A stretch of DNA of 64,000 bases from Actinomycetes bacterium (GTDB lineage: Bacteria > Actinomycetota > Actinomycetes > JAHEKZ01). How positions within the stretch are numbered: the first letter of the stretch is position 1; the number at the start of each line of letters is the position of its first letter. Where the stretch lies: NCBI GenBank assembly GCA_027118455.1, contig JAJAYZ010000067.1, forward strand, positions 6,987 to 70,986. Direction: 5' to 3'. Made by a program: the position numbers and the translations under genes. This document shows positions 1 through 64,000 of the stretch, piece after piece. Under the pieces are notes generated by a model that saw only the letters and a list, made by a program, of their open reading frames with translations, made no database searches and was not told the DNA's origin.

Positions 1-570
1 GAGCGCCCCCTGTGGGACTTTCCGGATGGAACGCTTAGCAAGCGGGAGGTAGCGGCCTTCGTCGTTGCGGAGTCACTGGGCTGGTCGATCGTCCCGCCGA
101 CCGTATGGCGCGAAGGTCCGGTTGGCCCCGGCATGGTGCAGCTCTGGGTGGATATCGACGAGAGTGTGGATCTGGTGGCACTCGTCCAAAGCGATCACGA
201 AGCGCTTCGGCGCATCGCGGTCTTTGACGCGCTCATCAACAACGCCGACCGCAAGGGTGGTCACCTGCTCCCCACCGCTGACGGAATGATCTGGGGTATC
301 GACCACGGAGTCTCGTTCGCCGTCGACGACAAGTTGCGGACCGTGCTGTGGCAGTGGCGCGGCCACCGCATTCCTCCGCCCCTGGTCAACGAAGTACGAG
401 AGTGGCTCGGCCGGATGGAGTCAGGCGACGGCGTGCGGGGCGTCCTTGCGAAGCTCCTCGTCGCCGACGAGATTGACTTGCTCCTCCGGCGCGGCCACCA
501 GTTGGTAACCGATGGACACCACCCACAGCCCTCACCCGACTGGCCAGCGATCCCTTGGCCACCGTTCTGA
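1..570 (+). CDS. SCO1664-family protein (PI3/4-kinase-like), 5'-partial; the reading frame is open from window position 1
   Basis: Frame 1 is open from nt 1 to the stop at 568-570. The translation resembles the conserved kinase-like protein encoded next to mshC in Streptomyces. Adjacency to mshC supports the call. Confidence 0.55.
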
Positions 571-595
571 AGCATCCCCGCTAGGCTCACGCGTC

Positions 596-1831
596 GTGGA
601 AACCTGGTGTCAGCCGCCCGTGCCTTCGGTCCCAGGTGATGGGCGGGTACTAACCCTGTACGACACCGCTTCCGCAGAGCTCCGGGCCACCTCCCCAGAG
701 GCGACCGCCCGGCTCTACGTCTGCGGCATCACGCCCTACGACGCGACGCACCTCGGCCACGCCGCTACCTATGTGGCCTTCGACCTCGTCCAGCGAGTCT
801 GGATGGATGCCGGCCACAGCATCCACTACGTGCAGAACGTGACCGACGTCGACGATCCCCTTCTCGAACGAGCTGTCGCCACCGGGCAGGACTGGAGTGA
901 CCTCGCAAGAGCCGAGACCGCTCTTTTTCGCGATGACATGACAGCGCTCGGGGTCCTGCCGCCACGGGAGTACGTCGGAGCCGTCGAGTCCATCCCGCTG
1001 GTTGTCGACCGCATCGACGAGCTCCTGGCGTCTGGCGCCGCCTACCGCGTCGACAAGGACATCTACTTCTCAACGGCCGAGGATGCCGACTTCGGCTTCG
1101 TCAGCTCGTACGACCGCGAGAAGATGCTCGCCCTCTTTGCCGAGCGCGGAGGCGACCCTGCGCGTGAGGGAAAGCGCGACGCTCTCGACCCGCTCTTGTG
1201 GCAGGCCGAACGTCGAGGTGAACCGGCCTGGGACACACACTTCGGTCATGGGCGCCCCGGATGGCATATCGAGTGCACCGCGATCGCGCTGCACCACCTT
1301 GGCAACGGCTTCGACGTGCAAGGTGGCGGGAGCGATCTGATCTTCCCCCACCACGAGATGGGTACGTCCCAGGCACACCTGCTCACCGGAGACCGACCTT
1401 TCGCTAGGCACTTTGTGCACGCTGGCATGGTCGGGCTCAACGGACAGAAGATGTCGAAGTCAAAGGGGAACTTGGTCTTCGTCTCTCGGCTTCGCGACGA
1501 CGGCCATGAGCCGATGGCGATCAGACTCGCCCTCCTGGCCCACCACTACCGAAGCGACTGGGAGTGGACCGACGGCGATCTGACCCAGGGGGAAGACCGG
1601 CTGCATCGATGGACGTTTGCAGCCACCGCTGACCGTGGCCCTGCGTCTGGCCCGGTGATCGAGGCCGTCAGGGCAGCGCTCGCTCACGACCTCGACGCGC
1701 CGACCGCCCTAGCGGTCATCGATGCTTGGGCAGAGCGGGTTGCGTCCGGTGCAGGGGAAGACCGCGAAGCTCCTCGACAGATGGCAGAAGCGGCCAACGG
1801 CCTGCTCGGCGTCGTACTGCGCGACGACTAG
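596..1831 (+). CDS. mshC: L-cysteine:1D-myo-inositol 2-amino-2-deoxy-alpha-D-glucopyranoside ligase (mycothiol ligase MshC)
   Basis: Class-I aaRS HIGH-like motif ([19 protein letters not shown]) and KMSKS motif ([10 protein letters not shown]). Strong similarity to M. tuberculosis MshC from MQSWYCPPVP onward. The likely start is GTG at 596 (..ETWCQPPVP); the 512 ATG gives an unconserved N-terminal extension. Confidence 0.9.
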
Positions 1832-1875
1832 CACCGACTCCTGACACCGTGGCAGTCTGCGTGACCGACACGACG

Positions 1876-2718
1876 TCAGTCGTCGTCCCTCCGGCGGAGG
1901 TAGCGCTCGAACTCTTTGGCAATGGCGTCACCACTTGCTTCAGGAAGATCGGCTGTGTCGCGTGCTTCTTCAAGCGACCGTACGTATTCGGCCACTTCTT
2001 CATCGTCATGGGCCAGCTCGTCGACGCCACGTTCCCATGCCAGCGACTCGTCCTTGAGGTCACCGGGCGGAATGGTGATATCGAGAGCGTCCTCGACGGC
2101 GCGAAGCAGTGCGAGCGTTGCCTTGGGGCATGGTGACTGTGCGACGTAGTGCGGGACCGCCGCCCAGAACGACAGAGTCTCGATGCCGGCCCTGGTGAAG
2201 CCCTCGGTGAGAGCACCGACGATGCCGGTCGGACCTTCGTAGCGGGTCAGTTCGACCCCAAGCCGCTCGGCGATGGCCGGGTCTGACGCGACCGAGGTGA
2301 CCGGGACCGGCCGGGTATGGGGAGTGTCGGCCAGCAGGCTGCCAATCGTGACCACGCGGTCCACGTCAAGCTCGAACGCGAGCCCGATGATCTCGTTGAT
2401 GAAGGTCCGCCACCTCATGCTCGGCTCGATACCGCGCACGACGACGAGATCAGGCCCGCTGGGGATGGTGACCGCGTAAGCCGACGTGGCTGGCCAGCTG
2501 ATCTCTCGAACGCCCCGTTCCCCGACCGAGATGATGGGCCGGTTCACCTGAAAGTCGTAGTAGTCCTCCGGGTCGACGTCGGCGAAGCGCTGGCCAGGGA
2601 ACTCAGCCAGGACGTGGTCGATGAGGCCCGTTGCCGCCTCGGCAGCATCGTTCCAACCCTCGAAAGCAGCCACCAGAACCGGCTGGTTGAGTGGCGGTAG
2701 CCCCTCGAGCTCGATCAT
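1876..2718 (-). CDS. PAC2 (proteasome assembly chaperone 2-like) family protein
   Basis: Conserved actinobacterial PAC2-family sequence (MIELEGLPPLNQPVLVAAFEGWNDAAEA...). The probable start is the internal ATG (MIELEG) rather than the ORF start at 2793. Confidence 0.7.
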   Translation of the reverse strand: MIELEGLPPLNQPVLVAAFEGWNDAAEAATGLIDHVLAEFPGQRFADVDPEDYYDFQVNRPIISVGERGVREISWPATSAYAVTIPSGPDLVVVRGIEPSMRWRTFINEIIGLAFELDVDRVVTIGSLLADTPHTRPVPVTSVASDPAIAERLGVELTRYEGPTGIVGALTEGFTRAGIETLSFWAAVPHYVAQSPCPKATLALLRAVEDALDITIPPGDLKDESLAWERGVDELAHDDEEVAEYVRSLEEARDTADLPEASGDAIAKEFERYLRRRDDD

Positions 2719-2832
2719 CGACCCCTCCTTGCAGATTATGCCAGAGTACGCCGGACGGGGACGGGCTCTGATGGCGCCGCACCGAGGGTGCAAGGTGGCC
2801 GCTGATGAGCGTCTAGGTATCGTGCGTCAACG

Positions 2833-3516
2833 ATGACGACCGGATCTGCTCTTCCCATCGAAAGACCACTGGACGCCGTCCTGTTCGACATGGACGGGCT
2901 TCTGGTCGACACCGAGCCGCAGTGGTTCGCAGCCGAGAGCGCTACCGTAGAACAGCTCGGTGGGACGTGGGGTAAGCAGCAGCAGATCGACCTGCTCGGC
3001 AGCAACCTTCCGGTTGCGGCGAGCTACATGATCGAGTTCACCGGCAGTCGCCTGGACATGCCGACGGTGATGCAGATGCTGCTCGAGAACATGACCGAGC
3101 AGCTGGTCGGCGCCATCACATTCCAGCCAGGAGTTCTGAACCTGCTTGACGCGCTCGTCGCTGCAGGTGTTCCCCTAGCCTTGGTGACATCGTCGGTCCG
3201 GGTGCACGTCGATATGGTCCTGTCTCATCTGTCCAGCCAGCCGTTCCGGTATCAGGTCACCGCTGAGGATGTCGCGAACCTCAAGCCCCACCCCGAGCCC
3301 TACCTCAGCGCTCTCAGCCTGCTTGGTGCGTCGGCGGAACGATCGGTGGTCCTAGAGGACAGTCCAGCAGGAGTTGCCGCCGCAGAGGCGGCAGGTTGCC
3401 ACGTGGTGGCTGTTCCCAGCGTCGTCCCGATCAAACCCGCACCACGACGAGCCGTCGTCGAGTCGTTGACCGAGGTGGACCTCAGGGTGCTCACGGACCT
3501 CGTTACTCGGTGGTGA
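2833..3516 (+). CDS. HAD-IA family hydrolase (beta-phosphoglucomutase-like phosphatase)
   Basis: Motif I DMDGLLVDTE near the N-terminus. HAD core motifs follow (LVTSS..., KPHPEPY, ..EDSPAGVAAAEAAG). Confidence 0.75.
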   Translation: MTTGSALPIERPLDAVLFDMDGLLVDTEPQWFAAESATVEQLGGTWGKQQQIDLLGSNLPVAASYMIEFTGSRLDMPTVMQMLLENMTEQLVGAITFQPGVLNLLDALVAAGVPLALVTSSVRVHVDMVLSHLSSQPFRYQVTAEDVANLKPHPEPYLSALSLLGASAERSVVLEDSPAGVAAAEAAGCHVVAVPSVVPIKPAPRRAVVESLTEVDLRVLTDLVTRW

Positions 3517-6070
3517 CGGCCTTGAGCACGTCAAGCCGGGCCGCCCGGCGCGCTGGCCAGGCTGCTGCCAGGGCACCGACGAGCATGGCGATCACCAGAT
3601 AGAGGGCCAGTGCTGGCCACGGGATCTTGAGCACATCGATCCCCTGCTCAGCCAAGGTGCGCTGAAGGGCCGTGGCAAAAGCCACCCCCAGAACTACCCC
3701 GAGAAGCGCGCCGAAGAGCGCGATGACGATCGATTCGAGCACCACCATCCACCGAACCTGCCAGCGGCTGGTGCCGACCGCCCTCAGCATGCCGATCTCT
3801 CTGGTGCGCTCCAGGACGGACAGGAAGAGCGTGTTCACGATGCCCAGGATGGCGATGATGATGGCAAGACCGAGCAAAGCGATCATCACACCGAGCAGCG
3901 TCTGGACGTTCGACTGCACCTGTTCCTTGAGCTCAGCCTGGCTCTGAACGACAACGCCGGGATAGGACTTCAGGACTTCCTCGATGTTGCCCTTCAGCGC
4001 GTCGAGGTCGGCGCCGTCGTCGGCCTTGACGTAGACGAACGTGTCACCGATCTTGACGCCAGCGTCTTCCAAAGCCTGGTTGGTGATCGTGTACCCGGTA
4101 AAAAACCCAGCCGGTTCGTAAAGCCCAGCCACGTCGAAGGTGGCCCGCCCGCTGGCGAAGGTGAACGTGACCTCGTCGCCGATGGCGAGGTCGGAGTTCG
4201 TAGCCGTTGTGGTGTCGACGATCAGGCCGGTGTTCGACATATCGTCGAGGCCACCTTCGGTGAAGGTCAGGTTGAGGACGTCGGCGATGGTGGAGGGGTC
4301 GACGGTTCCCACGAAGGTCGTCGGTGGATCATCAGACCCCGTTGGGACAGGGATGGAGTCGGCAGCAATCTGCGCTTCGGTGAAGGTGGTGCGGGATACG
4401 ACGGACACGTCTGGCAACTGTTCGATGTCATCGGCAACCGCCCGAGGGTAGGGCCGCTGAGTGTCGGTTGCCACGATGTACTCGGCGCCGATCACCCGGT
4501 CGATAGCTGCGTTGAGGGAAGCGGTGATGGACGACGCGAAAATGGTGAGGGCGCTCACAAGGGCGAGGCCGATCATCAATGCAGAGGCCGTCGCAGCTGA
4601 CCGTCGCGGCTGCCGCGAGGCGTTGTCGACAGCGAGCCTCCCCACGGTGCCGAAGAGGCGCGGCAACGGATACCCAAGGCCCCGTGCGACAGGTGATGCG
4701 AGTACGGGGCTGAAGGTGATCGTGCCGGTCAGGAGCAACAGCACGCCGAGCCCAACCAACGACGCACCGGACGAGCCGCCACTAGAGACACCGGCAACCA
4801 TCGCTCCGGCACCGGCCAGCATCTGGACGGCACCAAGGACAGCGCGCACCGTCAGCGCTTTGGTCGGGAGCGTGGCATCGTCCCTGAGCGCGGCCACCGG
4901 AGGGATCTTGGAGGCACGTCTGGCGGGGAACCAAGCGGCAACAGCTGTGAAGCCGACCCCCAGGGCAATTCCGATCGCAAAGGTGCGTGGCTCCAGCTGC
5001 AGGGGAGTGCTGCCCAAATCGATTCCGAACTTCCCGAAGAACCAACGCAGCAGGAAGACCACTCCGATCCCCATCACACAGCCCAGCACCGAGCCGATCG
5101 CACCCACCACCAGCGACTCACCGAGGATTGCTCGGGTCACTTGTCCTCTTGTTGCGCCGACTGCTCTCAGGAGAGCCAGCTCGCGCGTCCGTTGGGAGAT
5201 CAACATCGAGAAGGTGTTGAGGATCAGGAACGAACCTACGAACAACGCAATCAGGGCGAAGACCAGCAAGATGACGTTGAAGAAAGAGAGCGCCTCGGTG
5301 ATATCTGAGGCTGCTTGATCAGCGGCCTCCGCACCCGTCTGAACGGTGGCCCCGGAGCCTGCCACTGCCGAGACTTCGTCGGCCAGTTCTTGCTGAGTGA
5401 CGCCCTCAGCTGCGACAACGTCGATCTCGGTGTATCGATCCCCGCCGTCCAACAGCAGCTGCTGCGCGGTCGGGGTGTCGAAGGCGGCGATGGTCGCCCC
5501 TGCAAGGTTTCCGCTGGCACCGAAGCGGAAGATCCCCACGAGCTCAGCTTCGATCTCTCCTGTTGGGGTGACCAACCGAATCGTGTCACCGACGACGAGC
5601 TGGCCGTCCTCTGCTGAGACTGAGTCGATGGCGACTTGGTTGGCTCCCTGGGGCCCCGTCCCCTCGACCAACCGGTAGGGGGTCAGCTCCTCGTCGTCGT
5701 TCCAGTTGCTGCCGAACCGCGGCGCACCCTGCTGCCCGATTGGCTCATCGTCGGACCCGACGATGCTGACGCCGTCGGCAAAGACTGCTCCACCAGTCTT
5801 GGCAGCCCCGGGGACAACGGCGATGTCGTCGAGGAGCTTGGGCGAGAGTGTCGCAATTTCGCCGGCGAAGCCCGAGCCATCGAAGTCTGACGGGGGACTG
5901 ACAACCACATCTGTCGTGGTCTGGCCGAAGAGGTCAGTGAACGTTTTGTTGAGCGTGTCGGTGAAGATGTACGTCCCCACCACAAATCCCACACTCAAGA
6001 CGATGGCCAGCGTGGAGAGAACGAGGCGCAGCTTGTGTTGTACAAGACTGCGCCAGGAGGCGCGGAACAT
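3503..6070 (-). CDS. ABC transporter permease, FtsX/MacB-like with duplicated FtsX domains (855 aa)
   Basis: Two blocks of four transmembrane helices, each preceded by a large extracytoplasmic domain. Ends 4 nt from the ATPase gene. Confidence 0.8.
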   Translation of the reverse strand: MFRASWRSLVQHKLRLVLSTLAIVLSVGFVVGTYIFTDTLNKTFTDLFGQTTTDVVVSPPSDFDGSGFAGEIATLSPKLLDDIAVVPGAAKTGGAVFADGVSIVGSDDEPIGQQGAPRFGSNWNDDEELTPYRLVEGTGPQGANQVAIDSVSAEDGQLVVGDTIRLVTPTGEIEAELVGIFRFGASGNLAGATIAAFDTPTAQQLLLDGGDRYTEIDVVAAEGVTQQELADEVSAVAGSGATVQTGAEAADQAASDITEALSFFNVILLVFALIALFVGSFLILNTFSMLISQRTRELALLRAVGATRGQVTRAILGESLVVGAIGSVLGCVMGIGVVFLLRWFFGKFGIDLGSTPLQLEPRTFAIGIALGVGFTAVAAWFPARRASKIPPVAALRDDATLPTKALTVRAVLGAVQMLAGAGAMVAGVSSGGSSGASLVGLGVLLLLTGTITFSPVLASPVARGLGYPLPRLFGTVGRLAVDNASRQPRRSAATASALMIGLALVSALTIFASSITASLNAAIDRVIGAEYIVATDTQRPYPRAVADDIEQLPDVSVVSRTTFTEAQIAADSIPVPTGSDDPPTTFVGTVDPSTIADVLNLTFTEGGLDDMSNTGLIVDTTTATNSDLAIGDEVTFTFASGRATFDVAGLYEPAGFFTGYTITNQALEDAGVKIGDTFVYVKADDGADLDALKGNIEEVLKSYPGVVVQSQAELKEQVQSNVQTLLGVMIALLGLAIIIAILGIVNTLFLSVLERTREIGMLRAVGTSRWQVRWMVVLESIVIALFGALLGVVLGVAFATALQRTLAEQGIDVLKIPWPALALYLVIAMLVGALAAAWPARRAARLDVLKAVTTE

Positions 6071-6073
6071 CGG

Positions 6074-6832
6074 CTACGACCTCCGGCCTTTCGCGTCGAA
6101 GCTCTTCATGCGTTCGAGGACACGGTCAGCCGTTGGGTCGTCCATGTCATCGACGATCTTGCCGTCGGCCAAGAAGATCACCCGGTGGGCGTAGGAGGCA
6201 GCCGTCGGGTCGTGGGTGACCATCACCACGGTCTGGCCGTGCGTGTCGGCGCTGTCCCGGAGGAAGGCCAGCACCTCAGCGCCTGCGCGTGAGTCCAGGT
6301 TGCCGGTCGGCTCGTCGGCGAAGATGATCTCAGGCCGGGTGATCAATGCCCGAGCAGCAGCTACCCGCTGCTGCTGGCCACCGGAAAGCTGATTCGGCTT
6401 GTTCCGTAGCCGGTCCCGCATCCCCACCATGTCGATGATCTCGTCGAGCCACTCCTGGTCAGGCTTGCGGCCGGCGATGTCGAGCGGCAGGGTGATATTC
6501 TCCAAAGCAGTCAACGTCGGGACGAGATTAAACGACTGAAAGATGAAGCCAACGCGGTCGCGCCGAAGCCGCGTCAGATCGGAGTCGCCCAGTTGCGTCA
6601 GATCGGTACTGCCGATCGAGACCGCGCCAGACGTTGCGTCATCGAGGCCGGCACAGATGTGCATGAGGGTCGATTTACCCGACCCGCTCGGTCCCATGAT
6701 CGCGGTAAGGCGTCCAGTGGCGAACTCGACGGATACGCCGTCCAGCGCTCTGACTTCGGCTTCGCCTTCGCCGTAGACCTTGCTCAGCGTGTCTGCGCGG
6801 GCTGCTGCCGTTGCGGGGGCATCGACTGACAT
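6074..6832 (-). CDS. ABC transporter ATP-binding protein (MacB/LolD-type)
   Basis: Walker [13 protein letters not shown] signature [15 protein letters not shown], Walker [14 protein letters not shown]-loop. Confidence 0.9.
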
Positions 6833-6936
6833 GTGTGGATCCTCCTGTGCGGTTTCGGTTCACCCTAGAGGCCAGCCGCGTGCGTCGCCGTCGGTGTTCA
6901 CCCTGATCGTGGCCCGAGCCTGACCCTGAAGGGGGC

Positions 6937-7752
6937 TCAGGGCTGGACGGGAGCAGGAACGGGCAACGGGGGAGGGGTGCCGCCCCAGGCAGGGCACAGT
7001 GCCCGGTGGGCGCACCAGTCACAGAGCCGACTCGGATTCGGTTTCCAGTCACCGGTCTCGACTGCCTGTCCGATGGCTGCAGCCAGCGCGACCAGCTTGC
7101 GCTCCATGGCGACCAAGTCGTCTTCATCTGGCTGGTACCGGACGATCTGGCCGTCTCCGAGATAGATCAGCTGCAGGAGACGGGGGACCTCACCGCGGAG
7201 CCGCCACAGGGCGAGCGCGTAGAACCGCATCTGGAACATGGCCTTCTGCTGGAAGGCGGCGCCGGGAGTACGTCCGGTCTTGTAGTCGACAACACGCATC
7301 GCGCCGTCAGCAGCGACGTCGAGGCGGTCGACGTACCCCCGGAGCACCAGTCCGCTCTCGAGCTCAACCGAGAGCGCGAGCTCGCGCTCTGCCGGCTCGA
7401 GCCTGGTGGGGTCTTCGAGCTCGAAGTAGGTGGCGAGGAGCGCCTCGGTGCCGTCGAGCCATTCGGTCGCGAGAGCACCATCGTCGTCGGCGAACGCCTC
7501 GGCCAGCTGCTCGTCCTCGGCGAGGACCTCTTGCCAGACCGATGGCACCAAGGCTGTCGCGGCCTCGAGGGAGCGAGCACCTCTCGGTAGGTCGAAGAGC
7601 TGCTCCAGCACAGCGTGGACGACCGTTCCTCGGGTCGCTGCCTTGCTGGGCGGCTCGGGCAATCGGTCCACCACCCGGAACCGGTAGAGCAGCGGACACG
7701 TCATGAAGTCGCCGGCCCTTGAGGGACTGAGCGACTTAAGTGATGACGACAT
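6937..7752 (-). CDS. RecB-family PD-(D/E)XK nuclease with C-terminal Cys cluster
   Basis: Translation matches the Cas4/RecB-like nuclease fold (..DYKTGR..) and has a C-terminal CDWCAHRALCPAWGG cysteine cluster. The probable start is the internal ATG (MSSSLKSL). Confidence 0.65.
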   Translation of the reverse strand: MSSSLKSLSPSRAGDFMTCPLLYRFRVVDRLPEPPSKAATRGTVVHAVLEQLFDLPRGARSLEAATALVPSVWQEVLAEDEQLAEAFADDDGALATEWLDGTEALLATYFELEDPTRLEPAERELALSVELESGLVLRGYVDRLDVAADGAMRVVDYKTGRTPGAAFQQKAMFQMRFYALALWRLRGEVPRLLQLIYLGDGQIVRYQPDEDDLVAMERKLVALAAAIGQAVETGDWKPNPSRLCDWCAHRALCPAWGGTPPPLPVPAPVQP

Positions 7753-7812
7753 GCCCGCAGCGTAGAGGCAGACACTGACAGGGTTCGCGAACCAGGTCAC
7801 CCCTAGAGTCAG

Positions 7813-8952
7813 GTGGTGACCGACTCACCCCAGCCGACCCGCAGTCGGGCGTCAGCCGAGCCACTGCCCGGGCTCTCGCTCGGCCATCCGTTGGGCGTTC
7901 CCCTGCGACTTGCGTCCTCATGGTTCGTCGGTGCTGCGATCATCACCTGGGTCTTTGCCCCTGTTGTCGAGCGACGCCTCGTGCTCGAGTCGCCATGGAC
8001 CCTGGTTGTCGGCGCCTCCTTCGCGGTGCTGCTGGGCCTGTCAGTGTTGGCCCACGAGATGGCGCATGCCGTCATGGCCCAGCGGCTCGGTCTGCGGGTC
8101 CGTTCAATGACCATTCACCTTCTCGGTGGCGTGACTGTCATGGATGCCGAAACCCGGCGTCCATGGGTCGACTTCGTTGTCGCTGTAGTCGGGCCACTCA
8201 TGTCACTTCTGGTGGGAGGGGTCGCGTGGCTCGGCTACCTGGCTGCTCCGTCAGGAAGTGTCTTCGCGTTCGTCACGTGGCAGTTGATGGTCGCCAACCT
8301 CATCGTCGGCGTTCTCAACCTGGTACCAGCACTTCCCTTGGACGGCGGGCGCCTGCTTCGCGACGTGGTGTGGGCGGCCTCCGGACGCGAGTACCTCGGA
8401 ACCATGGTCGCGGGGTGGACGGGCCGGGTCTTCGCCGTGATCATGGCGTGTTTGGCTGTCGTGCCCTTCATCGGTGGACGTCCGGACATTCTCTGGCTCG
8501 CGTCCGGGCTCCTGCTTGCTGGTTTCGTCTGGATCGAGGCGAGCCGTTCGCTGAAGTACGCCGGCGTCGCACGGGCTATCTCCGGTCTCAGCGCTTCTGA
8601 CCTCCTTCGTCCGGCAGTCTTCGTGTCTCCCGACACCTCTCTCGATGCGGCCCTGCAGCTGCTCAGCGGGGAGCGGACCATGCTGGTCGTGACAGATGCC
8701 GAAGGTGGGGTGAGTGGAGTCGTCCGACCTGAGGCAGCCTTCGCCGTCCCAGCAGAGCGACGCCCCTTGGTTCCGGTCTCGTCGGTGGCGGTCACCCACG
8801 TGGGACGTATCTCGATGGACGCGACAGGTCAGGATCTCGTCGACGTCCTTAACGCAGTCCCAGGCCACGTGTACCTCGTCGAGGACGACCAGCGAACCGT
8901 CTACGGTGTGCTGGTCACCGCCGATGTGGAGGCAGCCCTAGCCGCCCGGTGA
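7813..8952 (+). CDS. M50 (site-2 protease) family zinc metalloprotease with C-terminal CBS pair
   Basis: HEMAHAV zinc-binding motif in a polytopic membrane domain. LDG motif is present. The C-terminal ~120 aa look CBS-like. Confidence 0.75.
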   Translation: MVTDSPQPTRSRASAEPLPGLSLGHPLGVPLRLASSWFVGAAIITWVFAPVVERRLVLESPWTLVVGASFAVLLGLSVLAHEMAHAVMAQRLGLRVRSMTIHLLGGVTVMDAETRRPWVDFVVAVVGPLMSLLVGGVAWLGYLAAPSGSVFAFVTWQLMVANLIVGVLNLVPALPLDGGRLLRDVVWAASGREYLGTMVAGWTGRVFAVIMACLAVVPFIGGRPDILWLASGLLLAGFVWIEASRSLKYAGVARAISGLSASDLLRPAVFVSPDTSLDAALQLLSGERTMLVVTDAEGGVSGVVRPEAAFAVPAERRPLVPVSSVAVTHVGRISMDATGQDLVDVLNAVPGHVYLVEDDQRTVYGVLVTADVEAALAAR

Positions 8953-9009
8953 CCGATGCCGCGCTGAGCCGCCCACCGTGCCCGACCCGTTCAACGAAGG
9001 AGCCCAGCT

Positions 9010-9861
9010 GTGCCGACGCCCGAAGCCTCTGCTGTCGTTGGCAGACCATTTGTGGCGGGAGACCGGGTTCAGCTGAGCGACACCAAGGGCAAGCTGCACA
9101 CCGTCACTCTCGAAGCAGGCAAGCTCTTCCACACCCACAAGGGGGCCATCGCCCACGATGACCTGTTGGGGCAGCCAGAGGGTGTCGTCGTGATATCGAC
9201 AGGAAGCGTCGCCTACCTTGCGCTGCGCCCGCTGCTGTCGGACTTCGTCCTGTCCATGCCACGCGGCGCCGCGGTCGTGTATCCGAAGGACGCCGCGCAG
9301 ATTGTTGCCATGGCCGACATCTTTCCGGGAGCCAGCGTACTGGAGGCCGGTGTCGGTTCCGGCGCACTCACGTGTTCGCTGCTCCGCGCGGCGGGGAGCG
9401 AAGGAGCAGTGCACTCCTACGAGCGCCGCGATGATTTCGCCAAGGTGGCCAGGACGAACGTGGCTTCCTTCTTCGGGACTGAGCCATCGTCATGGACGCT
9501 CACGATCGGCGACCTCGTTGAGGTGATCGACAGCCAGCCCGTCGACCGGGTCGTGCTCGACATGCTTGCCCCCTGGGAGTGCGTTGACGCGACCGCACAG
9601 GTGCTGAGGCCGGGCGGCGTGATCTGTTGCTACGTGGCGACGACGACCCAACTGTCGACGGTCGTGGAGCGGCTCCGCGAGCACGGAGGCTTCACCGAGC
9701 CGGCTTCCAGCGAGACGATGGTCCGGACCTGGCATGTCGAGGGGCTCGCTGTTCGTCCCGACCACCGGATGATCGGGCACACCGGCTTCTTGGTGACCAG
9801 CCGCCGGCTCGCGCCAGGTGTCACGGCGCCAGCACGGCGCCGGCGCCCCGCCAAGGGCTAA
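9010..9861 (+). CDS. trmI: tRNA (adenine58-N1)-methyltransferase TrmI
   Basis: Strong match to the TrmI family (GDRVQL..GKLHTV, VLEAGVGSGALT SAM motif). GTG start. Confidence 0.85.
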   Translation: MPTPEASAVVGRPFVAGDRVQLSDTKGKLHTVTLEAGKLFHTHKGAIAHDDLLGQPEGVVVISTGSVAYLALRPLLSDFVLSMPRGAAVVYPKDAAQIVAMADIFPGASVLEAGVGSGALTCSLLRAAGSEGAVHSYERRDDFAKVARTNVASFFGTEPSSWTLTIGDLVEVIDSQPVDRVVLDMLAPWECVDATAQVLRPGGVICCYVATTTQLSTVVERLREHGGFTEPASSETMVRTWHVEGLAVRPDHRMIGHTGFLVTSRRLAPGVTAPARRRRPAKG

Positions 9862-10023
9862 CCGACGGGCTACCGGCCGTGTTGGTGTCCTGGTCACGGA
9901 CAGTAACTGCCTCGACACGCCGGATTTGTTCCAGGTCTCGCAACGACGTGCCGAGGGTTAGGGTCGGAAGACGTTGTGCCGGTCACTCGGCATGACTCGT
10001 TGGACCCGAGGCGGAGGTGCGCC

Positions 10024-11511
10024 ATGCCGCACGACGAAGCGGACAGCCCGCGCGAACTGAGCGCGCCTGACGCCAGCGACCTGCGTCGCGAGATCGCGTC
10101 ATTGCAGGAGCGCAACATCCGACTGACGGCGACGTTGCACGAGTCACGTGCTCAGCTGATCGCTATGAAGGACGAGATTGACCGGCTGGCGCAACCGCCA
10201 TCGGGGTACGGCGTACTCCTCGAGCAGTTCGACGACGGATCAGCCGACGTCTTCACTGGAGGACGCAAACTACGCGTCGCCGTGAGCCCTGACGTCGATC
10301 GAGACGATCTGCTGCGTGGCCGTGAGGTGATGCTCAACGAAGCCATGAACATCGTCCGCGTCATGGGCTTTGAGCAGGTCGGTGAGGTCGTCATGTTCAA
10401 GGAACTCCTGGTCGACGGCGAGCGAGCGCTGGTGATCGGGCACACCGATGACGAGCGCATCGTCCGGCTCGCAGAGACACTGCGCGACGTCCAGATCCGA
10501 GCAGGCGATTCGTTGATGCTCGAGCCCCGTTCCGGTTACGTGTTCGAGAAGATCCCCAAGGCCGAGGTCGAAGAGCTCGTCCTCGAAGAGGTACCGGACA
10601 TCGACTACGCCAGCATCGGGGGGTTGGGCAGCCAGATCGAGCTCATTCGGGACGCCGTTGAGCTTCCGTACGTTCACCAGGATCTCTTCCGCGAGCACGA
10701 CCTGCGTCCACCGAAGGGAATCCTGCTCTACGGCCCGCCTGGGTGCGGCAAGACCCTGATCGCCAAGGCGGTCGCTAACTCACTGGCCAAGAAGGTGGCG
10801 GAGGTGACCGGCCGGCCCGAGGGCAGGTCGTTCTTCCTCAACATCAAAGGCCCAGAGCTGCTCAACAAGTACGTGGGTGAGACCGAGCGACACATCCGGC
10901 TGGTCTTCCAGCGAGCGCGCGAGAAGGCGGGAGAAGGTGTGCCCGTGATCGTCTTCTTCGACGAGATGGACTCACTCTTCCGCACCCGAGGGTCGGGGGT
11001 CAGTTCCGATGTGGAGAACACGATCGTTCCCCAGTTGCTGAGCGAGATCGATGGTGTCGAGGGCCTCGAGAACGTCATCGTGATCGGAGCATCGAACCGT
11101 GAGGACATGATCGACCCGGCCATTCTGCGCCCTGGGCGGCTCGACGTGAAGATCAAGATCGAGCGACCGGACGCAGAGGCCGCGCGCGACATCTTCAGCA
11201 AGTACCTGCATGCTGACCTTCCATTGCACCCTGAGGATGTCGCCGAGCATGGCGGCGACCGCAAGGCAACCGCCGCGGCGATGATCCAGCGTGCTGTTGA
11301 GCGGATGTACACCGAGACAGAGGAGAACCGGTTCCTCGAGGTCACCTACGCCAATGGCGACAAAGAGGTCCTCTACTTCAAGGACTTCAACTCCGGCGCG
11401 ATGATCGAGAACATCGTGGCCCGTGCGAAGAAGTATGCGATCAAAGACTTCCTGGCACTCGGCACCAAGGGAATCCGCGTTCAGCATCTTCTGACGGCTT
11501 GCCTCGAGTAG
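10024..11511 (+). CDS. arc: Proteasome-associated AAA ATPase ARC/Mpa
   Basis: N-terminal coiled coil, interdomain and AAA module ([13 protein letters not shown], Walker [11 protein letters not shown]). ATG at 10024 has GGAGGT 8 nt upstream and is preferred over the GTG at 9976. Confidence 0.9.
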
Positions 11512-11756
11512 TTCAAGGAGAACGAGGACCTCCCGAACACCACCAATCCTGATGACTGGGCCCGAATCAGCGGAAAGAAGGGCGAACGGATCATCTTCAT
11601 CCGCACACTGATTCAAGGGAAACAAGGAACCGAGGCTGGTCGCTCGATCGAGTCGGTGGCCAACACCGGTCAGTACCTCTGAGGGCCAACTAACGCTGCG
11701 GCGTGCGGACTCGCGCGTGCGGCGCCTAGGCTGTGTGCGTGGGAACGACACGAGTC

Positions 11757-13250
11757 ATGGGCTTAGAGACCGAGTTTGGCATCGCCGTTCCCGGTGACGC
11801 TCAGGCCAACCCGGTCATCATCTCGACCCAGATCGTGAATGGTTATGCCACGGGCGAGCCCGGGCTCTCGCACGCGAGGTGGGACTACGAAGAGGAGAAC
11901 CCGCTGCGAGACGCGAGGGGCTTCACCATGGCCAGAGAGGTGGCCGACTCTAGCCAGCTCACTGACGACGGCGCCGGCATGGCCAATGTGATCCTCACCA
12001 ACGGCGCCCGGCTCTACGTCGACCACGCGCACCCGGAGTACTCAAGCCCGGAAGTGACTAACCCCCGCGATGCACTCGCTTGGGACAAGGCCGGCGAGCT
12101 GGTGATGGCCGAGGCCGCACGCCGAGCCGCGCGCGTCCCGGGCGCACCAGCCATCAACCTCTACAAGAACAACACCGACAACAAGGGCGCGTCGTACGGG
12201 ACGCACGAGAACTACCTCATGCGACGCAGCACCCCGTTTCCGGAGATCGTCAAACACCTCACCCCGTTCTTTGTCTCACGACAGGTGATTTGCGGGCAAG
12301 GACGTGTCGGACTCGGACAGCAAGGCACCGACCCCGGATTCCAGATCAGTCAGCGGGCTGACTTCTTCGAGGTCGAGGTCGGACTCGAGACGACCCTCAA
12401 GCGACCGATCATCAACACCCGAGACGAACCGCACGCCGATGCTGACAAATACCGACGCCTCCACGTAATCATCGGCGACGCCAATCTCTCCGAGGTCGCC
12501 GGGCTGCTCAAGGTCGGAACCACTGCTCTGGTGCTCGCCATGATCGAGGAGGGTTTTCTTGCCGACGACCTCGGCCTTTCTCGGCCGGTCCACGAACTTC
12601 ACTTGGTCTCTCATGACCCTGATCTGAAACACCAAGTCGAACTGCGCGACGGGCGGACCATGACGGCTGTGCACCTGCAGCGTGAGTACTGCGACCAGGC
12701 GCACAAGTTCGTCGAAGATCGCATGGGCATTGACGCTGACGACGCAACCACCGAGATCCTCCGCCGTTGGTCACAAGTCCTCGACGACTTGGAGGATGAC
12801 CCGTCGCGTCTGGTCAACCAGCTCGACTGGGTGGCCAAGCGCCAGATCCTGGAGGGCTACCGCTCTCGCGACGGGCTCGCGTGGTCGGACGCCCGACTTC
12901 AGCTGGTCGACCTGCAGTACTCCGATGTGCGCCCGGAGAAAGGGCTCTACCACCGACTTGTCGCCAGTGGCCGGATGGAACGAGTCCTCACTGATGAGGC
13001 AATACGGCAAACCGTCCATACCCCGCCGGAAGATACCCGCGCATGGTTCCGCGGCGAATGTGTCCGGCGCTATGGACCGCAGGTGGCAGCGGCATCGTGG
13101 GACTCAGTGATCTTCGATGTCCCTGGACGACCTTCACTCCAGCGCGTCCCAATGCTTGAACCCCTCCGGGGTACGCGCGCCCACGTCGGAGAGCTTCTTG
13201 AACGTTGCCAGACAGCAGCGGAGTTGGTTGATGCTCTGACGGGCGCCTGA
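11757..13250 (+). CDS. dop: Pup deamidase/depupylase Dop
   Basis: N-terminal MGLETEFG.. matches the Dop/PafA family (glutamine-synthetase-like fold). Distinguished from PafA by its position upstream of pup and by the Dop-specific insertion. Start taken at ATG 11757. Confidence 0.88.
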
Positions 13251-13368
13251 GCACGTTTGACCCATCTCCATCAGCTCGTGGCGCGTCGGGGGTTCAGAGC
13301 GAGCCAGCACCGGTCGATCCGACTAGGGTCGAGTTCTGAGCAGTGACGTGGACGTGGAGGTTCCAGAC

Positions 13369-13575
13369 ATGAGCGCACAGGAGACTGGCGGGCAGAAGCA
13401 CGCCGAGCGTCGGACCGAAGAGGTAGACGAAGCTCCGGCCGAGACGACCGGCGTTGCTGAGCGTCACGAGGCGCTCAGTGAAGACGTTGACGCGATTCTC
13501 GACGAGATCGATGAGGTCCTCGAGGAGAACGCTGAGGAGTTCGTTCGTGCATTTGTCCAAAAGGGAGGCGAGTGA
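13369..13575 (+). CDS. pup: Prokaryotic ubiquitin-like protein Pup (C-terminal GGE variant)
   Basis: 68-aa acidic protein ending ..[15 protein letters not shown], the canonical Pup C-terminus. GGAGGT lies 7 nt upstream of ATG 13369. The ORF track's 13348 start adds 7 unconserved residues. Confidence 0.9.
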
Positions 13576-14426
13576 GTTCTGTGACTCACCCTGAGCGTTT
13601 GGGATCGTTACCCGCTGCATTCATGCGAGCCGGGAGCTCATCGTTCAGTGACTTCCTCGCTGACCACGCGCCCACCCTGCTGCCTGGCGGAGCGGGGTCG
13701 GGCACCGGAAGTGCAGCCGATATTGACGCCCCCCACGGCACGACCATCGTGGCATTGAGCTTCGACAACGGCGTTGTGATGGCAGGCGACCGGCGCGCAA
13801 CGATGGGCAACATCATCGCCCAACGCGACATCGAGAAGGTTTATCCGGCCGACGAGTACAGCGCTGTCGGCATCGCCGGTACGGCCGGTCTCGCGATCGA
13901 GTTGGTCCGACTTCTTCAGGTCGAGCTGGAGCACTACGAGAAGATTGAGGGAACGACTCTTTCGCTCACCGGTAAGGCGAACCGGTTGGCAACGATGATC
14001 CGGGGAAACCTCGCGATGGCGATGCAGGGACTCGCCGTGGTTCCGCTCTTTGCCGGTTACGACCACGAGACTACCCGTGGTCGCATTTTCAGTTACGACG
14101 TCACTGGTGGACGTTATGAAGAGCACTCGTTTCATGCCGTCGGGTCTGGCGGTTTCTTCGCGCGGGGGTCTCTGAAGAAGCTCTACAAGGGCCAGATGCC
14201 CGAGGCCGACGCAGTCATGGCTGCAGCGCAAGCGCTCTACGACGCCGCAGACGACGACTCTGCGACCGGAGGCCCTGACCTCATGCGCCGAATCTTTCCG
14301 GTGGTGTCTGTCGTCTCGGCCGAGGGCTACCGCCGCTTGCCAGATGCCGAGGTCGGCGACGTCGTCGAGCGGCTCGTTGCAGCCCGCAACCAGCGCCCAG
14401 ACGGCCCAGCCTCGCCGTTGACCTGA
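13572..14426 (+). CDS. prcB: Proteasome subunit beta PrcB (with propeptide)
   Basis: Propeptide followed by ..HGTTIVAL.., placing the catalytic Thr after the processing site. Ntn-hydrolase beta-subunit family. GTG start overlaps the pup stop (GTGA). Confidence 0.9.
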
Positions 14427-14460
14427 GCCCACAGCCACTCACCGCAGGAAAGGAAGGCCC

Positions 14461-15174
14461 GTGTCCGTTCCGTTCTACGTCTCGCCTGAGCAAATCATCA
14501 AGGACAAGGCGGACTACGCACGCAAGGGCATCGCCCGCGGACGATCCGTGGCAGTCCTACAGTACCGGGACGGAATCGTCTTCGTTGCGGAAAACCCGTC
14601 GCGAGCCTTGCACAAGGTGAGTGAAATCTACGACCGGATTGCCTTTGCGGCCGTGGGCAAGTACAACGAGTTCGAGAACCTTCGAGTCGCCGGTATCCGG
14701 CTCGCCGATCTCCGCGGCTACTCGTTCGACCGTCGCGATGTGACCGTGCGGAACCTTGCCAACGCTTACGCACAAACGCTCGGCACCATCTTCACCGAGA
14801 CATCTAAGCCCTACGAGGTTGAGATCGTTGTCGCCGAGGTTGGCGACCAAGCCTCGGGCGACCAGATGTATCGGCTCACTTTCGACGGCTCCGTTGCCGA
14901 CGAACATGGCTACGTGGTCATGGGTGGATCCGCTGAGGTGATCAGCACCTCGCTTGAGTCAACGTACGAGGAGGATCTCGAGCTGGGTCCGGCAATCGTG
15001 CTGGCCATCGATGCTCTTTCCAGCGACGGAGCCGGGGGAGAGAACGGCGAACCGCGTCAGATCACTCCGGCCCAGCTCGAGGTCGCCGTTCTCGACCGCA
15101 CCCGTACGCAGTCCCGCAAGTTCAAGCGGTTGGCCGCTGATCGGCTTGTTGAGCTCCTGCCGAGCGGCGGGTAG
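14461..15174 (+). CDS. prcA: Proteasome subunit alpha PrcA
   Basis: Near-colinear with M. tuberculosis PrcA ([26 protein letters not shown]..). Confidence 0.9.
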
Positions 15175-15176
15175 TC

Positions 15177-16538
15177 ATGGATCGGCGCATCTTCGGGATC
15201 GAGACTGAGTACGGGGTCACCTGTACCTTCCGAGGTCAGCGCCGGCTCTCACCGGACGAGGTGGCTCGGTACCTCTTTCGCCGCGTGGTCTCCTGGGGCC
15301 GCAGCAGTAACGTCTTCCTCCGCAACGGCGCTCGCCTCTACCTCGACGTTGGCTCGCACCCGGAGTACGCGACACCAGAATGCGACTCGCTCACCGAGCT
15401 GATCACTCACGACAGAGCAGGGGAGCGAATCCTCGAAGGGTTGCTGATCGACGCAGAACGCCGACTGCATGAAGAAGGCATAGCCGGCGACGTCTACCTC
15501 TTCAAGAACAACACCGACTCCGCGGGGAACTCTTACGGGTGCCACGAGAACTTCCTGGTCGGGCGCCAAGGTGAGTTCGGCAAGCTTGCTGACATTCTCA
15601 TCCCGTTTCTGGTCACTCGGCAGTTGATATGCGGAGCCGGCAAGATTTTGCAGACCCCACGGGGATCGGTCTTCTGCCTGAGCCAGCGGGCTGAGCACAT
15701 CTGGGAAGGCGTCTCATCGGCGACGACGCGGTCTCGTCCCATCATCAACACCCGGGACGAGCCGCACGCCGACGCCGAGAAGTACCGCCGACTGCACGTC
15801 ATCGTCGGTGACTCCAACCTGGCCCAGCCGACCACCCTTCTCAAGGTAGGCGCCACCGACTTGGTGCTGCGCATGATCGAGAACGGCGTCGTGCTCAGGG
15901 ATCTTTCGCTGGAGACCCCGATTCGGGCGATCCGCGAGATCAGCCACGACCCAACAGGTCGGCGCCTGGTGCGGCTGGTGAACGGGCGCGAGCTATCGGC
16001 GCTGCAGATTCAGACCGAGTACTTCGAGAAGGCATTGGCCTTCGCCGACCGTCGCGGCCTCGATGACCCTGTGACCAGAACGGTCCTCGACCTCTGGCAG
16101 CGCACGCTGACCGCCGTCGACACTGGAGACTTGTCATCGGTGGGTCGAGAGATCGACTGGGTGATTAAGTACCAGATGATCGAGCGCTACCGGGCCAAGC
16201 ACAACCTCTCGCTGGGATCGGCCCGCGTCGCGCAGCTCGACCTGGCTTACCACGATATTCGTCGTGACCGCGGCATCTTCTACCTCATGGAGCGCCGAGG
16301 TTTGGTCGACCGGGTCGTCCCTGAGCTGGCCAGCTTCGAGGCCAAAGGCAAGCCACCCCAGACGACCCGCGCACGACTGCGCGGTGAGTTCATCCGTCAT
16401 GCCCAAGAGAAGCGCCGCGACTTCACCGTTGACTGGGTGCACCTCAAGCTCAACGACCAGGCGCAGCGCACGGTGCTGTGCAAGGACCCCTTCAAAGCCT
16501 ACGACGACCGGGTGGACCGGCTGATCGAGAGCATGTGA
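15177..16538 (+). CDS. pafA: Pup--protein ligase PafA
   Basis: [13 protein letters not shown].. N-terminus of the Dop/PafA family, immediately downstream of prcBA. Confidence 0.9.
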
Positions 16539-16657
16539 TCCCCTCCGGCGGGGCGGAACCGTTCGGCGCCGGCCGGCGTCTACCCTACAACTGCCGGTGC
16601 ACGCTCTGACGACGTGTGTGGGCCGCCCATGAGCACCCCTGCCCGCCAAGGAGCACT

Positions 16658-17707
16658 GTGTCTACCGCGTCCAACGCGTCCCCCGCCCGAAGAAGAACCG
16701 TGACCGCTGTGGGCGGAGCCCTGGTGCTAGTCGCGTCCCTGGCCGCCTGTGGCGAGAGCACCGACCCGTCCGACAACCCCAATGCCTTCTCGTACCCAGA
16801 AACCAGTGGCGAACCCAGCGGTACCCCTTCACCGTCGGCATCGGCCTCATCTTCTGCCGATCCGGCTGCCAGCGGTGAGCTCCCAACGGTCGAGGGGGGA
16901 TTCGGCCAGACACCAACGATTACAGTCCCAGACGCGGAGCCACCCACCGACCTGGTCGTCAAGACCCTGAGCCAGGGCGACTGTCCTGCCGTTAAGTCGG
17001 GGGAGACGATGGTTGTCGACTACGTCGGCGTGCGTTGGGAGGACGGTCAGCCCTTCGACTCCTCCTTTGATCGAGGGGCTCCGGCCGGCTTCGGAATCGG
17101 CGTCGGCGCCGTCATCCCCGGGTGGGACTCCGGCCTCGTCGGGGTCAAGGCGGGCACCCGCGTTCTGATGGTGCTACCACCGGATCAGGCCTACGGGGAC
17201 ACGCCACCAGGCGACCCGATCCAAGCTGGCGACACCCTCGTGTTCGTCGTCGATGTTCTCGGGTCGCACGCTGGCGACGAAGCTGCCATCGGCGCACCGG
17301 CGCCCACCGAAGACGACAGCCTTCCCGCGGTCTCCCTCAGCAGCAAAGCCCCAGCAATCACGATTCCCGCTGGTGACCCACCCAAGCGACTCATTGCAAT
17401 CCCGGTGGTAGTTGGCAACGGCCCTGCGGTTGAGAAGGGCGAGACGCTGGTCGTCCAGTACAAGGGTGTCCTGTGGCGCAATGGGCAAGAGTTCGACTCG
17501 TCATGGAGCAGGCAGCAACCCTTCGTCACCGCCATCGGTCTGGGTAAAATCATCCCCGGATGGGACAAGGGCCTCGTCGGCCAGACCGTTGGCAGCCGGG
17601 TCATGCTCGTGGTCCCACCCAAGCAAGGATTTGGGGACGCCGGGCAAGGAAAGATCAAGGGTACTGACACCATGGTCTTCGCGGTCGACATCCTCGGCGC
17701 GTACTAG
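16658..17707 (+). CDS. Secreted lipoprotein with two tandem FKBP-type peptidyl-prolyl isomerase domains
   Basis: Signal peptide with lipobox LAAC. Two FKBP domains (..GWDSGLVG.., ..GWDKGLVG..). The likely start is GTG 16658, 5 nt after an AAGGAG. Confidence 0.8.
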   Translation: MSTASNASPARRRTVTAVGGALVLVASLAACGESTDPSDNPNAFSYPETSGEPSGTPSPSASASSSADPAASGELPTVEGGFGQTPTITVPDAEPPTDLVVKTLSQGDCPAVKSGETMVVDYVGVRWEDGQPFDSSFDRGAPAGFGIGVGAVIPGWDSGLVGVKAGTRVLMVLPPDQAYGDTPPGDPIQAGDTLVFVVDVLGSHAGDEAAIGAPAPTEDDSLPAVSLSSKAPAITIPAGDPPKRLIAIPVVVGNGPAVEKGETLVVQYKGVLWRNGQEFDSSWSRQQPFVTAIGLGKIIPGWDKGLVGQTVGSRVMLVVPPKQGFGDAGQGKIKGTDTMVFAVDILGAY

Positions 17708-17754
17708 CCACTCGCGGCCTGCTCACCGCCCAGCAACTACGTGGAAGGACTCAT

Positions 17755-18117
17755 ATGACGGACAAGCCCGAGGTCGACTTCCCCGGTGGCGATGCACCCA
17801 AAACCCTGGTCATCACCGACGTGGCGGTCGGCGATGGCGCAGAGGCTACGCCCGGTGCCGCCGTTGAGGTGCACTACCTCGGGGTCGAGTTCGACTCCGG
17901 CGAGGAGTTCGACTCCTCATGGAGCAGGGGCGAGGCGATCTCCTTCCCGCTCGGCAACTTGATCAAGGGCTGGCAGGAGGGCATCCCCGGCATGAAGGTG
18001 GGGGGTCGTCGCCAGCTGATCTGTCCGCCAGCGCTGGCCTACGGACCTGCAGGCGGAGGGCACCGGCTCTCTGGCCAGACGTTGATCTTCGTGATCGACC
18101 TGCTCGGAGTGAACTAA
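17755..18117 (+). CDS. FKBP-type peptidyl-prolyl cis-trans isomerase (cytoplasmic)
   Basis: Single FKBP domain of 120 aa (LIKGWQEGIPGMKVGGRRQLICPPALAYG). Confidence 0.85.
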   Translation: MTDKPEVDFPGGDAPKTLVITDVAVGDGAEATPGAAVEVHYLGVEFDSGEEFDSSWSRGEAISFPLGNLIKGWQEGIPGMKVGGRRQLICPPALAYGPAGGGHRLSGQTLIFVIDLLGVN

Positions 18118-19250
18118 GCAGCCGGACGTCTTGGGCGGTCACCGCCCAGCAGACTTGCGGCGTGCCGGCCGGCTGCGGCTGATGCGATGAACGCGGCCCC
18201 GTCTGAGTCCAAACCGCGTCCCATCGTCGAAAGCCCGACCGGGCTGGCCGCCAGCGCTGCCGCGAGACCGTCCACCTCTACGGTCACGAGGTGATGCGGG
18301 GGGCTGAGCGTGGCTGCCTGGCTGGCCACCCGTTCACCGAGCTCTCCCGGCAGTTGCGGCACTGGAATATCTGCGGAGTGCGTAGCCACCCGACCGTAGG
18401 CGGTCAATGAGTGGTGTGAGACGCCGCGGTGGCGCTCACGGTCATCGGCTTGGGAGACCCGCAGAGCTGCCACCGGGCGTCCCCCCAACGTCGCTGTGGC
18501 GTTGATCGCCTCGCCAGCTGCGACCCCCGAAAACCCCCAGCGCGTTCCGGTGCCGAGGTTGCCTGGGCCCTGAGCGACCACCGTCACGTCGGCCTCGAGA
18601 ACGAGGTGGGCAGCGAGCAGCCCGTTGTGCACCGTTACGGCTTCGAGGTCACCACCGAAGGTCTGCCCGACCGTGATCGTCCCTGCGAGCCATCCAGCAT
18701 CTCGCAGACCCTGCACGGTTTGCGAGAAGGCCAGCGGGAGCGCCCCACCGTCCGTGGCGACATAGACGACGGTGGCATCAGGTCGCCGCTCGCGGAGACC
18801 GGCGATGACCGCGGGCAGCGCCGAGTGCAGGTCGGCGACCACCACGGGCATGCCAGCGAGGTCGTCAGCATCTCTCAGGACGTCGTGGTGCGGTGAGTCC
18901 TGCTCGTCGACGCCCAAAACGGTCATCTGCAACGGCGTGTAACGCGCCTTGACCAGGTGGCCGGGGCCATCGGGGTCGGCGGGGAGCCGCTGAGGGATCC
19001 CAGCGACGAGGGCGTAGCCGCCAGTACCAAGCTCGAGGTCAAGGGCTGTCACATTGAGGAGCACGACGTCACCGACCACGGGGGAGCCGACCACATCCGC
19101 ATAGGCCAGCGCACGAACGGTCGTGACCTCGGTGCCCTGAGACCGCTCACCAACGTCATGCTCAAGCTCGACCCTCAGCTCGACAGCGGTCGCCCACCTC
19201 CTGCCGACCTCAACGACGCATCCACTTCGCCACCGGATCACGGCACTCAC
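18114..19250 (-). CDS. Conserved hypothetical protein (378 aa)
   Basis: Long ORF with coding-like composition, convergent on the FKBP gene. I recognise no motif with confidence. Confidence 0.45.
   Translation of the reverse strand: MSAVIRWRSGCVVEVGRRWATAVELRVELEHDVGERSQGTEVTTVRALAYADVVGSPVVGDVVLLNVTALDLELGTGGYALVAGIPQRLPADPDGPGHLVKARYTPLQMTVLGVDEQDSPHHDVLRDADDLAGMPVVVADLHSALPAVIAGLRERRPDATVVYVATDGGALPLAFSQTVQGLRDAGWLAGTITVGQTFGGDLEAVTVHNGLLAAHLVLEADVTVVAQGPGNLGTGTRWGFSGVAAGEAINATATLGGRPVAALRVSQADDRERHRGVSHHSLTAYGRVATHSADIPVPQLPGELGERVASQAATLSPPHHLVTVEVDGLAAALAASPVGLSTMGRGLDSDGAAFIASAAAGRHAASLLGGDRPRRPAA
18131..18145. terminator. Candidate bidirectional hairpin between two convergent genes
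   Basis: GGGCGG-TCA-CCGCCC, a perfect 6-bp GC stem with 3-nt loop, 14 nt after the FKBP stop and next to the convergent gene's stop. No U-tract follows. Confidence 0.3.
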
Positions 19251-19346
19251 TGTACGCAGCGGGTAGCGTCTGCCCGAACAAGACTCGGCACAGAGGTGGC
19301 AGCGACGCCGCCATCGATGCCGGGGCCCAGACTCCGGAGAGGACTC

Positions 19347-20330
19347 ATGGCAGTCTCGCGCACTGAGCGCTTGCTCAACCTGGTGATCTGTCTTCTTGCA
19401 GCAACTCGGTATGTGAACAAGGAGCAGATCCGCCAGGCGGTGCCCCAGTACGCCGGGTGCGCCAGCGATGAAGCCTTTGAGCGCATGTTCGAGCGAGACA
19501 AGGACGACCTGCGAGAAATGGGAATCCCGCTCGAGACCGGGTCGAACGAGGTTTTCTTCGACGACGAGATCGGCTACCGCATCCCCAAAGACGCCTACGC
19601 CCTGCCGCCTGTGGCGTTCGACTCAGAAGAGCTTGCCGTCCTCGGAGTCGCCGCCCGGATGTGGCAACACGCCACCTTGGCTGGCGCTACAGCGCGAGCC
19701 ATCCGCAAGCTCGAGTCAGTGGGGGTCGACGTCGATCCGGAAGCTCTGGCGGTCATCGAGCCCCGGGTCGACGCCGCCGAGCCCGCCTTCGCGGCGCTCT
19801 GGGACTCCGTGCAGCAGCGGCATCGGGTGCGGTTCCACTACTCCCGTGGCGGTGCGGCAGCCGCGCCGCGGCGGTTGCAGCCATGGGGACTGGTCTCCTG
19901 GCACGGCCGGTGGTACGTCGTCGGTCACGACGATGACCGAGGGGAGACCCGGGTCTTCCGGCTGTCGCGCATACAGGGAGATGTCACGGCCGACGGTCCT
20001 GCTGGCTCAGTCGTGGTGCCCGACAACGTAGACATCACTGCCTCGGTGCGCATGCTCGCTCAGCCTGCACCAGCACGAACCGCTCGGCTGCAGGTGCAAA
20101 GCGGGCGTGCCGTCCCCCTGCGCCGCCAGGGAACGGTCGTGAGCGAAGAGCCAGGTGCTTCTGTTCTGGACGTACCGTTCGAAGACGCCGAGCAGATGGC
20201 ATCGATCGTCTGCGGATTTGGCTCTGCGGTGACAGTCCTGACACCTGCGGACCTTAAAGACGCAGTTGTCCGTCGCCTGCGCACCACTCTTGAGTCCATC
20301 TCGGCAGCCAGCGCTGGCGGGGCAGCGTGA
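19347..20330 (+). CDS. pafB: Proteasome accessory factor PafB (HTH + WYL domain transcriptional regulator)
   Basis: N-terminal wHTH (MAVSRTERLLNLVICLL..) and C-terminal WYL domain. Start at ATG 19347 after GGAGAGGA. The upstream part of the 18957 ORF overlaps the convergent gene. Confidence 0.85.
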   Translation: MAVSRTERLLNLVICLLAATRYVNKEQIRQAVPQYAGCASDEAFERMFERDKDDLREMGIPLETGSNEVFFDDEIGYRIPKDAYALPPVAFDSEELAVLGVAARMWQHATLAGATARAIRKLESVGVDVDPEALAVIEPRVDAAEPAFAALWDSVQQRHRVRFHYSRGGAAAAPRRLQPWGLVSWHGRWYVVGHDDDRGETRVFRLSRIQGDVTADGPAGSVVVPDNVDITASVRMLAQPAPARTARLQVQSGRAVPLRRQGTVVSEEPGASVLDVPFEDAEQMASIVCGFGSAVTVLTPADLKDAVVRRLRTTLESISAASAGGAA

Positions 20331-21271
20331 CCACCGGGGGAGCGGTCGGCCAGCTCACGCGGCTCCTGGCGCTGATTCCGTGGCTCCTTCAGCGGCCAGG
20401 GGTCTCCGTGGCTGACGCAGCTTCGGAGTTCGACATCTCTGAGCAACAGCTGCGAGCCGATCTTGGGCTCGCGTTCTTCTGTGGCTTGCCGGGGCACCTG
20501 CCCGATGACCTGATCGACGTCTCCTTGGAGAACGACCAGATCGTCGTCACCAACGCCGACACGATTGCCCGACCACTGCGCCTAGCGCCCGACGAGGCTG
20601 TTGCACTTTTGGTAGGGCTGCGTGCACTCGCCGACCTTCCAGCACCAACAGGCCCCGACGTGATCGATCGGGTCATCGCCAAGCTGGAACGTGCGGCAGG
20701 AGACGCGGCAGACGCGCACCGAAATGTGAAGGTCTCGATCGAGGGGGCCGGCGAGGCTCAGGAGGCCGTGGGAACAGCGCTACGGACGGGACGCCGGCTC
20801 GCGCTGGAGTACTACGTCCCCGCCCGAGACGAGGTCACCATTCGACAGGTCGACCCCCTGCGCCTGCTTCTGGTCGACGGTCAGAGCTACCTGGAGGCAT
20901 GGTGCCTTCTCGCCGGCGACCTGCGCATCTTTCGTCTCGACCGGATCCAGTCTGCGCAGGTTCTCGACACACCGGCATCGCCGCGTCCGGTGCCGCCGGT
21001 CCGTGAGGGGATCTTCGACAGCGACACCGCAGCCTGGCGGGTGCGGCTGGCGCTGAGCCATCGAGCCGAGTGGGTACGCGACGCGTATCCGAGCACGGTG
21101 ATTGCGAGCGAGCCAGAGCTCGTGGTCGAGCTTTCGGTTGCCGACCTTGGGTGGGCCAAGCAGCTGGTGATGCGCCTGGGTGGCACTGTTCGGCCGCTCG
21201 CACCACCTGAGCTGGTCGATGCCGTCCGCACTGAAGCCGAAGACGCGTTGGCGGCCTACCAGAGCCACTAG
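20327..21271 (+). CDS. pafC: Proteasome accessory factor PafC (HTH + WYL domain)
   Basis: Paralogous HTH-WYL architecture. GTG start overlaps the pafB stop (GTGA). Confidence 0.85.
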   Translation: MTTGGAVGQLTRLLALIPWLLQRPGVSVADAASEFDISEQQLRADLGLAFFCGLPGHLPDDLIDVSLENDQIVVTNADTIARPLRLAPDEAVALLVGLRALADLPAPTGPDVIDRVIAKLERAAGDAADAHRNVKVSIEGAGEAQEAVGTALRTGRRLALEYYVPARDEVTIRQVDPLRLLLVDGQSYLEAWCLLAGDLRIFRLDRIQSAQVLDTPASPRPVPPVREGIFDSDTAAWRVRLALSHRAEWVRDAYPSTVIASEPELVVELSVADLGWAKQLVMRLGGTVRPLAPPELVDAVRTEAEDALAAYQSH

Positions 21272-21359
21272 CCCGTTCGGGTGACCACCACGGACCTCGA
21301 TGGTCAAGGTTCGCATGCCAGATGCCGAAGCCCCTCACACAAGAGGGGAGGTACGAGAC

Positions 21360-21686
21360 ATGACGACGATCAAGGCCTCGTGCCCGGTGTGTGGGGACGT
21401 GGAGCTGACGCCCGAGCAGATGCGCCTGGTGGTGTGCAACCGCCAGGAGTGGTCCTACTACGCCTTCCAGTGCACCACGTGCGCAGACGAGGTGCGTAAG
21501 CCGGCTGACGCCGAGATCGTGGCGCTCTTGAAGTCAGGCGGTGTCGCCGTTACTCCCTGGCACATCCCAGCTGAGGCGCTAGAGGAGCACACCGGTCCCG
21601 TCATCAGCTACGACGAGATCCTCGACTTCGCACTGTGGCTGGAGAGCCACACCCTGGTGCCAGCCTCGTTCACGACCTCTCGATAG
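21360..21686 (+). CDS. Small zinc-ribbon protein (CPxCG...CTTC), hypothetical
   Basis: 108-aa ORF with CPVCGD and CTTCAD motifs. GGAGGT precedes ATG 21360. It lies between pafC and tatA. Confidence 0.5.
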   Translation: MTTIKASCPVCGDVELTPEQMRLVVCNRQEWSYYAFQCTTCADEVRKPADAEIVALLKSGGVAVTPWHIPAEALEEHTGPVISYDEILDFALWLESHTLVPASFTTSR

Positions 21687-21821
21687 AGGCCGCAAGCCGG
21701 TCTCCAGCATCGACACGGAGGACCCTGGCTCCGCCAAGGGCGCTCACGGCGTACCATCGACAGATCAGCTCACGCGGCGGAATCGACCCGGCGCACTTTC
21801 CGATAAGCAGAGGGACACGTC

Positions 21822-22088
21822 ATGCCCAGTTGGCTCGGAGGCCCAGAGATCCTCATTCTCGTCCTCGTTCTCGTGCTCCTGTTCGGTGCCAAGAAGCTGC
21901 CCGACACCGCGCGGGGGCTCGGCCGCTCACTGCGCATCTTCAAGTCCGAGATCAAGGCAGCGCAGGATGAGGACGGCAACAGCCCGCCCCAACAGATTCA
22001 GGCAGCACCAGGTGAAGTGGGCAGCCCCCAGCCAACCGTCGCTCCTCCGGCGGCTGAGCCGACCAATCCCGACGCCAGCGACCGCTGA
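21822..22088 (+). CDS. tatA: Sec-independent protein translocase TatA/E
   Basis: N-terminal transmembrane helix, hinge FG and amphipathic helix (ILVLVLVLLFGAKKLP). Confidence 0.85.
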   Translation: MPSWLGGPEILILVLVLVLLFGAKKLPDTARGLGRSLRIFKSEIKAAQDEDGNSPPQQIQAAPGEVGSPQPTVAPPAAEPTNPDASDR

Positions 22089-22120
22089 CCGCCGCACCTC
22101 ACCCGGCACCGGAGACCGCG

Positions 22121-23050
22121 GTGGCCATTGCCTCCACAGAGCCGCCCAGCGCTGGCGGCGCCATGCCGCTCATGGAGCACCTTCGTGAGCTCCGGACGCG
22201 CATCTTCAAGTCGATTGTCGCCGTCTGTCTCGGCGCTGTCGTCGGTTGGATCTTCTACGATCAGATCTTCGGGGTCATCACCGAACCCATCGTCTCCTTG
22301 GCGGACACCCAGCGGACCGCTGGACTCAACATCGAGTTGGTACTGAGCGGGGTCACCCAGGCATTCATGCTGCAGTTGAAGGTGGCCCTGCTGGCCGGCT
22401 TCATCATCGCTTCGCCCATCTGGCTCTACCAGCTTTGGGCCTTCATCACCCCAGGGCTCCACAAGCACGAACGGCGCTATGCGCTGGGCTTCATGTTCGC
22501 CGCCGTCCCCCTCTTTCTGCTCGGCGTAGCCCTCGCGCTCTGGGTGCTTCCGAAAGGCCTCACGATCCTCATCGGGTTCACGCCAGAGGACGTCAGCAAC
22601 TTCATCTCGGTCGACACCTACCTCTCGTTTCTCGTTCGGCTCGTCATCGTCTTCGGCGTCGGGTTCCTGACCCCCGTGATCATCGTTGCCCTGAACTTCA
22701 TGGGGGTGCTCACCGGCGCCGCGCTGCTTCGGTCATGGCGTTGGACAATCCTGGGCGTCTTCATCTTCGCAGCGGCCGCAACTCCGACTCCCGACCCCTT
22801 CACGATGCTCTTGCTTGCCCTGCCGATCCTGCTCTTGATCAGCGGTGCATTCCTGATCGCCGTCTTGAACGACCGCCGCCGGGCGCGGCGATCGAGCGAA
22901 CCGGACTACAGCGATCTCGCTGATGACGAAGCGTCACCCATCGGTGGCCCGGATGGCCCCGGCGGCGCTTCGCCGATCGAGACTCCGGCTCCGCTGGACG
23001 CTGACGAGTTCGAGCACCCCGGTCGCGACGACAGTGAGCCGTCCGCCTGA
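22121..23050 (+). CDS. tatC: Sec-independent protein translocase TatC
   Basis: MPLMEHLRELRTRI... TatC signature with six transmembrane helices. The true start may be the ATG at 22163. Confidence 0.88.
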   Translation: MAIASTEPPSAGGAMPLMEHLRELRTRIFKSIVAVCLGAVVGWIFYDQIFGVITEPIVSLADTQRTAGLNIELVLSGVTQAFMLQLKVALLAGFIIASPIWLYQLWAFITPGLHKHERRYALGFMFAAVPLFLLGVALALWVLPKGLTILIGFTPEDVSNFISVDTYLSFLVRLVIVFGVGFLTPVIIVALNFMGVLTGAALLRSWRWTILGVFIFAAAATPTPDPFTMLLLALPILLLISGAFLIAVLNDRRRARRSSEPDYSDLADDEASPIGGPDGPGGASPIETPAPLDADEFEHPGRDDSEPSA

Positions 23051-23121
23051 CCTTGCGCCAGCCACCCCGGGGCTCGATGCCGTCCGCCCTCCGGGTGCAC
23101 GCCGCCTGGCTCCCGTAGCCT

Positions 23122-25866
23122 TTGGGTATGACCAGCCCTGCTGAACGGTATGCCGACTGGCGCAAACGGCAGGAAGATGGAGACTCAGCACCTACTGTGC
23201 TTGTGGAGAGGTTCCGGGAGGGCTACCCCTTCGGCCTTGACGCGTTCCAGGTGCAGGCCTGCGAAGCGCTCGCTCGCGGAGAGTCGGTGCTGGTCGCCGC
23301 TCCCACGGGGTCCGGCAAAACTGTAGTCGGCGAGTTCGCTGTTGACCTTGCCCTGCAGCGCGGTCGGAAGTGCTTCTACACGACGCCGATCAAGGCCCTT
23401 TCCAACCAAAAGTACCGCGACCTCGTTGAGCGATACGGCGAGGAGTCGGTCGGGCTACTGACAGGCGACAACACGATCAATGGTGAGGCGCCGGTCGTCG
23501 TCATGACGACCGAGGTCCTCCGCAACATGTTGTACGCCGGGTCAGGCACCCTCAAAGAGTTGGCGTTCGTCGTCATGGACGAGGTGCACTACCTCGCTGA
23601 CCGGTTCCGCGGCGCAGTGTGGGAAGAGGTGATCATCCACCTCCCTGAGTCGGTCACCTTGGTTGCGTTGTCAGCCACGGTCAGCAACGCCGAGGAGTTC
23701 GGGGCGTGGATCACGACCGTCCGCGGGACGACCGAGGTGATTGTCTCCGAACACCGGCCGGTGCCGTTGTGGCAGCAGGTCATGTCGGGACGCCAGATCT
23801 ACGATCTGTTCGCAGATGACGAGCATCGGCGGGTGAATCCTGAGCTACAGCGGATGGCCCGCGACGAAGAGAGCCAGCGTCGGATGCGGGGGCATCGTCC
23901 GGCGCGAGGCGAACGACGTGGCCGGCCTCCTGGCGTCCCGAGTCGTCGAGATGTCGTAGAAGCGCTCCGTCACCGTGACCTGCTTCCGGCGATCTACTTC
24001 GTGTTCTCACGTGCGGGATGTGACGCTGCGGTTCGTCAGCTCCTGCAGTCCGGGGTCCGCCTCACCGAACCGCAGCGAGCCGACGAGATCCGTTCGCTTG
24101 TCGAGAAACGCACCGCACACCTCACCGACGAGGACTTGCGTGTCCTGGAGTTTGGCGACTTCCTCGATGGCCTCGAGCGGGGCTTCGCCGCGCACCACGC
24201 CGGATTGCTGCCGGTGTTCAAGGAGATCGTGGAAGACCTGTTCGCCAGTGGCCTGGTGATGTGCGTCTTCGCCACTGAGACTCTTGCACTCGGCGTCAAC
24301 ATGCCGGCTCGCACCGTGGTCATCGAGAAGCTGACGAAGTGGAACGGCGAGACACATGCCGAGATCACACCGTCGGAGTACACCCAGCTCACCGGCCGAG
24401 CAGGACGCCGCGGCATTGACGTCGAAGGTGACGCTGTCGTGCTGTGGCAACCCGGCTTGGATCCGCAGGCTCTCGCGGGGTTGGCTTCCACCCGCACCTA
24501 CCCCTTGCGGTCCTCGTTCAGCCCGACCTACAACATGGCAGTCAACTTGGTCCGGCAGATGGGTCGACACACCGCGCGGGAGGTCTTGGAGACTTCTTTC
24601 GCGCAGTTCCAGGCCGACCGAGCCGTCGTCGGCCTGGCCAGACAGCTGCGCAAGAATGAGGAGGCACTGGCCGGCTACGCCGATTCGATGAACTGCCATC
24701 TTGGGGACTTCATCGAGTACGCGTCCATCAGGCGTGGGCTCTCCGACCGCGAGAAGCAGCTGGCCCGCGACGACACCGCCGGCCGACGTGCCGAGGTGGC
24801 CCAAGCACTCGACCGGCTCGAGGTCGGAGACGTCGTACGGCTCCCTGGAGGAGGACGCCGGTCAAGCCGAATCGGCGTGGTCATCGAACGTGGGAGCCTG
24901 AGTGGATTTGAGGGAGCTCGGCCCGTTCTGCTCACCGAGGATCGTCAAGTACGAAAGTTTGCCGCCACGGACTTCGTTGACCCCCCCGAACCCCTCGAGC
25001 GGTTGCGGATGCCCAAGGGCTTTCGCTCGCGAGACACCAAGGCGCGGAAAGCCCTGGCGGCGCGACTGCGCGAAGTCGAGGCCCCACCTCGACAGCGCTC
25101 CCGACGCGGAGCAGCGTCTGAGGATGAGACGCTGTCGGCCCTGCGGGCTCAGTTGCGCGCGCACCCGTGCCACAGCTGCAACGAGCGCGAGGACCACGCA
25201 CGGTGGGCCGAACGGTGGCACCGTCTGCAGCGTGAAACCCAGACGCTGCAACGACGCGTCAATGACCGTACCGGCAGCATCGCGCGTACCTTCGACCGAG
25301 TCGTCGCCGTTCTCGACGAGATTGGCTACCTCGACGGAGACACGGTGACCGCCGATGGCGAGCGTTTGACGCGCTTGTACACGGAGATGGACCTCGTGGC
25401 AGCCGAAGCGCTGCGTCACGGACTGTGGCGAGGGCTGACGCCGGCCGAACTGGCTGCCGCCGTGTCGGTGCTCGTCTATGAAGCACGCCGCGACCTCGGA
25501 ACACCTCCCAAGATCCCTGGTGGTGCTGGTCGGACGGCCATTGAGCAGACACTCCGACTGGCCGACGATCTCTCTGCGCTTGAGCGCGAACACCGGCTCT
25601 CTGCGATCCGTGACCCCGACACCGGCTTCGCCTGGGCCGCCTACCGATGGGCCAGTGGGCACCGGTTGGAGGCGGTGCTGACCGAGAGCGAGTTGGCCGC
25701 CGGTGATTTCGTACGCTGGTGCAAGCAACTGATCGACTTGTTAGGCCAGGTGGCCAACGCAGCAGCGACGAGCGCGGTTGCGGGTGACGACGCCGTCACT
25801 GCCGCGGCCAGGACGGCGATCGGTTCGCTGCGCCGCGGCGTAGTGGCCGTCACCGCTGAAGAGTGA
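23122..25866 (+). CDS. helY: Ski2-like DEAD/DEAH-box RNA helicase HelY
   Basis: Walker A APTGSGKT, DEVH box and helicase C domain in a 914-aa Ski2 architecture. Positioned after tatC as in mycobacteria. Confidence 0.88.
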   Translation: MGMTSPAERYADWRKRQEDGDSAPTVLVERFREGYPFGLDAFQVQACEALARGESVLVAAPTGSGKTVVGEFAVDLALQRGRKCFYTTPIKALSNQKYRDLVERYGEESVGLLTGDNTINGEAPVVVMTTEVLRNMLYAGSGTLKELAFVVMDEVHYLADRFRGAVWEEVIIHLPESVTLVALSATVSNAEEFGAWITTVRGTTEVIVSEHRPVPLWQQVMSGRQIYDLFADDEHRRVNPELQRMARDEESQRRMRGHRPARGERRGRPPGVPSRRDVVEALRHRDLLPAIYFVFSRAGCDAAVRQLLQSGVRLTEPQRADEIRSLVEKRTAHLTDEDLRVLEFGDFLDGLERGFAAHHAGLLPVFKEIVEDLFASGLVMCVFATETLALGVNMPARTVVIEKLTKWNGETHAEITPSEYTQLTGRAGRRGIDVEGDAVVLWQPGLDPQALAGLASTRTYPLRSSFSPTYNMAVNLVRQMGRHTAREVLETSFAQFQADRAVVGLARQLRKNEEALAGYADSMNCHLGDFIEYASIRRGLSDREKQLARDDTAGRRAEVAQALDRLEVGDVVRLPGGGRRSSRIGVVIERGSLSGFEGARPVLLTEDRQVRKFAATDFVDPPEPLERLRMPKGFRSRDTKARKALAARLREVEAPPRQRSRRGAASEDETLSALRAQLRAHPCHSCNEREDHARWAERWHRLQRETQTLQRRVNDRTGSIARTFDRVVAVLDEIGYLDGDTVTADGERLTRLYTEMDLVAAEALRHGLWRGLTPAELAAAVSVLVYEARRDLGTPPKIPGGAGRTAIEQTLRLADDLSALEREHRLSAIRDPDTGFAWAAYRWASGHRLEAVLTESELAAGDFVRWCKQLIDLLGQVANAAATSAVAGDDAVTAAARTAIGSLRRGVVAVTAEE

Positions 25867-25899
25867 CTCATCCAGAAGTCACCGTCAGCCCTGGATCTG

Positions 25900-26820
25900 T
25901 CAGGCAGCTCGCGCCATGGCTTCGATGAGCCGGTTCACCGACCGGGCGATTCCCCATCGAGCGGTCAGATTCTCCAGAGTCTCCGGGTCGGCCGGAGTAC
26001 GGGGGAGCGCAGAGCTCAGTTCTGGTACCGCGACGTTCGTGCGCACTCGCACGACCTCGATAGCCCGCGTCAGGTACTCGATGGCCGGCTCGATCTTGGC
26101 TCGGTGTGGCACATCGACCGATGGGTCCTTCATCGCCGCCAGTAGTGACTCGATCGTCGGAAACTGGGCAACGACGGTCGCCGCTGACTTGCCGCCGACC
26201 CCTTTCACACCAGGAAGTCCGTCTGAGGGATCGCCACGTAAAGTGGCAAAGTCGGCGTACGACGAAGCAGGGACGTCGTAGCGCTCTTGCACACTCCCGT
26301 CGGTGATCCGTTCGGCCTTGGCGAAGCCCTTGCCGATGTAAACGATCGTGGTCGGGCGTACGTCCTCGGCAAGCTGAAAGAGATCGCGGTCTCCGGTGAC
26401 GATGTCGACCGGCATCGCGGCCGCACGGGCAAGCGTTGCCATGACGTCGTCCGCCTCGAAATCCGTAGCGCCAGCACGGGCAACGCCGAGAGCATCCAGC
26501 ACCGCCTCGATCACCGGCACCTGGGGCGCGAGGGCATCGGGGACTTCCTCGACATCTGGGGGTTGGTCGACCGCCACGCGATGAGCCTTGTACCCGGGGA
26601 CGAGGTCAACCCGCCACTGCGGACGCCAGTCAGTGTCGAAGCAGGCCACCAGGTCAGTGGCCGGATGGTTGGTCAGGATGCGGGTGATCGCGTCCAGGAA
26701 CCCCCGGACGGCACCGATAGGAGTTCCGTCGGGCGCTGTGATGGACTCTGGCACGCCGTGGAAGGCCCGGAAGTACATCGAGGCGGAGTCCAGGAGCATC
26801 AGTCGAGACGTCGGCACCAT
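25900..26820 (-). CDS. 5'-3' exonuclease (Pol I N-terminal/FEN-like)
   Basis: LLLDSASMYFRAFHG... and the acidic residue clusters of the 5' nuclease family. Confidence 0.85.
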   Translation of the reverse strand: MVPTSRLMLLDSASMYFRAFHGVPESITAPDGTPIGAVRGFLDAITRILTNHPATDLVACFDTDWRPQWRVDLVPGYKAHRVAVDQPPDVEEVPDALAPQVPVIEAVLDALGVARAGATDFEADDVMATLARAAAMPVDIVTGDRDLFQLAEDVRPTTIVYIGKGFAKAERITDGSVQERYDVPASSYADFATLRGDPSDGLPGVKGVGGKSAATVVAQFPTIESLLAAMKDPSVDVPHRAKIEPAIEYLTRAIEVVRVRTNVAVPELSSALPRTPADPETLENLTARWGIARSVNRLIEAMARAA

Positions 26821-27263
26821 TGGGCGAACCTACCGGCTCCCTGGGGCGGGGGATAGGAGTAGGAGCGTGACTCAACGGCCGGCCCAGGCGCGGCTCACAA
26901 CGATAAGAAACTTGAGGACGCAGAGGGTCTGAGTTTGCGCCGACGAGCCAGTGCGGCCATCCGGCATCCCATGCCCCTGGTTGTAGAGCCTGTTGACGCA
27001 CTGGGTGTAGCTCTGGTCTGGAACCGACCCGCACTCCTGGGTCGCCTTACGGTCCAAGCCCGGCCCTGCCAACCCCCAGAGAGAGACGCCGCGCGCGGAG
27101 CGGATGACCGTCGCACCGAGCAGTGATCACGGCAGCCACTTCGTCCCGTAGGTCAGCGGCACGCGTCGACCGTAGGGCGCAGCCGTGGTTGCCTTCAGAA
27201 GTTGCCCGGTTCCGTCTTTGCCAAGGCGCCCTTGACGAATCGCAAGGAGGGCCGGACCGTAGG

Positions 27264-27566
27264 GGTATGGAACCGGTGAGCCCGCTGCCGACGCAGGGTG
27301 CGGTCTTCTTCGACCCGCGCGACGAAGGTCGCTTTCTTCGGGTCTCGTTCCACGACCCGCTCGGCGTTTTCGTCCTCAGCCTGTGGAAGGACCACACCTG
27401 CCTCGGGACGTTCCGGCTTCCTGCCGACGAGGCTCCACGCCTGGTCCACGCGATGGTGAGCGCGCTCGTCGAAGGTGACGATGCCATGAGTTCCACCACG
27501 CCATCTTCTGATGCTCGGACCATTTCAGCCGTTTCCGAGGCTCTCCAACGACGCGAGAACGCCTGA
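27264..27566 (+). CDS. Hypothetical small protein (100 aa)
   Basis: High GC3 and coding-like composition. No recognisable motif. The opposite-strand ORF 27047..27580 is R/S-rich junk. Confidence 0.3.
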   Translation, partial: GMEPVSPLPTQGAVFFDPRDEGRFLRVSFHDPLGVFVLSLWKDHTCLGTFRLPADEAPRLVHAMVSALVEGDDAMSSTTPSSDARTISAVSEALQRRENA

Positions 27567-27603
27567 AACGCTGCGATCACCTGAGCGGGGTACCGTTGCG
27601 GCT

Positions 27604-28737
27604 GTGGATCCTTTCGCCGACGGCCGCCGTCTTGCGGCTGCCCAAGAAGCTGCTCGTCGTGCCGGTATCGACGCCCTGCTCGTCACGCCAGGGCCTGATC
27701 TGCTCTACCTGACCGGTTATCAAGCAATCGCCCTGGAGCGGCTGACCTGTCTCGTCGTTCCAGCCAATGGCGAGCCCGTGCTCGTGGCACCTGAGCTTGA
27801 AGTGCCAGCCGCGCAGGCATCGCCCTTGGGTGCGGTTGGGGTCCCCATTCGAAGCTGGGCCGAGACCGACGACCCCTACGCGCTGGTCGCCGCGCTGGTC
27901 GCCGCGCTGGCGCCTCGTGCAGCGGCGGTCGCGCTCACCGACTCCATGGCGGCCGGGGCCGTACTCCGCCTGCGAGACGCCATGCCGAAGGCGCGTCAGC
28001 AGCTGGCCGGGCCGGTGCTGCGCGAGTTGCGCATGATCAAGAGTCCTGACGAGATCGAGTACCTCCGACGGGCAGGTCGCGCCATCGACAGCGTTCACGA
28101 GCAGGTGCCCGACTTCCTGCGCCCTGGACGCACCGAGCGGGAGGTCGGGGACGACATCGCCGAGGCGATCCTTGCGGCCGGACACACCACCGTCGACTTC
28201 GTCATCGTGGCCAGCGGGCCCAACGGCGCCAGCCCGCACCACGAGGTTTCCGATCGCCGCATCAACGTCGGTGACCCCGTCGTTGTCGACATCGGCGGCA
28301 CCATGGACAGCGGCTACTGCTCCGACTCGACCCGTACCTACGCGCTGGGGCACGCGCCCGATGACTTCCTGGCCTACTACACCGTCCTCCAGGAAGCACA
28401 ACGCCATGCCGTCGAGTCAGTTCGACCCGGCGTGACCGCCGAGTCGGTGGACACCGTTGCGCGAGATGCCATCACTGAAGCCGGATACGGGGATCGGTTC
28501 ATCCACCGTACCGGTCACGGCATCGGGCTTGAGACGCACGAGGAGCCCTACATCGTGCAGGGCAACGCTGAACTGCTACGCGCCGGAATGGCGTTCAGCG
28601 TCGAGCCGGGGATCTACCTGCCCAACCAACATGGCGCGCGCATCGAGGACATCGTCGTAGTCAGCGCTAACGGCGTCGAATCACTGAACAACACGACCCA
28701 TGAGCTCGTCGTCATCGATCCCACTTACAGTTCCTGA
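27604..28737 (+). CDS. M24 family Xaa-Pro dipeptidase/aminopeptidase
   Basis: Creatinase-like N-terminal domain plus M24 'pita-bread' catalytic domain (HRTGHGIGLETHE, ..VEPGIY..). The likely start is GTG ~27604. Confidence 0.85.
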   Translation: MDPFADGRRLAAAQEAARRAGIDALLVTPGPDLLYLTGYQAIALERLTCLVVPANGEPVLVAPELEVPAAQASPLGAVGVPIRSWAETDDPYALVAALVAALAPRAAAVALTDSMAAGAVLRLRDAMPKARQQLAGPVLRELRMIKSPDEIEYLRRAGRAIDSVHEQVPDFLRPGRTEREVGDDIAEAILAAGHTTVDFVIVASGPNGASPHHEVSDRRINVGDPVVVDIGGTMDSGYCSDSTRTYALGHAPDDFLAYYTVLQEAQRHAVESVRPGVTAESVDTVARDAITEAGYGDRFIHRTGHGIGLETHEEPYIVQGNAELLRAGMAFSVEPGIYLPNQHGARIEDIVVVSANGVESLNNTTHELVVIDPTYSS

Positions 28738-28767
28738 CCCTCTGCCAAGCAAGGAGCACCTACAGCT

Positions 28768-29922
28768 GTGGCCCTGACCGTCACTCGAGAGTTCACCGAT
28801 CCCAGTTCGGCCGACCTGCTGCCCACCGTGCGGCAGATCTGCGACGACCTCCTAGCACCGCGAGCAGCCGCTGCAGAAGACACAGCCGAGTTCCCACGTG
28901 AGGTGTTTCGAACTCTCGGAGCCGCTGGGCTGCTCAGCCTCCCCTTCCCGCAGGAGTACGGCGGCGCAGGGCTGCCGCTGCACGACTACCTTCAAGTGAT
29001 CGAAGAGTTGACCTCCGCCTGGGCGACCGTCGGCCTCGGCGTCAGCGTTCACACGCTTTCGTGTTTCCCGCTTGCCTCGTTCGGCACCGACGAGCAGAAG
29101 CAACGCTGGCTTCCGGCGATGCTTGGTGGTCAGCTGCTTGGTGCGTACTGCCTCTCGGAGGCAGAAGCAGGTTCGGACGCGGCAGCGCTCGCCACCAGCG
29201 CCTCGCACACCGACCTCGGATATCGAGTCAACGGCGTGAAGTCGTGGATCAGCCACGGCGGAGTTGCTGATTTCTACGTCGCCATGGTGCGCACGTCCGA
29301 CGATGGAGCGAAGGGCATCACCTGCCTGCTGCTCGACTCCGACACCGCTGGCCTCTCGGCCAGGAGCCCAGAACGCAAGCTCGGTTTCTCGGCGTCCCCG
29401 ACGGCTCAGATGGTCTTCGACGATGTCCCGGTTGACGCAGACCGACGAATGGGGGAGGAGGGGCAAGGCTTTGCCATCGCGCTGGCAGCCCTCGATGGAG
29501 GCCGCCTCGGGATGGCAGCGTGTGCAGTCGGTATCGCACAGGCGGCCCTCGACCTCGCGGTCCAGTACGCGCATGAGCGTGAGCAGTTTGGCCGCCTCAT
29601 CGCAGAGTTCCAGGGGTTGTCATTCATGCTTGCCGACATGGCCACCCAGGTGGCAGCAGCGCGCGCGCTCTATCTGGCCGCCGCCCGCAAGCGTGATCGC
29701 GGCGAGACGTTCGGAGTCGATGCCGCGATGGCCAAGCTCTTTGCCACTGACATGGCCATGCAGGTGACCACGGATGCGGTTCAGGTGCTCGGTGGTGCCG
29801 GCTACGTGAAGGACTACCCCGCCGAGCGCTACTTCCGCGAGGCCAAAGCGTTGCAGATCGTCGAGGGGACCAATCAGATCCAGCGCGTGGTGATCGGCCG
29901 TTCCTTGCGCCCGCGTCGGTAG
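28768..29922 (+). CDS. Acyl-CoA dehydrogenase
   Basis: Three-domain ACAD architecture with C-terminal ..YVKDYPAERYFREAKALQIVEGTNQIQRVVIGR. The catalytic Glu region is conserved. Confidence 0.9.
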   Translation: MALTVTREFTDPSSADLLPTVRQICDDLLAPRAAAAEDTAEFPREVFRTLGAAGLLSLPFPQEYGGAGLPLHDYLQVIEELTSAWATVGLGVSVHTLSCFPLASFGTDEQKQRWLPAMLGGQLLGAYCLSEAEAGSDAAALATSASHTDLGYRVNGVKSWISHGGVADFYVAMVRTSDDGAKGITCLLLDSDTAGLSARSPERKLGFSASPTAQMVFDDVPVDADRRMGEEGQGFAIALAALDGGRLGMAACAVGIAQAALDLAVQYAHEREQFGRLIAEFQGLSFMLADMATQVAAARALYLAAARKRDRGETFGVDAAMAKLFATDMAMQVTTDAVQVLGGAGYVKDYPAERYFREAKALQIVEGTNQIQRVVIGRSLRPRR

Positions 29923-29970
29923 ACCGGGATCTGCGCACAGCACGGTGCTCGACGCCAGTAGGCTGGCGCC

Positions 29971-30465
29971 GTGGATGAGCTCGACGGACACGACCGGCAG
30001 ATCGCCCAGCTGCTCAGTGCAGACGGCAGGATGAGTTACACCGAGCTGGCCAAGCACACGGGACTCTCGACGTCTGCGGCTCACCAACGGGTTCGACGAC
30101 TCGAACAACGCGGCGTCATCACCGCGTATCGAGCAAGCATCGATCTTTCAGCCATCGGACTGCCCATGACGGCATTCGTGTCGATCTCACCCATTGACCC
30201 CGCAGACCCCGACGACATCCCCGATCGGGTCGCTCATCTGCGGGCCGTTGAGTCGTGCTACAGCGTGGCCGGTGACCACAACTACGTCCTCAACGTCCGG
30301 GTTGCCAGCCCAGTAGCCCTTGAGCAGCTCCTAGCCGACCTGCGTGCCAGCGCCCACGTCACCACCCGGACCACGGTGGTTCTGAGCATTCCGTACGAGA
30401 ACCGCCCACCCGATCTCGGCGACAATCCAGGAGACGAGGCCGACGGGGACACCGCTCCCTGGTAG
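29971..30465 (+). CDS. Lrp/AsnC family transcriptional regulator
   Basis: N-terminal HTH (DRQIAQLLSADGRMSYTELAK) and C-terminal RAM domain. Confidence 0.85.
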   Translation: MDELDGHDRQIAQLLSADGRMSYTELAKHTGLSTSAAHQRVRRLEQRGVITAYRASIDLSAIGLPMTAFVSISPIDPADPDDIPDRVAHLRAVESCYSVAGDHNYVLNVRVASPVALEQLLADLRASAHVTTRTTVVLSIPYENRPPDLGDNPGDEADGDTAPW

Positions 30466-30657
30466 CCAGCGCCTGGCCAGATGCCGCGCGTGAGTTCTCC
30501 CGTTATGTCCGACATTTCCAGAAGCGCCGCGGCTCGTCGAGATGCAGGTTCGCCCACCCATTCGGGTTAGGCTCAAACTTGATCACGAACAGGTCACGGC
30601 GGCACACCTGATGACTCGTCGTCCGGATCTCACGGCTCACGAACGAAGGCAGGAACT

Positions 30658-31476
30658 GTGGCAGGGCGACGACGAGCAGCGCGAACGAGCACGGCCTCAG
30701 CCGGTCTGGCTGGCGCCATCGCCGACCGCACTCGGCTCGTGGGCGTCACCGCACTGATCGCCACGGCAGCTCTGCTTGCCGCACTGGTCGTCCCGGCCGT
30801 GTGGCGCTCAGCCGGCACCGACGTCGAGGCCTCAGCGGAGGCCAGCAGCCTCTTCACCCTCGTCAACCAGGCGCGGGCCAACAACGGACTGGCTCCGCTG
30901 GACTTCGCCTCCGACCTCACGGCGGTTGCCGCTCAACGAGCCTCGATCATGGCCGAGTCCGGCTCACTCACCCACACGCCTGACCTGGGCGGGCAGGTCT
31001 GCTGCTGGACGTGGATCGGCGAAAACGTTGCATTCGCCGGATCGGTGCAGTCGGTCAACGACGTCCTCATGAACTCGGCGCCACACCGCGCGAACATCCT
31101 TAATGCCGATGCCGACGACATCGGAGTCGCCGTCGTCAAAAGTGGGGGCGAGTACTGGGCGGCCGAGGTGTTCCGCGCCCGCTCTGACGCCGATCGGGCT
31201 GACGATGCCAACTCCGACTCACGCGGTGACAGCCGCGGCTCACCGGCGACGACCAGTGCCCCATCCTCGACGACTGGCTCAACCGGCACTGGTACCACCA
31301 CGACGACGAGCACGGCTCCGGTCCTGACCCGAGCCGAGCTCCTGCGCCAGCAGCTGAAGCAAGATTTATACAACGCGCGGCAGGACCTGCAGGCCGATCG
31401 TCGAAAGCATGGACCGTTCGATCCGGTGAAAGCAGCCGTCCGCTATTCGGCAACGCTCGACAGAGTGACCCGCTAG
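30658..31476 (+). CDS. Membrane-anchored CAP/SCP/PR1-like domain protein
   Basis: N-terminal transmembrane anchor, then CAP-domain motifs (HTPDLGG..GENVAF, SAPHRANIL) and a T/S/G-rich C-terminal tail. Confidence 0.7.
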   Translation: MAGRRRAARTSTASAGLAGAIADRTRLVGVTALIATAALLAALVVPAVWRSAGTDVEASAEASSLFTLVNQARANNGLAPLDFASDLTAVAAQRASIMAESGSLTHTPDLGGQVCCWTWIGENVAFAGSVQSVNDVLMNSAPHRANILNADADDIGVAVVKSGGEYWAAEVFRARSDADRADDANSDSRGDSRGSPATTSAPSSTTGSTGTGTTTTTSTAPVLTRAELLRQQLKQDLYNARQDLQADRRKHGPFDPVKAAVRYSATLDRVTR

Positions 31477-31494
31477 TTGGTCGCGCCTGTACGT

Positions 31495-32952
31495 CTAGTG
31501 AGTCGGCGCCATATCAGAAGCTGCAGCCGCCCTCGACGCCGCAGCTGCAGCGTGCGTCTCCGCGGCAATCTGGCCCTTGGGGTAGCCCTCATTGATCCAC
31601 CACTCTTGGCCCTCTTGGGGCAGTGAGTGCACTGGGTCGTAGTAGACATGCTTTTTCCGCACAGCATCTGGGTCTTCGAGCTCGATCCCGGTGCGGTAGT
31701 TCTTTGACCAGTACGAGATCCCGAGAACGTGGTCGTACTCGTCGACTTGGTGCACCCAGCGCTTGCCGACGAACGGCACGTCGCAAGTGACTCGTGGGGT
31801 CGCAAATCCCGGCAGGTAGCCCATGACGCCATGCTGCAGCCGCTGTGCGTCAGCCAACGAGACGCGCCAGTGCTCAGCAAAGGGAATCATGTCAGGCATG
31901 TAGAAGTAGTAGGGCAGGATGCTGGCCTCATCGAGCAGGGCGAAGCAGAGGTCGAGCAGCTGGTCGACGCTGTTGTTGATGCCGGCCATCAGGACACCCT
32001 GATTGCGAACATCACGAATACCGACGTCCAGCAGGCCTCGCGATGCTCTGGCGACCAACGGCGTTACTGAGTTGGCGTGGTTGACGTGGGTGTGGACGGC
32101 CAGGCCAACACCGCGACTGGAGGCCTTGGTCGCCAGTCGTTCGGCTCCGGCCAGGACATCGTCGGAGTACCAGTGCTGGGGGAGCCCCATCAAAGCCTTG
32201 GTGGCCAGCCGGATGTCACGGATGTTCTCGACGTCGAGGATCTTGTCGACGTAGGCCTCGAGGTTCTTCCATGGCATGTTGCCGACGTCGCCACCTGAGA
32301 CCACCACGTCACGGACCGACGGGGTCGCCCGCAGATAGTCGAGGTGTTGCTGCATGCGGTCGACCGGCTTCAGCTCCAGCTTCAGCTTCTTCACGGTCGG
32401 GGTGGAGTTACCGACGAGGTCCATCCGCGTGCAGTGTCCGCAGTACTGCGGACAGGTAGAGAGCACCTCGGCGAGCACCTTGGTCGGATACCGGTGGGTG
32501 AGCCCCTCAGCTCGCCACATGTCGTGCTCGTGCAAGGAGTCGCGGCTGGAGTAGGGGTGCGACGGCCAGTCGGTACGCCGGTCACTGAACACCGGGAGCA
32601 TGTAGCGACGCACCGGGTCGACGTAGTAGGCCTCGGTGAACGTCTGCGGGGTCGGTGTACCGGTGTCGTGCGAGTCCGGGACCATGGTGTTGACCATTTG
32701 CGGAGTGATCAGCATCGACATCGTTGCGCGCTCGGCCTGATCTAGCTCAAGATCGTCGTAGAAGTCGTCAGTCAGCAGATCACCCATCAGGGCGCGCAAC
32801 TGCTTGATGTTCTTGACGCAGTGTGCCCGTTGCCACTGTGCGTCTTCCCACTCAGAAGTGGTGACCTCACTCCAGCCTGGAAGGCGCGTCCAATCTGGTT
32901 CGCGGACCTCGTGCTGGCGGTAGTCGTACGGCTGGGGTAGCGGATGGCTCAC
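31495..32952 (-). CDS. kamA: KamA-family radical SAM aminomutase (lysine 2,3-aminomutase-like)
   Basis: CPQYCGHCTR radical-SAM CxxxCxxC motif in the KamA context, with PLP-binding region. 485 aa. Confidence 0.8.
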   Translation of the reverse strand: MSHPLPQPYDYRQHEVREPDWTRLPGWSEVTTSEWEDAQWQRAHCVKNIKQLRALMGDLLTDDFYDDLELDQAERATMSMLITPQMVNTMVPDSHDTGTPTPQTFTEAYYVDPVRRYMLPVFSDRRTDWPSHPYSSRDSLHEHDMWRAEGLTHRYPTKVLAEVLSTCPQYCGHCTRMDLVGNSTPTVKKLKLELKPVDRMQQHLDYLRATPSVRDVVVSGGDVGNMPWKNLEAYVDKILDVENIRDIRLATKALMGLPQHWYSDDVLAGAERLATKASSRGVGLAVHTHVNHANSVTPLVARASRGLLDVGIRDVRNQGVLMAGINNSVDQLLDLCFALLDEASILPYYFYMPDMIPFAEHWRVSLADAQRLQHGVMGYLPGFATPRVTCDVPFVGKRWVHQVDEYDHVLGISYWSKNYRTGIELEDPDAVRKKHVYYDPVHSLPQEGQEWWINEGYPKGQIAAETHAAAAASRAAAASDMAPTH

Positions 32953-33020
32953 TGGCTCTCCTTCAAACCGTTATCGCAGTACCGCGAGGTTACGGAGATC
33001 TTCCTGCCAAATCAATGACA

Positions 33021-33080
33021 AACCGCAACTTCTCCACCAAAAGGTGGTTCGTTTCCATTTTGTTGCGGAGTTCCCCCTCC
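33021..33080. promoter_or_regulatory. AT-rich nested palindromes in the divergent kamA / kdd promoter region
   Basis: ACCGCAAC-TTCTCCACCAAAAGGTGG-TTCGTTTCCATTTT-GTTGCGG: outer CCGCAAC/GTTGCGG and inner CCACC-AAAA-GGTGG inverted repeats. A locally AT-rich stretch in a high-GC genome. Confidence 0.4.
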
Positions 33081-33123
33081 CGGGTGCTGGCGATCGCACC
33101 CTCGCTCCTGACAAGATCGCCCG

Positions 33124-34197
33124 GTGACTCGAACGACTCCATCGTCGCCCGTAGGACTTCACCGTGTCATCGAGCCGCGCGGAGTTCTGCCGCAGGCCGC
33201 CACCAGAGTTAACGCCAGCCCCGAGATCTGGCCAGACGAGGTCCGGGTGGCCGTCTCGGTGCTCAACCTCGACGCAGCCTCATTCCGGCAGTTGATCACC
33301 AAGCACGACGGCGACGGCGACGCCGTCCGCAGCGAGGTACTCGAAATCATCGCCGACCGGGGGAAGATGCAGAACCCAGTGACCGGTTCAGGCGGCATGC
33401 TCGTCGGCACCGTCGACGAGGTGGGTCCGGAGGCCACCTTCGACGTCACGGTCGGGCAGCAGATCACGACGCTCGTCTCGCTCAGCCTGACTCCGCTGGT
33501 GGTGACCGACGGGCTCGTCCGTTGGAGTGGCCTGAGCGAGCAGGTGCCGTGCGACGGCTACGCGATCCTCTTCGGGCGAACGATTGCCGCCTCGGTACCG
33601 CATGACCTCCCGCCAACGCTGGCTATGGCGGTCATGGACGTCGCAGGAGCCCCGGCTCTCACCGCGAGGGTGGTGCTGCAGTACGTGGATCGGGGTCACC
33701 CGCCGACCGTTGCAGTGATCGGCGGGGCAGGAAAGAGCGGATCGCTCTCCCTGGCCGCCGCGCGTGACAGCGGCGCTAAGAGGACTGTCGGCATTGTCCC
33801 CGTTCACGCTGAGGCCGAGTTGCTCAGCGAGGTCGATTTGGCCGACGTCGTTGCGATTGCAGATGCCCGAGATCCGGTGGCTCTGTCTACGGCTGTCGAG
33901 CAGTCGCTGGGTGCTCCGGCTGATATCACCGTGGTCTGCGTCGACGTCCCGGGATGTGAGCACGGGGCCATCCTGGCCACGTCACCAGACGGCGGCACCG
34001 TCATTTTCTTCTCCATGGCAACCTCTTTCACCGCAGCCGCCCTCGGGGCCGAAGGACTCGTCTCGGATACGACCATGCTGATTGGAAATGGCTACACGCC
34101 AGGCCATGCTGAGTACGCCTTCGACCTTTTGCGCCGCTCGGCTGGCGTTCGTGACCTCTTTACCCGTCGGCTAGCTCACGAGGAGAGAGCGGGGTGA
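33124..34197 (+). CDS. kdd: L-erythro-3,5-diaminohexanoate dehydrogenase
   Basis: N-terminus HRVIEPRGVLPQ... and the motif GKMQNPVTGSGGMLVGTV match Kdd of the lysine fermentation pathway. Confidence 0.75.
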   Translation: MTRTTPSSPVGLHRVIEPRGVLPQAATRVNASPEIWPDEVRVAVSVLNLDAASFRQLITKHDGDGDAVRSEVLEIIADRGKMQNPVTGSGGMLVGTVDEVGPEATFDVTVGQQITTLVSLSLTPLVVTDGLVRWSGLSEQVPCDGYAILFGRTIAASVPHDLPPTLAMAVMDVAGAPALTARVVLQYVDRGHPPTVAVIGGAGKSGSLSLAAARDSGAKRTVGIVPVHAEAELLSEVDLADVVAIADARDPVALSTAVEQSLGAPADITVVCVDVPGCEHGAILATSPDGGTVIFFSMATSFTAAALGAEGLVSDTTMLIGNGYTPGHAEYAFDLLRRSAGVRDLFTRRLAHEERAG

Positions 34198-35813
34198 CCA
34201 CCACGCTGTATCGCGGAGGGCTGGTCTACAACACCGCCGAGCCCTTTGCCACCGCGCTGGTAACCCAGGACGACCTCGTTGCTTGGGTCGGATCAGATGA
34301 GGCTGCCCGCGTCAACGCCGACGGAGTTGACGTCGTCGTCGAGCTCGATGGAGCGCTGCTCACGCCCGCCTTTGTTGACGCGCATGTCCACACGACCTCG
34401 ACGGGGTTGAACCTGTCCGGCCTCGACCTCTCGGACACCAAGTCCCTGGAGGAGGCGCTTGCGCGCCTGGAGGCACACTCCAGAAGCGTGCGCGGCGCCG
34501 TGGTGCTCGGGCATGGGTGGGATGAGACCAGGTGGCCCGAGGCTCGTCCGCCACGTCGCGACGAGGTAGACCGTGCTTCATACGGTGGGGTTGTCTATCT
34601 TTCCCGCGTTGACGTCCACTCGTGCATCGCATCCTCGGCCCTGCTTGCGCTTGCTCCCGAAGTGAGCAATGCAGCCGGCTACTCAGCCGATGGATGGCTC
34701 TCCCAGCAAGCGCATCACGTCGTACGTCGGATCGCACTCGACTCAGTCACCCCTGCTCAGCGCCGAGCAGCTCAACGGCTCTGCCTGCAGCATGCAGCGT
34801 CGCTCGGCATCGGTATGGTGCACGAGCTCGGTGGTCCCGAGATCTCCAGTGCCGACGACTTCGCCGACCTCCTCGCCACGGTTGGCCCAGAGTCGGGCGT
34901 CGAAGTTGTCGGCTATTGGGGCGAGGGCGGGGGTCCTGATGTCGCACTCTCGCTCGGGGCACGCGGTGCGGCGGGAGACCACTTCGTCGACGGCGCGATT
35001 GGCTCGCGAACCGCTTTCTTGCGAGACACCTATGCCGATGCCGAGACGCACGGCGCCGCGTACACGACAGCAGCCACGATCCGCGACCACGTCATTGCAT
35101 GTTCGATGGCCGGCGTGCCGGCCGGTTACCACGTGATCGGCGATGGCGCGATGGACCTGGTCGTCGCTGGCTTCACCGAAGCAGCAGAGGCAATCGGCGA
35201 CGATGTGGTTCGAACGGCCCAACACCGGCTTGAGCATGTCGAGATGGTCGACGGCTTGGCCAGGGCAGTGCTCGCGCGCCTAGGAGTTCTCGCCAGCGTG
35301 CAACCAGTGTTCGATGCCTGGTGGGGTGGGGACACCGGCATGTACACCGAGCGACTCGGTGCCGCCCGGGCAGCGACCCTCAACCCATTCGCCAGCATGC
35401 AGGCGGCCGGGATCCCGTTGGCTTTCGGCTCTGATGCCCCCGTGACACCCCTGGCTCCGTGGCAGGCGATCCGGGCGGCTGTCCATCACCATCAGCCAGA
35501 AGAGCGGCTCACCGCACGTTCTGCATTCACCGCACACACCCGCGGTGGATGGCGAGCGGCTGGACGACGCGGCGGCGTCCTGGCGCCGGGTGAGCCGGCC
35601 ACCCTGGCGTTGTGGCAGTGCGATGAGCTTGTGGTCGAGACTCCAGACGATCGGGTTGCCGCCTGGTCGACCGACCCGCGGGCGGGTGTCCCTGGCCTTC
35701 CGTCGTTGGAGCCCGGCACTGCAGACCCGGTGTGTCTGCGCACGATCGTCGCAGGTCGTACGGTCTACACCAGTGACGCCGTCCAACCAATCAACCCTGG
35801 GAGGGGTAAGTGA
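34194..35813 (+). CDS. Metal-dependent amidohydrolase (Amidohydro_3/YtcJ-like)
   Basis: N-terminal HxH (DAHVHT), conserved His/Asp residues and a C-terminal GSDAP motif. Overlaps kdd by 4 nt. Confidence 0.75.
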   Translation: MTTTLYRGGLVYNTAEPFATALVTQDDLVAWVGSDEAARVNADGVDVVVELDGALLTPAFVDAHVHTTSTGLNLSGLDLSDTKSLEEALARLEAHSRSVRGAVVLGHGWDETRWPEARPPRRDEVDRASYGGVVYLSRVDVHSCIASSALLALAPEVSNAAGYSADGWLSQQAHHVVRRIALDSVTPAQRRAAQRLCLQHAASLGIGMVHELGGPEISSADDFADLLATVGPESGVEVVGYWGEGGGPDVALSLGARGAAGDHFVDGAIGSRTAFLRDTYADAETHGAAYTTAATIRDHVIACSMAGVPAGYHVIGDGAMDLVVAGFTEAAEAIGDDVVRTAQHRLEHVEMVDGLARAVLARLGVLASVQPVFDAWWGGDTGMYTERLGAARAATLNPFASMQAAGIPLAFGSDAPVTPLAPWQAIRAAVHHHQPEERLTARSAFTAHTRGGWRAAGRRGGVLAPGEPATLALWQCDELVVETPDDRVAAWSTDPRAGVPGLPSLEPGTADPVCLRTIVAGRTVYTSDAVQPINPGRGK

Positions 35814-37402
35814 CGCGACGAGGTAAGGGCAAGCTCGAGCTTGACCCCGCCGTGGTCCGAAAGGCTCGTAGCCTCGCGCGCAAGGCCGGTAAGCCCATCG
35901 TGACTCTGGCAAAGACGCACACCACGGTGTCCGTCGAGCGAGCAGTACTGCGTCTCGCCGGATTGTCAGGTGCCGATGCCGAGGGGCAACCCTGGGTGAA
36001 CCATGTCGCCGACGCCGTGCGTCAGGACGTCGGCCTCGAGCACGGCGTTGCCCTTCCGGTCTGGCATGCGATGGCGTCAGGTCAGTTCGCCGACCTGACC
36101 GCTCTCGCGCAGAAAGCCGCCGCAGGAGGGGTGATCTTCCACGCCCCCGAGGGGCGAGACGCCACCCGTGCCCGCAGCGCGTCCCGAAAGGCTGCGGCTG
36201 CCGGCCTGCGAAAGATCGACAGCAACCGCAAGGCTCGCGACCGGTTCACCAAGAAGTATGGCGACCCACCCAAGCCATGGATCTACCTGATCGTCGCCAC
36301 CGGGGATATCTACGAGGACATGCCGCAGGCACAGGCTGCGGCACGCGAAGGTGCCGACATCGTGGCCGTGATCCGATCAACAGGCCAGTCGCTGCTCGAC
36401 TTCGTCCCAGAAGGGCCGACTCGTGAGGGTTACGCGGGCACGTATGCGACGCAAGAGAACTTTCGCTTGATGCGCTCAGCTCTCGACGAAGTCTCTGCCG
36501 AACTTGGACGCTACGTACGATTGACCAACTACGCGTCGGGTCTCTGCATGCCCGAGATTGCGACGTTGGCCGGCCTGGAGCGCCTCGACATGATGCTCAA
36601 TGACTCGATGTACGGAATCCTCTTTCGCGACATCAACCCGATCCGCACCTTCGTCGACCAGCGCTTCAGCAGGCAGATCCATGCACGGGCGGGGATCATC
36701 ATCAACACCGGCGAGGACAACTACCTCACGACGGCGGACGGCGTCGAGGCTGCACACACCGTCACCGTCAGCCAGCTTCTCAACGAGTTCTTCGGCAAGG
36801 AAGCCGGGCTCGTCGACGACCAGCTTGGTCTGGGCCATGCCTTCGAGATCAATCCGACCGTGCCCGAGTCGTTCCGGCTCGAGCTGGCCCACGCCTTGCT
36901 GGCCCGCGAGCTCTTCCCCAACGCGCCGCTGAAGTGGATGCCGCCCACCAAGCACATGACCGGCGATGTGTTCGGTGGCTATCTGCTGAACGGCTTCTTC
37001 AACCTGGTCGGCTCAATGACGGCGCAGGATATCCTCCTGGTCGGCATGTTGACCGAGGCCGTTCATACACCGTGGTTGTCGGACCGCGATCTCGCCCTGC
37101 AGAACGTTCGCTACGTGATGGAGTCGACCCGTGGGCTGGCCGAGGACTTCGTCCCGGCGCATGACGGATTCATCGTCCAACGCTCGCGCCAGGTGCTGGG
37201 GGAGGCCATCGAGCTGCTCGAGCGGATCGTGGACGACCAGCTGCTCAACGCCATCGCCGACGGCACGTTCGGGCTGATGAAGCGCCCGGCCGACGCCGGC
37301 CGCGGACTCGACGGGGTCGCCAAGCACTCCAACTCTTACTACAACCCGGCCAGCGAACTACTCGACGAGTACTTCGCCGACGCGAAGGGGCATGCTCGAT
37401 GA
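35810..37402 (+). CDS. kamD: D-lysine 5,6-aminomutase alpha subunit-like (KamD)
   Basis: N-terminus ..LDPAVVRKARSLARKAGKPIVTLAKTHTTVSVERAVLRLAG.. closely parallels KamD/OraE-family large subunits. 530 aa. Confidence 0.8.
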   Translation: MTRRGKGKLELDPAVVRKARSLARKAGKPIVTLAKTHTTVSVERAVLRLAGLSGADAEGQPWVNHVADAVRQDVGLEHGVALPVWHAMASGQFADLTALAQKAAAGGVIFHAPEGRDATRARSASRKAAAAGLRKIDSNRKARDRFTKKYGDPPKPWIYLIVATGDIYEDMPQAQAAAREGADIVAVIRSTGQSLLDFVPEGPTREGYAGTYATQENFRLMRSALDEVSAELGRYVRLTNYASGLCMPEIATLAGLERLDMMLNDSMYGILFRDINPIRTFVDQRFSRQIHARAGIIINTGEDNYLTTADGVEAAHTVTVSQLLNEFFGKEAGLVDDQLGLGHAFEINPTVPESFRLELAHALLARELFPNAPLKWMPPTKHMTGDVFGGYLLNGFFNLVGSMTAQDILLVGMLTEAVHTPWLSDRDLALQNVRYVMESTRGLAEDFVPAHDGFIVQRSRQVLGEAIELLERIVDDQLLNAIADGTFGLMKRPADAGRGLDGVAKHSNSYYNPASELLDEYFADAKGHAR

Positions 37403-38202
37403 GCAAACGCGCGGAGCCGCACATCATTCGCCCCTATGGTGACGCCACCGGCGACGGCCAGGTCCAAGTGTCCTTCACGCTTCCCATTGCGCACGACAAG
37501 CGAGCCGAGGGAGCAGCACTCCAGTTGGCGGCCAAGATGGGTCTTGAGCCGGCCATGGTGGTGCATGCCAAGCAGATGGGACCGCACTTCACCTTCTTCG
37601 TCGTCTACGGGCGCTGCAGCCACCTGGTCGACCTCAACAAGGTCGTCGTCATGGAGCGTGAGTTCCCTCTTCTCTCACCGAAGGAGGTCAGCGCGGCGAT
37701 CAAGCGCTCGTTGCGGCGTCCACTGGTGGTGATTGGTGCCTGCATCGGTACCGACGCCCACACGGTCGGCATCGACGCGATCTTGAACATCAAGGGTTGG
37801 GCTGGGGAGAAAGGGCTGGAGGCCTACAGCGACCTCGAGGTGCACAACCTCGGCGCCCAAGTATCCGTCCCTGATCTGGTGGAGCATGCGCAGAGCCTCA
37901 AAGCTGACGCCGTGCTTGTCAGCCAGGTGGTGACGCAACGAGAGGCTCACCTCCACAACGTCACGCAAATGTCAGCTGCGTTCCGCGAGGCATACCCGGC
38001 TGGAACAACGCCGGTGCTGATCGTTGGAGGCCCGCGCTTCGACGAGAGTGCTGCGTCTGAGCTAGGCGTCGACCGCATTTTTGTGAAGGGAACGACACCC
38101 AGCGAAGTTGCCAGCTACCTGGCGCACCGGCTCTGCGCGACGCCGGCCGGCACTCGTCGGCCCAACGCCAAGAAGAAGAGCAAGAAGGCAGGAGTGCGCT
38201 GA
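37399..38202 (+). CDS. kamE: D-lysine 5,6-aminomutase beta subunit-like, cobalamin-binding (KamE)
   Basis: ..IRPYGDATGDGQVQVSFTLP.. KamE-family N-terminus followed by a B12-binding Rossmann domain. Overlaps kamD by 4 nt. Confidence 0.8.
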   Translation: MSKRAEPHIIRPYGDATGDGQVQVSFTLPIAHDKRAEGAALQLAAKMGLEPAMVVHAKQMGPHFTFFVVYGRCSHLVDLNKVVVMEREFPLLSPKEVSAAIKRSLRRPLVVIGACIGTDAHTVGIDAILNIKGWAGEKGLEAYSDLEVHNLGAQVSVPDLVEHAQSLKADAVLVSQVVTQREAHLHNVTQMSAAFREAYPAGTTPVLIVGGPRFDESAASELGVDRIFVKGTTPSEVASYLAHRLCATPAGTRRPNAKKKSKKAGVR

Positions 38203-38618
38203 TGCCAGATCCCACCGACCACAAGCTTGGGAAGAGCATCACGCATCGGCGGTACGTGCCCTACTCGCACGCTCACTATGCAGGGAACTTGGTCGACGGG
38301 GCGTACACCCTCAGTCTCTTCGGCGATGTGGCTACCGACTTGATGATCGTCACCGACGGCGACGAAGGGCTCTTCGCCTCATACTCCGACATCCAGTTCA
38401 CTGCCCCGGTTCGCGCGGGTGATGTCCTCGAAGTCACCGCGACGGTCAGCAGGGTTGGGCGGCGCAGCCGAGAGCTCACGTTCACCGCCCGTGTCGTCAG
38501 TCGCGGCCGGCCCGACCTCGGAGAGGCCGCTGCCGAGGTGCTCGCCGAGCCAAAATTGGCCGTTTCGGCCATCGGCACCATCGTCGTTCCCCCACCCGTG
38601 GCCACCGCGGAAGCGTGA
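38202..38618 (+). CDS. kal: Hotdog-fold protein resembling 3-aminobutyryl-CoA ammonia-lyase (Kal)
   Basis: HYAGNLVDGAYTLSLFGDVATDLMIVTDGDEGLFASYSDIQFTAPVRAGD matches the Kal family of the lysine fermentation pathway. 138 aa. Confidence 0.6.
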   Translation: MPDPTDHKLGKSITHRRYVPYSHAHYAGNLVDGAYTLSLFGDVATDLMIVTDGDEGLFASYSDIQFTAPVRAGDVLEVTATVSRVGRRSRELTFTARVVSRGRPDLGEAAAEVLAEPKLAVSAIGTIVVPPPVATAEA

Positions 38619-38636
38619 TCGGGTTACCGTCATCTG

Positions 38637-40208
38637 GTGAGCACTATCGCCAAGGGCCAGCCCACGGCTCGAAAGGTTGAGCCCTTACCGGCCAGGCCCG
38701 TTCCGTTGTTGGCGACGGTTCTCGCCTCGGCGGCGATCGGTGGTTTCCTGGTGCTTGCCTTCCCTCCGTATGACCTGTGGTGGTTGGCCCCCGTGGCCGT
38801 CACTGGGATGCTCGCCGCACTAGACCTTGGGACGCGGACCGGCCGCCCGATGCTTCGTGGTGCTCTGCTCGGGGCGGTCTTCGGGTTGGTCTTCTTCGGC
38901 CTGCTGACGCCATGGCTGCGAGTCATCGGCCCCGATGCCTGGCTGCTGGTGGTGGTGCTGTCGGCAGCTTTCACCGCGCTGTTCGGCGCCGGCGCCACGC
39001 TACTCGTACGTCTGCGTGGATGGCCGTTCTGGGTCGCTTGCTGGTGGGTTGGTGTCGAGGCACTACGGGGACGGGTGCCTTTCGGCGGTTTTCCCTGGGG
39101 TCGGTTGGGCCATTCGCAGGCCGACGCGCCAACGGCCGCTTGGGCCTCGGTGGGTGGCGTGCCCCTGCTGGGTTTCATCCTCGTGCTGGCAGGTGCCCTG
39201 CTGCTGGTCGCAGTCAAAGCGGCCGTTCGCCGTCATCTGCTTCGATCTGCCATCGCGGCGGGCGCCGCTCTTGCCATCGTGCTCAGTGGCCTGGCGATCC
39301 CGCTGGCCACAGCTGGACGTCAGATCACCGTCGCGATTGTCCAGGGCAACGTTCCTCGAACTGGAATGGACGCATTCGGACAACGCGAGGCGGTGCTGGC
39401 CGCTCACCTGGACGCTACGCACCAGCTCGCCGACGACGTCCGGGCTGGCGCCGTCGCCGCGCCTGACGTGGTCATCTGGCCTGAGAACGCCTCCGACATC
39501 GATCCGGCGCTGGACGCTGATGCGTTCGCTGCCATCGATGACGTGGTCAAGGACGTCGGTGTCCCGGTACTGGTGGGGATGGTTGTGGAGGTCGACGGCG
39601 GGGATCGGGTGGCCAACCAAGGCACGGTGTGGGACCCGGTCACAGGTCCTGGCGCTTCGTACATCAAACAGAACTTGGTTCCGTTCGGCGAGTACGTCCC
39701 GTTCCGCTCAACCGTCGAGAAGTTCATCACGCGATTGGACCGGATCCCCCGCGACTTCGTTGCTGGTGACAAGCCAGGGGTGATCGACCTTGGTCCCGTT
39801 ACTGTTGCCGACGTCATCTGCTTCGACGTCTCGTTCGACTCGGCAGTCCGCGATGCCGTCGCGGGCGGGGGCGAGTTGATCACGGTGCAGACCAACAACG
39901 CCACGTACGGACGCACTGGTCAGGTCGAGCAACAGTGGGCGATGAGCCGGCTCCGGGCGGTTGAGCATGGCCGTACGGTTCTCGTCGCCTCCACGAGCGG
40001 TATCAGCGGGATCATCGCCCCGGACGGTGAGGTCCAAGCCGAGACCCCAGAGTTCGTGCAGCAGGTGGTTGTCGAGTCGGTGGTTGCCAGAACCGACCAA
40101 ACCCTCGCCACGCGGGTAGGCGCTTGGCCCGAGCTGGTCTTGTCCCTTCTTGGTCTCGGCGCGGTCGTGCTGGCGGCCGTGCGTCGACGAGGCAGAATCG
40201 CAGCATGA
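38637..40208 (+). CDS. lnt: Apolipoprotein N-acyltransferase Lnt
   Basis: N-terminal polytopic membrane domain plus CN-hydrolase domain (..VICFDVSFD.. catalytic Cys region). GTG start. Confidence 0.85.
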
Positions 40209-40942
40209 ACGGCGACGTACTGGTCATCATCCCGACCTACAACGAGCGACCATCACTGCCACCGATCGTGCAACGCGTCCGGGCGGCAACTCCGGACGCC
40301 CACATCCTCATCGTCGACGACAACAGCCCGGACGGCACCGGCGATCTCGCCGACTCGCTCGCGGCCGAAGACGACCACATCGAGGTTCTCCACCGCACCG
40401 CCAAGAACGGACTGGGAGCTGCCTACCTGGCCGGTTTCCGGTGGGGGATGAGCCGTGGATTTGATGTGCTCGTCGAGATGGACGCCGACGGCTCTCATCG
40501 GCCCGAGCACCTGCCGGCAATGTTGGACGCTCTGCGATGCGCAGACGCCGTCATCGGGTCGCGCTGGGTGCCTGGAGGCGGCGTCGTAAACTGGCCACGT
40601 CACCGGCAATGGCTGTCCCAAGGCGGAAACCGCTACACGCAGTTGATGCTGGGACTGGGAGTCCATGATGCGACCGCCGGTTACCGCGCCTATCGCCGTA
40701 GCGCGCTGGAGCGCATGGACCTGTCGACGGTCTCCTCGCAGGGCTACTGCTTTCAGGTCGATCTCACCCGACGTGCGGCGGCCGCTGGGCTGAGGATCGT
40801 CGAGGTACCGATCACGTTTGTCGAACGCGAGCAAGGCGACAGCAAGATGAGCGGGGCTATCGTCGCCGAAGCGCTGTGGCGCGTCACTCAGTGGGGGGTA
40901 ACGAGCCGTGCGCGGCACCTTGCACAACGGGGCTGCCGCTGA
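40205..40942 (+). CDS. ppm1: Polyprenol-phosphate mannose synthase (GT2; Ppm1/dolichol-phosphate mannosyltransferase-like)
   Basis: [17 protein letters not shown]...[13 protein letters not shown]...[10 protein letters not shown]2 motifs. ATG 40205 overlaps the lnt stop (ATGA). This lnt-ppm1 pairing corresponds to the fused M. tuberculosis Ppm1. Confidence 0.85.
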
Positions 40943-41421
40943 TGCTCGTCGTCTTCTTGCTGTTCTTCGTCGTCATTCCCGTCCTAGAGCTCTATGTCGG
41001 CTCGCTGGTCGTCGATGCCCTGGGGTTCGGCCCGGCGACCCTCCTGCTCCTGGTGGCGGTGGTGCTCGGCGTCATCGTCATGCGCTCAGCGTGGCGGCGG
41101 CGGCCGCGCAGCACCGAGAGTGCGATCCTGATGGCAGCCGGCATCTTGTTGCTGCTTCCCGGGTACGTCTCAGACGTCGTGGGACTTCTGCTGCTGCTTC
41201 CACCGGTCCGTGCTCTGCTTCGCGTCTGGATAGGGCAGCGTGTCGCGCGCCGGCTGACGTCGTGGAACTTGACCATCTTGCGCTGGGATGACGACACCGG
41301 ACGGATCACCCGCACCGATGTGGTTCCGGGCGAGGTCGTCGAGGACGGCCCAACGGATGGACGCGTCGTACGCGGTGAGATCGTGCCGGGGCCAAGTGAC
41401 CAGCCCGAGAGCCGTTCTTAG
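40942..41421 (+). CDS. fxsA: FxsA family membrane protein
   Basis: [19 protein letters not shown].. and LLLLPGYVSDVVGLLLLLPPVR are typical of FxsA. Start overlaps the ppm1 stop (TGATG). Confidence 0.7.
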   Translation: MLVVFLLFFVVIPVLELYVGSLVVDALGFGPATLLLLVAVVLGVIVMRSAWRRRPRSTESAILMAAGILLLLPGYVSDVVGLLLLLPPVRALLRVWIGQRVARRLTSWNLTILRWDDDTGRITRTDVVPGEVVEDGPTDGRVVRGEIVPGPSDQPESRS

Positions 41422-41768
41422 GCCGAGCGGCGGGCGGCGCCGGAGGCCCGCAGGAGCCCAAGGCGCTCTTCGAGCAGCTCTTCGAGTTCAGGAATCGAGC
41501 GTCGCTCCAGCAGCATGTCCCAGTGGGTGCGGGAGGGTTTGATCGCCTTCTCTTCCGGGAGAGGCACGTCGCGACCAATCGCAACGGCTCCGCACGCGCG
41601 GCACTCCCAGCGAGCCGGCACGTCAGCTTCGACGGAGAACGGCATGGTGAAGGAGTGGCCTTCAGGGCAGTCGTACGTGACGTCGAGGCGAGCTGCTGGC
41701 TCTACACCCTCGTCATTCTCGTAACTCGTCGCACCCAGACGGGTCCCCCGAAGCGAGCGCTCAGCCAT
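41418..41768 (-). CDS. rbpA: RNA polymerase-binding protein RbpA
   Basis: 116 aa; ..YDCPEGHSFTMPFSVEADVPARWECRACG.. and a C-terminal sigma-interaction helix. Adjacent to ppm1 as in M. tuberculosis. Confidence 0.9.
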   Translation of the reverse strand: MAERSLRGTRLGATSYENDEGVEPAARLDVTYDCPEGHSFTMPFSVEADVPARWECRACGAVAIGRDVPLPEEKAIKPSRTHWDMLLERRSIPELEELLEERLGLLRASGAARRSA

Positions 41769-41945
41769 GGTCAGCCTCCAATGTCGATGCCTACGGCAAC
41801 GTCTTTTCGGTTCGACGGATTCCCGCGTCGGTTGGTTCCCGCCCTATCTGTCCGTTTTGTCGCTTTATCGTTCCTCCAGGGTGACGTCGGCGAGCCGACG
41901 GCGCAAGCCGCCGTGCGGGGGACACCTGTTCGGTTCCCGGCCCGT

Positions 41946-43328
41946 TCAGAGGACCGCCGGCCTCAGGTTCCCCACAGCGTCGATGGCCACGCCGACCTGC
42001 ACGCGGTGGAGGAGTAGTCCACCGACGATGAAGAAGGCAACGAGGACGACGATGGCCACCCGGTAGGAGCCGGAGACCTCGTAGGTCAGGGCGAAGGTCA
42101 AAGTGCCGAGCCAGCTCGTTCCGCGCTCGGAGATCTCGTAGAAGGCGAAGTATTCGGCCTCTCGGCTGCGCGGGATCAGCTGGGAGTACAGCGACCGCGA
42201 CAGAGCCTGGGAGCCGCCCAACACGAACCCGATCGCGACAGCTATCCCGTAGACCCCCATCGCTTGGCTCTGCGGCAGGTAGAACGCCACGACCAAGATG
42301 GCGCCCCACACCACCAAGGAGTGGAGGATCACCCTCTTGGCGCCCCACCGAGCCGCGAGCCGCCCGAGGGCCAGCGCCCCGGCGAAGGCGACGATCTGGA
42401 CGAGCAGGATCACCGAGATCGAGACAGAAGTGTCAAGGAGCAGCTCCTTCTCGATGTACACAGCAGCGAGGGCGATGACGGTCTGAATACCGTCGTTGTA
42501 GAGCAGGTAGGCGAACAGAAAGAGCAGGGTTTGCGGGTAGCGGCGAATGTCGCGCAGCGTGCCACCCAACTGCCGGAAGCCGCTGGTGAGGACTCCGCCT
42601 CCCCTTGACGGTGCTGGCTCGGGATCACTGTTGTCGGGCCTCGGCAGACTTCGCAGTCCGCGCACCGGAATGATCGTGAAGACCGCCCACCAAACCCCTG
42701 CTGAGAGCAAACTGATCCGCACGGCTTCGCGCTCAGACAGTCCGAAGGCGTCATGCCCCAGGTAGAGCGCCAGATTCACGACCAGCAGCACCGCCCCACC
42801 CAGGTATCCGAGCGCCCAGCCATGTGATGAGACCCGGTCGCGCTCGTCGGCCGTTGCGATCTGGGGGAGGAACGCGTTGTAGACAACGACACTCATACCG
42901 AACGCAAGGTTGGCCACCACCAGCAAGAACCCACCGAGCACAAAGCGCCCGTCGGTGAGGACAACCATGGTCATCGTCGCCACAGAACCAATCGCGGCGA
43001 AGGTCGCCAGTAGCTGACGCCGATGCCCGGATCGGTCGGCAATCGCCCCCGTCACCGGAAGGACCAACACCTGGAGAACTACCGAAAACGACACGAGCAA
43101 AGAGAAGTAGGTGCCCGGCCGGACGTCCCACAAGATGAAGCCAACGCGGCCATCTGCACCGGCCGCGTCCTCGGCGAGAGTCGTGAGGTACGGGCCGAGG
43201 AAGACTGTGACAACCGTCGTCGAGAAGGCCGAGTTTGCCCAGTCGTAGAAGTACCAGGCGCGCTGCTGGCGTCGCCGTTGATCGTCGGGCAGGTTTGCGC
43301 TCTCTGTTGTCACCGGTGAGGTCGCCAA
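41946..43328 (-). CDS. MFS transporter
   Basis: Twelve predicted transmembrane helices and MFS loop motifs. Confidence 0.8.
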   Translation of the reverse strand: MATSPVTTESANLPDDQRRRQQRAWYFYDWANSAFSTTVVTVFLGPYLTTLAEDAAGADGRVGFILWDVRPGTYFSLLVSFSVVLQVLVLPVTGAIADRSGHRRQLLATFAAIGSVATMTMVVLTDGRFVLGGFLLVVANLAFGMSVVVYNAFLPQIATADERDRVSSHGWALGYLGGAVLLVVNLALYLGHDAFGLSEREAVRISLLSAGVWWAVFTIIPVRGLRSLPRPDNSDPEPAPSRGGGVLTSGFRQLGGTLRDIRRYPQTLLFLFAYLLYNDGIQTVIALAAVYIEKELLLDTSVSISVILLVQIVAFAGALALGRLAARWGAKRVILHSLVVWGAILVVAFYLPQSQAMGVYGIAVAIGFVLGGSQALSRSLYSQLIPRSREAEYFAFYEISERGTSWLGTLTFALTYEVSGSYRVAIVVLVAFFIVGGLLLHRVQVGVAIDAVGNLRPAVL

Positions 43329-44116
43329 CCGTTGGCAGTGAAGACGTCCGTCAACACGTCAGTGTCATCACTCATGACGCCATCGACCCCCCTCGCCAGC
43401 AGTCGTGCCATCTCGGCGCCATCGTTGACCGTCCAGACATGGACGGGAAGGTCGACACGCCTAGCGAACTCAAGGAGGTCGACTCGCCTTGTGCCGAGCC
43501 GTGGTGTCCGTCGGGTGAGCCACCTGGGCACTTGCAGAACGTCAACGCCGGGGAGATCAAGCGTTTGGCCCCCCGCCATCTGCGTCATCGCCCTTCTCAG
43601 CTCACGAGGCCCGGCGGCCGTACATACCCTCGGCCCGAGGGCCGTTCGTACCCACCTGAGGCGCCGATCGCTGAATGACGCGACACAGGTTCGCGCCAGC
43701 ACGTCCCGGTCGAGGAGTAACCCAACGAGGGGGCGGACGGCGGCGTCCACCTTCGGGTCGATGTTGAACGACACATCCGGATACTCATCGAGCAGGTCGA
43801 CGAGTCGGGGGAGGGGTTCGTCTCCGACCGGAATGTTCGAGAGCTCGGCCCACGTCACCTGGGCAATCTGGACTCGCTCTCCCGCAACGCGGCGGAGGGA
43901 GTGGTCATGGCACGCCACCAGCACACCGTCCTGCGTGACCCGAACATCGGTCTCGAAGTAGCGGAATCCACCTCGATAGGCGCGTCGAAAGGCGGCTCTG
44001 GTGTTCTCGACGACCTGCGAGTCACTGTTCAGTGGCGCGCCGCGATGGACCATCGGGATTGGCCCGTCGTGCTCAAGAAAGGCGTGCAGGGGAGCAGCAC
44101 CTGGAGGCGGCGTCAC
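43310..44116 (-). CDS. Glycerophosphodiester phosphodiesterase family protein
   Basis: HRG motif (MVHRGAP) and ..FETDVRVTQDGVLVACHD.. GDPD signature. Confidence 0.8.
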   Translation of the reverse strand: MTPPPGAAPLHAFLEHDGPIPMVHRGAPLNSDSQVVENTRAAFRRAYRGGFRYFETDVRVTQDGVLVACHDHSLRRVAGERVQIAQVTWAELSNIPVGDEPLPRLVDLLDEYPDVSFNIDPKVDAAVRPLVGLLLDRDVLARTCVASFSDRRLRWVRTALGPRVCTAAGPRELRRAMTQMAGGQTLDLPGVDVLQVPRWLTRRTPRLGTRRVDLLEFARRVDLPVHVWTVNDGAEMARLLARGVDGVMSDDTDVLTDVFTANGWRPHR

Positions 44117-45492
44117 TACCCGGAGGAAACGCCAGCGCCCAGGCGATGCAGGAAGACCGTCTGAGCCAGTGCCGCCCGCTCGAGCTCTTGGAGGTCAACA
44201 CTCTCGTTGGCGGAGTGGATGTTGGCCTGCGCGCCGTCCTCAGCGCCCCACAGCACGAACTCGGCGGCTGGGTTGATTTCGGCCAGTGTGGTGAGCAGCG
44301 GGATAGAGCCGCCGCTGCCGATGACCTCGGTCGGCTTGCCATAGACATCAGCCATCGCGGCTCGTGCCGTCGTCACGGCCGGACCATCTGGTGAGGTACT
44401 CCAACCAGGCCACCCAGCGGTGGGTTTCACGTCGACACTCACGCCCCAGGGGGCGGCCGCCAGCAGATGCTCGGTCAACAGTTGGCATTCACGGTCTGCG
44501 TCAGCACCAGGGGGGATGCGCATCGAGACAGTCGCCTTGGCCCGTGGGGCCAGTGCATTCACCGCACCGTGCGTTGGTGCAGCGTCGAGGCCGATCACCG
44601 AGATGGCTGGACGGGACCAGAGCCGGCTGGAGAGGCGTCCGGTGCCGACGAGAGGCTGACCGGGGAGCATCCCGGACGCTCGCCGGAAGAGCTCCTCATC
44701 GGTGTCTCCGCCTCGCCACTCCGAGCCAGCGAGCCCGGCTACCGCGACGTCGCCAGCATCATCGTGCAAGGTGGCGAGCAGCCGCATCAGTGCCATGAGC
44801 GCATCTGGGGCGCCGCCCCCGAAGAGGCCTGAGTGGACAGGTCGCTCGAGGGTGCTGACCTCGATGTCCAAAACGACTCCGCCCCGCGTCGTTACCTCGA
44901 TCACCGGCTCACCGACCTGCTCGTTGCCGCCATCGGCGATGACGTAAACGTCCGCGTTGAACAGTTCGGGGTTCGCGAGCGCGAACGCTTCGAGGTGCGA
45001 CTCAGTCTCCTCCTCGCCTTCGATGACGACGCGCAAGCCGATCGCCACGCCATCGCCGAGCGCCTGAAGGGTTGCCGCGTGCATCGCGATCCCTGACTTG
45101 TCATCGGCGGCGCCGCGCCCGTAGAGCCGGCCCTCTCGGACCACCGGGTTCCACGGATCGATCGTCCAGCCTTGCTCTGGCGGTGCCGGTTGGACGTCGT
45201 AGTGCGCATACAGCAGCACCGTCGGCGTACCCGGTGGCGCCGGGCGGTCGGCATACACGACGGGGTACCCGCCAGCTACCTCCAGCAACCGAGCGTTGGG
45301 CAACCCACTGCGCCTCAGGAGCGCGACCGTCTCTTCGGCCATCTCGAGCACCGGCTCGGCCGGGAATCCAGGAAACGCGCACGAGGGGATCGCCACGAGC
45401 CGGGCGAGGTCGGCCGCGACGCCAGGCATCACAGCACTGACCCGTGCGCGCAGGTCTTCCAGGGACGCCGATGAATCAGCTGCTGTTGTCAC
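44116..45492 (-). CDS. M20 family dipeptidase/metallohydrolase
   Basis: M20 zinc ligand regions (..LLYAHYDVQP.., ..GAADDKSG..) and dimerisation domain. Confidence 0.85.
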   Translation of the reverse strand: MTTAADSSASLEDLRARVSAVMPGVAADLARLVAIPSCAFPGFPAEPVLEMAEETVALLRRSGLPNARLLEVAGGYPVVYADRPAPPGTPTVLLYAHYDVQPAPPEQGWTIDPWNPVVREGRLYGRGAADDKSGIAMHAATLQALGDGVAIGLRVVIEGEEETESHLEAFALANPELFNADVYVIADGGNEQVGEPVIEVTTRGGVVLDIEVSTLERPVHSGLFGGGAPDALMALMRLLATLHDDAGDVAVAGLAGSEWRGGDTDEELFRRASGMLPGQPLVGTGRLSSRLWSRPAISVIGLDAAPTHGAVNALAPRAKATVSMRIPPGADADRECQLLTEHLLAAAPWGVSVDVKPTAGWPGWSTSPDGPAVTTARAAMADVYGKPTEVIGSGGSIPLLTTLAEINPAAEFVLWGAEDGAQANIHSANESVDLQELERAALAQTVFLHRLGAGVSSG

Positions 45493-45537
45493 GCCAGCAT
45501 CCTCACAGAAACGGGGCAGTGCAGGCGAGCGTCCGCC

Positions 45538-47238
45538 CTAGGACAGCCCGACGATGTTCCCGTCAGCGTCGATGTCGATCCGTTCGGCCGCCGGGTGGCT
45601 CGAGAGCCCAGGCATGGTCCGGATCTCACCGCAGACGGCGTAGACGTATCCAGCACCGGCCGCAAGACGCAATTCGCGGACGGGCAGCGGCCCCCAGTTC
45701 TTCGGTGCACCGAGCAGACTGGCGTCACTGGTGATCGACAGATGGGTCTTGGCGATGACGATAGGCAGGTGCCCGTAGCCGAGGGCCGCGTACTTCTTGG
45801 CCTGAGCTGCCGCAGCGGGGGAGAAGTCGACACCGGTCGCACCGTAGAGCTCGGTGGCGATCGTCTCGATCTTCTTCTCGATGCTGTCCTCGAGGGGGTA
45901 CAAGAACTTGAAGTCGTTCGGCTCGTTGGCCACTTCCTCGACGACGCGCGCGAGGTCCACCGCACCGGCGCCACCATCGACGACGTGGGTGGCGACCGCA
46001 GAACGCGCCCCAGCCTCGGCTGCGATCTCGGCGATGATTGCGTGCTCACTCGGGTGATCGGTGGGGAAGGCGTTGATGGCCACGACCGGTGTGATGCCAA
46101 ACTTCTTGAGGTTCTCGAGGTGTTTGCGGAGGTTGGCGCCGCCGGTTGCCACCTCGTCAGGGTTCTCAGCCAGCAGCTCAGGCGGCAATGGCTTGCCCGG
46201 CTTGATTGAGTGGCGACCGGAGTGGGCCTTCAGCGCTCGGACGGTGGCCACGACAACCGCAGCCGACGGCGTCAGACCGGACAACCTGCACTTCAGGTCG
46301 AAGAACTTTTCGGCACCAATGTCGGCGCCAAAACCGGCTTCGGTGATGAGGTAGTCGCCAGTGCGAATGCCGATCATGTCGGCAACGATTGAGGACTGTC
46401 CGGTTGCAATATTGCCGAAGGGGCCGGTGTGCACGAGAGCAGGCTGACCCTCAATAGTCTGCAGCACGTTGGGCTTGAGGGCGTCACGCAAGATGACGGC
46501 CATCGAGCCGGCCACCTTGAGATCTTCAGCCGTCACTGGCTCACCTGACTTGGTGTAGCCAACCACGATCTTTCCCACCCGTTCGCGGAGGTCTTTCTCC
46601 GAGGTCGCCAATGCAAGAAGCACCATGAGCTCGCTGGCCGCGGTGATGTCGAACCCGGTCTGGCGAGGCACTCCGTCGAGCCTAGTCCCGAGTCCGACGA
46701 TCACATTGCGAAGCGCGCGGTCGTTGACGTCCATCACCCGACGCCACTCAATCGCGTGCGGGTCGAGGCCGAGCTCGTTGCCCTGATACAGGTGGTTGTC
46801 GACGATCGCCGCGAGCAGGTTGTGTGCAGCGGTGATGGCATGGAAGTCCCCGGTGAGATGCAGGTTGAGCTTCTCCATCGGAATTACCTGGCTGTAGCCA
46901 CCGCCGGCCGCTCCGCCCTTGATGCCGAAAGTCGGGCCCATGGAGGGCTGCCGCAGCGCCAAGGTGGCCCGCTTGCCGATGCGTCCGAAGCCCTGGGCCA
47001 GTCCGATCGAGGTCGTCGTCTTGCCTTCGCCGAGGGGGGTGGGTGTGATTGCCGTGACCAGGATGTACTTCGCCGGGGGACGGTCGGCCAGCTCTTCGAT
47101 CGCATCGAGACTGACCTTGCCGATTTCCCGGCCGTACGGTTCCCATAGATGCTCTGGTAGTCCCATTGAGCTGGTGATCTCGCCGATCGGGAGGACGGTG
47201 GACGCGCGGGCAATATCGAGGTCACTAGGGATGCTCAC
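45538..47238 (-). CDS. fhs: Formate--tetrahydrofolate ligase
   Basis: Fhs signature (..PLGEGKTTTSIGL.. P-loop), about 565 aa. The likely start is GTG at 47238 (VSIPSDLDIA..), not the far upstream ORF start. Confidence 0.9.
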   Translation of the reverse strand: MSIPSDLDIARASTVLPIGEITSSMGLPEHLWEPYGREIGKVSLDAIEELADRPPAKYILVTAITPTPLGEGKTTTSIGLAQGFGRIGKRATLALRQPSMGPTFGIKGGAAGGGYSQVIPMEKLNLHLTGDFHAITAAHNLLAAIVDNHLYQGNELGLDPHAIEWRRVMDVNDRALRNVIVGLGTRLDGVPRQTGFDITAASELMVLLALATSEKDLRERVGKIVVGYTKSGEPVTAEDLKVAGSMAVILRDALKPNVLQTIEGQPALVHTGPFGNIATGQSSIVADMIGIRTGDYLITEAGFGADIGAEKFFDLKCRLSGLTPSAAVVVATVRALKAHSGRHSIKPGKPLPPELLAENPDEVATGGANLRKHLENLKKFGITPVVAINAFPTDHPSEHAIIAEIAAEAGARSAVATHVVDGGAGAVDLARVVEEVANEPNDFKFLYPLEDSIEKKIETIATELYGATGVDFSPAAAAQAKKYAALGYGHLPIVIAKTHLSITSDASLLGAPKNWGPLPVRELRLAAGAGYVYAVCGEIRTMPGLSSHPAAERIDIDADGNIVGLS

Positions 47239-47261
47239 GCAGATACCTTGACGTAGAGATG

Positions 47262-47345
47262 CCTGGGATTCCAGGCCATTGGTCCCGGTGGTTCGCAATG
47301 TTCCGCGATGCGGAACGGCGGTTCCGCGAACCACGGCTCAACTGC
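47262..47345. promoter_or_regulatory. Nested palindrome / triple GTTCCGC repeat upstream of fhs
   Basis: GGTTCGC-AATG-TTCCGC-GAT-GCGGAA-CGGCG-GTTCCGC-GAACC: perfect 6-3-6 palindrome TTCCGCGATGCGGAA, flanked by GGTTCGC/GCGAACC. Confidence 0.4.
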
Positions 47346-47347
47346 AT

Positions 47348-48105
47348 TCAGCCACCCAGCCAGCGGTAGTTCATTGCCACCTTCACCCTCAACTGGGCAA
47401 GATGCTGCGCCACCACTGGGGGAGGCTGTCCCGTTTCGGCCGACGCGTCGAGCATTTGATCGGTGTTGGTACGAATCCGCTCTTCGATCACGGTGAACGC
47501 CTGGGAGGCGGTGCCGCCTGCGTGCTCGACCGCCGCGCATATCACCCCTCCTGCGTCGGCGACAAAGTCGGGGAGAACGAGGACTCCGCGGGTGTGGAGA
47601 ACCTCCTCCGCCTCCGGGCTGGCCGGAATGTTGGCACCCTCCCGCCCCACCCCGGTCGCACCCAGGACGTCCAATGGAATTCCACCGAGGCCCGGCGGGG
47701 GGGGAGTCCGACCGCACGACCACAGGACTCGCGAAGCTGGGCCATCAGCCCTTCGCCATGCCCATGTCTGCTCCTGGGATGTATCCGCGGATAGTCCGGA
47801 TTCGGGATCCGAAAGCACCGCACCAGCGTCACCTTCACCTCGCGCGCCATGAAGGGGCCACCGACGATGCCGCCCTTTGCGCCGCCGTGCGGCAGACCGG
47901 CCAGCGCGTTCTTCAGAGTCATCGCACGGACCAAGCGGGCCACCTCTACGACCGAGACGTCGGCAGCCATCCCCACGCCACCGATCGCCGGTCCTGCCGC
48001 AAGATTGTCGACAACGACGAAACCGGTCAGCCCCGGCGCCGCGTCGTTGACCACCACGACCTACTCCGGTCCGAAGGCGCCGACCTCAGGTCGTTCGATG
48101 AACGT
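47348..48105 (-). pseudogene. Degraded Glu/Leu/Phe/Val-dehydrogenase family gene
   Basis: Three mutually frame-shifted fragments: the N-terminus (..FIERPEVGAFGPE), the catalytic Lys-loop fragment (..GLPHGGAKGG..) and the C-terminal fragment (..LVLPDFVADAGGVICAAVE..). The central NAD-binding GxGxxG domain (~100 aa) is missing. Confidence 0.65.
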
Positions 48106-48243
48106 CACGGCGTCCTCCTCGTTCACTTCTGAGCCATCGCACCGAGGAACTACTTCCTGAGGTCACTGCAAGGCTCACACAGCTGGCGACCTACGACATC
48201 GAGGGTCCGCGTGGCCCGCATCGGAGCAGGTGGGTCGCCGGGG

Positions 48244-48912
48244 CTAACCGGCCGTGGTCCGTAGCTCGTCCAACAGGCCGACGTACTGGTCTTCGCCCGA
48301 GCTGTCCTTTGCCCCGACGTACATCGTTGACGTGTTGGCGATGGTTCCGGTCGACCCACTCTTGGTCGTCGATGAGCCGTTCACCGTGATGCGAACGCTT
48401 GAGCCGTAACGCGTGCAACTGATGGTGTGCCAGTGACCGTCTGAAAGGTCGGGGCCTCGACTGACGGTGACCTTGCCGCTCGACCCCTGGAACTGGCAGT
48501 AGGCGTAGCCGTTCTGAAGAATCTCCAACTTCCAGTTTCCGCCGGTGGTGGTGCCGAGGCCTTTCCGAACTAGGTCGTAGTCGCCGACCGTGGACGATGG
48601 CTTCTCGGTGAACAGCACGCGGACACCGATGGTGAACGTGCCCGTCCCTGGGTTGAGCTTCGTAGAGTTGGGCACAGACACCCACGACGGCTTCTTGGGA
48701 AACTGGAAGGCATTGCCGGAGGACCCATCCACACCAGTCTCGACGTTTGAGGAGAGCGTGCCGTCCAGGTTGTTCGCGGAGGAGTCATTCATCACGGTGC
48801 CGGAGTCGTCCATGTGCCAGAGCCCGACCACCGTCGATGCCTCTGCCGGTGCGGCCACCCAGCCCACCAGTGAAAGGACCATGCCAGCGGGGATCAGTAA
48901 TTGCTTGCGCAT
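48244..48912 (-). CDS. Secreted LamG/concanavalin-A-like lectin domain protein
   Basis: N-terminal signal peptide (..VAAPAEAS), then a LamG-like jelly-roll pattern (..LDGTL..GNAFQF.. WHTISCT..VRITVNG.. LDELR). Confidence 0.6.
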   Translation of the reverse strand: MRKQLLIPAGMVLSLVGWVAAPAEASTVVGLWHMDDSGTVMNDSSANNLDGTLSSNVETGVDGSSGNAFQFPKKPSWVSVPNSTKLNPGTGTFTIGVRVLFTEKPSSTVGDYDLVRKGLGTTTGGNWKLEILQNGYAYCQFQGSSGKVTVSRGPDLSDGHWHTISCTRYGSSVRITVNGSSTTKSGSTGTIANTSTMYVGAKDSSGEDQYVGLLDELRTTAG

Positions 48913-49251
48913 CGTGGCTCCTTATTGCTCACGCGCCCCCCTTGCGAAGCCGCCGTCGGCGCCGCCGTAACGGGAGCGGTACGGGCGGTGGCCTCAGCTT
49001 GAGCATGGCCAGCCGTCGGCCGCAGCGCAACGACCACTCGTGCTTGGCCCGATCGTGTCCCAACCGCCGATAATCGACATTATGTCAGGTCGTACGGAAG
49101 GAGTAGGGCACTGCCTTGATCTTTTGCGTCCGGTTTGATCCCTCCTCCCTGTTGCCGGCGCTCACCGTCCCCCAAGGAGCCGCCGCCGGATCGGGTTGAC
49201 GAGCTCCTTTTGTCTACATCCTTTGGGAGAGGCTAAGGGTAAACCGTCTTT

Positions 49252-50541
49252 GTGATCGTTACTGATTCACTACCGGGTCGTCGATCCAAACGTGCGCTGG
49301 TCCTGGCCGGCTCTTGCGCGATCCTGATCGCCATTCCAGCAGCCTGGACACCGAGGACAGCCGCTCGTGCCGAGACCGGGCCCACGGCGTGGAGTGCGAC
49401 CGACGTCGGAGGGGCAATCGGACTGCAGATCTCCTCGGGGACCGACGGGCAGCTGTGCGCCGTGGACGTCGACCCCGACGGCATGACCGATCTGGTTCTG
49501 TCTATGCACGGTTCAGATCCCTGGCCGCTCCTTCGCCAGTCACCCGACGGGTCCTTCGCAAGGTCCTACGAATTCGGCCCGGTCAGTGATTACCACGGCT
49601 GCACGAGCAGTGACTTCGCAAGTGTCAACGAGGACGGGACGTTCGGCCCACCAGATGGCCGGGTCGACTTCTACTTCACGACCGGAGCCTGCCAGGGCAA
49701 GTGCACCAAACCCTATCCGAACCGCCTTTACGTGCAGACCCCCATCGGTACCTATGTCGATGCCGCAGCAGCGTTGCAGGTCGACAATCCGCACGGTCGT
49801 GGACGAGACGCAGTTGCCGTCGACGCCAACGCCGATGGGATCAGCGACATCTACGTCACCAACGAACCGTCATCGCTCTTCGTCGAACCCAATCACCTGT
49901 ACATCAACCAGGCTCCCGGGTTTGTCGAGCGAGCGGAACCGCAGGCGACCGGGCAGTACTCAAGCAAGTGCGCCGCGAAAGTCACCTACTTCTTCGCCAA
50001 CACTCCCGACGGATTCGTCGATGTGCGCGCCTCACTTGGAGTCCCAAGTTCGGAGACGTATCGCGACGTTGCCCTCGCGGATGTGAACGGCGATGGACAT
50101 CTCGACCTGCTAGCCGTCCGGCAAACCAAGTTCCTTGTGCGGCTTTGGAGAGGTCCGACAAGTCAGTACGGCGCCATTTCGTACCAGATACCGCTGCAGC
50201 AGGGCCGATCACTGGCCGTTGGTGACCTCTTGGGCAGCGGCAGAGCGCAAGACGTTTACGTCGTGGACGGCTGGAAGTCGGGCTCGCTTCGTCAAGCAAC
50301 GGATCAGATTCTGCAATGGACTGGATCTGCAACCACCACGTCCTTCGCGAAGTACGTGGCGCCGCAGGCTCTCGATACCGGCCGTACGACCGCTCCCCTC
50401 AATGGCGAGGGTGACCAGGTGACGATCGTGCCCAACTGGGCGGGGACCGGGCGCGGTCTCGCCGTGATTTCTAACGGGCTGTACGTGAAGGGCACCTATC
50501 AGGCGGTCACCATGGAGCCAGTTCTCTCCCCGACTCCGTAG
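49252..50541 (+). CDS. Secreted FG-GAP/VCBS repeat protein
   Basis: Signal peptide with RR (possibly Tat-type). Repeated D-x-N/D-x-DG-x-x-D calcium-binding loops (DVDPDGMTDL, DANADGISDI, DVNGDGHLDL) typical of FG-GAP beta-propeller blades. Confidence 0.55.
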   Translation: MIVTDSLPGRRSKRALVLAGSCAILIAIPAAWTPRTAARAETGPTAWSATDVGGAIGLQISSGTDGQLCAVDVDPDGMTDLVLSMHGSDPWPLLRQSPDGSFARSYEFGPVSDYHGCTSSDFASVNEDGTFGPPDGRVDFYFTTGACQGKCTKPYPNRLYVQTPIGTYVDAAAALQVDNPHGRGRDAVAVDANADGISDIYVTNEPSSLFVEPNHLYINQAPGFVERAEPQATGQYSSKCAAKVTYFFANTPDGFVDVRASLGVPSSETYRDVALADVNGDGHLDLLAVRQTKFLVRLWRGPTSQYGAISYQIPLQQGRSLAVGDLLGSGRAQDVYVVDGWKSGSLRQATDQILQWTGSATTTSFAKYVAPQALDTGRTTAPLNGEGDQVTIVPNWAGTGRGLAVISNGLYVKGTYQAVTMEPVLSPTP

Positions 50542-50550
50542 GCTGGAGGC

Positions 50551-51036
50551 ATGGGACTGTCCGTGCTCGACATCGACGGCGTTCTGGCCGACGTCCGGCA
50601 CCGGCTCCCCCATGTTCATCGTCGACCCAAGGACTGGGACGCCTTCTTCTCCGCCGCTCCTGATGACGCTCCCCTGCCGGAGGGACTGAACCGCGCCACC
50701 GAATTGGCGGCGCGCGGCGACATCATCTACCTCACCGGACGTCCCGAACGCTGTCGGCTCGACACCGAGACCTGGCTGGCCAGCAACGGCTTCCCGAACG
50801 CCAGCGTGCTGATGCGTCCCGACACCGATCGCCGCCCGGCTCAGATGTTCAAGCTCGACGAGGTCCAACGCCTCGCCGCAACCGCGACGATTGACCTCGT
50901 CGTCGACGACGACGCACTTGTCGTTGACACCCTCACCGCAGCAGGTTTCAGCGTCGAACATGCGATGTGGATGCCGGAGACCGAACCCCAGCAGGCATCG
51001 CTCTTCGAAGCGCAGGAGCGTGACGGGCGCACGTGA
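50551..51036 (+). CDS. HAD-superfamily phosphatase-like protein
   Basis: N-terminal LDIDGVL (DxDGV motif I) and downstream ..YLTGRP.. and ..VVDDD.. motifs. Family assignment tentative. Confidence 0.45.
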   Translation: MGLSVLDIDGVLADVRHRLPHVHRRPKDWDAFFSAAPDDAPLPEGLNRATELAARGDIIYLTGRPERCRLDTETWLASNGFPNASVLMRPDTDRRPAQMFKLDEVQRLAATATIDLVVDDDALVVDTLTAAGFSVEHAMWMPETEPQQASLFEAQERDGRT

Positions 51037-51057
51037 GCTGCCGACGGTCATGTCCGG

Positions 51058-52092
51058 TCAGGTCATCGTGGTGACCGCTCGGCTGAATACCGTTGGCATC
51101 CTCTGGGCCAGCGGCAGTAGCGCCGCTCGCGACCCTCGCCATTGGGTGGCCCGAAGCAGCGCCTCGGTCGACCAACGAAAGCGTCGGGTGATGCGGCTCC
51201 AATCGGCCGCGTACTGATCCAGGTTCCCCGACGCAGCCGCTGAGACGGCGGCGCGGGCGCCAATGAATCCGATCGCAAGTCCTTCGCCGGTGAGTGCGTC
51301 GACGTATCCGGCAGCATCACCCACAAGGAGCACTCGCCCACGAAGAGGGTGAGCGGCGCGACGACGGAGTGGCCCAGCCCCCAGCGTCGCCCCTACGGGC
51401 AGGGCTCCCCCGAGCCGCGCGACGAGCGCGGGAAAGTCCGCCAAGCGATCGTTGAAGGTCCCTCCACGCTCACCGAGAAGGGCAACGCCAACGATCTCTG
51501 GCGCCACCGGCGTCAGATACGCCTCTCCCCGGCTGGCCCAGTACACCTCAATGTCGTCGCTCCACGGCCGCACCGAGAAGTGTTGCCGAAGCCCGTAACG
51601 CACCGGCCCGGTAGTCACACGGCCCAACCCGATGGCGCTGCGAACACCCGATGACAGCCCATCGCAACCCAGCACCACGTCCGCTTCGACTCCACCGCCT
51701 CTTGCCAAAGTCAGGCAGACCCTCGTCGCGTCCTGGTCGATGCCGATCACCCGGTCGTGAATCGACGTGACACCGACGCTTTCTGTCCGGGCCAACAGGG
51801 CGGCCATCAGAGTTGTCCGTTGAACTCCGCGCCCAGGGGCTGTGGCCAGCGTGGCACGCACCTGCCGGCGTCCCTCCGCATCGAGGTATCGGATGCCGCC
51901 GAACTCGACGCCGACGGGGTCGACACCGATTTCGCGGAGGGCGCCCAGAGCCGCCGGCATCAGCCCCTCGCCGCACGCCTTGTCGATGACGCCTTCTCGT
52001 TGCTCGATAACCGTCGCGTCCATTCCGGCAAGCTGGGCCGCAGCGGCGGCATACAGGCCCACCGGTCCCCCACCGACGACAACAACCTTCAC
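51058..52092 (-). CDS. FAD-dependent oxidoreductase (geranylgeranyl-reductase/flavin monooxygenase-like)
   Basis: N-terminal GxGxxG (VVVGGGPVGLYAAA) and ..DKACGEGL.. motif of the geranylgeranyl reductase family. Confidence 0.8.
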   Translation of the reverse strand: MKVVVVGGGPVGLYAAAAAQLAGMDATVIEQREGVIDKACGEGLMPAALGALREIGVDPVGVEFGGIRYLDAEGRRQVRATLATAPGRGVQRTTLMAALLARTESVGVTSIHDRVIGIDQDATRVCLTLARGGGVEADVVLGCDGLSSGVRSAIGLGRVTTGPVRYGLRQHFSVRPWSDDIEVYWASRGEAYLTPVAPEIVGVALLGERGGTFNDRLADFPALVARLGGALPVGATLGAGPLRRRAAHPLRGRVLLVGDAAGYVDALTGEGLAIGFIGARAAVSAAASGNLDQYAADWSRITRRFRWSTEALLRATQWRGSRAALLPLAQRMPTVFSRAVTTMT

Positions 52093-52628
52093 CGGTCTGC
52101 CACCGATGCGCTATCAAGCACCCGAAGTGCCTTGTTCTCTGCTGGGATACGTTGGCGCAGCACCCATGCATTGGCGAGTGTGAAGAGCGTCGCAGTGATC
52201 CACGCCGTGTGTACCAAAGGGAGGCAGATCCCTTCGACCACAACGGCTAGGTAGTTCGGGTGATGCAGCCACCGGTAGGGCCCACCACCGACTCGCCCTG
52301 CGCCAGGAACGACAACGATGCGGGTGTTCCACTGCTGCCCCAGGGTGGCGATGCACCACCAACGCAACCCCTGAGCAATGCCAACGCCCACCAGCGCTGG
52401 CCAGCCGAGCCAGGGCAGGAAGACCCGCCCCAGCAAGACGACTTCGAGCACCGACCCGACCAAGAGTCCGATATGGATGAGCACCATCGCCACATAGTGC
52501 TCGCGGCCGAGCTCGACGCCGCCACGAGCCTTGGCCCAGGCGATGTGACGCTGGGAGGTGACAAGCTCAACCATCCGTTCCACACCGACCGCTGCAACCA
52601 GCAGGGCGAACCACGTCGTTGATGTCAC
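52089..52628 (-). CDS. ICMT/PEMT-family membrane methyltransferase
   Basis: Polytopic membrane protein with the C-terminal ..HPNYLAVVVEGICLPL..E motif of isoprenylcysteine carboxyl methyltransferases. The likely GTG start at 52628 lies 5 nt after the PKS stop. Confidence 0.7.
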   Translation of the reverse strand: MTSTTWFALLVAAVGVERMVELVTSQRHIAWAKARGGVELGREHYVAMVLIHIGLLVGSVLEVVLLGRVFLPWLGWPALVGVGIAQGLRWWCIATLGQQWNTRIVVVPGAGRVGGGPYRWLHHPNYLAVVVEGICLPLVHTAWITATLFTLANAWVLRQRIPAENKALRVLDSASVADR

Positions 52629-52632
52629 GTGA

Positions 52633-53742
52633 TCACCACTCGAGCAGGACCAGCTCGGCACAAAAACCTGGCCCCATCGCCAGGAGCACCGCCGGCCGGC
52701 CAGACCCAGCCGGGGAGCCGGCAAGAGTCTTCTCAAGCACATGAAGCACCGATGCCGACGAGATGTTTCCCACCTCTTGCAGCGAGTCCCACGTCAGCGC
52801 TGTTGCCGTGGCGTCCACCCCCAGCGCCCCTTCCAGAGCCGTAAGTACCTTCGGCCCACCTGGGTGCGCCACCCAGTGCTCGATGTCACCGGCCTTCAGC
52901 CCGTTCCGGGCGAGCAGACCATCGATGACTGGCGGCAGCTCGTTCGCCACCAGGTCAGGGACGGTGGGCGACAGCACAACGCGCATCCCGAAGGAGCCGA
53001 CGTCCCAACCCATCACGCGCTCGGTATCGGGGAAGAAGTGCGATAACGAGTCGCGAACCCGAACACCATCGCGTCCTAGTCGGTCGGCACGGGCGTCGCC
53101 CACCAGAACGACTGCGGCCGCACCGTCGCCGAACAGCCCAGAGGCGACTACGTTGGCCATCGACGTATCGTCCTGCTGCAGAGTTAGCGAACACAGTTCG
53201 ACACTGACGAGGACTGCCACGTCATCGGGGTGGCCCCGCAAATAGTCGGCAACTCGGGCGACCCCCACGGCACCAGCGACGCAACCGAGACCGACCAGAG
53301 GCATGCGTTTGACGTCAGGACGAAGGTCTAGCAACGGCATGAGACGGGCATCCAAGCTCGGGGCCGCCACCCCCGTGACGGTGGTCGACATCACGAGGTC
53401 GATGTCCTTGGCTGCAACGCCCGCCCGTTCGAGCGCCAGCCCGATAGCGCGCGCTGCCAGCGGCGGCGCCTCGCGCAGAAAGGCGTCGTTGGCAGCGCCG
53501 AAGTCTTCAAGCTTCGCGTAGTCAGCCAAGGGCAAGGCCAGGTGACGCCACTCGACCGTTGTCGCCGCATGGGTCCGGGCAATGGCACTGCGCAAACCGG
53601 CCATCGATCGTTCTTCAGTCTCGAGATGAGACGAGCTCGTACGCCCGCCGCCGACCATGAGTTCGGTGAACGCCTCAGTGATCTCGCCCTGGGGGTAGCG
53701 GTGAAGAGGCAACGCCGTGGCGGCTGCGAGGAGGACGGGCAC
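52633..53742 (-). CDS. Type III polyketide synthase (chalcone/stilbene synthase family)
   Basis: Colinear with mycobacterial PKS11-type enzymes. Active-site Cys in ..LVGLGCVAGAVGV.., GFGPG-like C-terminal ..AMGPGFCAELVLLEW. The likely start is GTG 53742; the 546-aa ORF-track version carries a spurious ~180-aa N-terminal extension. Confidence 0.85.
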   Translation of the reverse strand: MPVLLAAATALPLHRYPQGEITEAFTELMVGGGRTSSSHLETEERSMAGLRSAIARTHAATTVEWRHLALPLADYAKLEDFGAANDAFLREAPPLAARAIGLALERAGVAAKDIDLVMSTTVTGVAAPSLDARLMPLLDLRPDVKRMPLVGLGCVAGAVGVARVADYLRGHPDDVAVLVSVELCSLTLQQDDTSMANVVASGLFGDGAAAVVLVGDARADRLGRDGVRVRDSLSHFFPDTERVMGWDVGSFGMRVVLSPTVPDLVANELPPVIDGLLARNGLKAGDIEHWVAHPGGPKVLTALEGALGVDATATALTWDSLQEVGNISSASVLHVLEKTLAGSPAGSGRPAVLLAMGPGFCAELVLLEW

Positions 53743-53769
53743 CCTTGCATCCTGGCACCATTGGCCGAG

Positions 53770-54360
53770 ATGAGCGCAACATGCAATCCAGCCAAGGGCC
53801 GGGTGGACCTGTACTGGATACCCCTGGGGGCTGGAGCCGCCTTGCCCGTTGTTCGCTGGAGCGGCCGGCTTTTTGAAGGGGTCGCGGCTCTCCGCGCCAG
53901 GCGCCGACCGGAGAACCTCTACCACGCTGCCCTTGAGATCTGGCTTGACGACGTGCGCTCCACCGTCGAGATGGCTCCAGCCTGGGGTAGCGGGCACGGG
54001 CGGGAAGGGGTCGTCGGCGAGGGTCCTGTAGGACTCAGGATGCTCGGGCGTTCGCGATTCTTCCGCTATGAGCTGCGGCGCTGGCGCGGCGGCATAATTC
54101 CCGATCTGGCCGAGGCCGTTGACGGCCCCACCCGCGTCACCACTGACTCCGATCAAACCTTGGCCGTGCTCGAGGCTGTCTCGTCCTTCCCGCGTGTGAC
54201 GTGGGGGCGCGACGAGCTGAAGACGGGTGACATGTGGAACTCCAACTCGTTGGTGGCGTGGGCTCTCACGCACGCCGGAGTCGACCTTTCGTCCGTGTCT
54301 CCGCCGAGAGGTGGCAGGGCGCCAGGTTGGTCAGCGGGAGTTGTCGCAGCGACGCGATGA
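53770..54360 (+). CDS. Hypothetical protein, divergent from the type III PKS
   Basis: 196-aa ORF from ATG 53770 (MSATCNPAKGRVDLYWIPLGAG..) with coding-like composition and no recognised family. Confidence 0.4.
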   Translation: MSATCNPAKGRVDLYWIPLGAGAALPVVRWSGRLFEGVAALRARRRPENLYHAALEIWLDDVRSTVEMAPAWGSGHGREGVVGEGPVGLRMLGRSRFFRYELRRWRGGIIPDLAEAVDGPTRVTTDSDQTLAVLEAVSSFPRVTWGRDELKTGDMWNSNSLVAWALTHAGVDLSSVSPPRGGRAPGWSAGVVAATR

Positions 54361-54381
54361 CCCGTGACCCCGCCATGCAGA

Positions 54382-57333
<2,952 letters not shown>

Positions 57334-57399
57334 CAGGAGCGCCTCCAAAAAGGTGGACTGGGCTCCCCCTCTGTCATCGGCACCTGAGAGGTTCGCGCC

Positions 57400-57560
57400 C
57401 CAGCTGCCAAAGCAGTTGTGGCGCTTGCACCGTCGGTGGGGCTTTCAGCCCGCTTTCCAGAGGCGCCTCACCCAAGCGGTCCGGGGGCCTGAGAGTTTCT
57501 GGGGAGAATTGCTCCTTCGGCGCCCTCGCTGGCTGCGAGAGACTCTTCCGCCGGGGTCGT
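57400..57560 (-). ncRNA. Tandem-aptamer glycine riboswitch in the gcvP leader
   Basis: Minus-strand RNA reads ..CGGAAGAGUCUCUCGCAGCC..AGGGCGCCGAAGGAGCAA.. (aptamer 1) and ..GUGAGGCGCCUCUGGAAAGCGGGCUGAAAGCCCCACCGACGGUGCAAGC.. (aptamer 2). These match the glycine riboswitch cores (GGAGAG / CUCUGGAGAG / ACCGAAGGGGCAA) immediately upstream of gcvP. Confidence 0.75.
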
Positions 57561-57580
57561 CGGCGCTCCCGACTCTACCC

Positions 57581-58183
57581 TCAGCCCGCGGTGCGGGCTC
57601 GGCGACGTGCCGACAGTTCGTCGGACGGGTGACCCCCAGATTCGGTGAGCTCATCTCCGGCGCCTTCGGCGTCTGGTCGCTCCCATGGCATCTCAGCGAG
57701 GCTTCCCTCAACTTCACGCCAAACTCGGCCGACCGCGATACCGAAGACGCCTTGCCCACCTTGGACAAGGTCGATCACCTCGTCCGCGCTGGTGCACTCG
57801 TAGACCGATGCGCCATCGCTCATCAAGGTGATCGTGGCGAGGTCGTCCGTCCCGCTTTCGCGCAGGTGCTGCACGGCGGTACGGATCTGTTGAAGCGACA
57901 CTCCAGTGTCCAGCAGTCGCTTGACAATCTTCAGAACGAGAACGTCACGGAAGCCGTACAGGCGCTGGGTGCCCGAGCCACTGGCGCCGCGAATGCTTGG
58001 CTCGACGAGCCCGGTGCGCGCCCAGTAGTCGAGCTGGCGGTAGGTGATTCCGGCGGCAGCACACACGGTGGGACCTCGGTAGCCGATGTCTTCCGGCAGT
58101 GCACGCACTACATCGGTGAAGAGCAGCCCTTGTTGCCCAGCACTCGTGCGCGCCGACTCCTTAGCTGCCGCTTGCTGCGCCAT
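57581..58183 (-). CDS. MerR family transcriptional regulator
   Basis: MerR HTH (..VCAAAGITYRQLDYWARTGLVEP..). Start taken at ATG 58183; the upstream extension of the ORF is Arg-rich and non-coding-like. Confidence 0.75.
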   Translation of the reverse strand: MAQQAAAKESARTSAGQQGLLFTDVVRALPEDIGYRGPTVCAAAGITYRQLDYWARTGLVEPSIRGASGSGTQRLYGFRDVLVLKIVKRLLDTGVSLQQIRTAVQHLRESGTDDLATITLMSDGASVYECTSADEVIDLVQGGQGVFGIAVGRVWREVEGSLAEMPWERPDAEGAGDELTESGGHPSDELSARRRARTAG

Positions 58184-58427
58184 GTCGGCGCCGGTGCCGT
58201 CGTCGGCTCGGGGTCCGCCACCAGTCACTCTTGACCTCCGTCTGCCCCGGCCGAACCAGTCGCGTCGAGCCGGTGGCTCGGAGGAAAGTACACGCCTGGG
58301 ATTACCGTGGTGTCGAGAGCACGCTAGGCCCACGTTCGGGTGCGGTCAACGCACCCGCCCGCGACACGCCGGAGGAAAGTCTCAAGGGGGAGTCGAGCGA
58401 CTGCAACCCTCAGGTAAACATTGATAG

Positions 58428-59012
58428 TTAGGAAGAGGGCCCAGGTGAGTCAGGCCCAGGTGACTCAGGCTCGGACGCCCCAGGGCTGCCGAAGTCCTCA
58501 GGGGAGATTCCCTCCAGGAACTCGCGGAAGCGTTCGAGCTCGCCCTCGCTCGGCACACTTCGCTCCGCTGCCTGGCCGAGCGCATCCTCTATCTCGGCCC
58601 CCAACTCCGACTCATCGTCACCCGGCAAGGCTATGCCCGCCTCGTCCAGCACCTCCGGGGACGCAACGACGGGTGCGTCGACCCGAAGAGCCAGGGCGAT
58701 GGCGTCAGACGGCCGGGCACTGATGGTCTGACCGCCCTCGAACACGAGCTCGGCGAAGAAGACACCATCGGAGAGATCGGTGATCTGGACCTCGACGAGC
58801 CGATGTCCCAGTCCACCGACGACATCTGCGAGCAGGTCATGCGTCAGCGGCCGCGCGGGCTCAACGCCCTGCTGGGCGTAGGCAATCGCAGTGGCCTCGA
58901 CCGCACCGATCCAGATCGGGAGGTACCGCTCGCTGCCACGTTCACGAAGCAGAACGATGGGTTGGTTCGTCGGCATCTCCACCCGGACTCCGACCACGTC
59001 AACGGGTTTCAT
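58428..59012 (-). CDS. Bifunctional nuclease family protein (DUF151/BFN domain)
   Basis: ..VVGVRVEMPTNQPIVLLRE..RYLPIWIG..EA.. BFN domain with an acidic/Pro-rich C-terminal tail. Confidence 0.8.
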   Translation of the reverse strand: MKPVDVVGVRVEMPTNQPIVLLRERGSERYLPIWIGAVEATAIAYAQQGVEPARPLTHDLLADVVGGLGHRLVEVQITDLSDGVFFAELVFEGGQTISARPSDAIALALRVDAPVVASPEVLDEAGIALPGDDESELGAEIEDALGQAAERSVPSEGELERFREFLEGISPEDFGSPGASEPESPGPDSPGPSS

Positions 59013-59078
59013 GCCTTCACCCTATCGCTGTTCGGGAAGTCAGACCGTTCGGAAGTGAAGGCGGACGTGCGAGCGGTG

Positions 59079-59840
59079 TCAGGTGCGGAGGCCAGGCCCG
59101 AGTTGTGCTTTCACCAGCGCCGCATGCAGCCGAACGCTCAGCGCCGCGAGGGTTCGAGTGGCCTCTTCGGCGCGTCCCTTGGAGTCAGCTGAACGCCCCC
59201 GAAGGAGAGGCGTCACTACCTGTTCGATCAGACCGGCTTCCCGGTCGGCAGCTGACTTGAAGGCGCGAAGGTGCCGGGGTTCGATGCCGAACGCTGCCAG
59301 TTCGCCAGCGGCTTTCGCCACGACGACCGCGTCGCCGTCATAGTGCTCGCCGCTCCGCCTCTTGGCGATGAGGCCGTAGCTCTCCAGCGCTGAGAGCAGT
59401 TCAGATTCGATCTCGGCGGTGGCGAGCAGCTCATCGCGCGACAGGCGAAGATCGGCACCGTCCCTGGCGAAGTCGTCTGCTTCGGGATAGCCGCCACCCC
59501 GCACAACGGCGACAGGCACTCGCGGGCTCAACCCCGGACTCGCTGGAGGCTCGAGGCCGCGATCCATCGCTTCGAGGTGCTCGCGGATCACCTTCAGCGG
59601 TAGGTACTGGTCACGCTGGGCGCTGAGGACGTAACGGAGCCGCTGGATGTCGTCCGGGGTGAACTTCCGGTAGCCCGACGGCGTTCGCTGCGGCTCGATC
59701 AGACCTTCGGACTCCAGGAACCGGATCTTGGAGATCGTCACGTCCGAGAACTCCGGACGCAGCTTGGCGAGCACCTCACCGATGCTCAGGTAGGCGCGAG
59801 CCGGGATGGTGGACGACCGCTGGGTGGCTGCGGGGCTCAT
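59079..59840 (-). CDS. MerR family transcriptional regulator
   Basis: ..YLSIGEVLAKLRPEFSDVTISKIRFLESEGLIEPQRTPSGYRKF.. MerR HTH plus C-terminal dimerisation domain. Confidence 0.8.
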   Translation of the reverse strand: MSPAATQRSSTIPARAYLSIGEVLAKLRPEFSDVTISKIRFLESEGLIEPQRTPSGYRKFTPDDIQRLRYVLSAQRDQYLPLKVIREHLEAMDRGLEPPASPGLSPRVPVAVVRGGGYPEADDFARDGADLRLSRDELLATAEIESELLSALESYGLIAKRRSGEHYDGDAVVVAKAAGELAAFGIEPRHLRAFKSAADREAGLIEQVVTPLLRGRSADSKGRAEEATRTLAALSVRLHAALVKAQLGPGLRT

Positions 59841-60370
59841 GACTGTCCTCCGGGCTGCTCGCTGCTGGTCAAGAACTGGAGGCGATACTTGCCGATCTGT
59901 ACCTCATCGCCACTGACAAGGGCGACGTCGTCGATGCGACTGCGGTTCACGTAGGTGCCGTTGAGGCTGCCCATGTCGCAGATACTGAATCCGGCGTCCG
60001 AGCGACGGAACTCAACGTGGTGGCGCGACACTGTGATGTCGTCCAGGAAGATGTCGCTGTCCGGGTGACGCCCGGCGGTGGTGACGTCGGAGTCGAGCAG
60101 GAAGCGCGCACCCGCAGCCGGCCCGCGACGAACGACGAGAAGCGCCGTGCCCGACTTCAGCCGCTCTACTACGTCGTCGCTGCCAGGCTCGGCGTCAGCG
60201 CTCCCGGTCGGTTCTGGGCTCCCGGGTTCTGGGCCGCCGAGGTGCAGAACCGACGTGCTCTCAGCAGCGGTCTCCCGCGCATCGCTCTCATCCAGCGAGC
60301 GACCGCAGGCCGCGCAGAAGCGAGCCGCACTGTCGGTGGTGTCGTGTCCGCAGTGGGGACAGACCGGCAT
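59837..60370 (-). CDS. garA: FHA-domain regulator GarA/OdhI homologue with extra N-terminal zinc ribbon
   Basis: FHA domain nearly colinear with M. tuberculosis GarA (LLVVRRGPAAGARFLL..GRHPDSDIFLDDITVSRHHVEF..GSLNGTYVNR). ESTSV resembles the ETTSV phospho-motif. N-terminal CPHCGH...CAACG. Confidence 0.8.
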   Translation of the reverse strand: MPVCPHCGHDTTDSAARFCAACGRSLDESDARETAAESTSVLHLGGPEPGSPEPTGSADAEPGSDDVVERLKSGTALLVVRRGPAAGARFLLDSDVTTAGRHPDSDIFLDDITVSRHHVEFRRSDAGFSICDMGSLNGTYVNRSRIDDVALVSGDEVQIGKYRLQFLTSSEQPGGQS

Positions 60371-60476
60371 GACGCCTCCAAAACGAGGGACAACCATGAA
60401 CTCTCAGACCGAAGTTCAGGTGAAGGTTGAGGGTGTCCTGAACCTACGGGGTCAGCCCTCCGGCGGTCAACCAGGG

Positions 60477-60860
60477 TCAGGCCGAAGCGACGTGCGCGGC
60501 GTACCCGGTGGAGTCGAGGAGGGTGGCCAACTCTGCGGCGTCGCTCAACTCAACCTCCACCATCCAGCCTTCGCCGTATGCATCGGCGTTGACGACCTCT
60601 GGGGTCGCCCCGAGCCCTTCGTTGTGCGCGGTGACGGTTCCGGTCACGGGGGCGTAGAGGTCGCTGACACTCTTGGTCGACTCCACCTCGCCGCAGGCGT
60701 CGCCGGCAGCCAGAGACGCCCCCACATCAGGCAGGGACACGTAGACGATGTCGCCGAGGGCGTCCTGTGCGTAGTCGGTGATCCCGAACCGCACGGTGGT
60801 CTCTCCAACGGTCCGGACCCACTCGTGGTCGGTCGTGTACTTCAGGTCCTCGGGGTACAC
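60477..60860 (-). CDS. gcvH: Glycine cleavage system H protein
   Basis: Lipoyl-lysine motif (..EVESTKSVSDLYAPV..) in a 127-aa protein. Confidence 0.9.
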   Translation of the reverse strand: MYPEDLKYTTDHEWVRTVGETTVRFGITDYAQDALGDIVYVSLPDVGASLAAGDACGEVESTKSVSDLYAPVTGTVTAHNEGLGATPEVVNADAYGEGWMVEVELSDAAELATLLDSTGYAAHVASA

Positions 60861-60945
60861 CGCATCCTCCGTGCTGATCGTGGGTCATGGAGCGCTTCTA
60901 ACGTCTGAGCGCCGCCAACCCTAGTCCAGGCACCTCACCAAGGCA

Positions 60946-61680
60946 TCACTCGACCGCGTCGATATCGACCACGTCACGCTCGACCACGATCGCTTCGGCA
61001 CCTACCTCGCGCACGCTCTCGATCACCCCGCCCGGGAACGACAATCCGGCCGCGAGGGTGCCGGGGACACCGATTGCTTTGATCTCGATCGGGGAGATCA
61101 GAACGGTGTCCCCCACCGCGATGCCTTCAGGAGCGTCGACGACTGCCGTCGTCGCGACAACTCGACCACCGTCGACCGAGATGGCCTCGGCGCCAGCATC
61201 TCGAAGCTCTTGAATGGCGTCGAGCACATCACTGGCCTCCAGGAGGCTCTCCGGGTCCGCGATCACCACGGTGACTCCCGGCCCGGTGACCGGGACGACG
61301 CCGGCCAGGATTCGGAGGTTCTGTAACCGCTCTTTGGATGCATCCCGAGCCACCTGCGACTGATCTGCACTGGTTTTCAGGTCGGAGATCGTTGCCTGGA
61401 GCTGCGTCTCCTCAGCGGCAAGCCGATCACGCTGGGCCGACAGGTCGTCAAGGATCCGAACGAGGTCAGAAGTGCGGGCGCCACTCAGGGCGTCCTGTTG
61501 TGTCGTCCGCACCTGGGTGGCGAGTCCGAATCCGAGCCCAAAGAGCAGGAGCGCCACGATCCACTGTCCTCGGCTCGGGCGTCGGCTCAGCGCCTCACGG
61601 ATAACGGCCCACCCGGTGGCCCTCGGCTGAGCGCTTGAAGATGCCGAGGCCTCAGCGTCTTTCGAGCCAGATGAGGTCAT
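60946..61680 (-). CDS. DUF881 domain membrane protein
   Basis: N-terminal transmembrane helix, coiled coil and C-terminal DUF881-like region. Position matches the mycobacterial gcvH-proximal cluster. Confidence 0.65.
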   Translation of the reverse strand: MTSSGSKDAEASASSSAQPRATGWAVIREALSRRPSRGQWIVALLLFGLGFGLATQVRTTQQDALSGARTSDLVRILDDLSAQRDRLAAEETQLQATISDLKTSADQSQVARDASKERLQNLRILAGVVPVTGPGVTVVIADPESLLEASDVLDAIQELRDAGAEAISVDGGRVVATTAVVDAPEGIAVGDTVLISPIEIKAIGVPGTLAAGLSFPGGVIESVREVGAEAIVVERDVVDIDAVE

Positions 61681-61686
61681 GACTGC

Positions 61687-62019
61687 TCACGCATGGAACA
61701 GGTGGCGGCGAATCGCTGCCGCGTTGGCGAAGATGCGGATCGAGAAGACCACCACGACGCCGGTCGACAACTGCGCGCCGACCCCGAGCTGGTCGCCGAG
61801 GAATACAACGAGCGCAGCGACCAAGACGTTGCCGATGAACGAGATGACAAAGACCCGATCGTTGAAGATGCCGTCTAGAAGCGCGCGGCTTGCACCGAAG
61901 ACCGCATCGAGCGCGGCGACCACGGCAATGGGTAGGTAGGGCTGCAGAGCTGCTGGAATCGTCGGCTGGAGAACGAGCCCCAGGACGATCCCAACGACCA
62001 GCCCCAACACAGCGATCAT
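61687..62019 (-). CDS. Small basic membrane protein (Sbp/DUF1290)
   Basis: 110-aa protein with three transmembrane helices, between the two DUF881 genes. Confidence 0.6.
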   Translation of the reverse strand: MIAVLGLVVGIVLGLVLQPTIPAALQPYLPIAVVAALDAVFGASRALLDGIFNDRVFVISFIGNVLVAALVVFLGDQLGVGAQLSTGVVVVFSIRIFANAAAIRRHLFHA

Positions 62020-62849
62020 GGGCTCTCCCCCTTCGTCACGTACCTCAACGCAAGATCACCGCGACCCGGAACACTGAGATTGTCCTCAGGAACGATGTCG
62101 ACTCTGATGCCGTAGGCCGACTCGAGTTCGTCAAGCGCGGCTTTTGCCGAGCCGGACTCGAATGCCTCCGACAGCTCGTCTGGTCCGACCGCAGTGATGG
62201 CGTACGGAGGCGTAAGAGGCCGAAAACCCACCAGGATCGCCTCGCCGGCGGAGCGGATAGGTGACAAGACGGTGATGCGTTGGCCGTTCACCGCAACTGC
62301 CTCGGCACCAGCAGCAAAGAGACCGTTGACCACAAGTTGAATGTCGGTATCCAGGACGCGGGCGAGGTCAGGACCGCTCTCACCCACCGTTGCAGGCGGA
62401 CCATCCTCCATCACGACCTCGACGCCAGTGCCTTCCACGGCGGCGACACCGACCTCACCTTCGAGGGCTGCGACCTCATCGGCCAGTGCGCGGTCAGATC
62501 CAGAGCCGGCCAGCGCCGTCTGGCGCAGTTGGGCGACTTCCCGGTTGAGGGTGCCGAGACGCGCGTCGATCTGCTCGACCGTGGCGGTTGTCGCCATCAC
62601 CTGATCGGTCAGGTCGGCCCGCGTCTGGCTAGCGTCCGGTGCGCCGTCCCTGACCTGCAGGACGGTCGCCACGAACAACGTTGCAGTCACGGCAATGGCG
62701 ACGGCGAATGCGGTCGAGTGGCGCCAGTCAGCGCCGCGGCGGTCGCCCCGGTCAGTCGCCTCTTGGTAACCGGGATCCATGGCGTCGTCGACGAGCCGTC
62801 GCAGGAGCGACAGCGAGGCATCAGGGTCGGTCGGTGCGCGCCCAGTCAC
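62016..62849 (-). CDS. DUF881 domain membrane protein
   Basis: Paralogous DUF881 architecture. The likely GTG start at 62849 overlaps the pgsA stop (GTGA). Confidence 0.65.
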   Translation of the reverse strand: MTGRAPTDPDASLSLLRRLVDDAMDPGYQEATDRGDRRGADWRHSTAFAVAIAVTATLFVATVLQVRDGAPDASQTRADLTDQVMATTATVEQIDARLGTLNREVAQLRQTALAGSGSDRALADEVAALEGEVGVAAVEGTGVEVVMEDGPPATVGESGPDLARVLDTDIQLVVNGLFAAGAEAVAVNGQRITVLSPIRSAGEAILVGFRPLTPPYAITAVGPDELSEAFESGSAKAALDELESAYGIRVDIVPEDNLSVPGRGDLALRYVTKGESP

Positions 62850-63445
62850 GCGCTCAGCTCCAGCCGTCGGCCCTGGATGACCGCTGAAGCCTGCTCCATG
62901 TAGAGAACTGCCGACCACCAGTAGATGCACGTCCCCCATATGAGAAAGGCCCAGGCGATGGGAGTGGCGATATCGGCCACCACACCATCATCTGTGGTCA
63001 AGAAGAGAGTGGGCATCCCGTACAGCAGGCATGCGGTTGCTACCTTGCCGACGTAATGGACGGGAAGCGGCGCTACCCCTCGTCGATGAACGTACAGCTG
63101 CACGAAGAACATCACGACGTCTCGGGCGAGGAGGACGAGGACGAGCCACCAGGGAACGACCTCGCGGATCGCCAGCACGACGATGGTGCTGGCGACGAAG
63201 ATCCGGTCCGCGATGGGGTCCAGTAGTTGTCCCGCGCGCGACGTCATGTGGAAGCGACGGGCGATGGCCCCGTCCAGCCAATCGGTGATGGCGCTGAAGG
63301 CGAGGACTGCGAAGGCAAGCAGGTCGTCTTCGGGACCGAGCGCGACCCAGATGAAGACTGGTATCAGCAGAAGGCGTACCAAGGAGAGAGCGTTCGGGAT
63401 GGTCAAGATGCGGTCGGAGACCTCATCGGGGACGCTCTCAGGCAT
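62846..63445 (-). CDS. pgsA: CDP-alcohol phosphatidyltransferase (phosphatidylglycerophosphate synthase-like)
   Basis: D-G-x2-A-R...G-x3-D-x3-D motif (ITDWLDGAIARRFHMTSRAGQLLDPIADR). Start taken at ATG 63445 (MPESVPDE..). Confidence 0.8.
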   Translation of the reverse strand: MPESVPDEVSDRILTIPNALSLVRLLLIPVFIWVALGPEDDLLAFAVLAFSAITDWLDGAIARRFHMTSRAGQLLDPIADRIFVASTIVVLAIREVVPWWLVLVLLARDVVMFFVQLYVHRRGVAPLPVHYVGKVATACLLYGMPTLFLTTDDGVVADIATPIAWAFLIWGTCIYWWSAVLYMEQASAVIQGRRLELSA

Positions 63446-63544
63446 CCCGCACCTCCCCCGCACTCTCATTCGCACCGGCTTACTCGACCGAGACTAACGC
63501 CCGTCGGGTCCAGGCTTCGGCGTGCCGGCCCCACCAGCCGCGGC

Positions 63545-64000
63545 TAACTTGGCGATGACGCAATCTAACGACCAGGCGCCGACTATCGCGAAGGTCCGTG
63601 CCACGGCTAACGGGCCTTATCACGTGACGGGCATCAAAAGGACCGTGTGGCGAGGGGTGGTCAAGGCCTCAGAGGGTGAACCGATTGCTTGGCGCGAGCG
63701 TGGCGTGGTCGCCGATCCGGGATCCCGCTCGGTGCGCACAGAAGTCTTCGGCAGTGGCGAGGTCACCTTTGAGGATGACCGGGGTCTGTGCGTCCACGCG
63801 GGGTTCTGTGGCAACAAAGTCACTAACGCCTGGAAGCTGGCAGCCCGGGAGGACCTCGACGGCACCGAAGCCACACAACTGGTTGCCATGGCCCAGCACT
63901 GTCCGTCGGGGGCTATCTCCATCAAGGTGACTGACGGCGACCTCAAACCAGCGTTACCCACTGAAGTAGTGCTCGTGCCCGATGGTCCACTTTGGGCCAC
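63545..64000 (+). CDS. CDGSH-type iron-sulfur domain-like protein, 3'-partial (runs off the window; not in the ORF track)
   Basis: Frame is open from ATG 63545 to the window end. NGPYHVTG and DGPLWA repeats and a C-x-H-x-G-F-C-G cysteine cluster resemble bacterial CDGSH/divergent 4Fe-4S proteins. Confidence 0.5.

Follow-up and report, generated by a model that had tools for sequence, protein, structure and literature searches.

Our analysis of a 64,000-nucleotide stretch of actinomycete DNA (the window) found a set of lysine aminomutase-type (kam) genes directly upstream of lnt, ppm1 and fxsA. These are probably two known and functionally separate units that adjoin each other on an old, vertically inherited and slowly rearranging chromosome. 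The first unit, a divergent kamA-like gene together with the coupled genes kdd-Amidohydro_3-kamD-kamE-kal, would serve the breakdown of lysine/beta-lysine. The second would be the classical ppm operon, lnt(ppm2)-ppm1 plus fxsA, acting in the formation of triacylated lipoproteins and polyprenol-phosphate-mannose.

Profile searches against Pfam and NCBIfam upheld all nine gene identities from kamA-like to fxsA, and with them the arrangement read in an earlier note on this DNA, where the kamA-like gene points away from eight co-directional ones, namely kdd, Amidohydro_3, kamD, kamE, kal, lnt, ppm1 and fxsA (Table 1). Equivalog cut-offs of NCBIfam were exceeded by kamD, kamE, kdd, kal and lnt. The kdd product also matches the 3,5-diaminohexanoate dehydrogenase 7DL3 over its full length (E 3e-61), the kal product is related to the beta-alanyl-CoA ammonia-lyase 4MTU, and the ppm1 product shares 61% identity with the C-terminal domain of M. 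tuberculosis Ppm1, 65% with its Streptomyces counterpart and 67% with that of Planobispora. The Lrp/AsnC gene, located 5' of kamA in 37 of 55 loci and encoding a protein 67% identical to a Streptomyces copy, belongs to the chromosomal backbone and is a candidate regulator of the adjoining amino-acid genes. Otherwise the window carries chromosomal core genes (mshC-like ligase, TrmI, Mpa, Dop, PrcBA, PafA, PafBC, TatC, HelY, 5'-3' exonuclease and M24 peptidase).

Table 1. Features of the kam-ppm region, with positions in the window.
Feature	Position	Strand	Basis or remark
Lrp/AsnC-family regulator	29971..30465	+	Pfam HTH_AsnC-type and AsnC_trans_reg
kamA-like radical-SAM aminomutase	31495..32952	-	NCBIfam and 2A5H alignment; divergent from kdd
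kamA-kdd divergent intergenic region, 171 nt	32953..33123		Nested inverted repeats and GATCTTCCGG-like repeats
kdd, L-erythro-3,5-diaminohexanoate dehydrogenase	33124..34197	+	NF052381 equivalog, 247 bits (cut-off 200)
Amidohydro_3 metal-dependent hydrolase	34194..35813	+	PF07969, 245 bits
kamD	35810..37402	+	NF052384 equivalog, 697 bits (cut-off 600); PF09043, 801 bits
kamE	37399..38202	+	NF052385 equivalog, 340 bits (cut-off 280); DAHTVG and NIKG motifs
kal, 3-aminobutyryl-CoA ammonia-lyase, hotdog fold	38202..38618	+	NF052388 equivalog, 181 bits (cut-off 160)
kal-lnt spacer, 18 nt	38619..38636	+	-10-like hexamer TACCGT at 38625-38630, exactly 6 nt 5' of the lnt GTG
lnt (ppm2), apolipoprotein N-acyltransferase	38637..40208	+	TIGR00546 equivalog, 272 bits (cut-off 133); LNT_N and CN_hydrolase
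ppm1, polyprenol-phosphate-mannose synthase, GT2	40205..40942	+	PF00535, 121 bits
fxsA-family membrane protein	40942..41421	+	PF04186 and NF008528
rbpA, RNA-polymerase-binding protein	41418..41768	-	PF13397, 139 bits; convergent; end of block

The KamA-like protein (485 aa) had no Pfam match and scored below the cut-offs of both the KamA family TIGR00238 (158 bits, cut-off 199) and the NCBIfam lysine 2,3-aminomutase (146 bits, cut-off 525). When aligned to 2A5H it keeps the cluster motif CPQYCGHC (CxxxCxxC) and both Asp293 and Asp330 equivalents, with a Lys adjoining the PLP-lysine position. It is probably a lysine 2,3-aminomutase of a divergent actinobacterial clade; a kamA-like gene was found in 47 of 55 loci. 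Comparison of KamE with 8T0V and 1XRS revealed the B12 motif DAHTVG and the sequence NIKG, which we identify here as the putative site of the PLP lysine. The cofactor residues, whose possible absence from the Kam proteins the earlier note had raised against its own reading, are present in both KamA-like and KamE.

In the cluster of Fusobacterium nucleatum and Clostridium sticklandii, kamA, kamD, kamE, kdd, kce and kal are followed by genes for butyryl-CoA dehydrogenase and the acetoacetate CoA-transferase AtoAD (PMC3149608; its reference 13, Kreimeyer et al.). The window shares with it KamD, KamE, Kdd and Kal at equivalog level, a KamA-type radical-SAM protein with the lysine-binding aspartates, and a tightly coupled kamD-kamE-kal run; in database entries, Kal is found fused to KamE, Kdd and Kce. 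It differs in the KamA-like protein below every family cut-off, in the backbone amidohydrolase between kdd and kamD, and in having neither kce nor CoA-transferase/Etf genes in the block. No BKACE match was obtained among the window ORFs of at least 200 aa that were scanned, nor did tblastn of the window and 84 related loci find kce. The route from 3,5-diaminohexanoate to 3-aminobutyryl-CoA, as listed in the earlier note, is thus incomplete in these loci, and Kce may be encoded elsewhere or replaced. We infer that the pathway runs in the catabolic direction, and since the hosts are mostly aerobic actinomycetes it probably feeds crotonyl-CoA into beta-oxidation rather than ending in butyrate. 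The lysine pathway has already been noted in Actinobacteria, without experiments (PMC3994512).

Stop and start codons overlap at six junctions: kdd/Amidohydro_3 (GTGA, 34194-34197), Amidohydro_3/kamD (GTGA, 35810-35813), kamD/kamE (ATGA, 37399-37402), kamE/kal (TGATG, 38200-38204), lnt/ppm1 (ATGA, 40205-40208) and ppm1/fxsA (TGATG, 40940-40944). At these the 1-4 nt overlaps described earlier are borne out by the sequence, but not between kal and lnt, the sole junction without overlap in the run from kdd to fxsA. Between the kal stop codon (38616-38618) and the GTG of lnt at 38637 lie 18 nt, and the lysine set is therefore not translationally fused to lnt, contrary to the earlier proposal. The coupling within the kam genes is conserved: in related loci the kamD-kamE junction has a median of -4 nt (overlap in 64/77) and the kamE-kal junction likewise (overlap in 61/80). 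On the other side of kdd, the intergenic region towards kamA holds the inverted repeat CCGCAAC/GTTGCGG (33023-33029 and 33062-33068) and a second one, CCACC-AAAA-GGTGG, and the related motifs GGAGATCTTCCGG and CCGGAGAATCTCC recur in the corresponding spacer of relatives. This region is likely a regulated promoter/operator, from which the first unit would be expressed.

All genes from kdd to fxsA lie on one strand, and no terminator-like hairpin was found in the short spacer from kal to lnt. This would fit a functional super-operon, in which transcription from a lysine-responsive kam promoter continues past kal into lnt-ppm1-fxsA and ties envelope acylation and mannosylation to lysine availability, or in which a beta-lysine or 3-aminobutyryl-derived metabolite feeds envelope modification. 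However, the spacer lacks a Shine-Dalgarno-like sequence and contains a TACCGT-N6-GTG arrangement, which agrees with the actinobacterial leaderless motif TANNNT-N6-start (PMC3898074). Judged from this motif, it is a predicted leaderless promoter from which lnt-ppm1-fxsA would be started independently. The signature is present at lnt in 41 of 72 related loci, as compared to 0/80 at kamE, 0/80 at kal, 1/62 at kdd and 3/71 at ppm1 (41/72 vs. 4/293, Fisher p = 7e-30). Before lnt, GTTACCGTC-N-GTG is kept in L001, L002, L004 and L006, and CCTACCGT-N6-GTG is found in other clades. At the Amidohydro_3 and kamD starts the leaderless signature occurred in 0/36, 0/29 and 0/13 cases where the genes are packed, vs. 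3/9 and 9/22 where they are separated.

The distance from kal to lnt varies widely among relatives (median 413 nt, range -46 to 5855 nt). It exceeds 300 nt in 45/72 loci and 1 kb in 15/72, and the inserts, genes unrelated to either unit, change with lineage: a PD40 protein with Sua5/YrdC, SulP, an M20 peptidase, a luciferase-like oxidoreductase, a CoA-transferase, a MutL-type mutase partner and, in Ornithinimicrobium, a DUF2254 gene on the opposite strand. The gap is at most 60 nt in 17/72 loci, which speaks for a shared transcript, but 12 of these 17 carry the -10 signature at lnt as well. In the window's own clade, with spacers of 14-59 nt and no terminator found, some read-through from kal into lnt is likely; lnt would be poorly translated from such RNA, because the spacer has no Shine-Dalgarno-like sequence.

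Conservation of the neighbourhood was analyzed in 80 loci found with KamE. Among those with a full 10-kb downstream flank (n=56), from at least five named orders, ppm1 was downstream in 56/56 and lnt was downstream of kal in 54/56, although the sample holds the closest KamE relatives, and remoter kam clusters of actinobacteria that adjoin other genes may be missing from it. The recurrence of kamDE/kdd upstream of lnt/ppm1, which the earlier note had put forward as a check, is thereby confirmed, and one more kam-bearing locus, found independently via RbpA, shares the layout. Such retention favours the super-operon at first sight. However, rbpA is also downstream in 56/56 loci, equal to ppm1, and is retained without a possible shared transcript because it is convergent. 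Fusion proteins of Kal among the 150 best representatives had KamE, Kdd or Kce as partners, and no Kal-Lnt or Kal-Ppm1 fusion was seen in this set. Two further candidates, P0280 and P0282 (527/528 aa), appear, as judged by eye from the sequences, to be frameshifted miscalls. We know of no chemistry that links the formation of crotonyl-CoA/acetoacetate to the substrates of Lnt or Ppm1. The promoter signature, the variable gap, the rbpA conservation and the fusion pattern give no support to the functional link suggested earlier or to a common transcript as an obligatory feature, and we regard the super-operon as rather unlikely.

Recent acquisition of the kam genes as a mobile island that landed by chance 5' of lnt could account for their patchy occurrence among actinobacteria and for a G+C content of 0.62-0.64 in 31-33 kb and 36-38 kb, vs. 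0.65-0.68 in the flanks. This is very improbable, as the genes occupy the same position in all 56 informative loci, no tRNA gene was found in the window, and the ORFs scanned around the block showed no integrase or transposase domain. Moreover, the pairwise KamD distances are correlated with those of the backbone proteins Ppm1 (r = 0.55), Lnt (0.49) and RbpA (0.58) to about the same degree as with those of KamE (0.63) and Kal (0.55), each with p = 0.001, and the co-variation with Ppm1, Lnt and RbpA indicates common vertical descent.

The second unit corresponds to the ppm operon described in M. smegmatis (MSMEG_3860 lnt/ppm2 - MSMEG_3859 ppm1) and C. glutamicum (PMC3460810). As there, lnt lies directly 5' of ppm1 with overlapping stop and start, with FxsA and convergent rbpA alongside. 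The domains are those of M. tuberculosis Ppm1 (Rv2051c), LNT_N, CN_hydrolase and GT2, encoded in two genes as in M. smegmatis rather than fused; the window differs from these systems by the kam operon immediately 5'. In seven kam-less actinobacteria sampled via RbpA, among them Mycobacterium, Streptomyces, Streptacidiphilus, Planobispora, Carbonactinospora and Bailinhaonella, lnt and/or ppm1 stay clustered with fxsA and rbpA, which again argues against the super-operon. Their layouts are Lrp-Amidohydro_3-ppm1-fxsA/rbpA-ATG22-GDPD in Streptomyces, Lrp-Amidohydro_3-lnt-fxsA/rbpA in Streptacidiphilus, fxsA(Rv2053c)-Rv2052c-ppm1/rbpA(Rv2050) in M. tuberculosis, and lnt-ppm1-fxsA near rbpA in the four others. 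In 6/7 of these loci, and in the kam-bearing L088, the FxsA gene separates ppm1 or lnt from rbpA; in the window it is downstream of ppm1, in M. tuberculosis upstream of Rv2052c. Compared with the M. tuberculosis and Streptomyces blocks, the window has the same orthologues (45-67% identity) in the same relative orientation; here kamA and kdd separate Lrp from the amidohydrolase, and kamD-kamE-kal separate the latter from lnt.

The Amidohydro_3 protein, which had been counted to the lysine set, shares, over its full length, 59% identity with the amidohydrolase adjoining ppm1 in a kam-less Streptomyces and 45.5% with M. tuberculosis Rv2052c; by this similarity it is an apparent Rv2052c orthologue, and a backbone gene rather than one of the lysine pathway. 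In M. tuberculosis, Rv2052c overlaps ppm1 by 8 nt. The coupling of the window's gene inside the kam operon, by 4-nt overlaps with both kdd and kamD, connects the two units through a single gene in a way that inertia alone leaves unexplained, and it also gives the super-operon some support. Possibly, the amidohydrolase is the true link and acts on a lysine/beta-lysine derivative (e.g. N-acyl or lactam) in an Lrp-controlled amino-acid module, and it would lie near ppm1 in Mycobacterium and Streptomyces as a residue of kam loss. An ancestral array Lrp/kamA/kdd-Amidohydro_3-kamDE-kal/lnt-ppm1-fxsA would then yield all layouts by deletion, and such an array with repeated losses is the simplest reading of the way in which kam and backbone genes alternate. 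Consistent with this, the gene is at most 60 nt from kdd in 36/45 loci and from kamD in 29/51, it comes right after the Lrp gene in two kam-less Streptomycetales (Streptomyces and Streptacidiphilus), and its pairwise distances correlate with kdd (r = 0.74), kamD (0.67), lnt (0.81) and ppm1 (0.78). On the other hand, 18/62 loci having both kdd and kamD lack it between the two, in one clade an opposite-strand acyltransferase gene and one for an 820-aa Pfam-less protein part it from kamD, and genomes devoid of kam genes retain it. Its PDB relatives are only the uncharacterised 3ICJ and 3IGH, no characterised homologue hints at a substrate, and the canonical pathway requires no hydrolase (PMC3149608). 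We therefore consider this link unlikely.

Taken together, our results are best explained by two separate units with a common chromosomal history. The kam genes would have been kept in place or repeatedly lost from an ancestral array, but never moved, and their adjacency to the ppm operon would persist because this chromosomal region rarely rearranges.

The genes named in the earlier note were borne out by open reading frame (ORF) listing and family scans (see table). KamD (NF052384, 697 bits against a cut-off of 600), KamE (NF052385, 340 against 280), Kdd (NF052381, 247 against 200), Kal of the 3-aminobutyryl-CoA ammonia-lyase family (NF052388, 181 against 160) and Lnt (TIGR00546, 272 against 133) all exceeded their NCBIfam equivalog cut-offs, and Kdd also aligned along its full length with 7DL3, a 3,5-diaminohexanoate dehydrogenase of solved structure (E 3e-61). 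Lnt (LNT_N plus CN_hydrolase) is encoded directly upstream of the GT2 protein Ppm1 (PF20154, PF00795 and PF00535 matched), a predicted polyprenol-phosphate-mannose synthase with 61-67% identity to known Ppm1 proteins. Alignment of KamE to 8T0V/1XRS revealed the B12 motif DAHTVG (DxHxxG) and would place the PLP lysine in an NIKG motif. The KamA-like protein, aligned to 2A5H, has kept CxxxCxxC and the equivalents of Asp293 and Asp330, with a Lys one position off the PLP-lysine of 2A5H. A loss of cofactor residues, which the earlier note named as a finding that would refute its proposal, was thus not seen in either protein. The KamA-like protein scored 146 bits against the lysine 2,3-aminomutase equivalog cut-off of 525 and 158 against the KamA-family cut-off of 199, and a Pfam scan of the window protein gave no match. 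Actinobacterial KamA-like proteins of 470-485 aa, as in the window and in the metagenomic locus L088, have no Pfam match and fall below all NCBIfam KamA-family cut-offs with catalytic residues conserved; this clade is poorly covered by current models.

Coordinates of features in the window and in the genome loci compared with it (L-numbers)
Feature	Source	Positions	Strand	Basis
Pup-proteasome region	window	9976-21271		
acyl-CoA dehydrogenase	window	28768-29922		
CAP-domain gene	window	30658-31476		
kamA-like	window	31495-32952	-	ORF listing, family scans
kamA|kdd spacer	window	32953-33123		
kdd	window	33124-34197	+	ORF listing, family scans
Amidohydro_3 gene	window	34194-35813	+	ORF listing, family scans
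kamD	window	35810-37402	+	ORF listing, family scans
kamE	window	37399-38202	+	ORF listing, family scans
kal	window	38202-38618	+	ORF listing, family scans
TACCGT	window	38625-38630		
TACCGT-N6-GTG	window	38625-38639		
lnt (ppm2)	window	38637-40208	+	ORF listing, family scans
ppm1	window	40205-40942	+	ORF listing, family scans
fxsA	window	40942-41421	+	ORF listing, family scans
rbpA	window	41418-41768	-	family scan
type III polyketide synthase set	window	51058-54273	-	
glycine cleavage P-protein gene	window	54382-57348	-	
glycine riboswitch	window	57467-57560	-	RF00504, 60 bits
Amidohydro_3 gene	L081	13246-14850	-	
Amidohydro_3 gene	L082	12582-14186	-	
Amidohydro_3 gene	L085	13336-14976	-	
kamA-like	L088	18135-19547		
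MutL-family gene	L046	11090-12571		PF13941
MutL-family gene	L050	11087-12511		PF13941

The lysine genes match those of the lysine fermentation cluster known from clostridia and fusobacteria (PMC3149608), and lysine pathway genes in Actinobacteria have been noted earlier, without experimental follow-up (PMC3994512). Compared with that cluster, KamD/KamE, Kdd and Kal are present in the window, whereas Kce and the butyrate end (Bcd-Etf, AtoAD) were not found: no BKACE (Kce) family, Etf or AtoAD domain occurred among the window ORFs scanned, and the sole acyl-CoA dehydrogenase has an orthologue in a kam-less Streptomyces (62% identity). A tblastn search with the Kce portion of a Kal-Kce fusion (database protein P0346) gave no match at E <= 1 in the window or in 84 related loci (L001-L084), so that the cleavage enzyme would be encoded elsewhere or replaced. 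The second block, lnt(ppm2)-ppm1, has been described as the ppm operon in M. smegmatis and C. glutamicum, in which form Lnt lies upstream of GT2 as in the window; in M. tuberculosis the two are fused (PMC3460810). In the literature, we found no discussion of the juxtaposition of kam and ppm genes.

The stop/start overlaps listed in the earlier note are real, as read in the window sequence: GTGA at 34194 (kdd/amidohydrolase gene) and 35810 (amidohydrolase gene/kamD), ATGA at 37399 (kamD/kamE) and 40205 (lnt/ppm1), and TGATG at 38200 (kamE/kal) and 40940 (ppm1/fxsA). The observation was largely correct, but its key claim, that the lysine set is translationally fused to lnt, is wrong, as the kal stop at 38618 and the lnt start at 38637 are separated by an 18-nt gap (TCGGGTTACCGTCATCTG). 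No Shine-Dalgarno-like sequence was present in this spacer, and a terminator scan gave nothing convincing between kal and lnt, the nearest matches being a minus-strand hairpin within kal and a weak hairpin within lnt. To compare relatives, the window proteins were mapped by tblastn onto the 80 best loci of a KamE genome scan. Here kamD and kamE overlapped in 64/77 loci and kamE and kal in 61/80 (median -4 nt for both); between kal and lnt the median gap was +413 nt (72 loci), exceeding 300 nt in 45 of these and 1 kb in 15. With a leaderless lnt start, kal and lnt overlapped in L018 only (-22 nt) and the smallest gap was 14 nt (L044, L055, L071, L072 and L079, three of which are called overlapping under naive start choice). 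The inserts are unrelated genes that vary by lineage: a PD40 protein plus Sua5/YrdC, SulP, an M20 peptidase, a luciferase-like oxidoreductase, a class III CoA-transferase, a MutL-type mutase partner, or, in Ornithinimicrobium, DUF2254 on the opposite strand. Many minus-strand ORFs in these gaps were discarded, being either shadows antisense to the lnt N-terminus or spurious R/G/P-rich frames. The MutL-family protein, whose family includes mutase partner/reactivase proteins, follows kal in a Planosporangium genome and one MAG and is absent from the window. The genes proposed as a single kam-lnt-ppm1 operon thus show neither coupling at kal|lnt nor an intact junction across relatives; the kal|lnt junction is probably an operon boundary.

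In leaderless promoters of actinobacteria, the TANNNT -10 element has its centre 7-12 bp ahead of the start site, and a -35 consensus is lacking (PMC3898074). The window fits this layout, with TACCGT exactly 6 nt before the lnt GTG; close relatives retain GTTACCGTC...GTG, and other clades CCTACCGT-N6-GTG or CGTAGCCT-N6-ATG. Scored as an in-frame start codon preceded by TANNNT-N6, the signature was found at lnt in 41/72 loci, often as TACCGT, as compared to 4/293 control starts (kamE 0/80, kal 0/80, kdd 1/62, ppm1 3/71; Fisher p = 7e-30). The amidohydrolase gene and kamD provide an internal control, as the signature was lacking where they are packed on their upstream neighbour (0/36, 0/29 and 0/13) and appeared where they are separated from it (3/9 and 9/22). 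From this conservation together with the internal control we conclude that lnt-ppm1-fxsA has its own predicted promoter, and lnt appears, by sequence, to be a conserved leaderless gene across actinomycete orders. TACCGT was also seen upstream of lnt in a kam-less Carbonactinospora (L084). A sigma-70 consensus scan of 31-42.2 kb found nothing, which is uninformative because actinobacterial promoters have no -35 consensus (PMC3898074). Read-through co-expression from kal into lnt, in the short-spacer lineage of the window, is a minor possibility: a leaderless lnt would be poorly translated from read-through RNA, and where the gap is 60 nt or less the signature was still present in 12/17 loci.

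In the divergent kamA|kdd spacer, nested inverted repeats (CCGCAAC/GTTGCGG) surround CCACC-AAAA-GGTGG, together with GATCTTCCGG-like and GGAGATCTTCC-type repeats, and similar repeats occur in relatives, for example CGGAGATCTTCCGGC...GCCGGAGAATCTCCG in L003. The spacer is probably an operator, and the recurring repeats suggest that the kam genes have a regulated promoter dedicated to them. When the window and four loci were scanned against Rfam, the sole riboswitch was a glycine riboswitch upstream of gcvP, with none near kam or lnt.

The gene order recurs across relatives, as the earlier note had proposed to check. Among the 56 loci with a full 10-kb flank downstream of kamE, kal was followed by ppm1 in 56, by lnt in 54 and by rbpA in 56, and this order is also seen in the kam-bearing L088, which was reached independently by way of RbpA. 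The KamE loci come from Micrococcales, Propionibacteriales, Micromonosporales, Sporichthyales, Kineosporiales, Jiangellales, Nanopelagicales and many MAGs. Since rbpA, which is convergent and so cannot belong to a common transcript, is equally conserved, adjacency does not discriminate a single operon. In two Nocardioides loci (L069, L070) ppm1 follows kal with no lnt between, and in Streptacidiphilus fuscans (L085) fxsA follows lnt with no ppm1 between. Only in the window's closest relatives (3/55 loci) do Lrp and kamA flank a CAP-domain gene (cysteine-rich secretory protein family). One contig binned as 'Spirochaetaceae bacterium' (L015, JAJAYQ010000133.1) has a kam locus of the actinomycete type, whose KamE and KamD are 74% and 75% identical to those of the window; the label is probably a binning error.

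To follow co-variation, pairwise-distance Mantel tests replaced identity-to-window rank correlations, which were too coarse. KamD distances correlated with those of Ppm1 (r = 0.55), Lnt (0.49) and RbpA (0.58) about as with those of KamE (0.63) and Kal (0.55; all p = 0.001), and joint vertical inheritance is therefore indicated. An origin of the kam genes as a mobile island was rejected on the co-varying distances, the fixed position and the absence of tRNA genes from the window.

The envelope block was kept in all seven kam-less genomes among eight sampled through RbpA: as fxsA-Amidohydro_3(Rv2052c)-ppm1 with rbpA in M. tuberculosis, ACAD...Lrp-Amidohydro_3-ppm1-fxsA with rbpA-ATG22-GDPD in Streptomyces, Lrp-Amidohydro_3-lnt-fxsA with rbpA in Streptacidiphilus, and lnt-ppm1-fxsA near rbpA in Planobispora, Carbonactinospora, Bailinhaonella and one MAG. 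The whole window is chromosomal core, with genes for an mshC-like ligase, TrmI, the Mpa-Dop-PrcBA-PafA-PafBC Pup-proteasome set, TatC, HelY, a 5'-3' exonuclease and an M24 peptidase, and its order is collinear with M. tuberculosis H37Rv Rv2130c to Rv2089c and then Rv2053c-Rv2050. The Pup-proteasome region is complete (Mpa/ARC ATPase, Dop, PrcB, PrcA, PafA, FKBP, DUF3866, PafB and PafC, then TatC and a HelY-type helicase) and collinear with M. tuberculosis Rv2115c-Rv2092c. An accessory operon that is vertically inherited in a rarely rearranging region is expected, as the null case, to sit at one site wherever it occurs. Elsewhere in the window, a type III polyketide synthase, an ICMT-family methyltransferase and an FAD-binding oxidoreductase form a three-gene set, which resembles the Streptomyces srsABC phenolic-lipid (alkylresorcinol) operon; the synthase ORF begins with ~220 aa lacking a domain match, suggesting that its start codon may be miscalled.

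The Amidohydro_3 gene had been counted with the lysine set. Its product is 59% identical, over the full length, to the Streptomyces protein beside ppm1 in a kam-less genome and 45.5% identical to Rv2052c, values comparable to those of Ppm1 (61-65%), Lrp (67%) and the acyl-CoA dehydrogenase (62%), and it is therefore read as a backbone gene that appears to be the Rv2052c orthologue rather than a lysine fermentation enzyme. Rv2052c is still a hypothetical protein (PMC8562490). The gene directly follows an Lrp/AsnC regulator in two kam-less Streptomycetales and overlaps ppm1 by 8 nt in M. tuberculosis. Of the 62 loci having both kdd and kamD, 18 lack it between the two; in one clade it is separated from kamD by opposite-strand genes for a PlsC-type acyltransferase and an 820-aa protein, and in another it is set apart from kdd by phosphoketolase and Pta. 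That the Rv2052c-type amidohydrolase acts in lysine-related chemistry is a minor possibility. Kam and backbone genes are interleaved, as Lrp [kamA kdd] Amidohydro_3 [kamD kamE kal] lnt ppm1 fxsA, and this incompletely explained pattern is the best remaining argument for some connection; most simply, it would go back to an ancestral array from which kam segments were lost repeatedly.

A HMMER search with Kal revealed true KamE-Kal, Kdd-Kal and Kal-Kce fusions, and no Kal-Lnt or Kal-Ppm1 fusion among the 150 best representatives. Two apparent Kal-Lnt fusions (database proteins P0280 and P0282, 527/528 aa) were rejected, as a Kal start is followed by R/A/P-rich out-of-frame translation over the lnt region; by eye they look like frameshifted gene-calling artefacts.

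Taken together, the interpretation in the earlier note is only partly supported, by the conserved adjacency and the cofactor residues, and a functional link or shared unit is not supported, given the equally kept rbpA, the kam-less blocks, the kal|lnt gap, the lnt signature and the missing fusions. We consider it likely that these are two known operons with separate promoters in a frozen, vertically inherited backbone, where the kam operon and lnt-ppm1-fxsA would be neighbours in a rarely rearranging chromosome region. It is improbable, in our view, that selection has kept an ancestral array (Lrp | kamA | kdd-amidohydrolase-kamD-kamE-kal | lnt-ppm1-fxsA) in which the Rv2052c-type protein acts on a lysine/beta-lysine-derived amide and lysine-induced read-through from kal raises lnt-ppm1 in short-spacer lineages such as that of the window; if true, the biogenesis of envelope lipoproteins and mannolipids would thereby be tied to the supply of amino acids.

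Tight same-strand packing, and even perfect adjacency, can thus come from chromosomal inertia in the actinobacterial core, and the two cases can be told apart in silico by how widely the gap varies over relatives and by whether the boundary has a conserved leaderless -10 hexamer. In many actinomycete orders a kam operon lacking kce occupies a single, fixed place in the chromosome, and the translational coupling of Rv2052c orthologues to beta-lysine pathway genes, behind an Lrp regulator, may offer a lead to the substrate or function of Rv2052c.

What the first reader, a model, noticed from the sequence alone, without database searches (positions are those of the whole stretch)
34194..35813. 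Amidohydro_3 hydrolase sits where the 3-keto-5-aminohexanoate cleavage enzyme (kce) is expected
The canonical lysine fermentation pathway needs Kce between Kdd and Kal. No Kce-like (DUF849/BKACE) gene is in the cluster. Instead a 539-aa metal-dependent amidohydrolase is wedged between kdd and kamD with 4-nt overlaps on both sides. With the Kal-like hotdog protein this implies a variant pathway chemistry, such as hydrolytic rather than thiolytic processing, or an amide-linked lysine derivative as the true substrate.
Basis: inference. Interest (0 to 1): 0.55.

Follow-up and report, generated by a model that had tools for sequence, protein, structure and literature searches.

The report
Lysine deacylase, not a Kce substitute
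The amidohydrolase wedged into this lysine-breakdown gene cluster matches the known actinomycete epsilon-lysine acylase, which frees lysine from N6-acyl-lysine, and the supposedly missing Kce enzyme is most likely encoded elsewhere in the genome, so the pathway chemistry is ordinary.

Summary
A 539-aa Amidohydro_3 ORF (34194-35813) overlaps kdd and kamD by GTGA junctions, and no BKACE gene lies in the window.

The headline interpretation, a stand-in for Kce, is not supported.
1. The genome has two BKACE genes elsewhere. One, split by an assembly break (C36/C87), has intact orthologues whose best PDB and NCBIfam matches are genuine Kce. In 201 class genomes this orthologue occurs in 75 of 78 kamD-positive genomes and 3 of 123 kamD-negative ones.
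2. The amidohydrolase is the positional orthologue of the Streptomyces epsilon-lysine acylase (EC 3.5.1.17). It is 56-60% identical over its full length. All five published metal ligands are conserved. It sits in the same lrp-X-lnt-ppm1 slot as a Streptomyces gene bounded by the published SgELA cloning primers.
3. The two are separable. The gene occurs without kam genes in 54 genomes. The kam cluster occurs without it in 22, with kdd directly next to kamD in three loci. One genome carries a copy lacking the three C-terminal ligands.

This is a new member of a known kind. The link between the acylase and the kam cluster appears unreported in the searched literature. The scan holds no look-alike on other DNA.

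The parts
34194..35813 (+). YtcJ-like Amidohydro_3 metal hydrolase, orthologue of actinomycete epsilon-lysine acylase (EC 3.5.1.17). Predicted metal ligands are H64, H66, H313, H348 and D414.
   Evidence: Pfam PF07969 at 244.6 bits. 60% identity over 525 aa to Streptomyces protein P0121. 56% identity to the G098 gene bounded by the SgELA primers, with ligands aligned to SgELA H76/H78/H330/H365/D431. AF2 model pLDDT 89.6; best PDB matches are 3ICJ and 3IGH.
33124..34197 (+). kdd, L-erythro-3,5-diaminohexanoate dehydrogenase. Its stop overlaps the amidohydrolase start (GTGA).
   Evidence: NCBIfam NF052381 at 247.2 bits, cut-off 200; junction read.
35810..37402 (+). kamD, lysine 5,6-aminomutase alpha subunit. 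Its start overlaps the amidohydrolase stop (GTGA).
   Evidence: NF052384 at 696.8 bits, cut-off 600; junction read.
37399..38202 (+). kamE, lysine 5,6-aminomutase beta (B12-binding) subunit.
   Evidence: NF052385 at 340.2 bits, cut-off 280.
38202..38618 (+). kal, 3-aminobutyryl-CoA ammonia lyase (hotdog fold). Its substrate is the product of Kce.
   Evidence: NF052388 at 180.7 bits, cut-off 160.
31495..32952 (-). Divergent KamA-family radical SAM aminomutase, the presumed lysine 2,3-aminomutase.
   Evidence: TIGR00238 at 158 bits (cut-off 199) and TIGR03820 at 146 bits (cut-off 525). No Pfam hit at E<=0.001. Always divergent from kdd in related loci.
29971..30465 (+). Lrp/AsnC-type regulator, the conserved upstream flank of the slot that holds the acylase.
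   Evidence: Pfam HTH_AsnC-type plus AsnC_trans_reg. Lies next to the acylase orthologue in Streptomycetaceae loci.
38637..40942 (+). lnt (38637-40208) and ppm1-like GT2 (ORF listed as 40124-40942; the true start may be later). This is the conserved downstream flank of the slot.
   Evidence: TIGR00546 lnt at 272 bits; Glycos_transf_2. Synteny in 55 of 80 loci for lnt and 39 of 80 for ppm1.

Best explanation
The ORF encodes an orthologue of the actinomycete epsilon-lysine acylase. This is a binuclear-metal, YtcJ-like amidohydrolase that hydrolyses the N6-amide of N6-acyl-L-lysine to free L-lysine plus a carboxylate.

In this lineage it is translationally coupled to kdd and kamD. It most likely acts upstream of the pathway as a feeder. 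The lysine it releases would be converted by KamA to beta-lysine, by KamDE to 3,5-diaminohexanoate, and by Kdd to 3-keto-5-aminohexanoate. That intermediate would be cleaved with acetyl-CoA by a conventional BKACE-type Kce encoded elsewhere (split over contigs C36 and C87), and the 3-aminobutyryl-CoA product deaminated by Kal.

Shown here: the gene identities, orthology to the characterised acylase lineage, conservation of the metal ligands, the existence and phyletic coupling of the unlinked Kce-like gene, and the dispensability of the amidohydrolase for the kam cluster.

Inferred: the actual substrate of this copy, its feeder role, and Kce activity of the unlinked BKACE.
For: Identity of the amidohydrolase:
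- SgELA, SmELA, ScELA and SamELA are YtcJ-like/M38 enzymes. SgELA is described as specific for N-epsilon-acetyl-L-lysine, with ligands H76, H78, H330, H365 and D431 (PMC10699109; PMC11511702).
- The SgELA reverse cloning primer matches exactly at the 3' end of the window protein's orthologue in Streptomyces genome G098. The forward primer matches with one mismatch at its start. That gene lies in an lrp-X-ppm1 arrangement.
- Residues 76, 78, 330, 365 and 431 of that gene are H, H, H, H, D and align to window H64, H66, H313, H348 and D414. Identity is 56% over 530 columns.
- Identity to Streptomyces P0121 is 60% over 525 aa. The N-terminus of P0121 is near-identical to the SgELA sequence in the paper's supplement (compared by eye).
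- A tree of 72 orthologues follows taxonomy. Kam-linked, kamA-only and kam-free copies are interleaved inside Pseudonocardiaceae.
- No alignment column separates kam-linked from kam-free copies, and 93 columns are invariant.

It is not Kce:
- All 80 related loci carry the orthologue between lrp and lnt/ppm1, but only about 30 also carry kdd/kamDE/kal, and none has a BKACE within 8 kb.
- Among 201 class genomes, 54 have the acylase without kamD and 22 have kamD without it.
- kdd lies directly next to kamD in G040, G155 and G169.
- G110 keeps a copy in which the three C-terminal ligand positions are substituted.

Kce elsewhere:
- PF05853 matches lie on C44, C36 and C87.
- Intact orthologues of the C36/C87 gene score best against NCBIfam Lys_ferment_KCE, at 276-280 bits.
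- They also score best against PDB Kce 2Y7D, at 209 bits against 137 or less for any other solved BKACE.
- The orthologue is found in 75 of 78 kamD-positive and 3 of 123 kamD-negative genomes. It matches kamD genome for genome in the mixed families f5, f16, f26 and f31.
Against: - No activity was measured. At 56-60% identity the window protein lies outside the 75-94% identity range of the four characterised acylases, so its substrate could differ, for example N6-acyl-beta-lysine.
- The physiological substrate of these acylases is unknown even in Streptomyces.
- The Kce-like gene stays below NCBIfam's equivalog cut-off of 382 bits. It is unlinked, has no conserved neighbourhood, and is broken by an assembly gap in this genome.
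- Three kamD-positive genomes lacked it. One of them, G195, is in the same genus and 99% complete.
- Genomes in the sample are related, so the co-occurrence counts overstate independence.
- The counts include the unpublished genome G024. G029, also unpublished, falls in the 'neither' cell for both pairings.
Confidence: 0.66

Rival explanations
1. The enzyme is an acylase of the same family, but here it acts on an N6-acylated beta-lysine such as N6-acetyl-beta-lysine. It would release beta-lysine directly for KamDE, so the cluster would catabolise an acyl-beta-lysine.
For: In Amycolatopsis the gene is kept next to kamA alone, with no kdd/kamDE/kal. This hints at a link to the beta-lysine step rather than to the whole pathway. 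Precedent from memory, not tested here: the Bacillus subtilis kamA operon includes a beta-lysine acetyltransferase (YodP) and a putative deacylase (YodQ), and methanogens make N6-acetyl-beta-lysine.
Against: No acetyltransferase gene was identified among the genes annotated between lrp and ppm1. No alignment column distinguishes kam-linked copies from the Streptomyces-type enzymes. Those enzymes are characterised on L-lysine derivatives.
Confidence: 0.14
2. The amidohydrolase is functionally unrelated to the kam genes. It is an ancestral resident of the lrp...lnt-ppm1 slot, and the kam genes have merely come and gone around it.
For: All four combinations occur in the same slot: acylase alone, kamA plus acylase, full cluster with acylase, and full cluster without it. 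Co-occurrence of the acylase with kamD is only modest: 56 genomes have both, 22 have kamD only, 54 have the acylase only and 69 have neither.
Against: Where both are present the acylase lies between kdd and kamD. Start/stop overlaps or abutment with kdd are seen in several lineages (window, L007, L014, L078). Its known product, lysine, is the substrate of the pathway.
Confidence: 0.17
3. One reading: the amidohydrolase replaces Kce and processes 3-keto-5-aminohexanoate, or a lactam of it, hydrolytically.
For: Position between kdd and kamD with translational coupling, and no BKACE in the cluster.
Against: A Kce-like BKACE co-occurs with kamD in 75 of 78 genomes. Kal, which needs the Kce product 3-aminobutyryl-CoA, is present above its cut-off. 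Kam clusters exist with no amidohydrolase, or with a copy lacking the three C-terminal ligands. The same enzyme lineage is kept in 54 genomes that lack Kdd/KamDE. From general knowledge, C-C cleavage of a beta-keto acid is not a typical reaction of this superfamily.
Confidence: 0.03

Closest known systems
Epsilon-lysine acylases SmELA, ScELA, SamELA and SgELA of Streptomyces (EC 3.5.1.17; YtcJ-like amidohydrolase, MEROPS M38)
   Same: Same length class (539 aa against 538-548). 56-60% identity over the full length. Identical five metal ligands. One orthologous lineage by tree. Same lrp-X-lnt/ppm1 genomic slot.
   Different: Less similar than the characterised enzymes are to each other (75-94%). 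Here the gene is embedded in and translationally coupled to kdd/kamDE, whereas the Streptomycetaceae loci examined have no kam genes. The His177 that the SgELA paper calls oxyanion-forming aligns to Ser164.
3-keto-5-aminohexanoate cleavage enzyme Kce (BKACE/DUF849; PDB 2Y7D) of the lysine fermentation pathway
   Same: The genome's unlinked C36/C87 BKACE lineage matches Kce best among solved structures and among NCBIfam BKACE models. In the alignment it shares the HLHIR, STGGAV and GGH-R-G-ED motifs with Kce.
   Different: The amidohydrolase itself has no BKACE domain. The candidate Kce is not clustered with the kam genes, unlike the canonical clusters as recalled (not checked here), and it scores below the equivalog cut-off (276-280 bits against 382).
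Uncharacterised YtcJ-like metal hydrolases 3ICJ and 3IGH (Pyrococcus)
   Same: Closest solved fold: Foldseek E 7e-32, TM 0.66-0.75; phmmer E 3.5e-27.
   Different: Only 24% identity and no known function, so they say nothing about the substrate.

Membership tests
Epsilon-lysine acylase (EC 3.5.1.17, YtcJ-like/M38) | YtcJ-like Amidohydro_3 fold | tested here: met
   PF07969 at 244.6 bits, full length. AF2 model pLDDT 89.6, nearest to 3ICJ and 3IGH.
Epsilon-lysine acylase (EC 3.5.1.17, YtcJ-like/M38) | Metal ligands H76, H78, H330, H365, D431 (SgELA numbering, PMC10699109) | tested here: met
   They align to window H64, H66, H313, H348 and D414 through the G098 gene bounded by the SgELA primers. 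All are invariant in 72 orthologues.
Epsilon-lysine acylase (EC 3.5.1.17, YtcJ-like/M38) | Orthology to a characterised enzyme (one lineage, shared synteny) | tested here: met
   The SgELA primers bound the orthologue in G098, in an lrp-X-ppm1 context. The tree follows taxonomy. One match per genome in nearly all of the 110 positive genomes.
Epsilon-lysine acylase (EC 3.5.1.17, YtcJ-like/M38) | Sequence identity within the range of the characterised members (75-94% among themselves) | tested here: not met
   56-60% identity. It is filed as an orthologue and probable isofunctional member, not a proven one.
Epsilon-lysine acylase (EC 3.5.1.17, YtcJ-like/M38) | Hydrolysis of N6-acyl-L-lysine | not testable with these tools
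   Needs an enzyme assay.
Kce / BKACE (as the identity of the amidohydrolase) | BKACE (DUF849, PF05853) TIM-barrel domain | tested here: not met
   Only Amidohydro_3 and Amidohydro_1 match. PF05853 matches lie on other contigs.
Kce (as the identity of the unlinked C36/C87 BKACE) | Score at or above the NCBIfam Lys_ferment_KCE equivalog cut-off (382 bits) | tested here: not met
   The genome's own pieces score 165 and 84 bits. Intact orthologues score 276-280 bits. Kce is the best model in each case but the scores are below the cut-off.
Kce (as the identity of the unlinked C36/C87 BKACE) | Closest characterised relative is Kce, and occurrence is tied to the rest of the pathway | tested here: met
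   Best PDB hit is 2Y7D at 209 bits, against 137 or less for other BKACE structures. Found in 75 of 78 kamD-positive and 3 of 123 kamD-negative genomes.
Lysine fermentation-type pathway (KamA, KamDE, Kdd, Kce, Kal) | Each enzyme present at equivalog level | tested here: inconclusive
   Kdd, KamD, KamE and Kal are above their cut-offs. The KamA-like and Kce-like genes are below theirs.

The most novel reading that the evidence does not exclude
In many Actinomycetes the epsilon-lysine acylase is the dedicated entry enzyme of an acyl-lysine catabolic route. N6-acyl-lysine, or N6-acyl-beta-lysine, would be deacylated and the lysine skeleton then degraded through the B12/radical-SAM aminomutase pathway, with an unlinked Kce. 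This would give EC 3.5.1.17, so far known only as a biocatalyst, its first physiological role. It would also show that the so-called fermentation pathway serves acyl-lysine salvage in actinomycetes.
Probability: 0.35. Interest if true: 0.45.

Novelty: new member of a known kind. Interest (0 to 1): 0.27.

Why it matters
This removes an apparent pathway anomaly. No new chemistry is needed, because Kce is simply unlinked in this and related actinomycete genomes.

It also yields a modest, testable hypothesis. Epsilon-lysine acylases are valued industrially for N-lauroyl-lysine synthesis, but I found no assigned cellular role in the two papers read. Here they sit inside lysine-catabolic operons in many lineages, which suggests a role in salvaging acylated lysine.

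For annotation, the sub-threshold actinomycete BKACE clade is a strong Kce candidate. The kam pathway is also common: kamD was found in 78 of 201 sampled class genomes.

Tried and rejected
- Literature searches for '3-keto-5-aminohexanoate' with 'amidohydrolase', and for 'lysine acylase' with 'aminomutase', found no paper. A search on Kdd/Kal with Actinobacteria returned only butyrate-pathway surveys, judged from titles and abstracts.
- I looked for residues that separate kam-linked from kam-free amidohydrolases and found none, so there is no sign of neofunctionalisation.
- The Foldseek PDB search returned only uncharacterised YtcJ-like structures and generic amidohydrolases, which say nothing about substrate.
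- I tried to join contigs C87 and C36 by end overlap. There is none, because the C87 end is low-complexity junk, so the integrity of the Kce-like gene in this genome could not be shown.
- The neighbourhoods of the Kce-like gene in three genomes hold different genes (YgfZ-like and Fur; an NsdA-family regulator; RsiG-like and asparaginase II), so context gives no support.
- The 3.5-5 kb inserts between the acylase and kamD in some MAGs gave no Pfam hit on either strand.
- The ASMC paper gave no active-site residue list for Kce. My comments on Kce residues therefore rest only on the motif alignment.
- SgELA His177, called oxyanion-forming in the paper, is not conserved here. By my hand count of the alignment it is also absent from the Streptomyces orthologue P0121. 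I do not treat it as defining.
Full report
**Observation**

The window has about 65% G+C. The ORF listing gives a 539-aa ORF at 34194-35813 on the + strand. Pfam calls it Amidohydro_3 at 244.6 bits over residues 48-525. NCBIfam has no specific model for it.

NCBIfam places its neighbours above their curated cut-offs:

| Gene | Coordinates | Bits | Cut-off |
|---|---|---|---|
| Kdd | 33124-34197 | 247 | 200 |
| KamD | 35810-37402 | 697 | 600 |
| KamE | 37399-38202 | 340 | 280 |
| Kal | 38202-38618 | 181 | 160 |

A KamA-family radical SAM gene lies divergently at 31495-32952. It scores below its cut-offs and has no Pfam hit. The genes lnt, a ppm1-like GT2 and fxsA follow downstream. An M24 peptidase, an acyl-CoA dehydrogenase and an Lrp/AsnC regulator precede the cluster. 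Both GTGA start/stop overlaps were read directly from the sequence. No BKACE match lies on the window's contig.

**Is Kce missing from the genome?**

It is not. A PF05853 search of the 2.83-Mb, 100-contig assembly found two BKACE genes.

The first, on C44, sits beside a carnitine dehydrogenase, its thioesterase domain, a crotonobetainyl-CoA-hydratase-like gene and an acyl-CoA dehydrogenase. It is most likely the dehydrocarnitine cleavage enzyme.

The second is split between the start of C36 and the end of C87. The C87 end is low-complexity junk, so this is an assembly break.

- Its orthologues are intact in same-genus genomes. They are also intact in Actinokineospora (L098, 288 aa) and Streptoalloteichus (L097), at 67-69% identity.
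- These intact proteins score best against NCBIfam Lys_ferment_KCE, at 276-280 bits. The next model scores about 200, but the Kce score is below the 382 cut-off.
- Among solved structures they score best against genuine Kce 2Y7D, at 209 bits. Every other BKACE structure scores 137 or less. The HLHIR, STGGAV and GGH-R-G-ED motifs are conserved in the alignment.

**Phyletic test**

I searched the same evenly drawn sample of 201 genomes of the class, each at least 90% complete, with KamD, with the intact BKACE orthologue, and with the amidohydrolase. Counts were tallied.

| Comparison | Both | kamD only | Other gene only | Neither |
|---|---|---|---|---|
| kamD and BKACE orthologue (identity >=53%) | 75 | 3 (G074, G136, G195) | 3 (G061, G154, G191) | 120 |
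| kamD and amidohydrolase | 56 | 22 | 54 | 69 |

kamD and the BKACE orthologue were each found in 78 genomes. In families with mixed states (f5, f16, f26, f31) the same genomes carry both.

Genomes in the sample are related, so the Fisher P value is not a true probability, but the pattern spans more than 20 families. The counts include the unpublished genome G024, which is positive for all three genes. G029, also unpublished, carries only a weak BKACE paralogue match and falls in the 'neither' cell for both pairings. By subtraction, leaving both out gives 74 genomes with both kamD and the BKACE orthologue, 3 with each alone and 119 with neither. For the amidohydrolase it gives 55, 22, 54 and 68.

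**What is the amidohydrolase?**

The search for related loci returned 80 actinomycete loci with a full-length relative at 52-86% identity. A tblastn map of their neighbours shows the gene always lies between lrp and lnt/ppm1. The kam genes around it vary:

- The full set kamA | kdd-X-kamD-kamE-kal occurs in about 30 loci, including uncultured lineages, Actinokineospora, Streptoalloteichus, Allokutzneria and Saccharothrix.
- kamA alone occurs in Amycolatopsis.
- No kam genes occur in Streptomyces, Kitasatospora and Saccharopolyspora.
- No locus has a BKACE within 8 kb.

From memory I suspected the Streptomyces epsilon-lysine acylase, and the literature confirmed the lead. SmELA, ScELA, SamELA and SgELA are YtcJ-like/M38 enzymes. 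SgELA is described as specific for N-epsilon-acetyl-L-lysine (11.1 U/mg), with ligands H76, H78, H330, H365 and D431 (PMC10699109; PMC11511702).

The link was then tested by sequence.

- The top Streptomyces hits P0119 and P0121 (538 aa) are 60% identical to the window protein over 525 residues.
- The N-terminus of P0121 is near-identical to the translated SgELA sequence in the paper's supplement, compared by eye.
- The published SgELA reverse cloning primer matches exactly at G098:C24:65176-65197. That is the 3' end of the orthologue which one search had found independently at 63593-65182.
- The forward primer matches with one mismatch at the start of that gene.
- The gene is 548 aa and lies in an acyl-CoA-DH ... 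lrp-X-ppm1 arrangement.
- Its residues 76, 78, 330, 365 and 431 are H, H, H, H, D, the published numbering. They align to window H64, H66, H313, H348 and D414, at 56% overall identity.

**One lineage, with no sign of a changed function**

A maximum-likelihood tree of 72 orthologues follows taxonomy. The primer-bounded acylase falls in the Streptomycetaceae clade. Inside the well-supported Pseudonocardiaceae clade, full-cluster, kamA-only and kam-free copies are interleaved. For example, the kam-free Actinosynnema pretiosum copy is nested among full-cluster copies. At least five changes of context are needed.

Ninety-three alignment columns are invariant, including all the catalytic His, Asp and Glu candidates. 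No column separates kam-linked from kam-free copies.

The AF2 model (pLDDT 89.6) is a standard amidohydrolase barrel. Its nearest solved structures are the uncharacterised 3ICJ and 3IGH at 24% identity, so structure adds no substrate information.

**Dispensability**

In G040, G155 and G169 the order is kamA | kdd-kamD-kamE-kal-lnt-ppm1, with kdd directly next to kamD. All three genomes carry the Kce-like BKACE.

In G110 the slot holds a 494-aa Amidohydro_3 ORF at 34% identity. The positions aligned to H313, H348 and D414 are substituted, and the N-terminal HxH region does not align. The kam pathway therefore does not require this enzyme's catalysis.

**Mechanism**

The best-supported reading is an N6-acyl-lysine amidohydrolase that releases lysine, the pathway's substrate. 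In this lineage it is co-translated with kdd and kamD. 3-Keto-5-aminohexanoate would be cleaved by the unlinked Kce, which supplies Kal with 3-aminobutyryl-CoA.

Three rivals remain:

- The substrate is an N6-acyl-beta-lysine. This is suggested by the kamA-plus-acylase pairs in Amycolatopsis and by the B. subtilis kamA-yodP-yodQ precedent, which I recall from memory.
- The acylase is only a syntenic bystander.

**Novelty**

This is a new member of a known enzyme kind within a known pathway. No paper in the searchable library links lysine acylases with the aminomutase cluster. The association itself is therefore a small new lead for the physiological role of EC 3.5.1.17. Earlier notes of this scan describe the same cluster on this window only, and a sequence look-up found no look-alike on other DNA.

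Noticed in passing
G000 contig C44:37800-45400 (locus L004 5808-13346): A carnitine-type catabolic cluster: a BKACE (317 aa), a carnitine 3-dehydrogenase split into a dehydrogenase ORF and a separate 4HBT_2 thioesterase ORF, an acyl-CoA dehydrogenase and a crotonobetainyl-CoA-hydratase-like gene. This BKACE is probably the dehydrocarnitine cleavage enzyme rather than Kce.
   Followed up: partly
window 31495-32952 (-): The KamA-like gene (485 aa) has no Pfam match at E<=0.001 and stays below every NCBIfam cut-off (TIGR00238 at 158 bits, cut-off 199). Yet it is conserved divergently from kdd in all full clusters. It may be a distinct actinomycete 2,3-aminomutase subfamily.
   Followed up: no
L058, L060, L061, L063, L066, L072, L073, L076, L077, L079, L080 (Amycolatopsis): Amycolatopsis keeps only kamA (divergent) plus the acylase next to lnt-ppm1, without kdd/kamDE/kal. 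In A. orientalis no BKACE was found in the whole genome. What beta-lysine is used for there is unexplained.
   Followed up: partly
L109:10767-12251 (-) (genome G110): Between kdd and kamD lies an intact 494-aa Amidohydro_3 ORF, 34% identical to the window protein. The positions aligned to H313, H348 and D414 are substituted and the N-terminal HxH region does not align. It is either a pseudoenzyme or a decaying copy.
   Followed up: partly
L023, L024, L047, L049 (between the acylase at about 9550 and kamD at about 13100-14800): Inserts of 3.5-5 kb separate the acylase from kamD in some MAGs. The ORFs tested on both strands of L024 and L047 gave no Pfam match.
   Followed up: partly
G000 contig C87, last 70 bases (L006 9717-9786): The contig ends in poly-C/poly-A low-complexity sequence, an assembly artefact that truncates the Kce-like gene.
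   Followed up: yes
Class-wide sample: The KamD-type lysine pathway is common in this actinomycete class. It was found in 78 of 201 sampled genomes and in 51 of 113 genera, and in the loci examined it lies in the lrp...lnt-ppm1 slot.
   Followed up: partly
window 40124-40208: The longest ppm1-like ORF (TTG at 40124) overlaps lnt by 85 nt.
   Followed up: no
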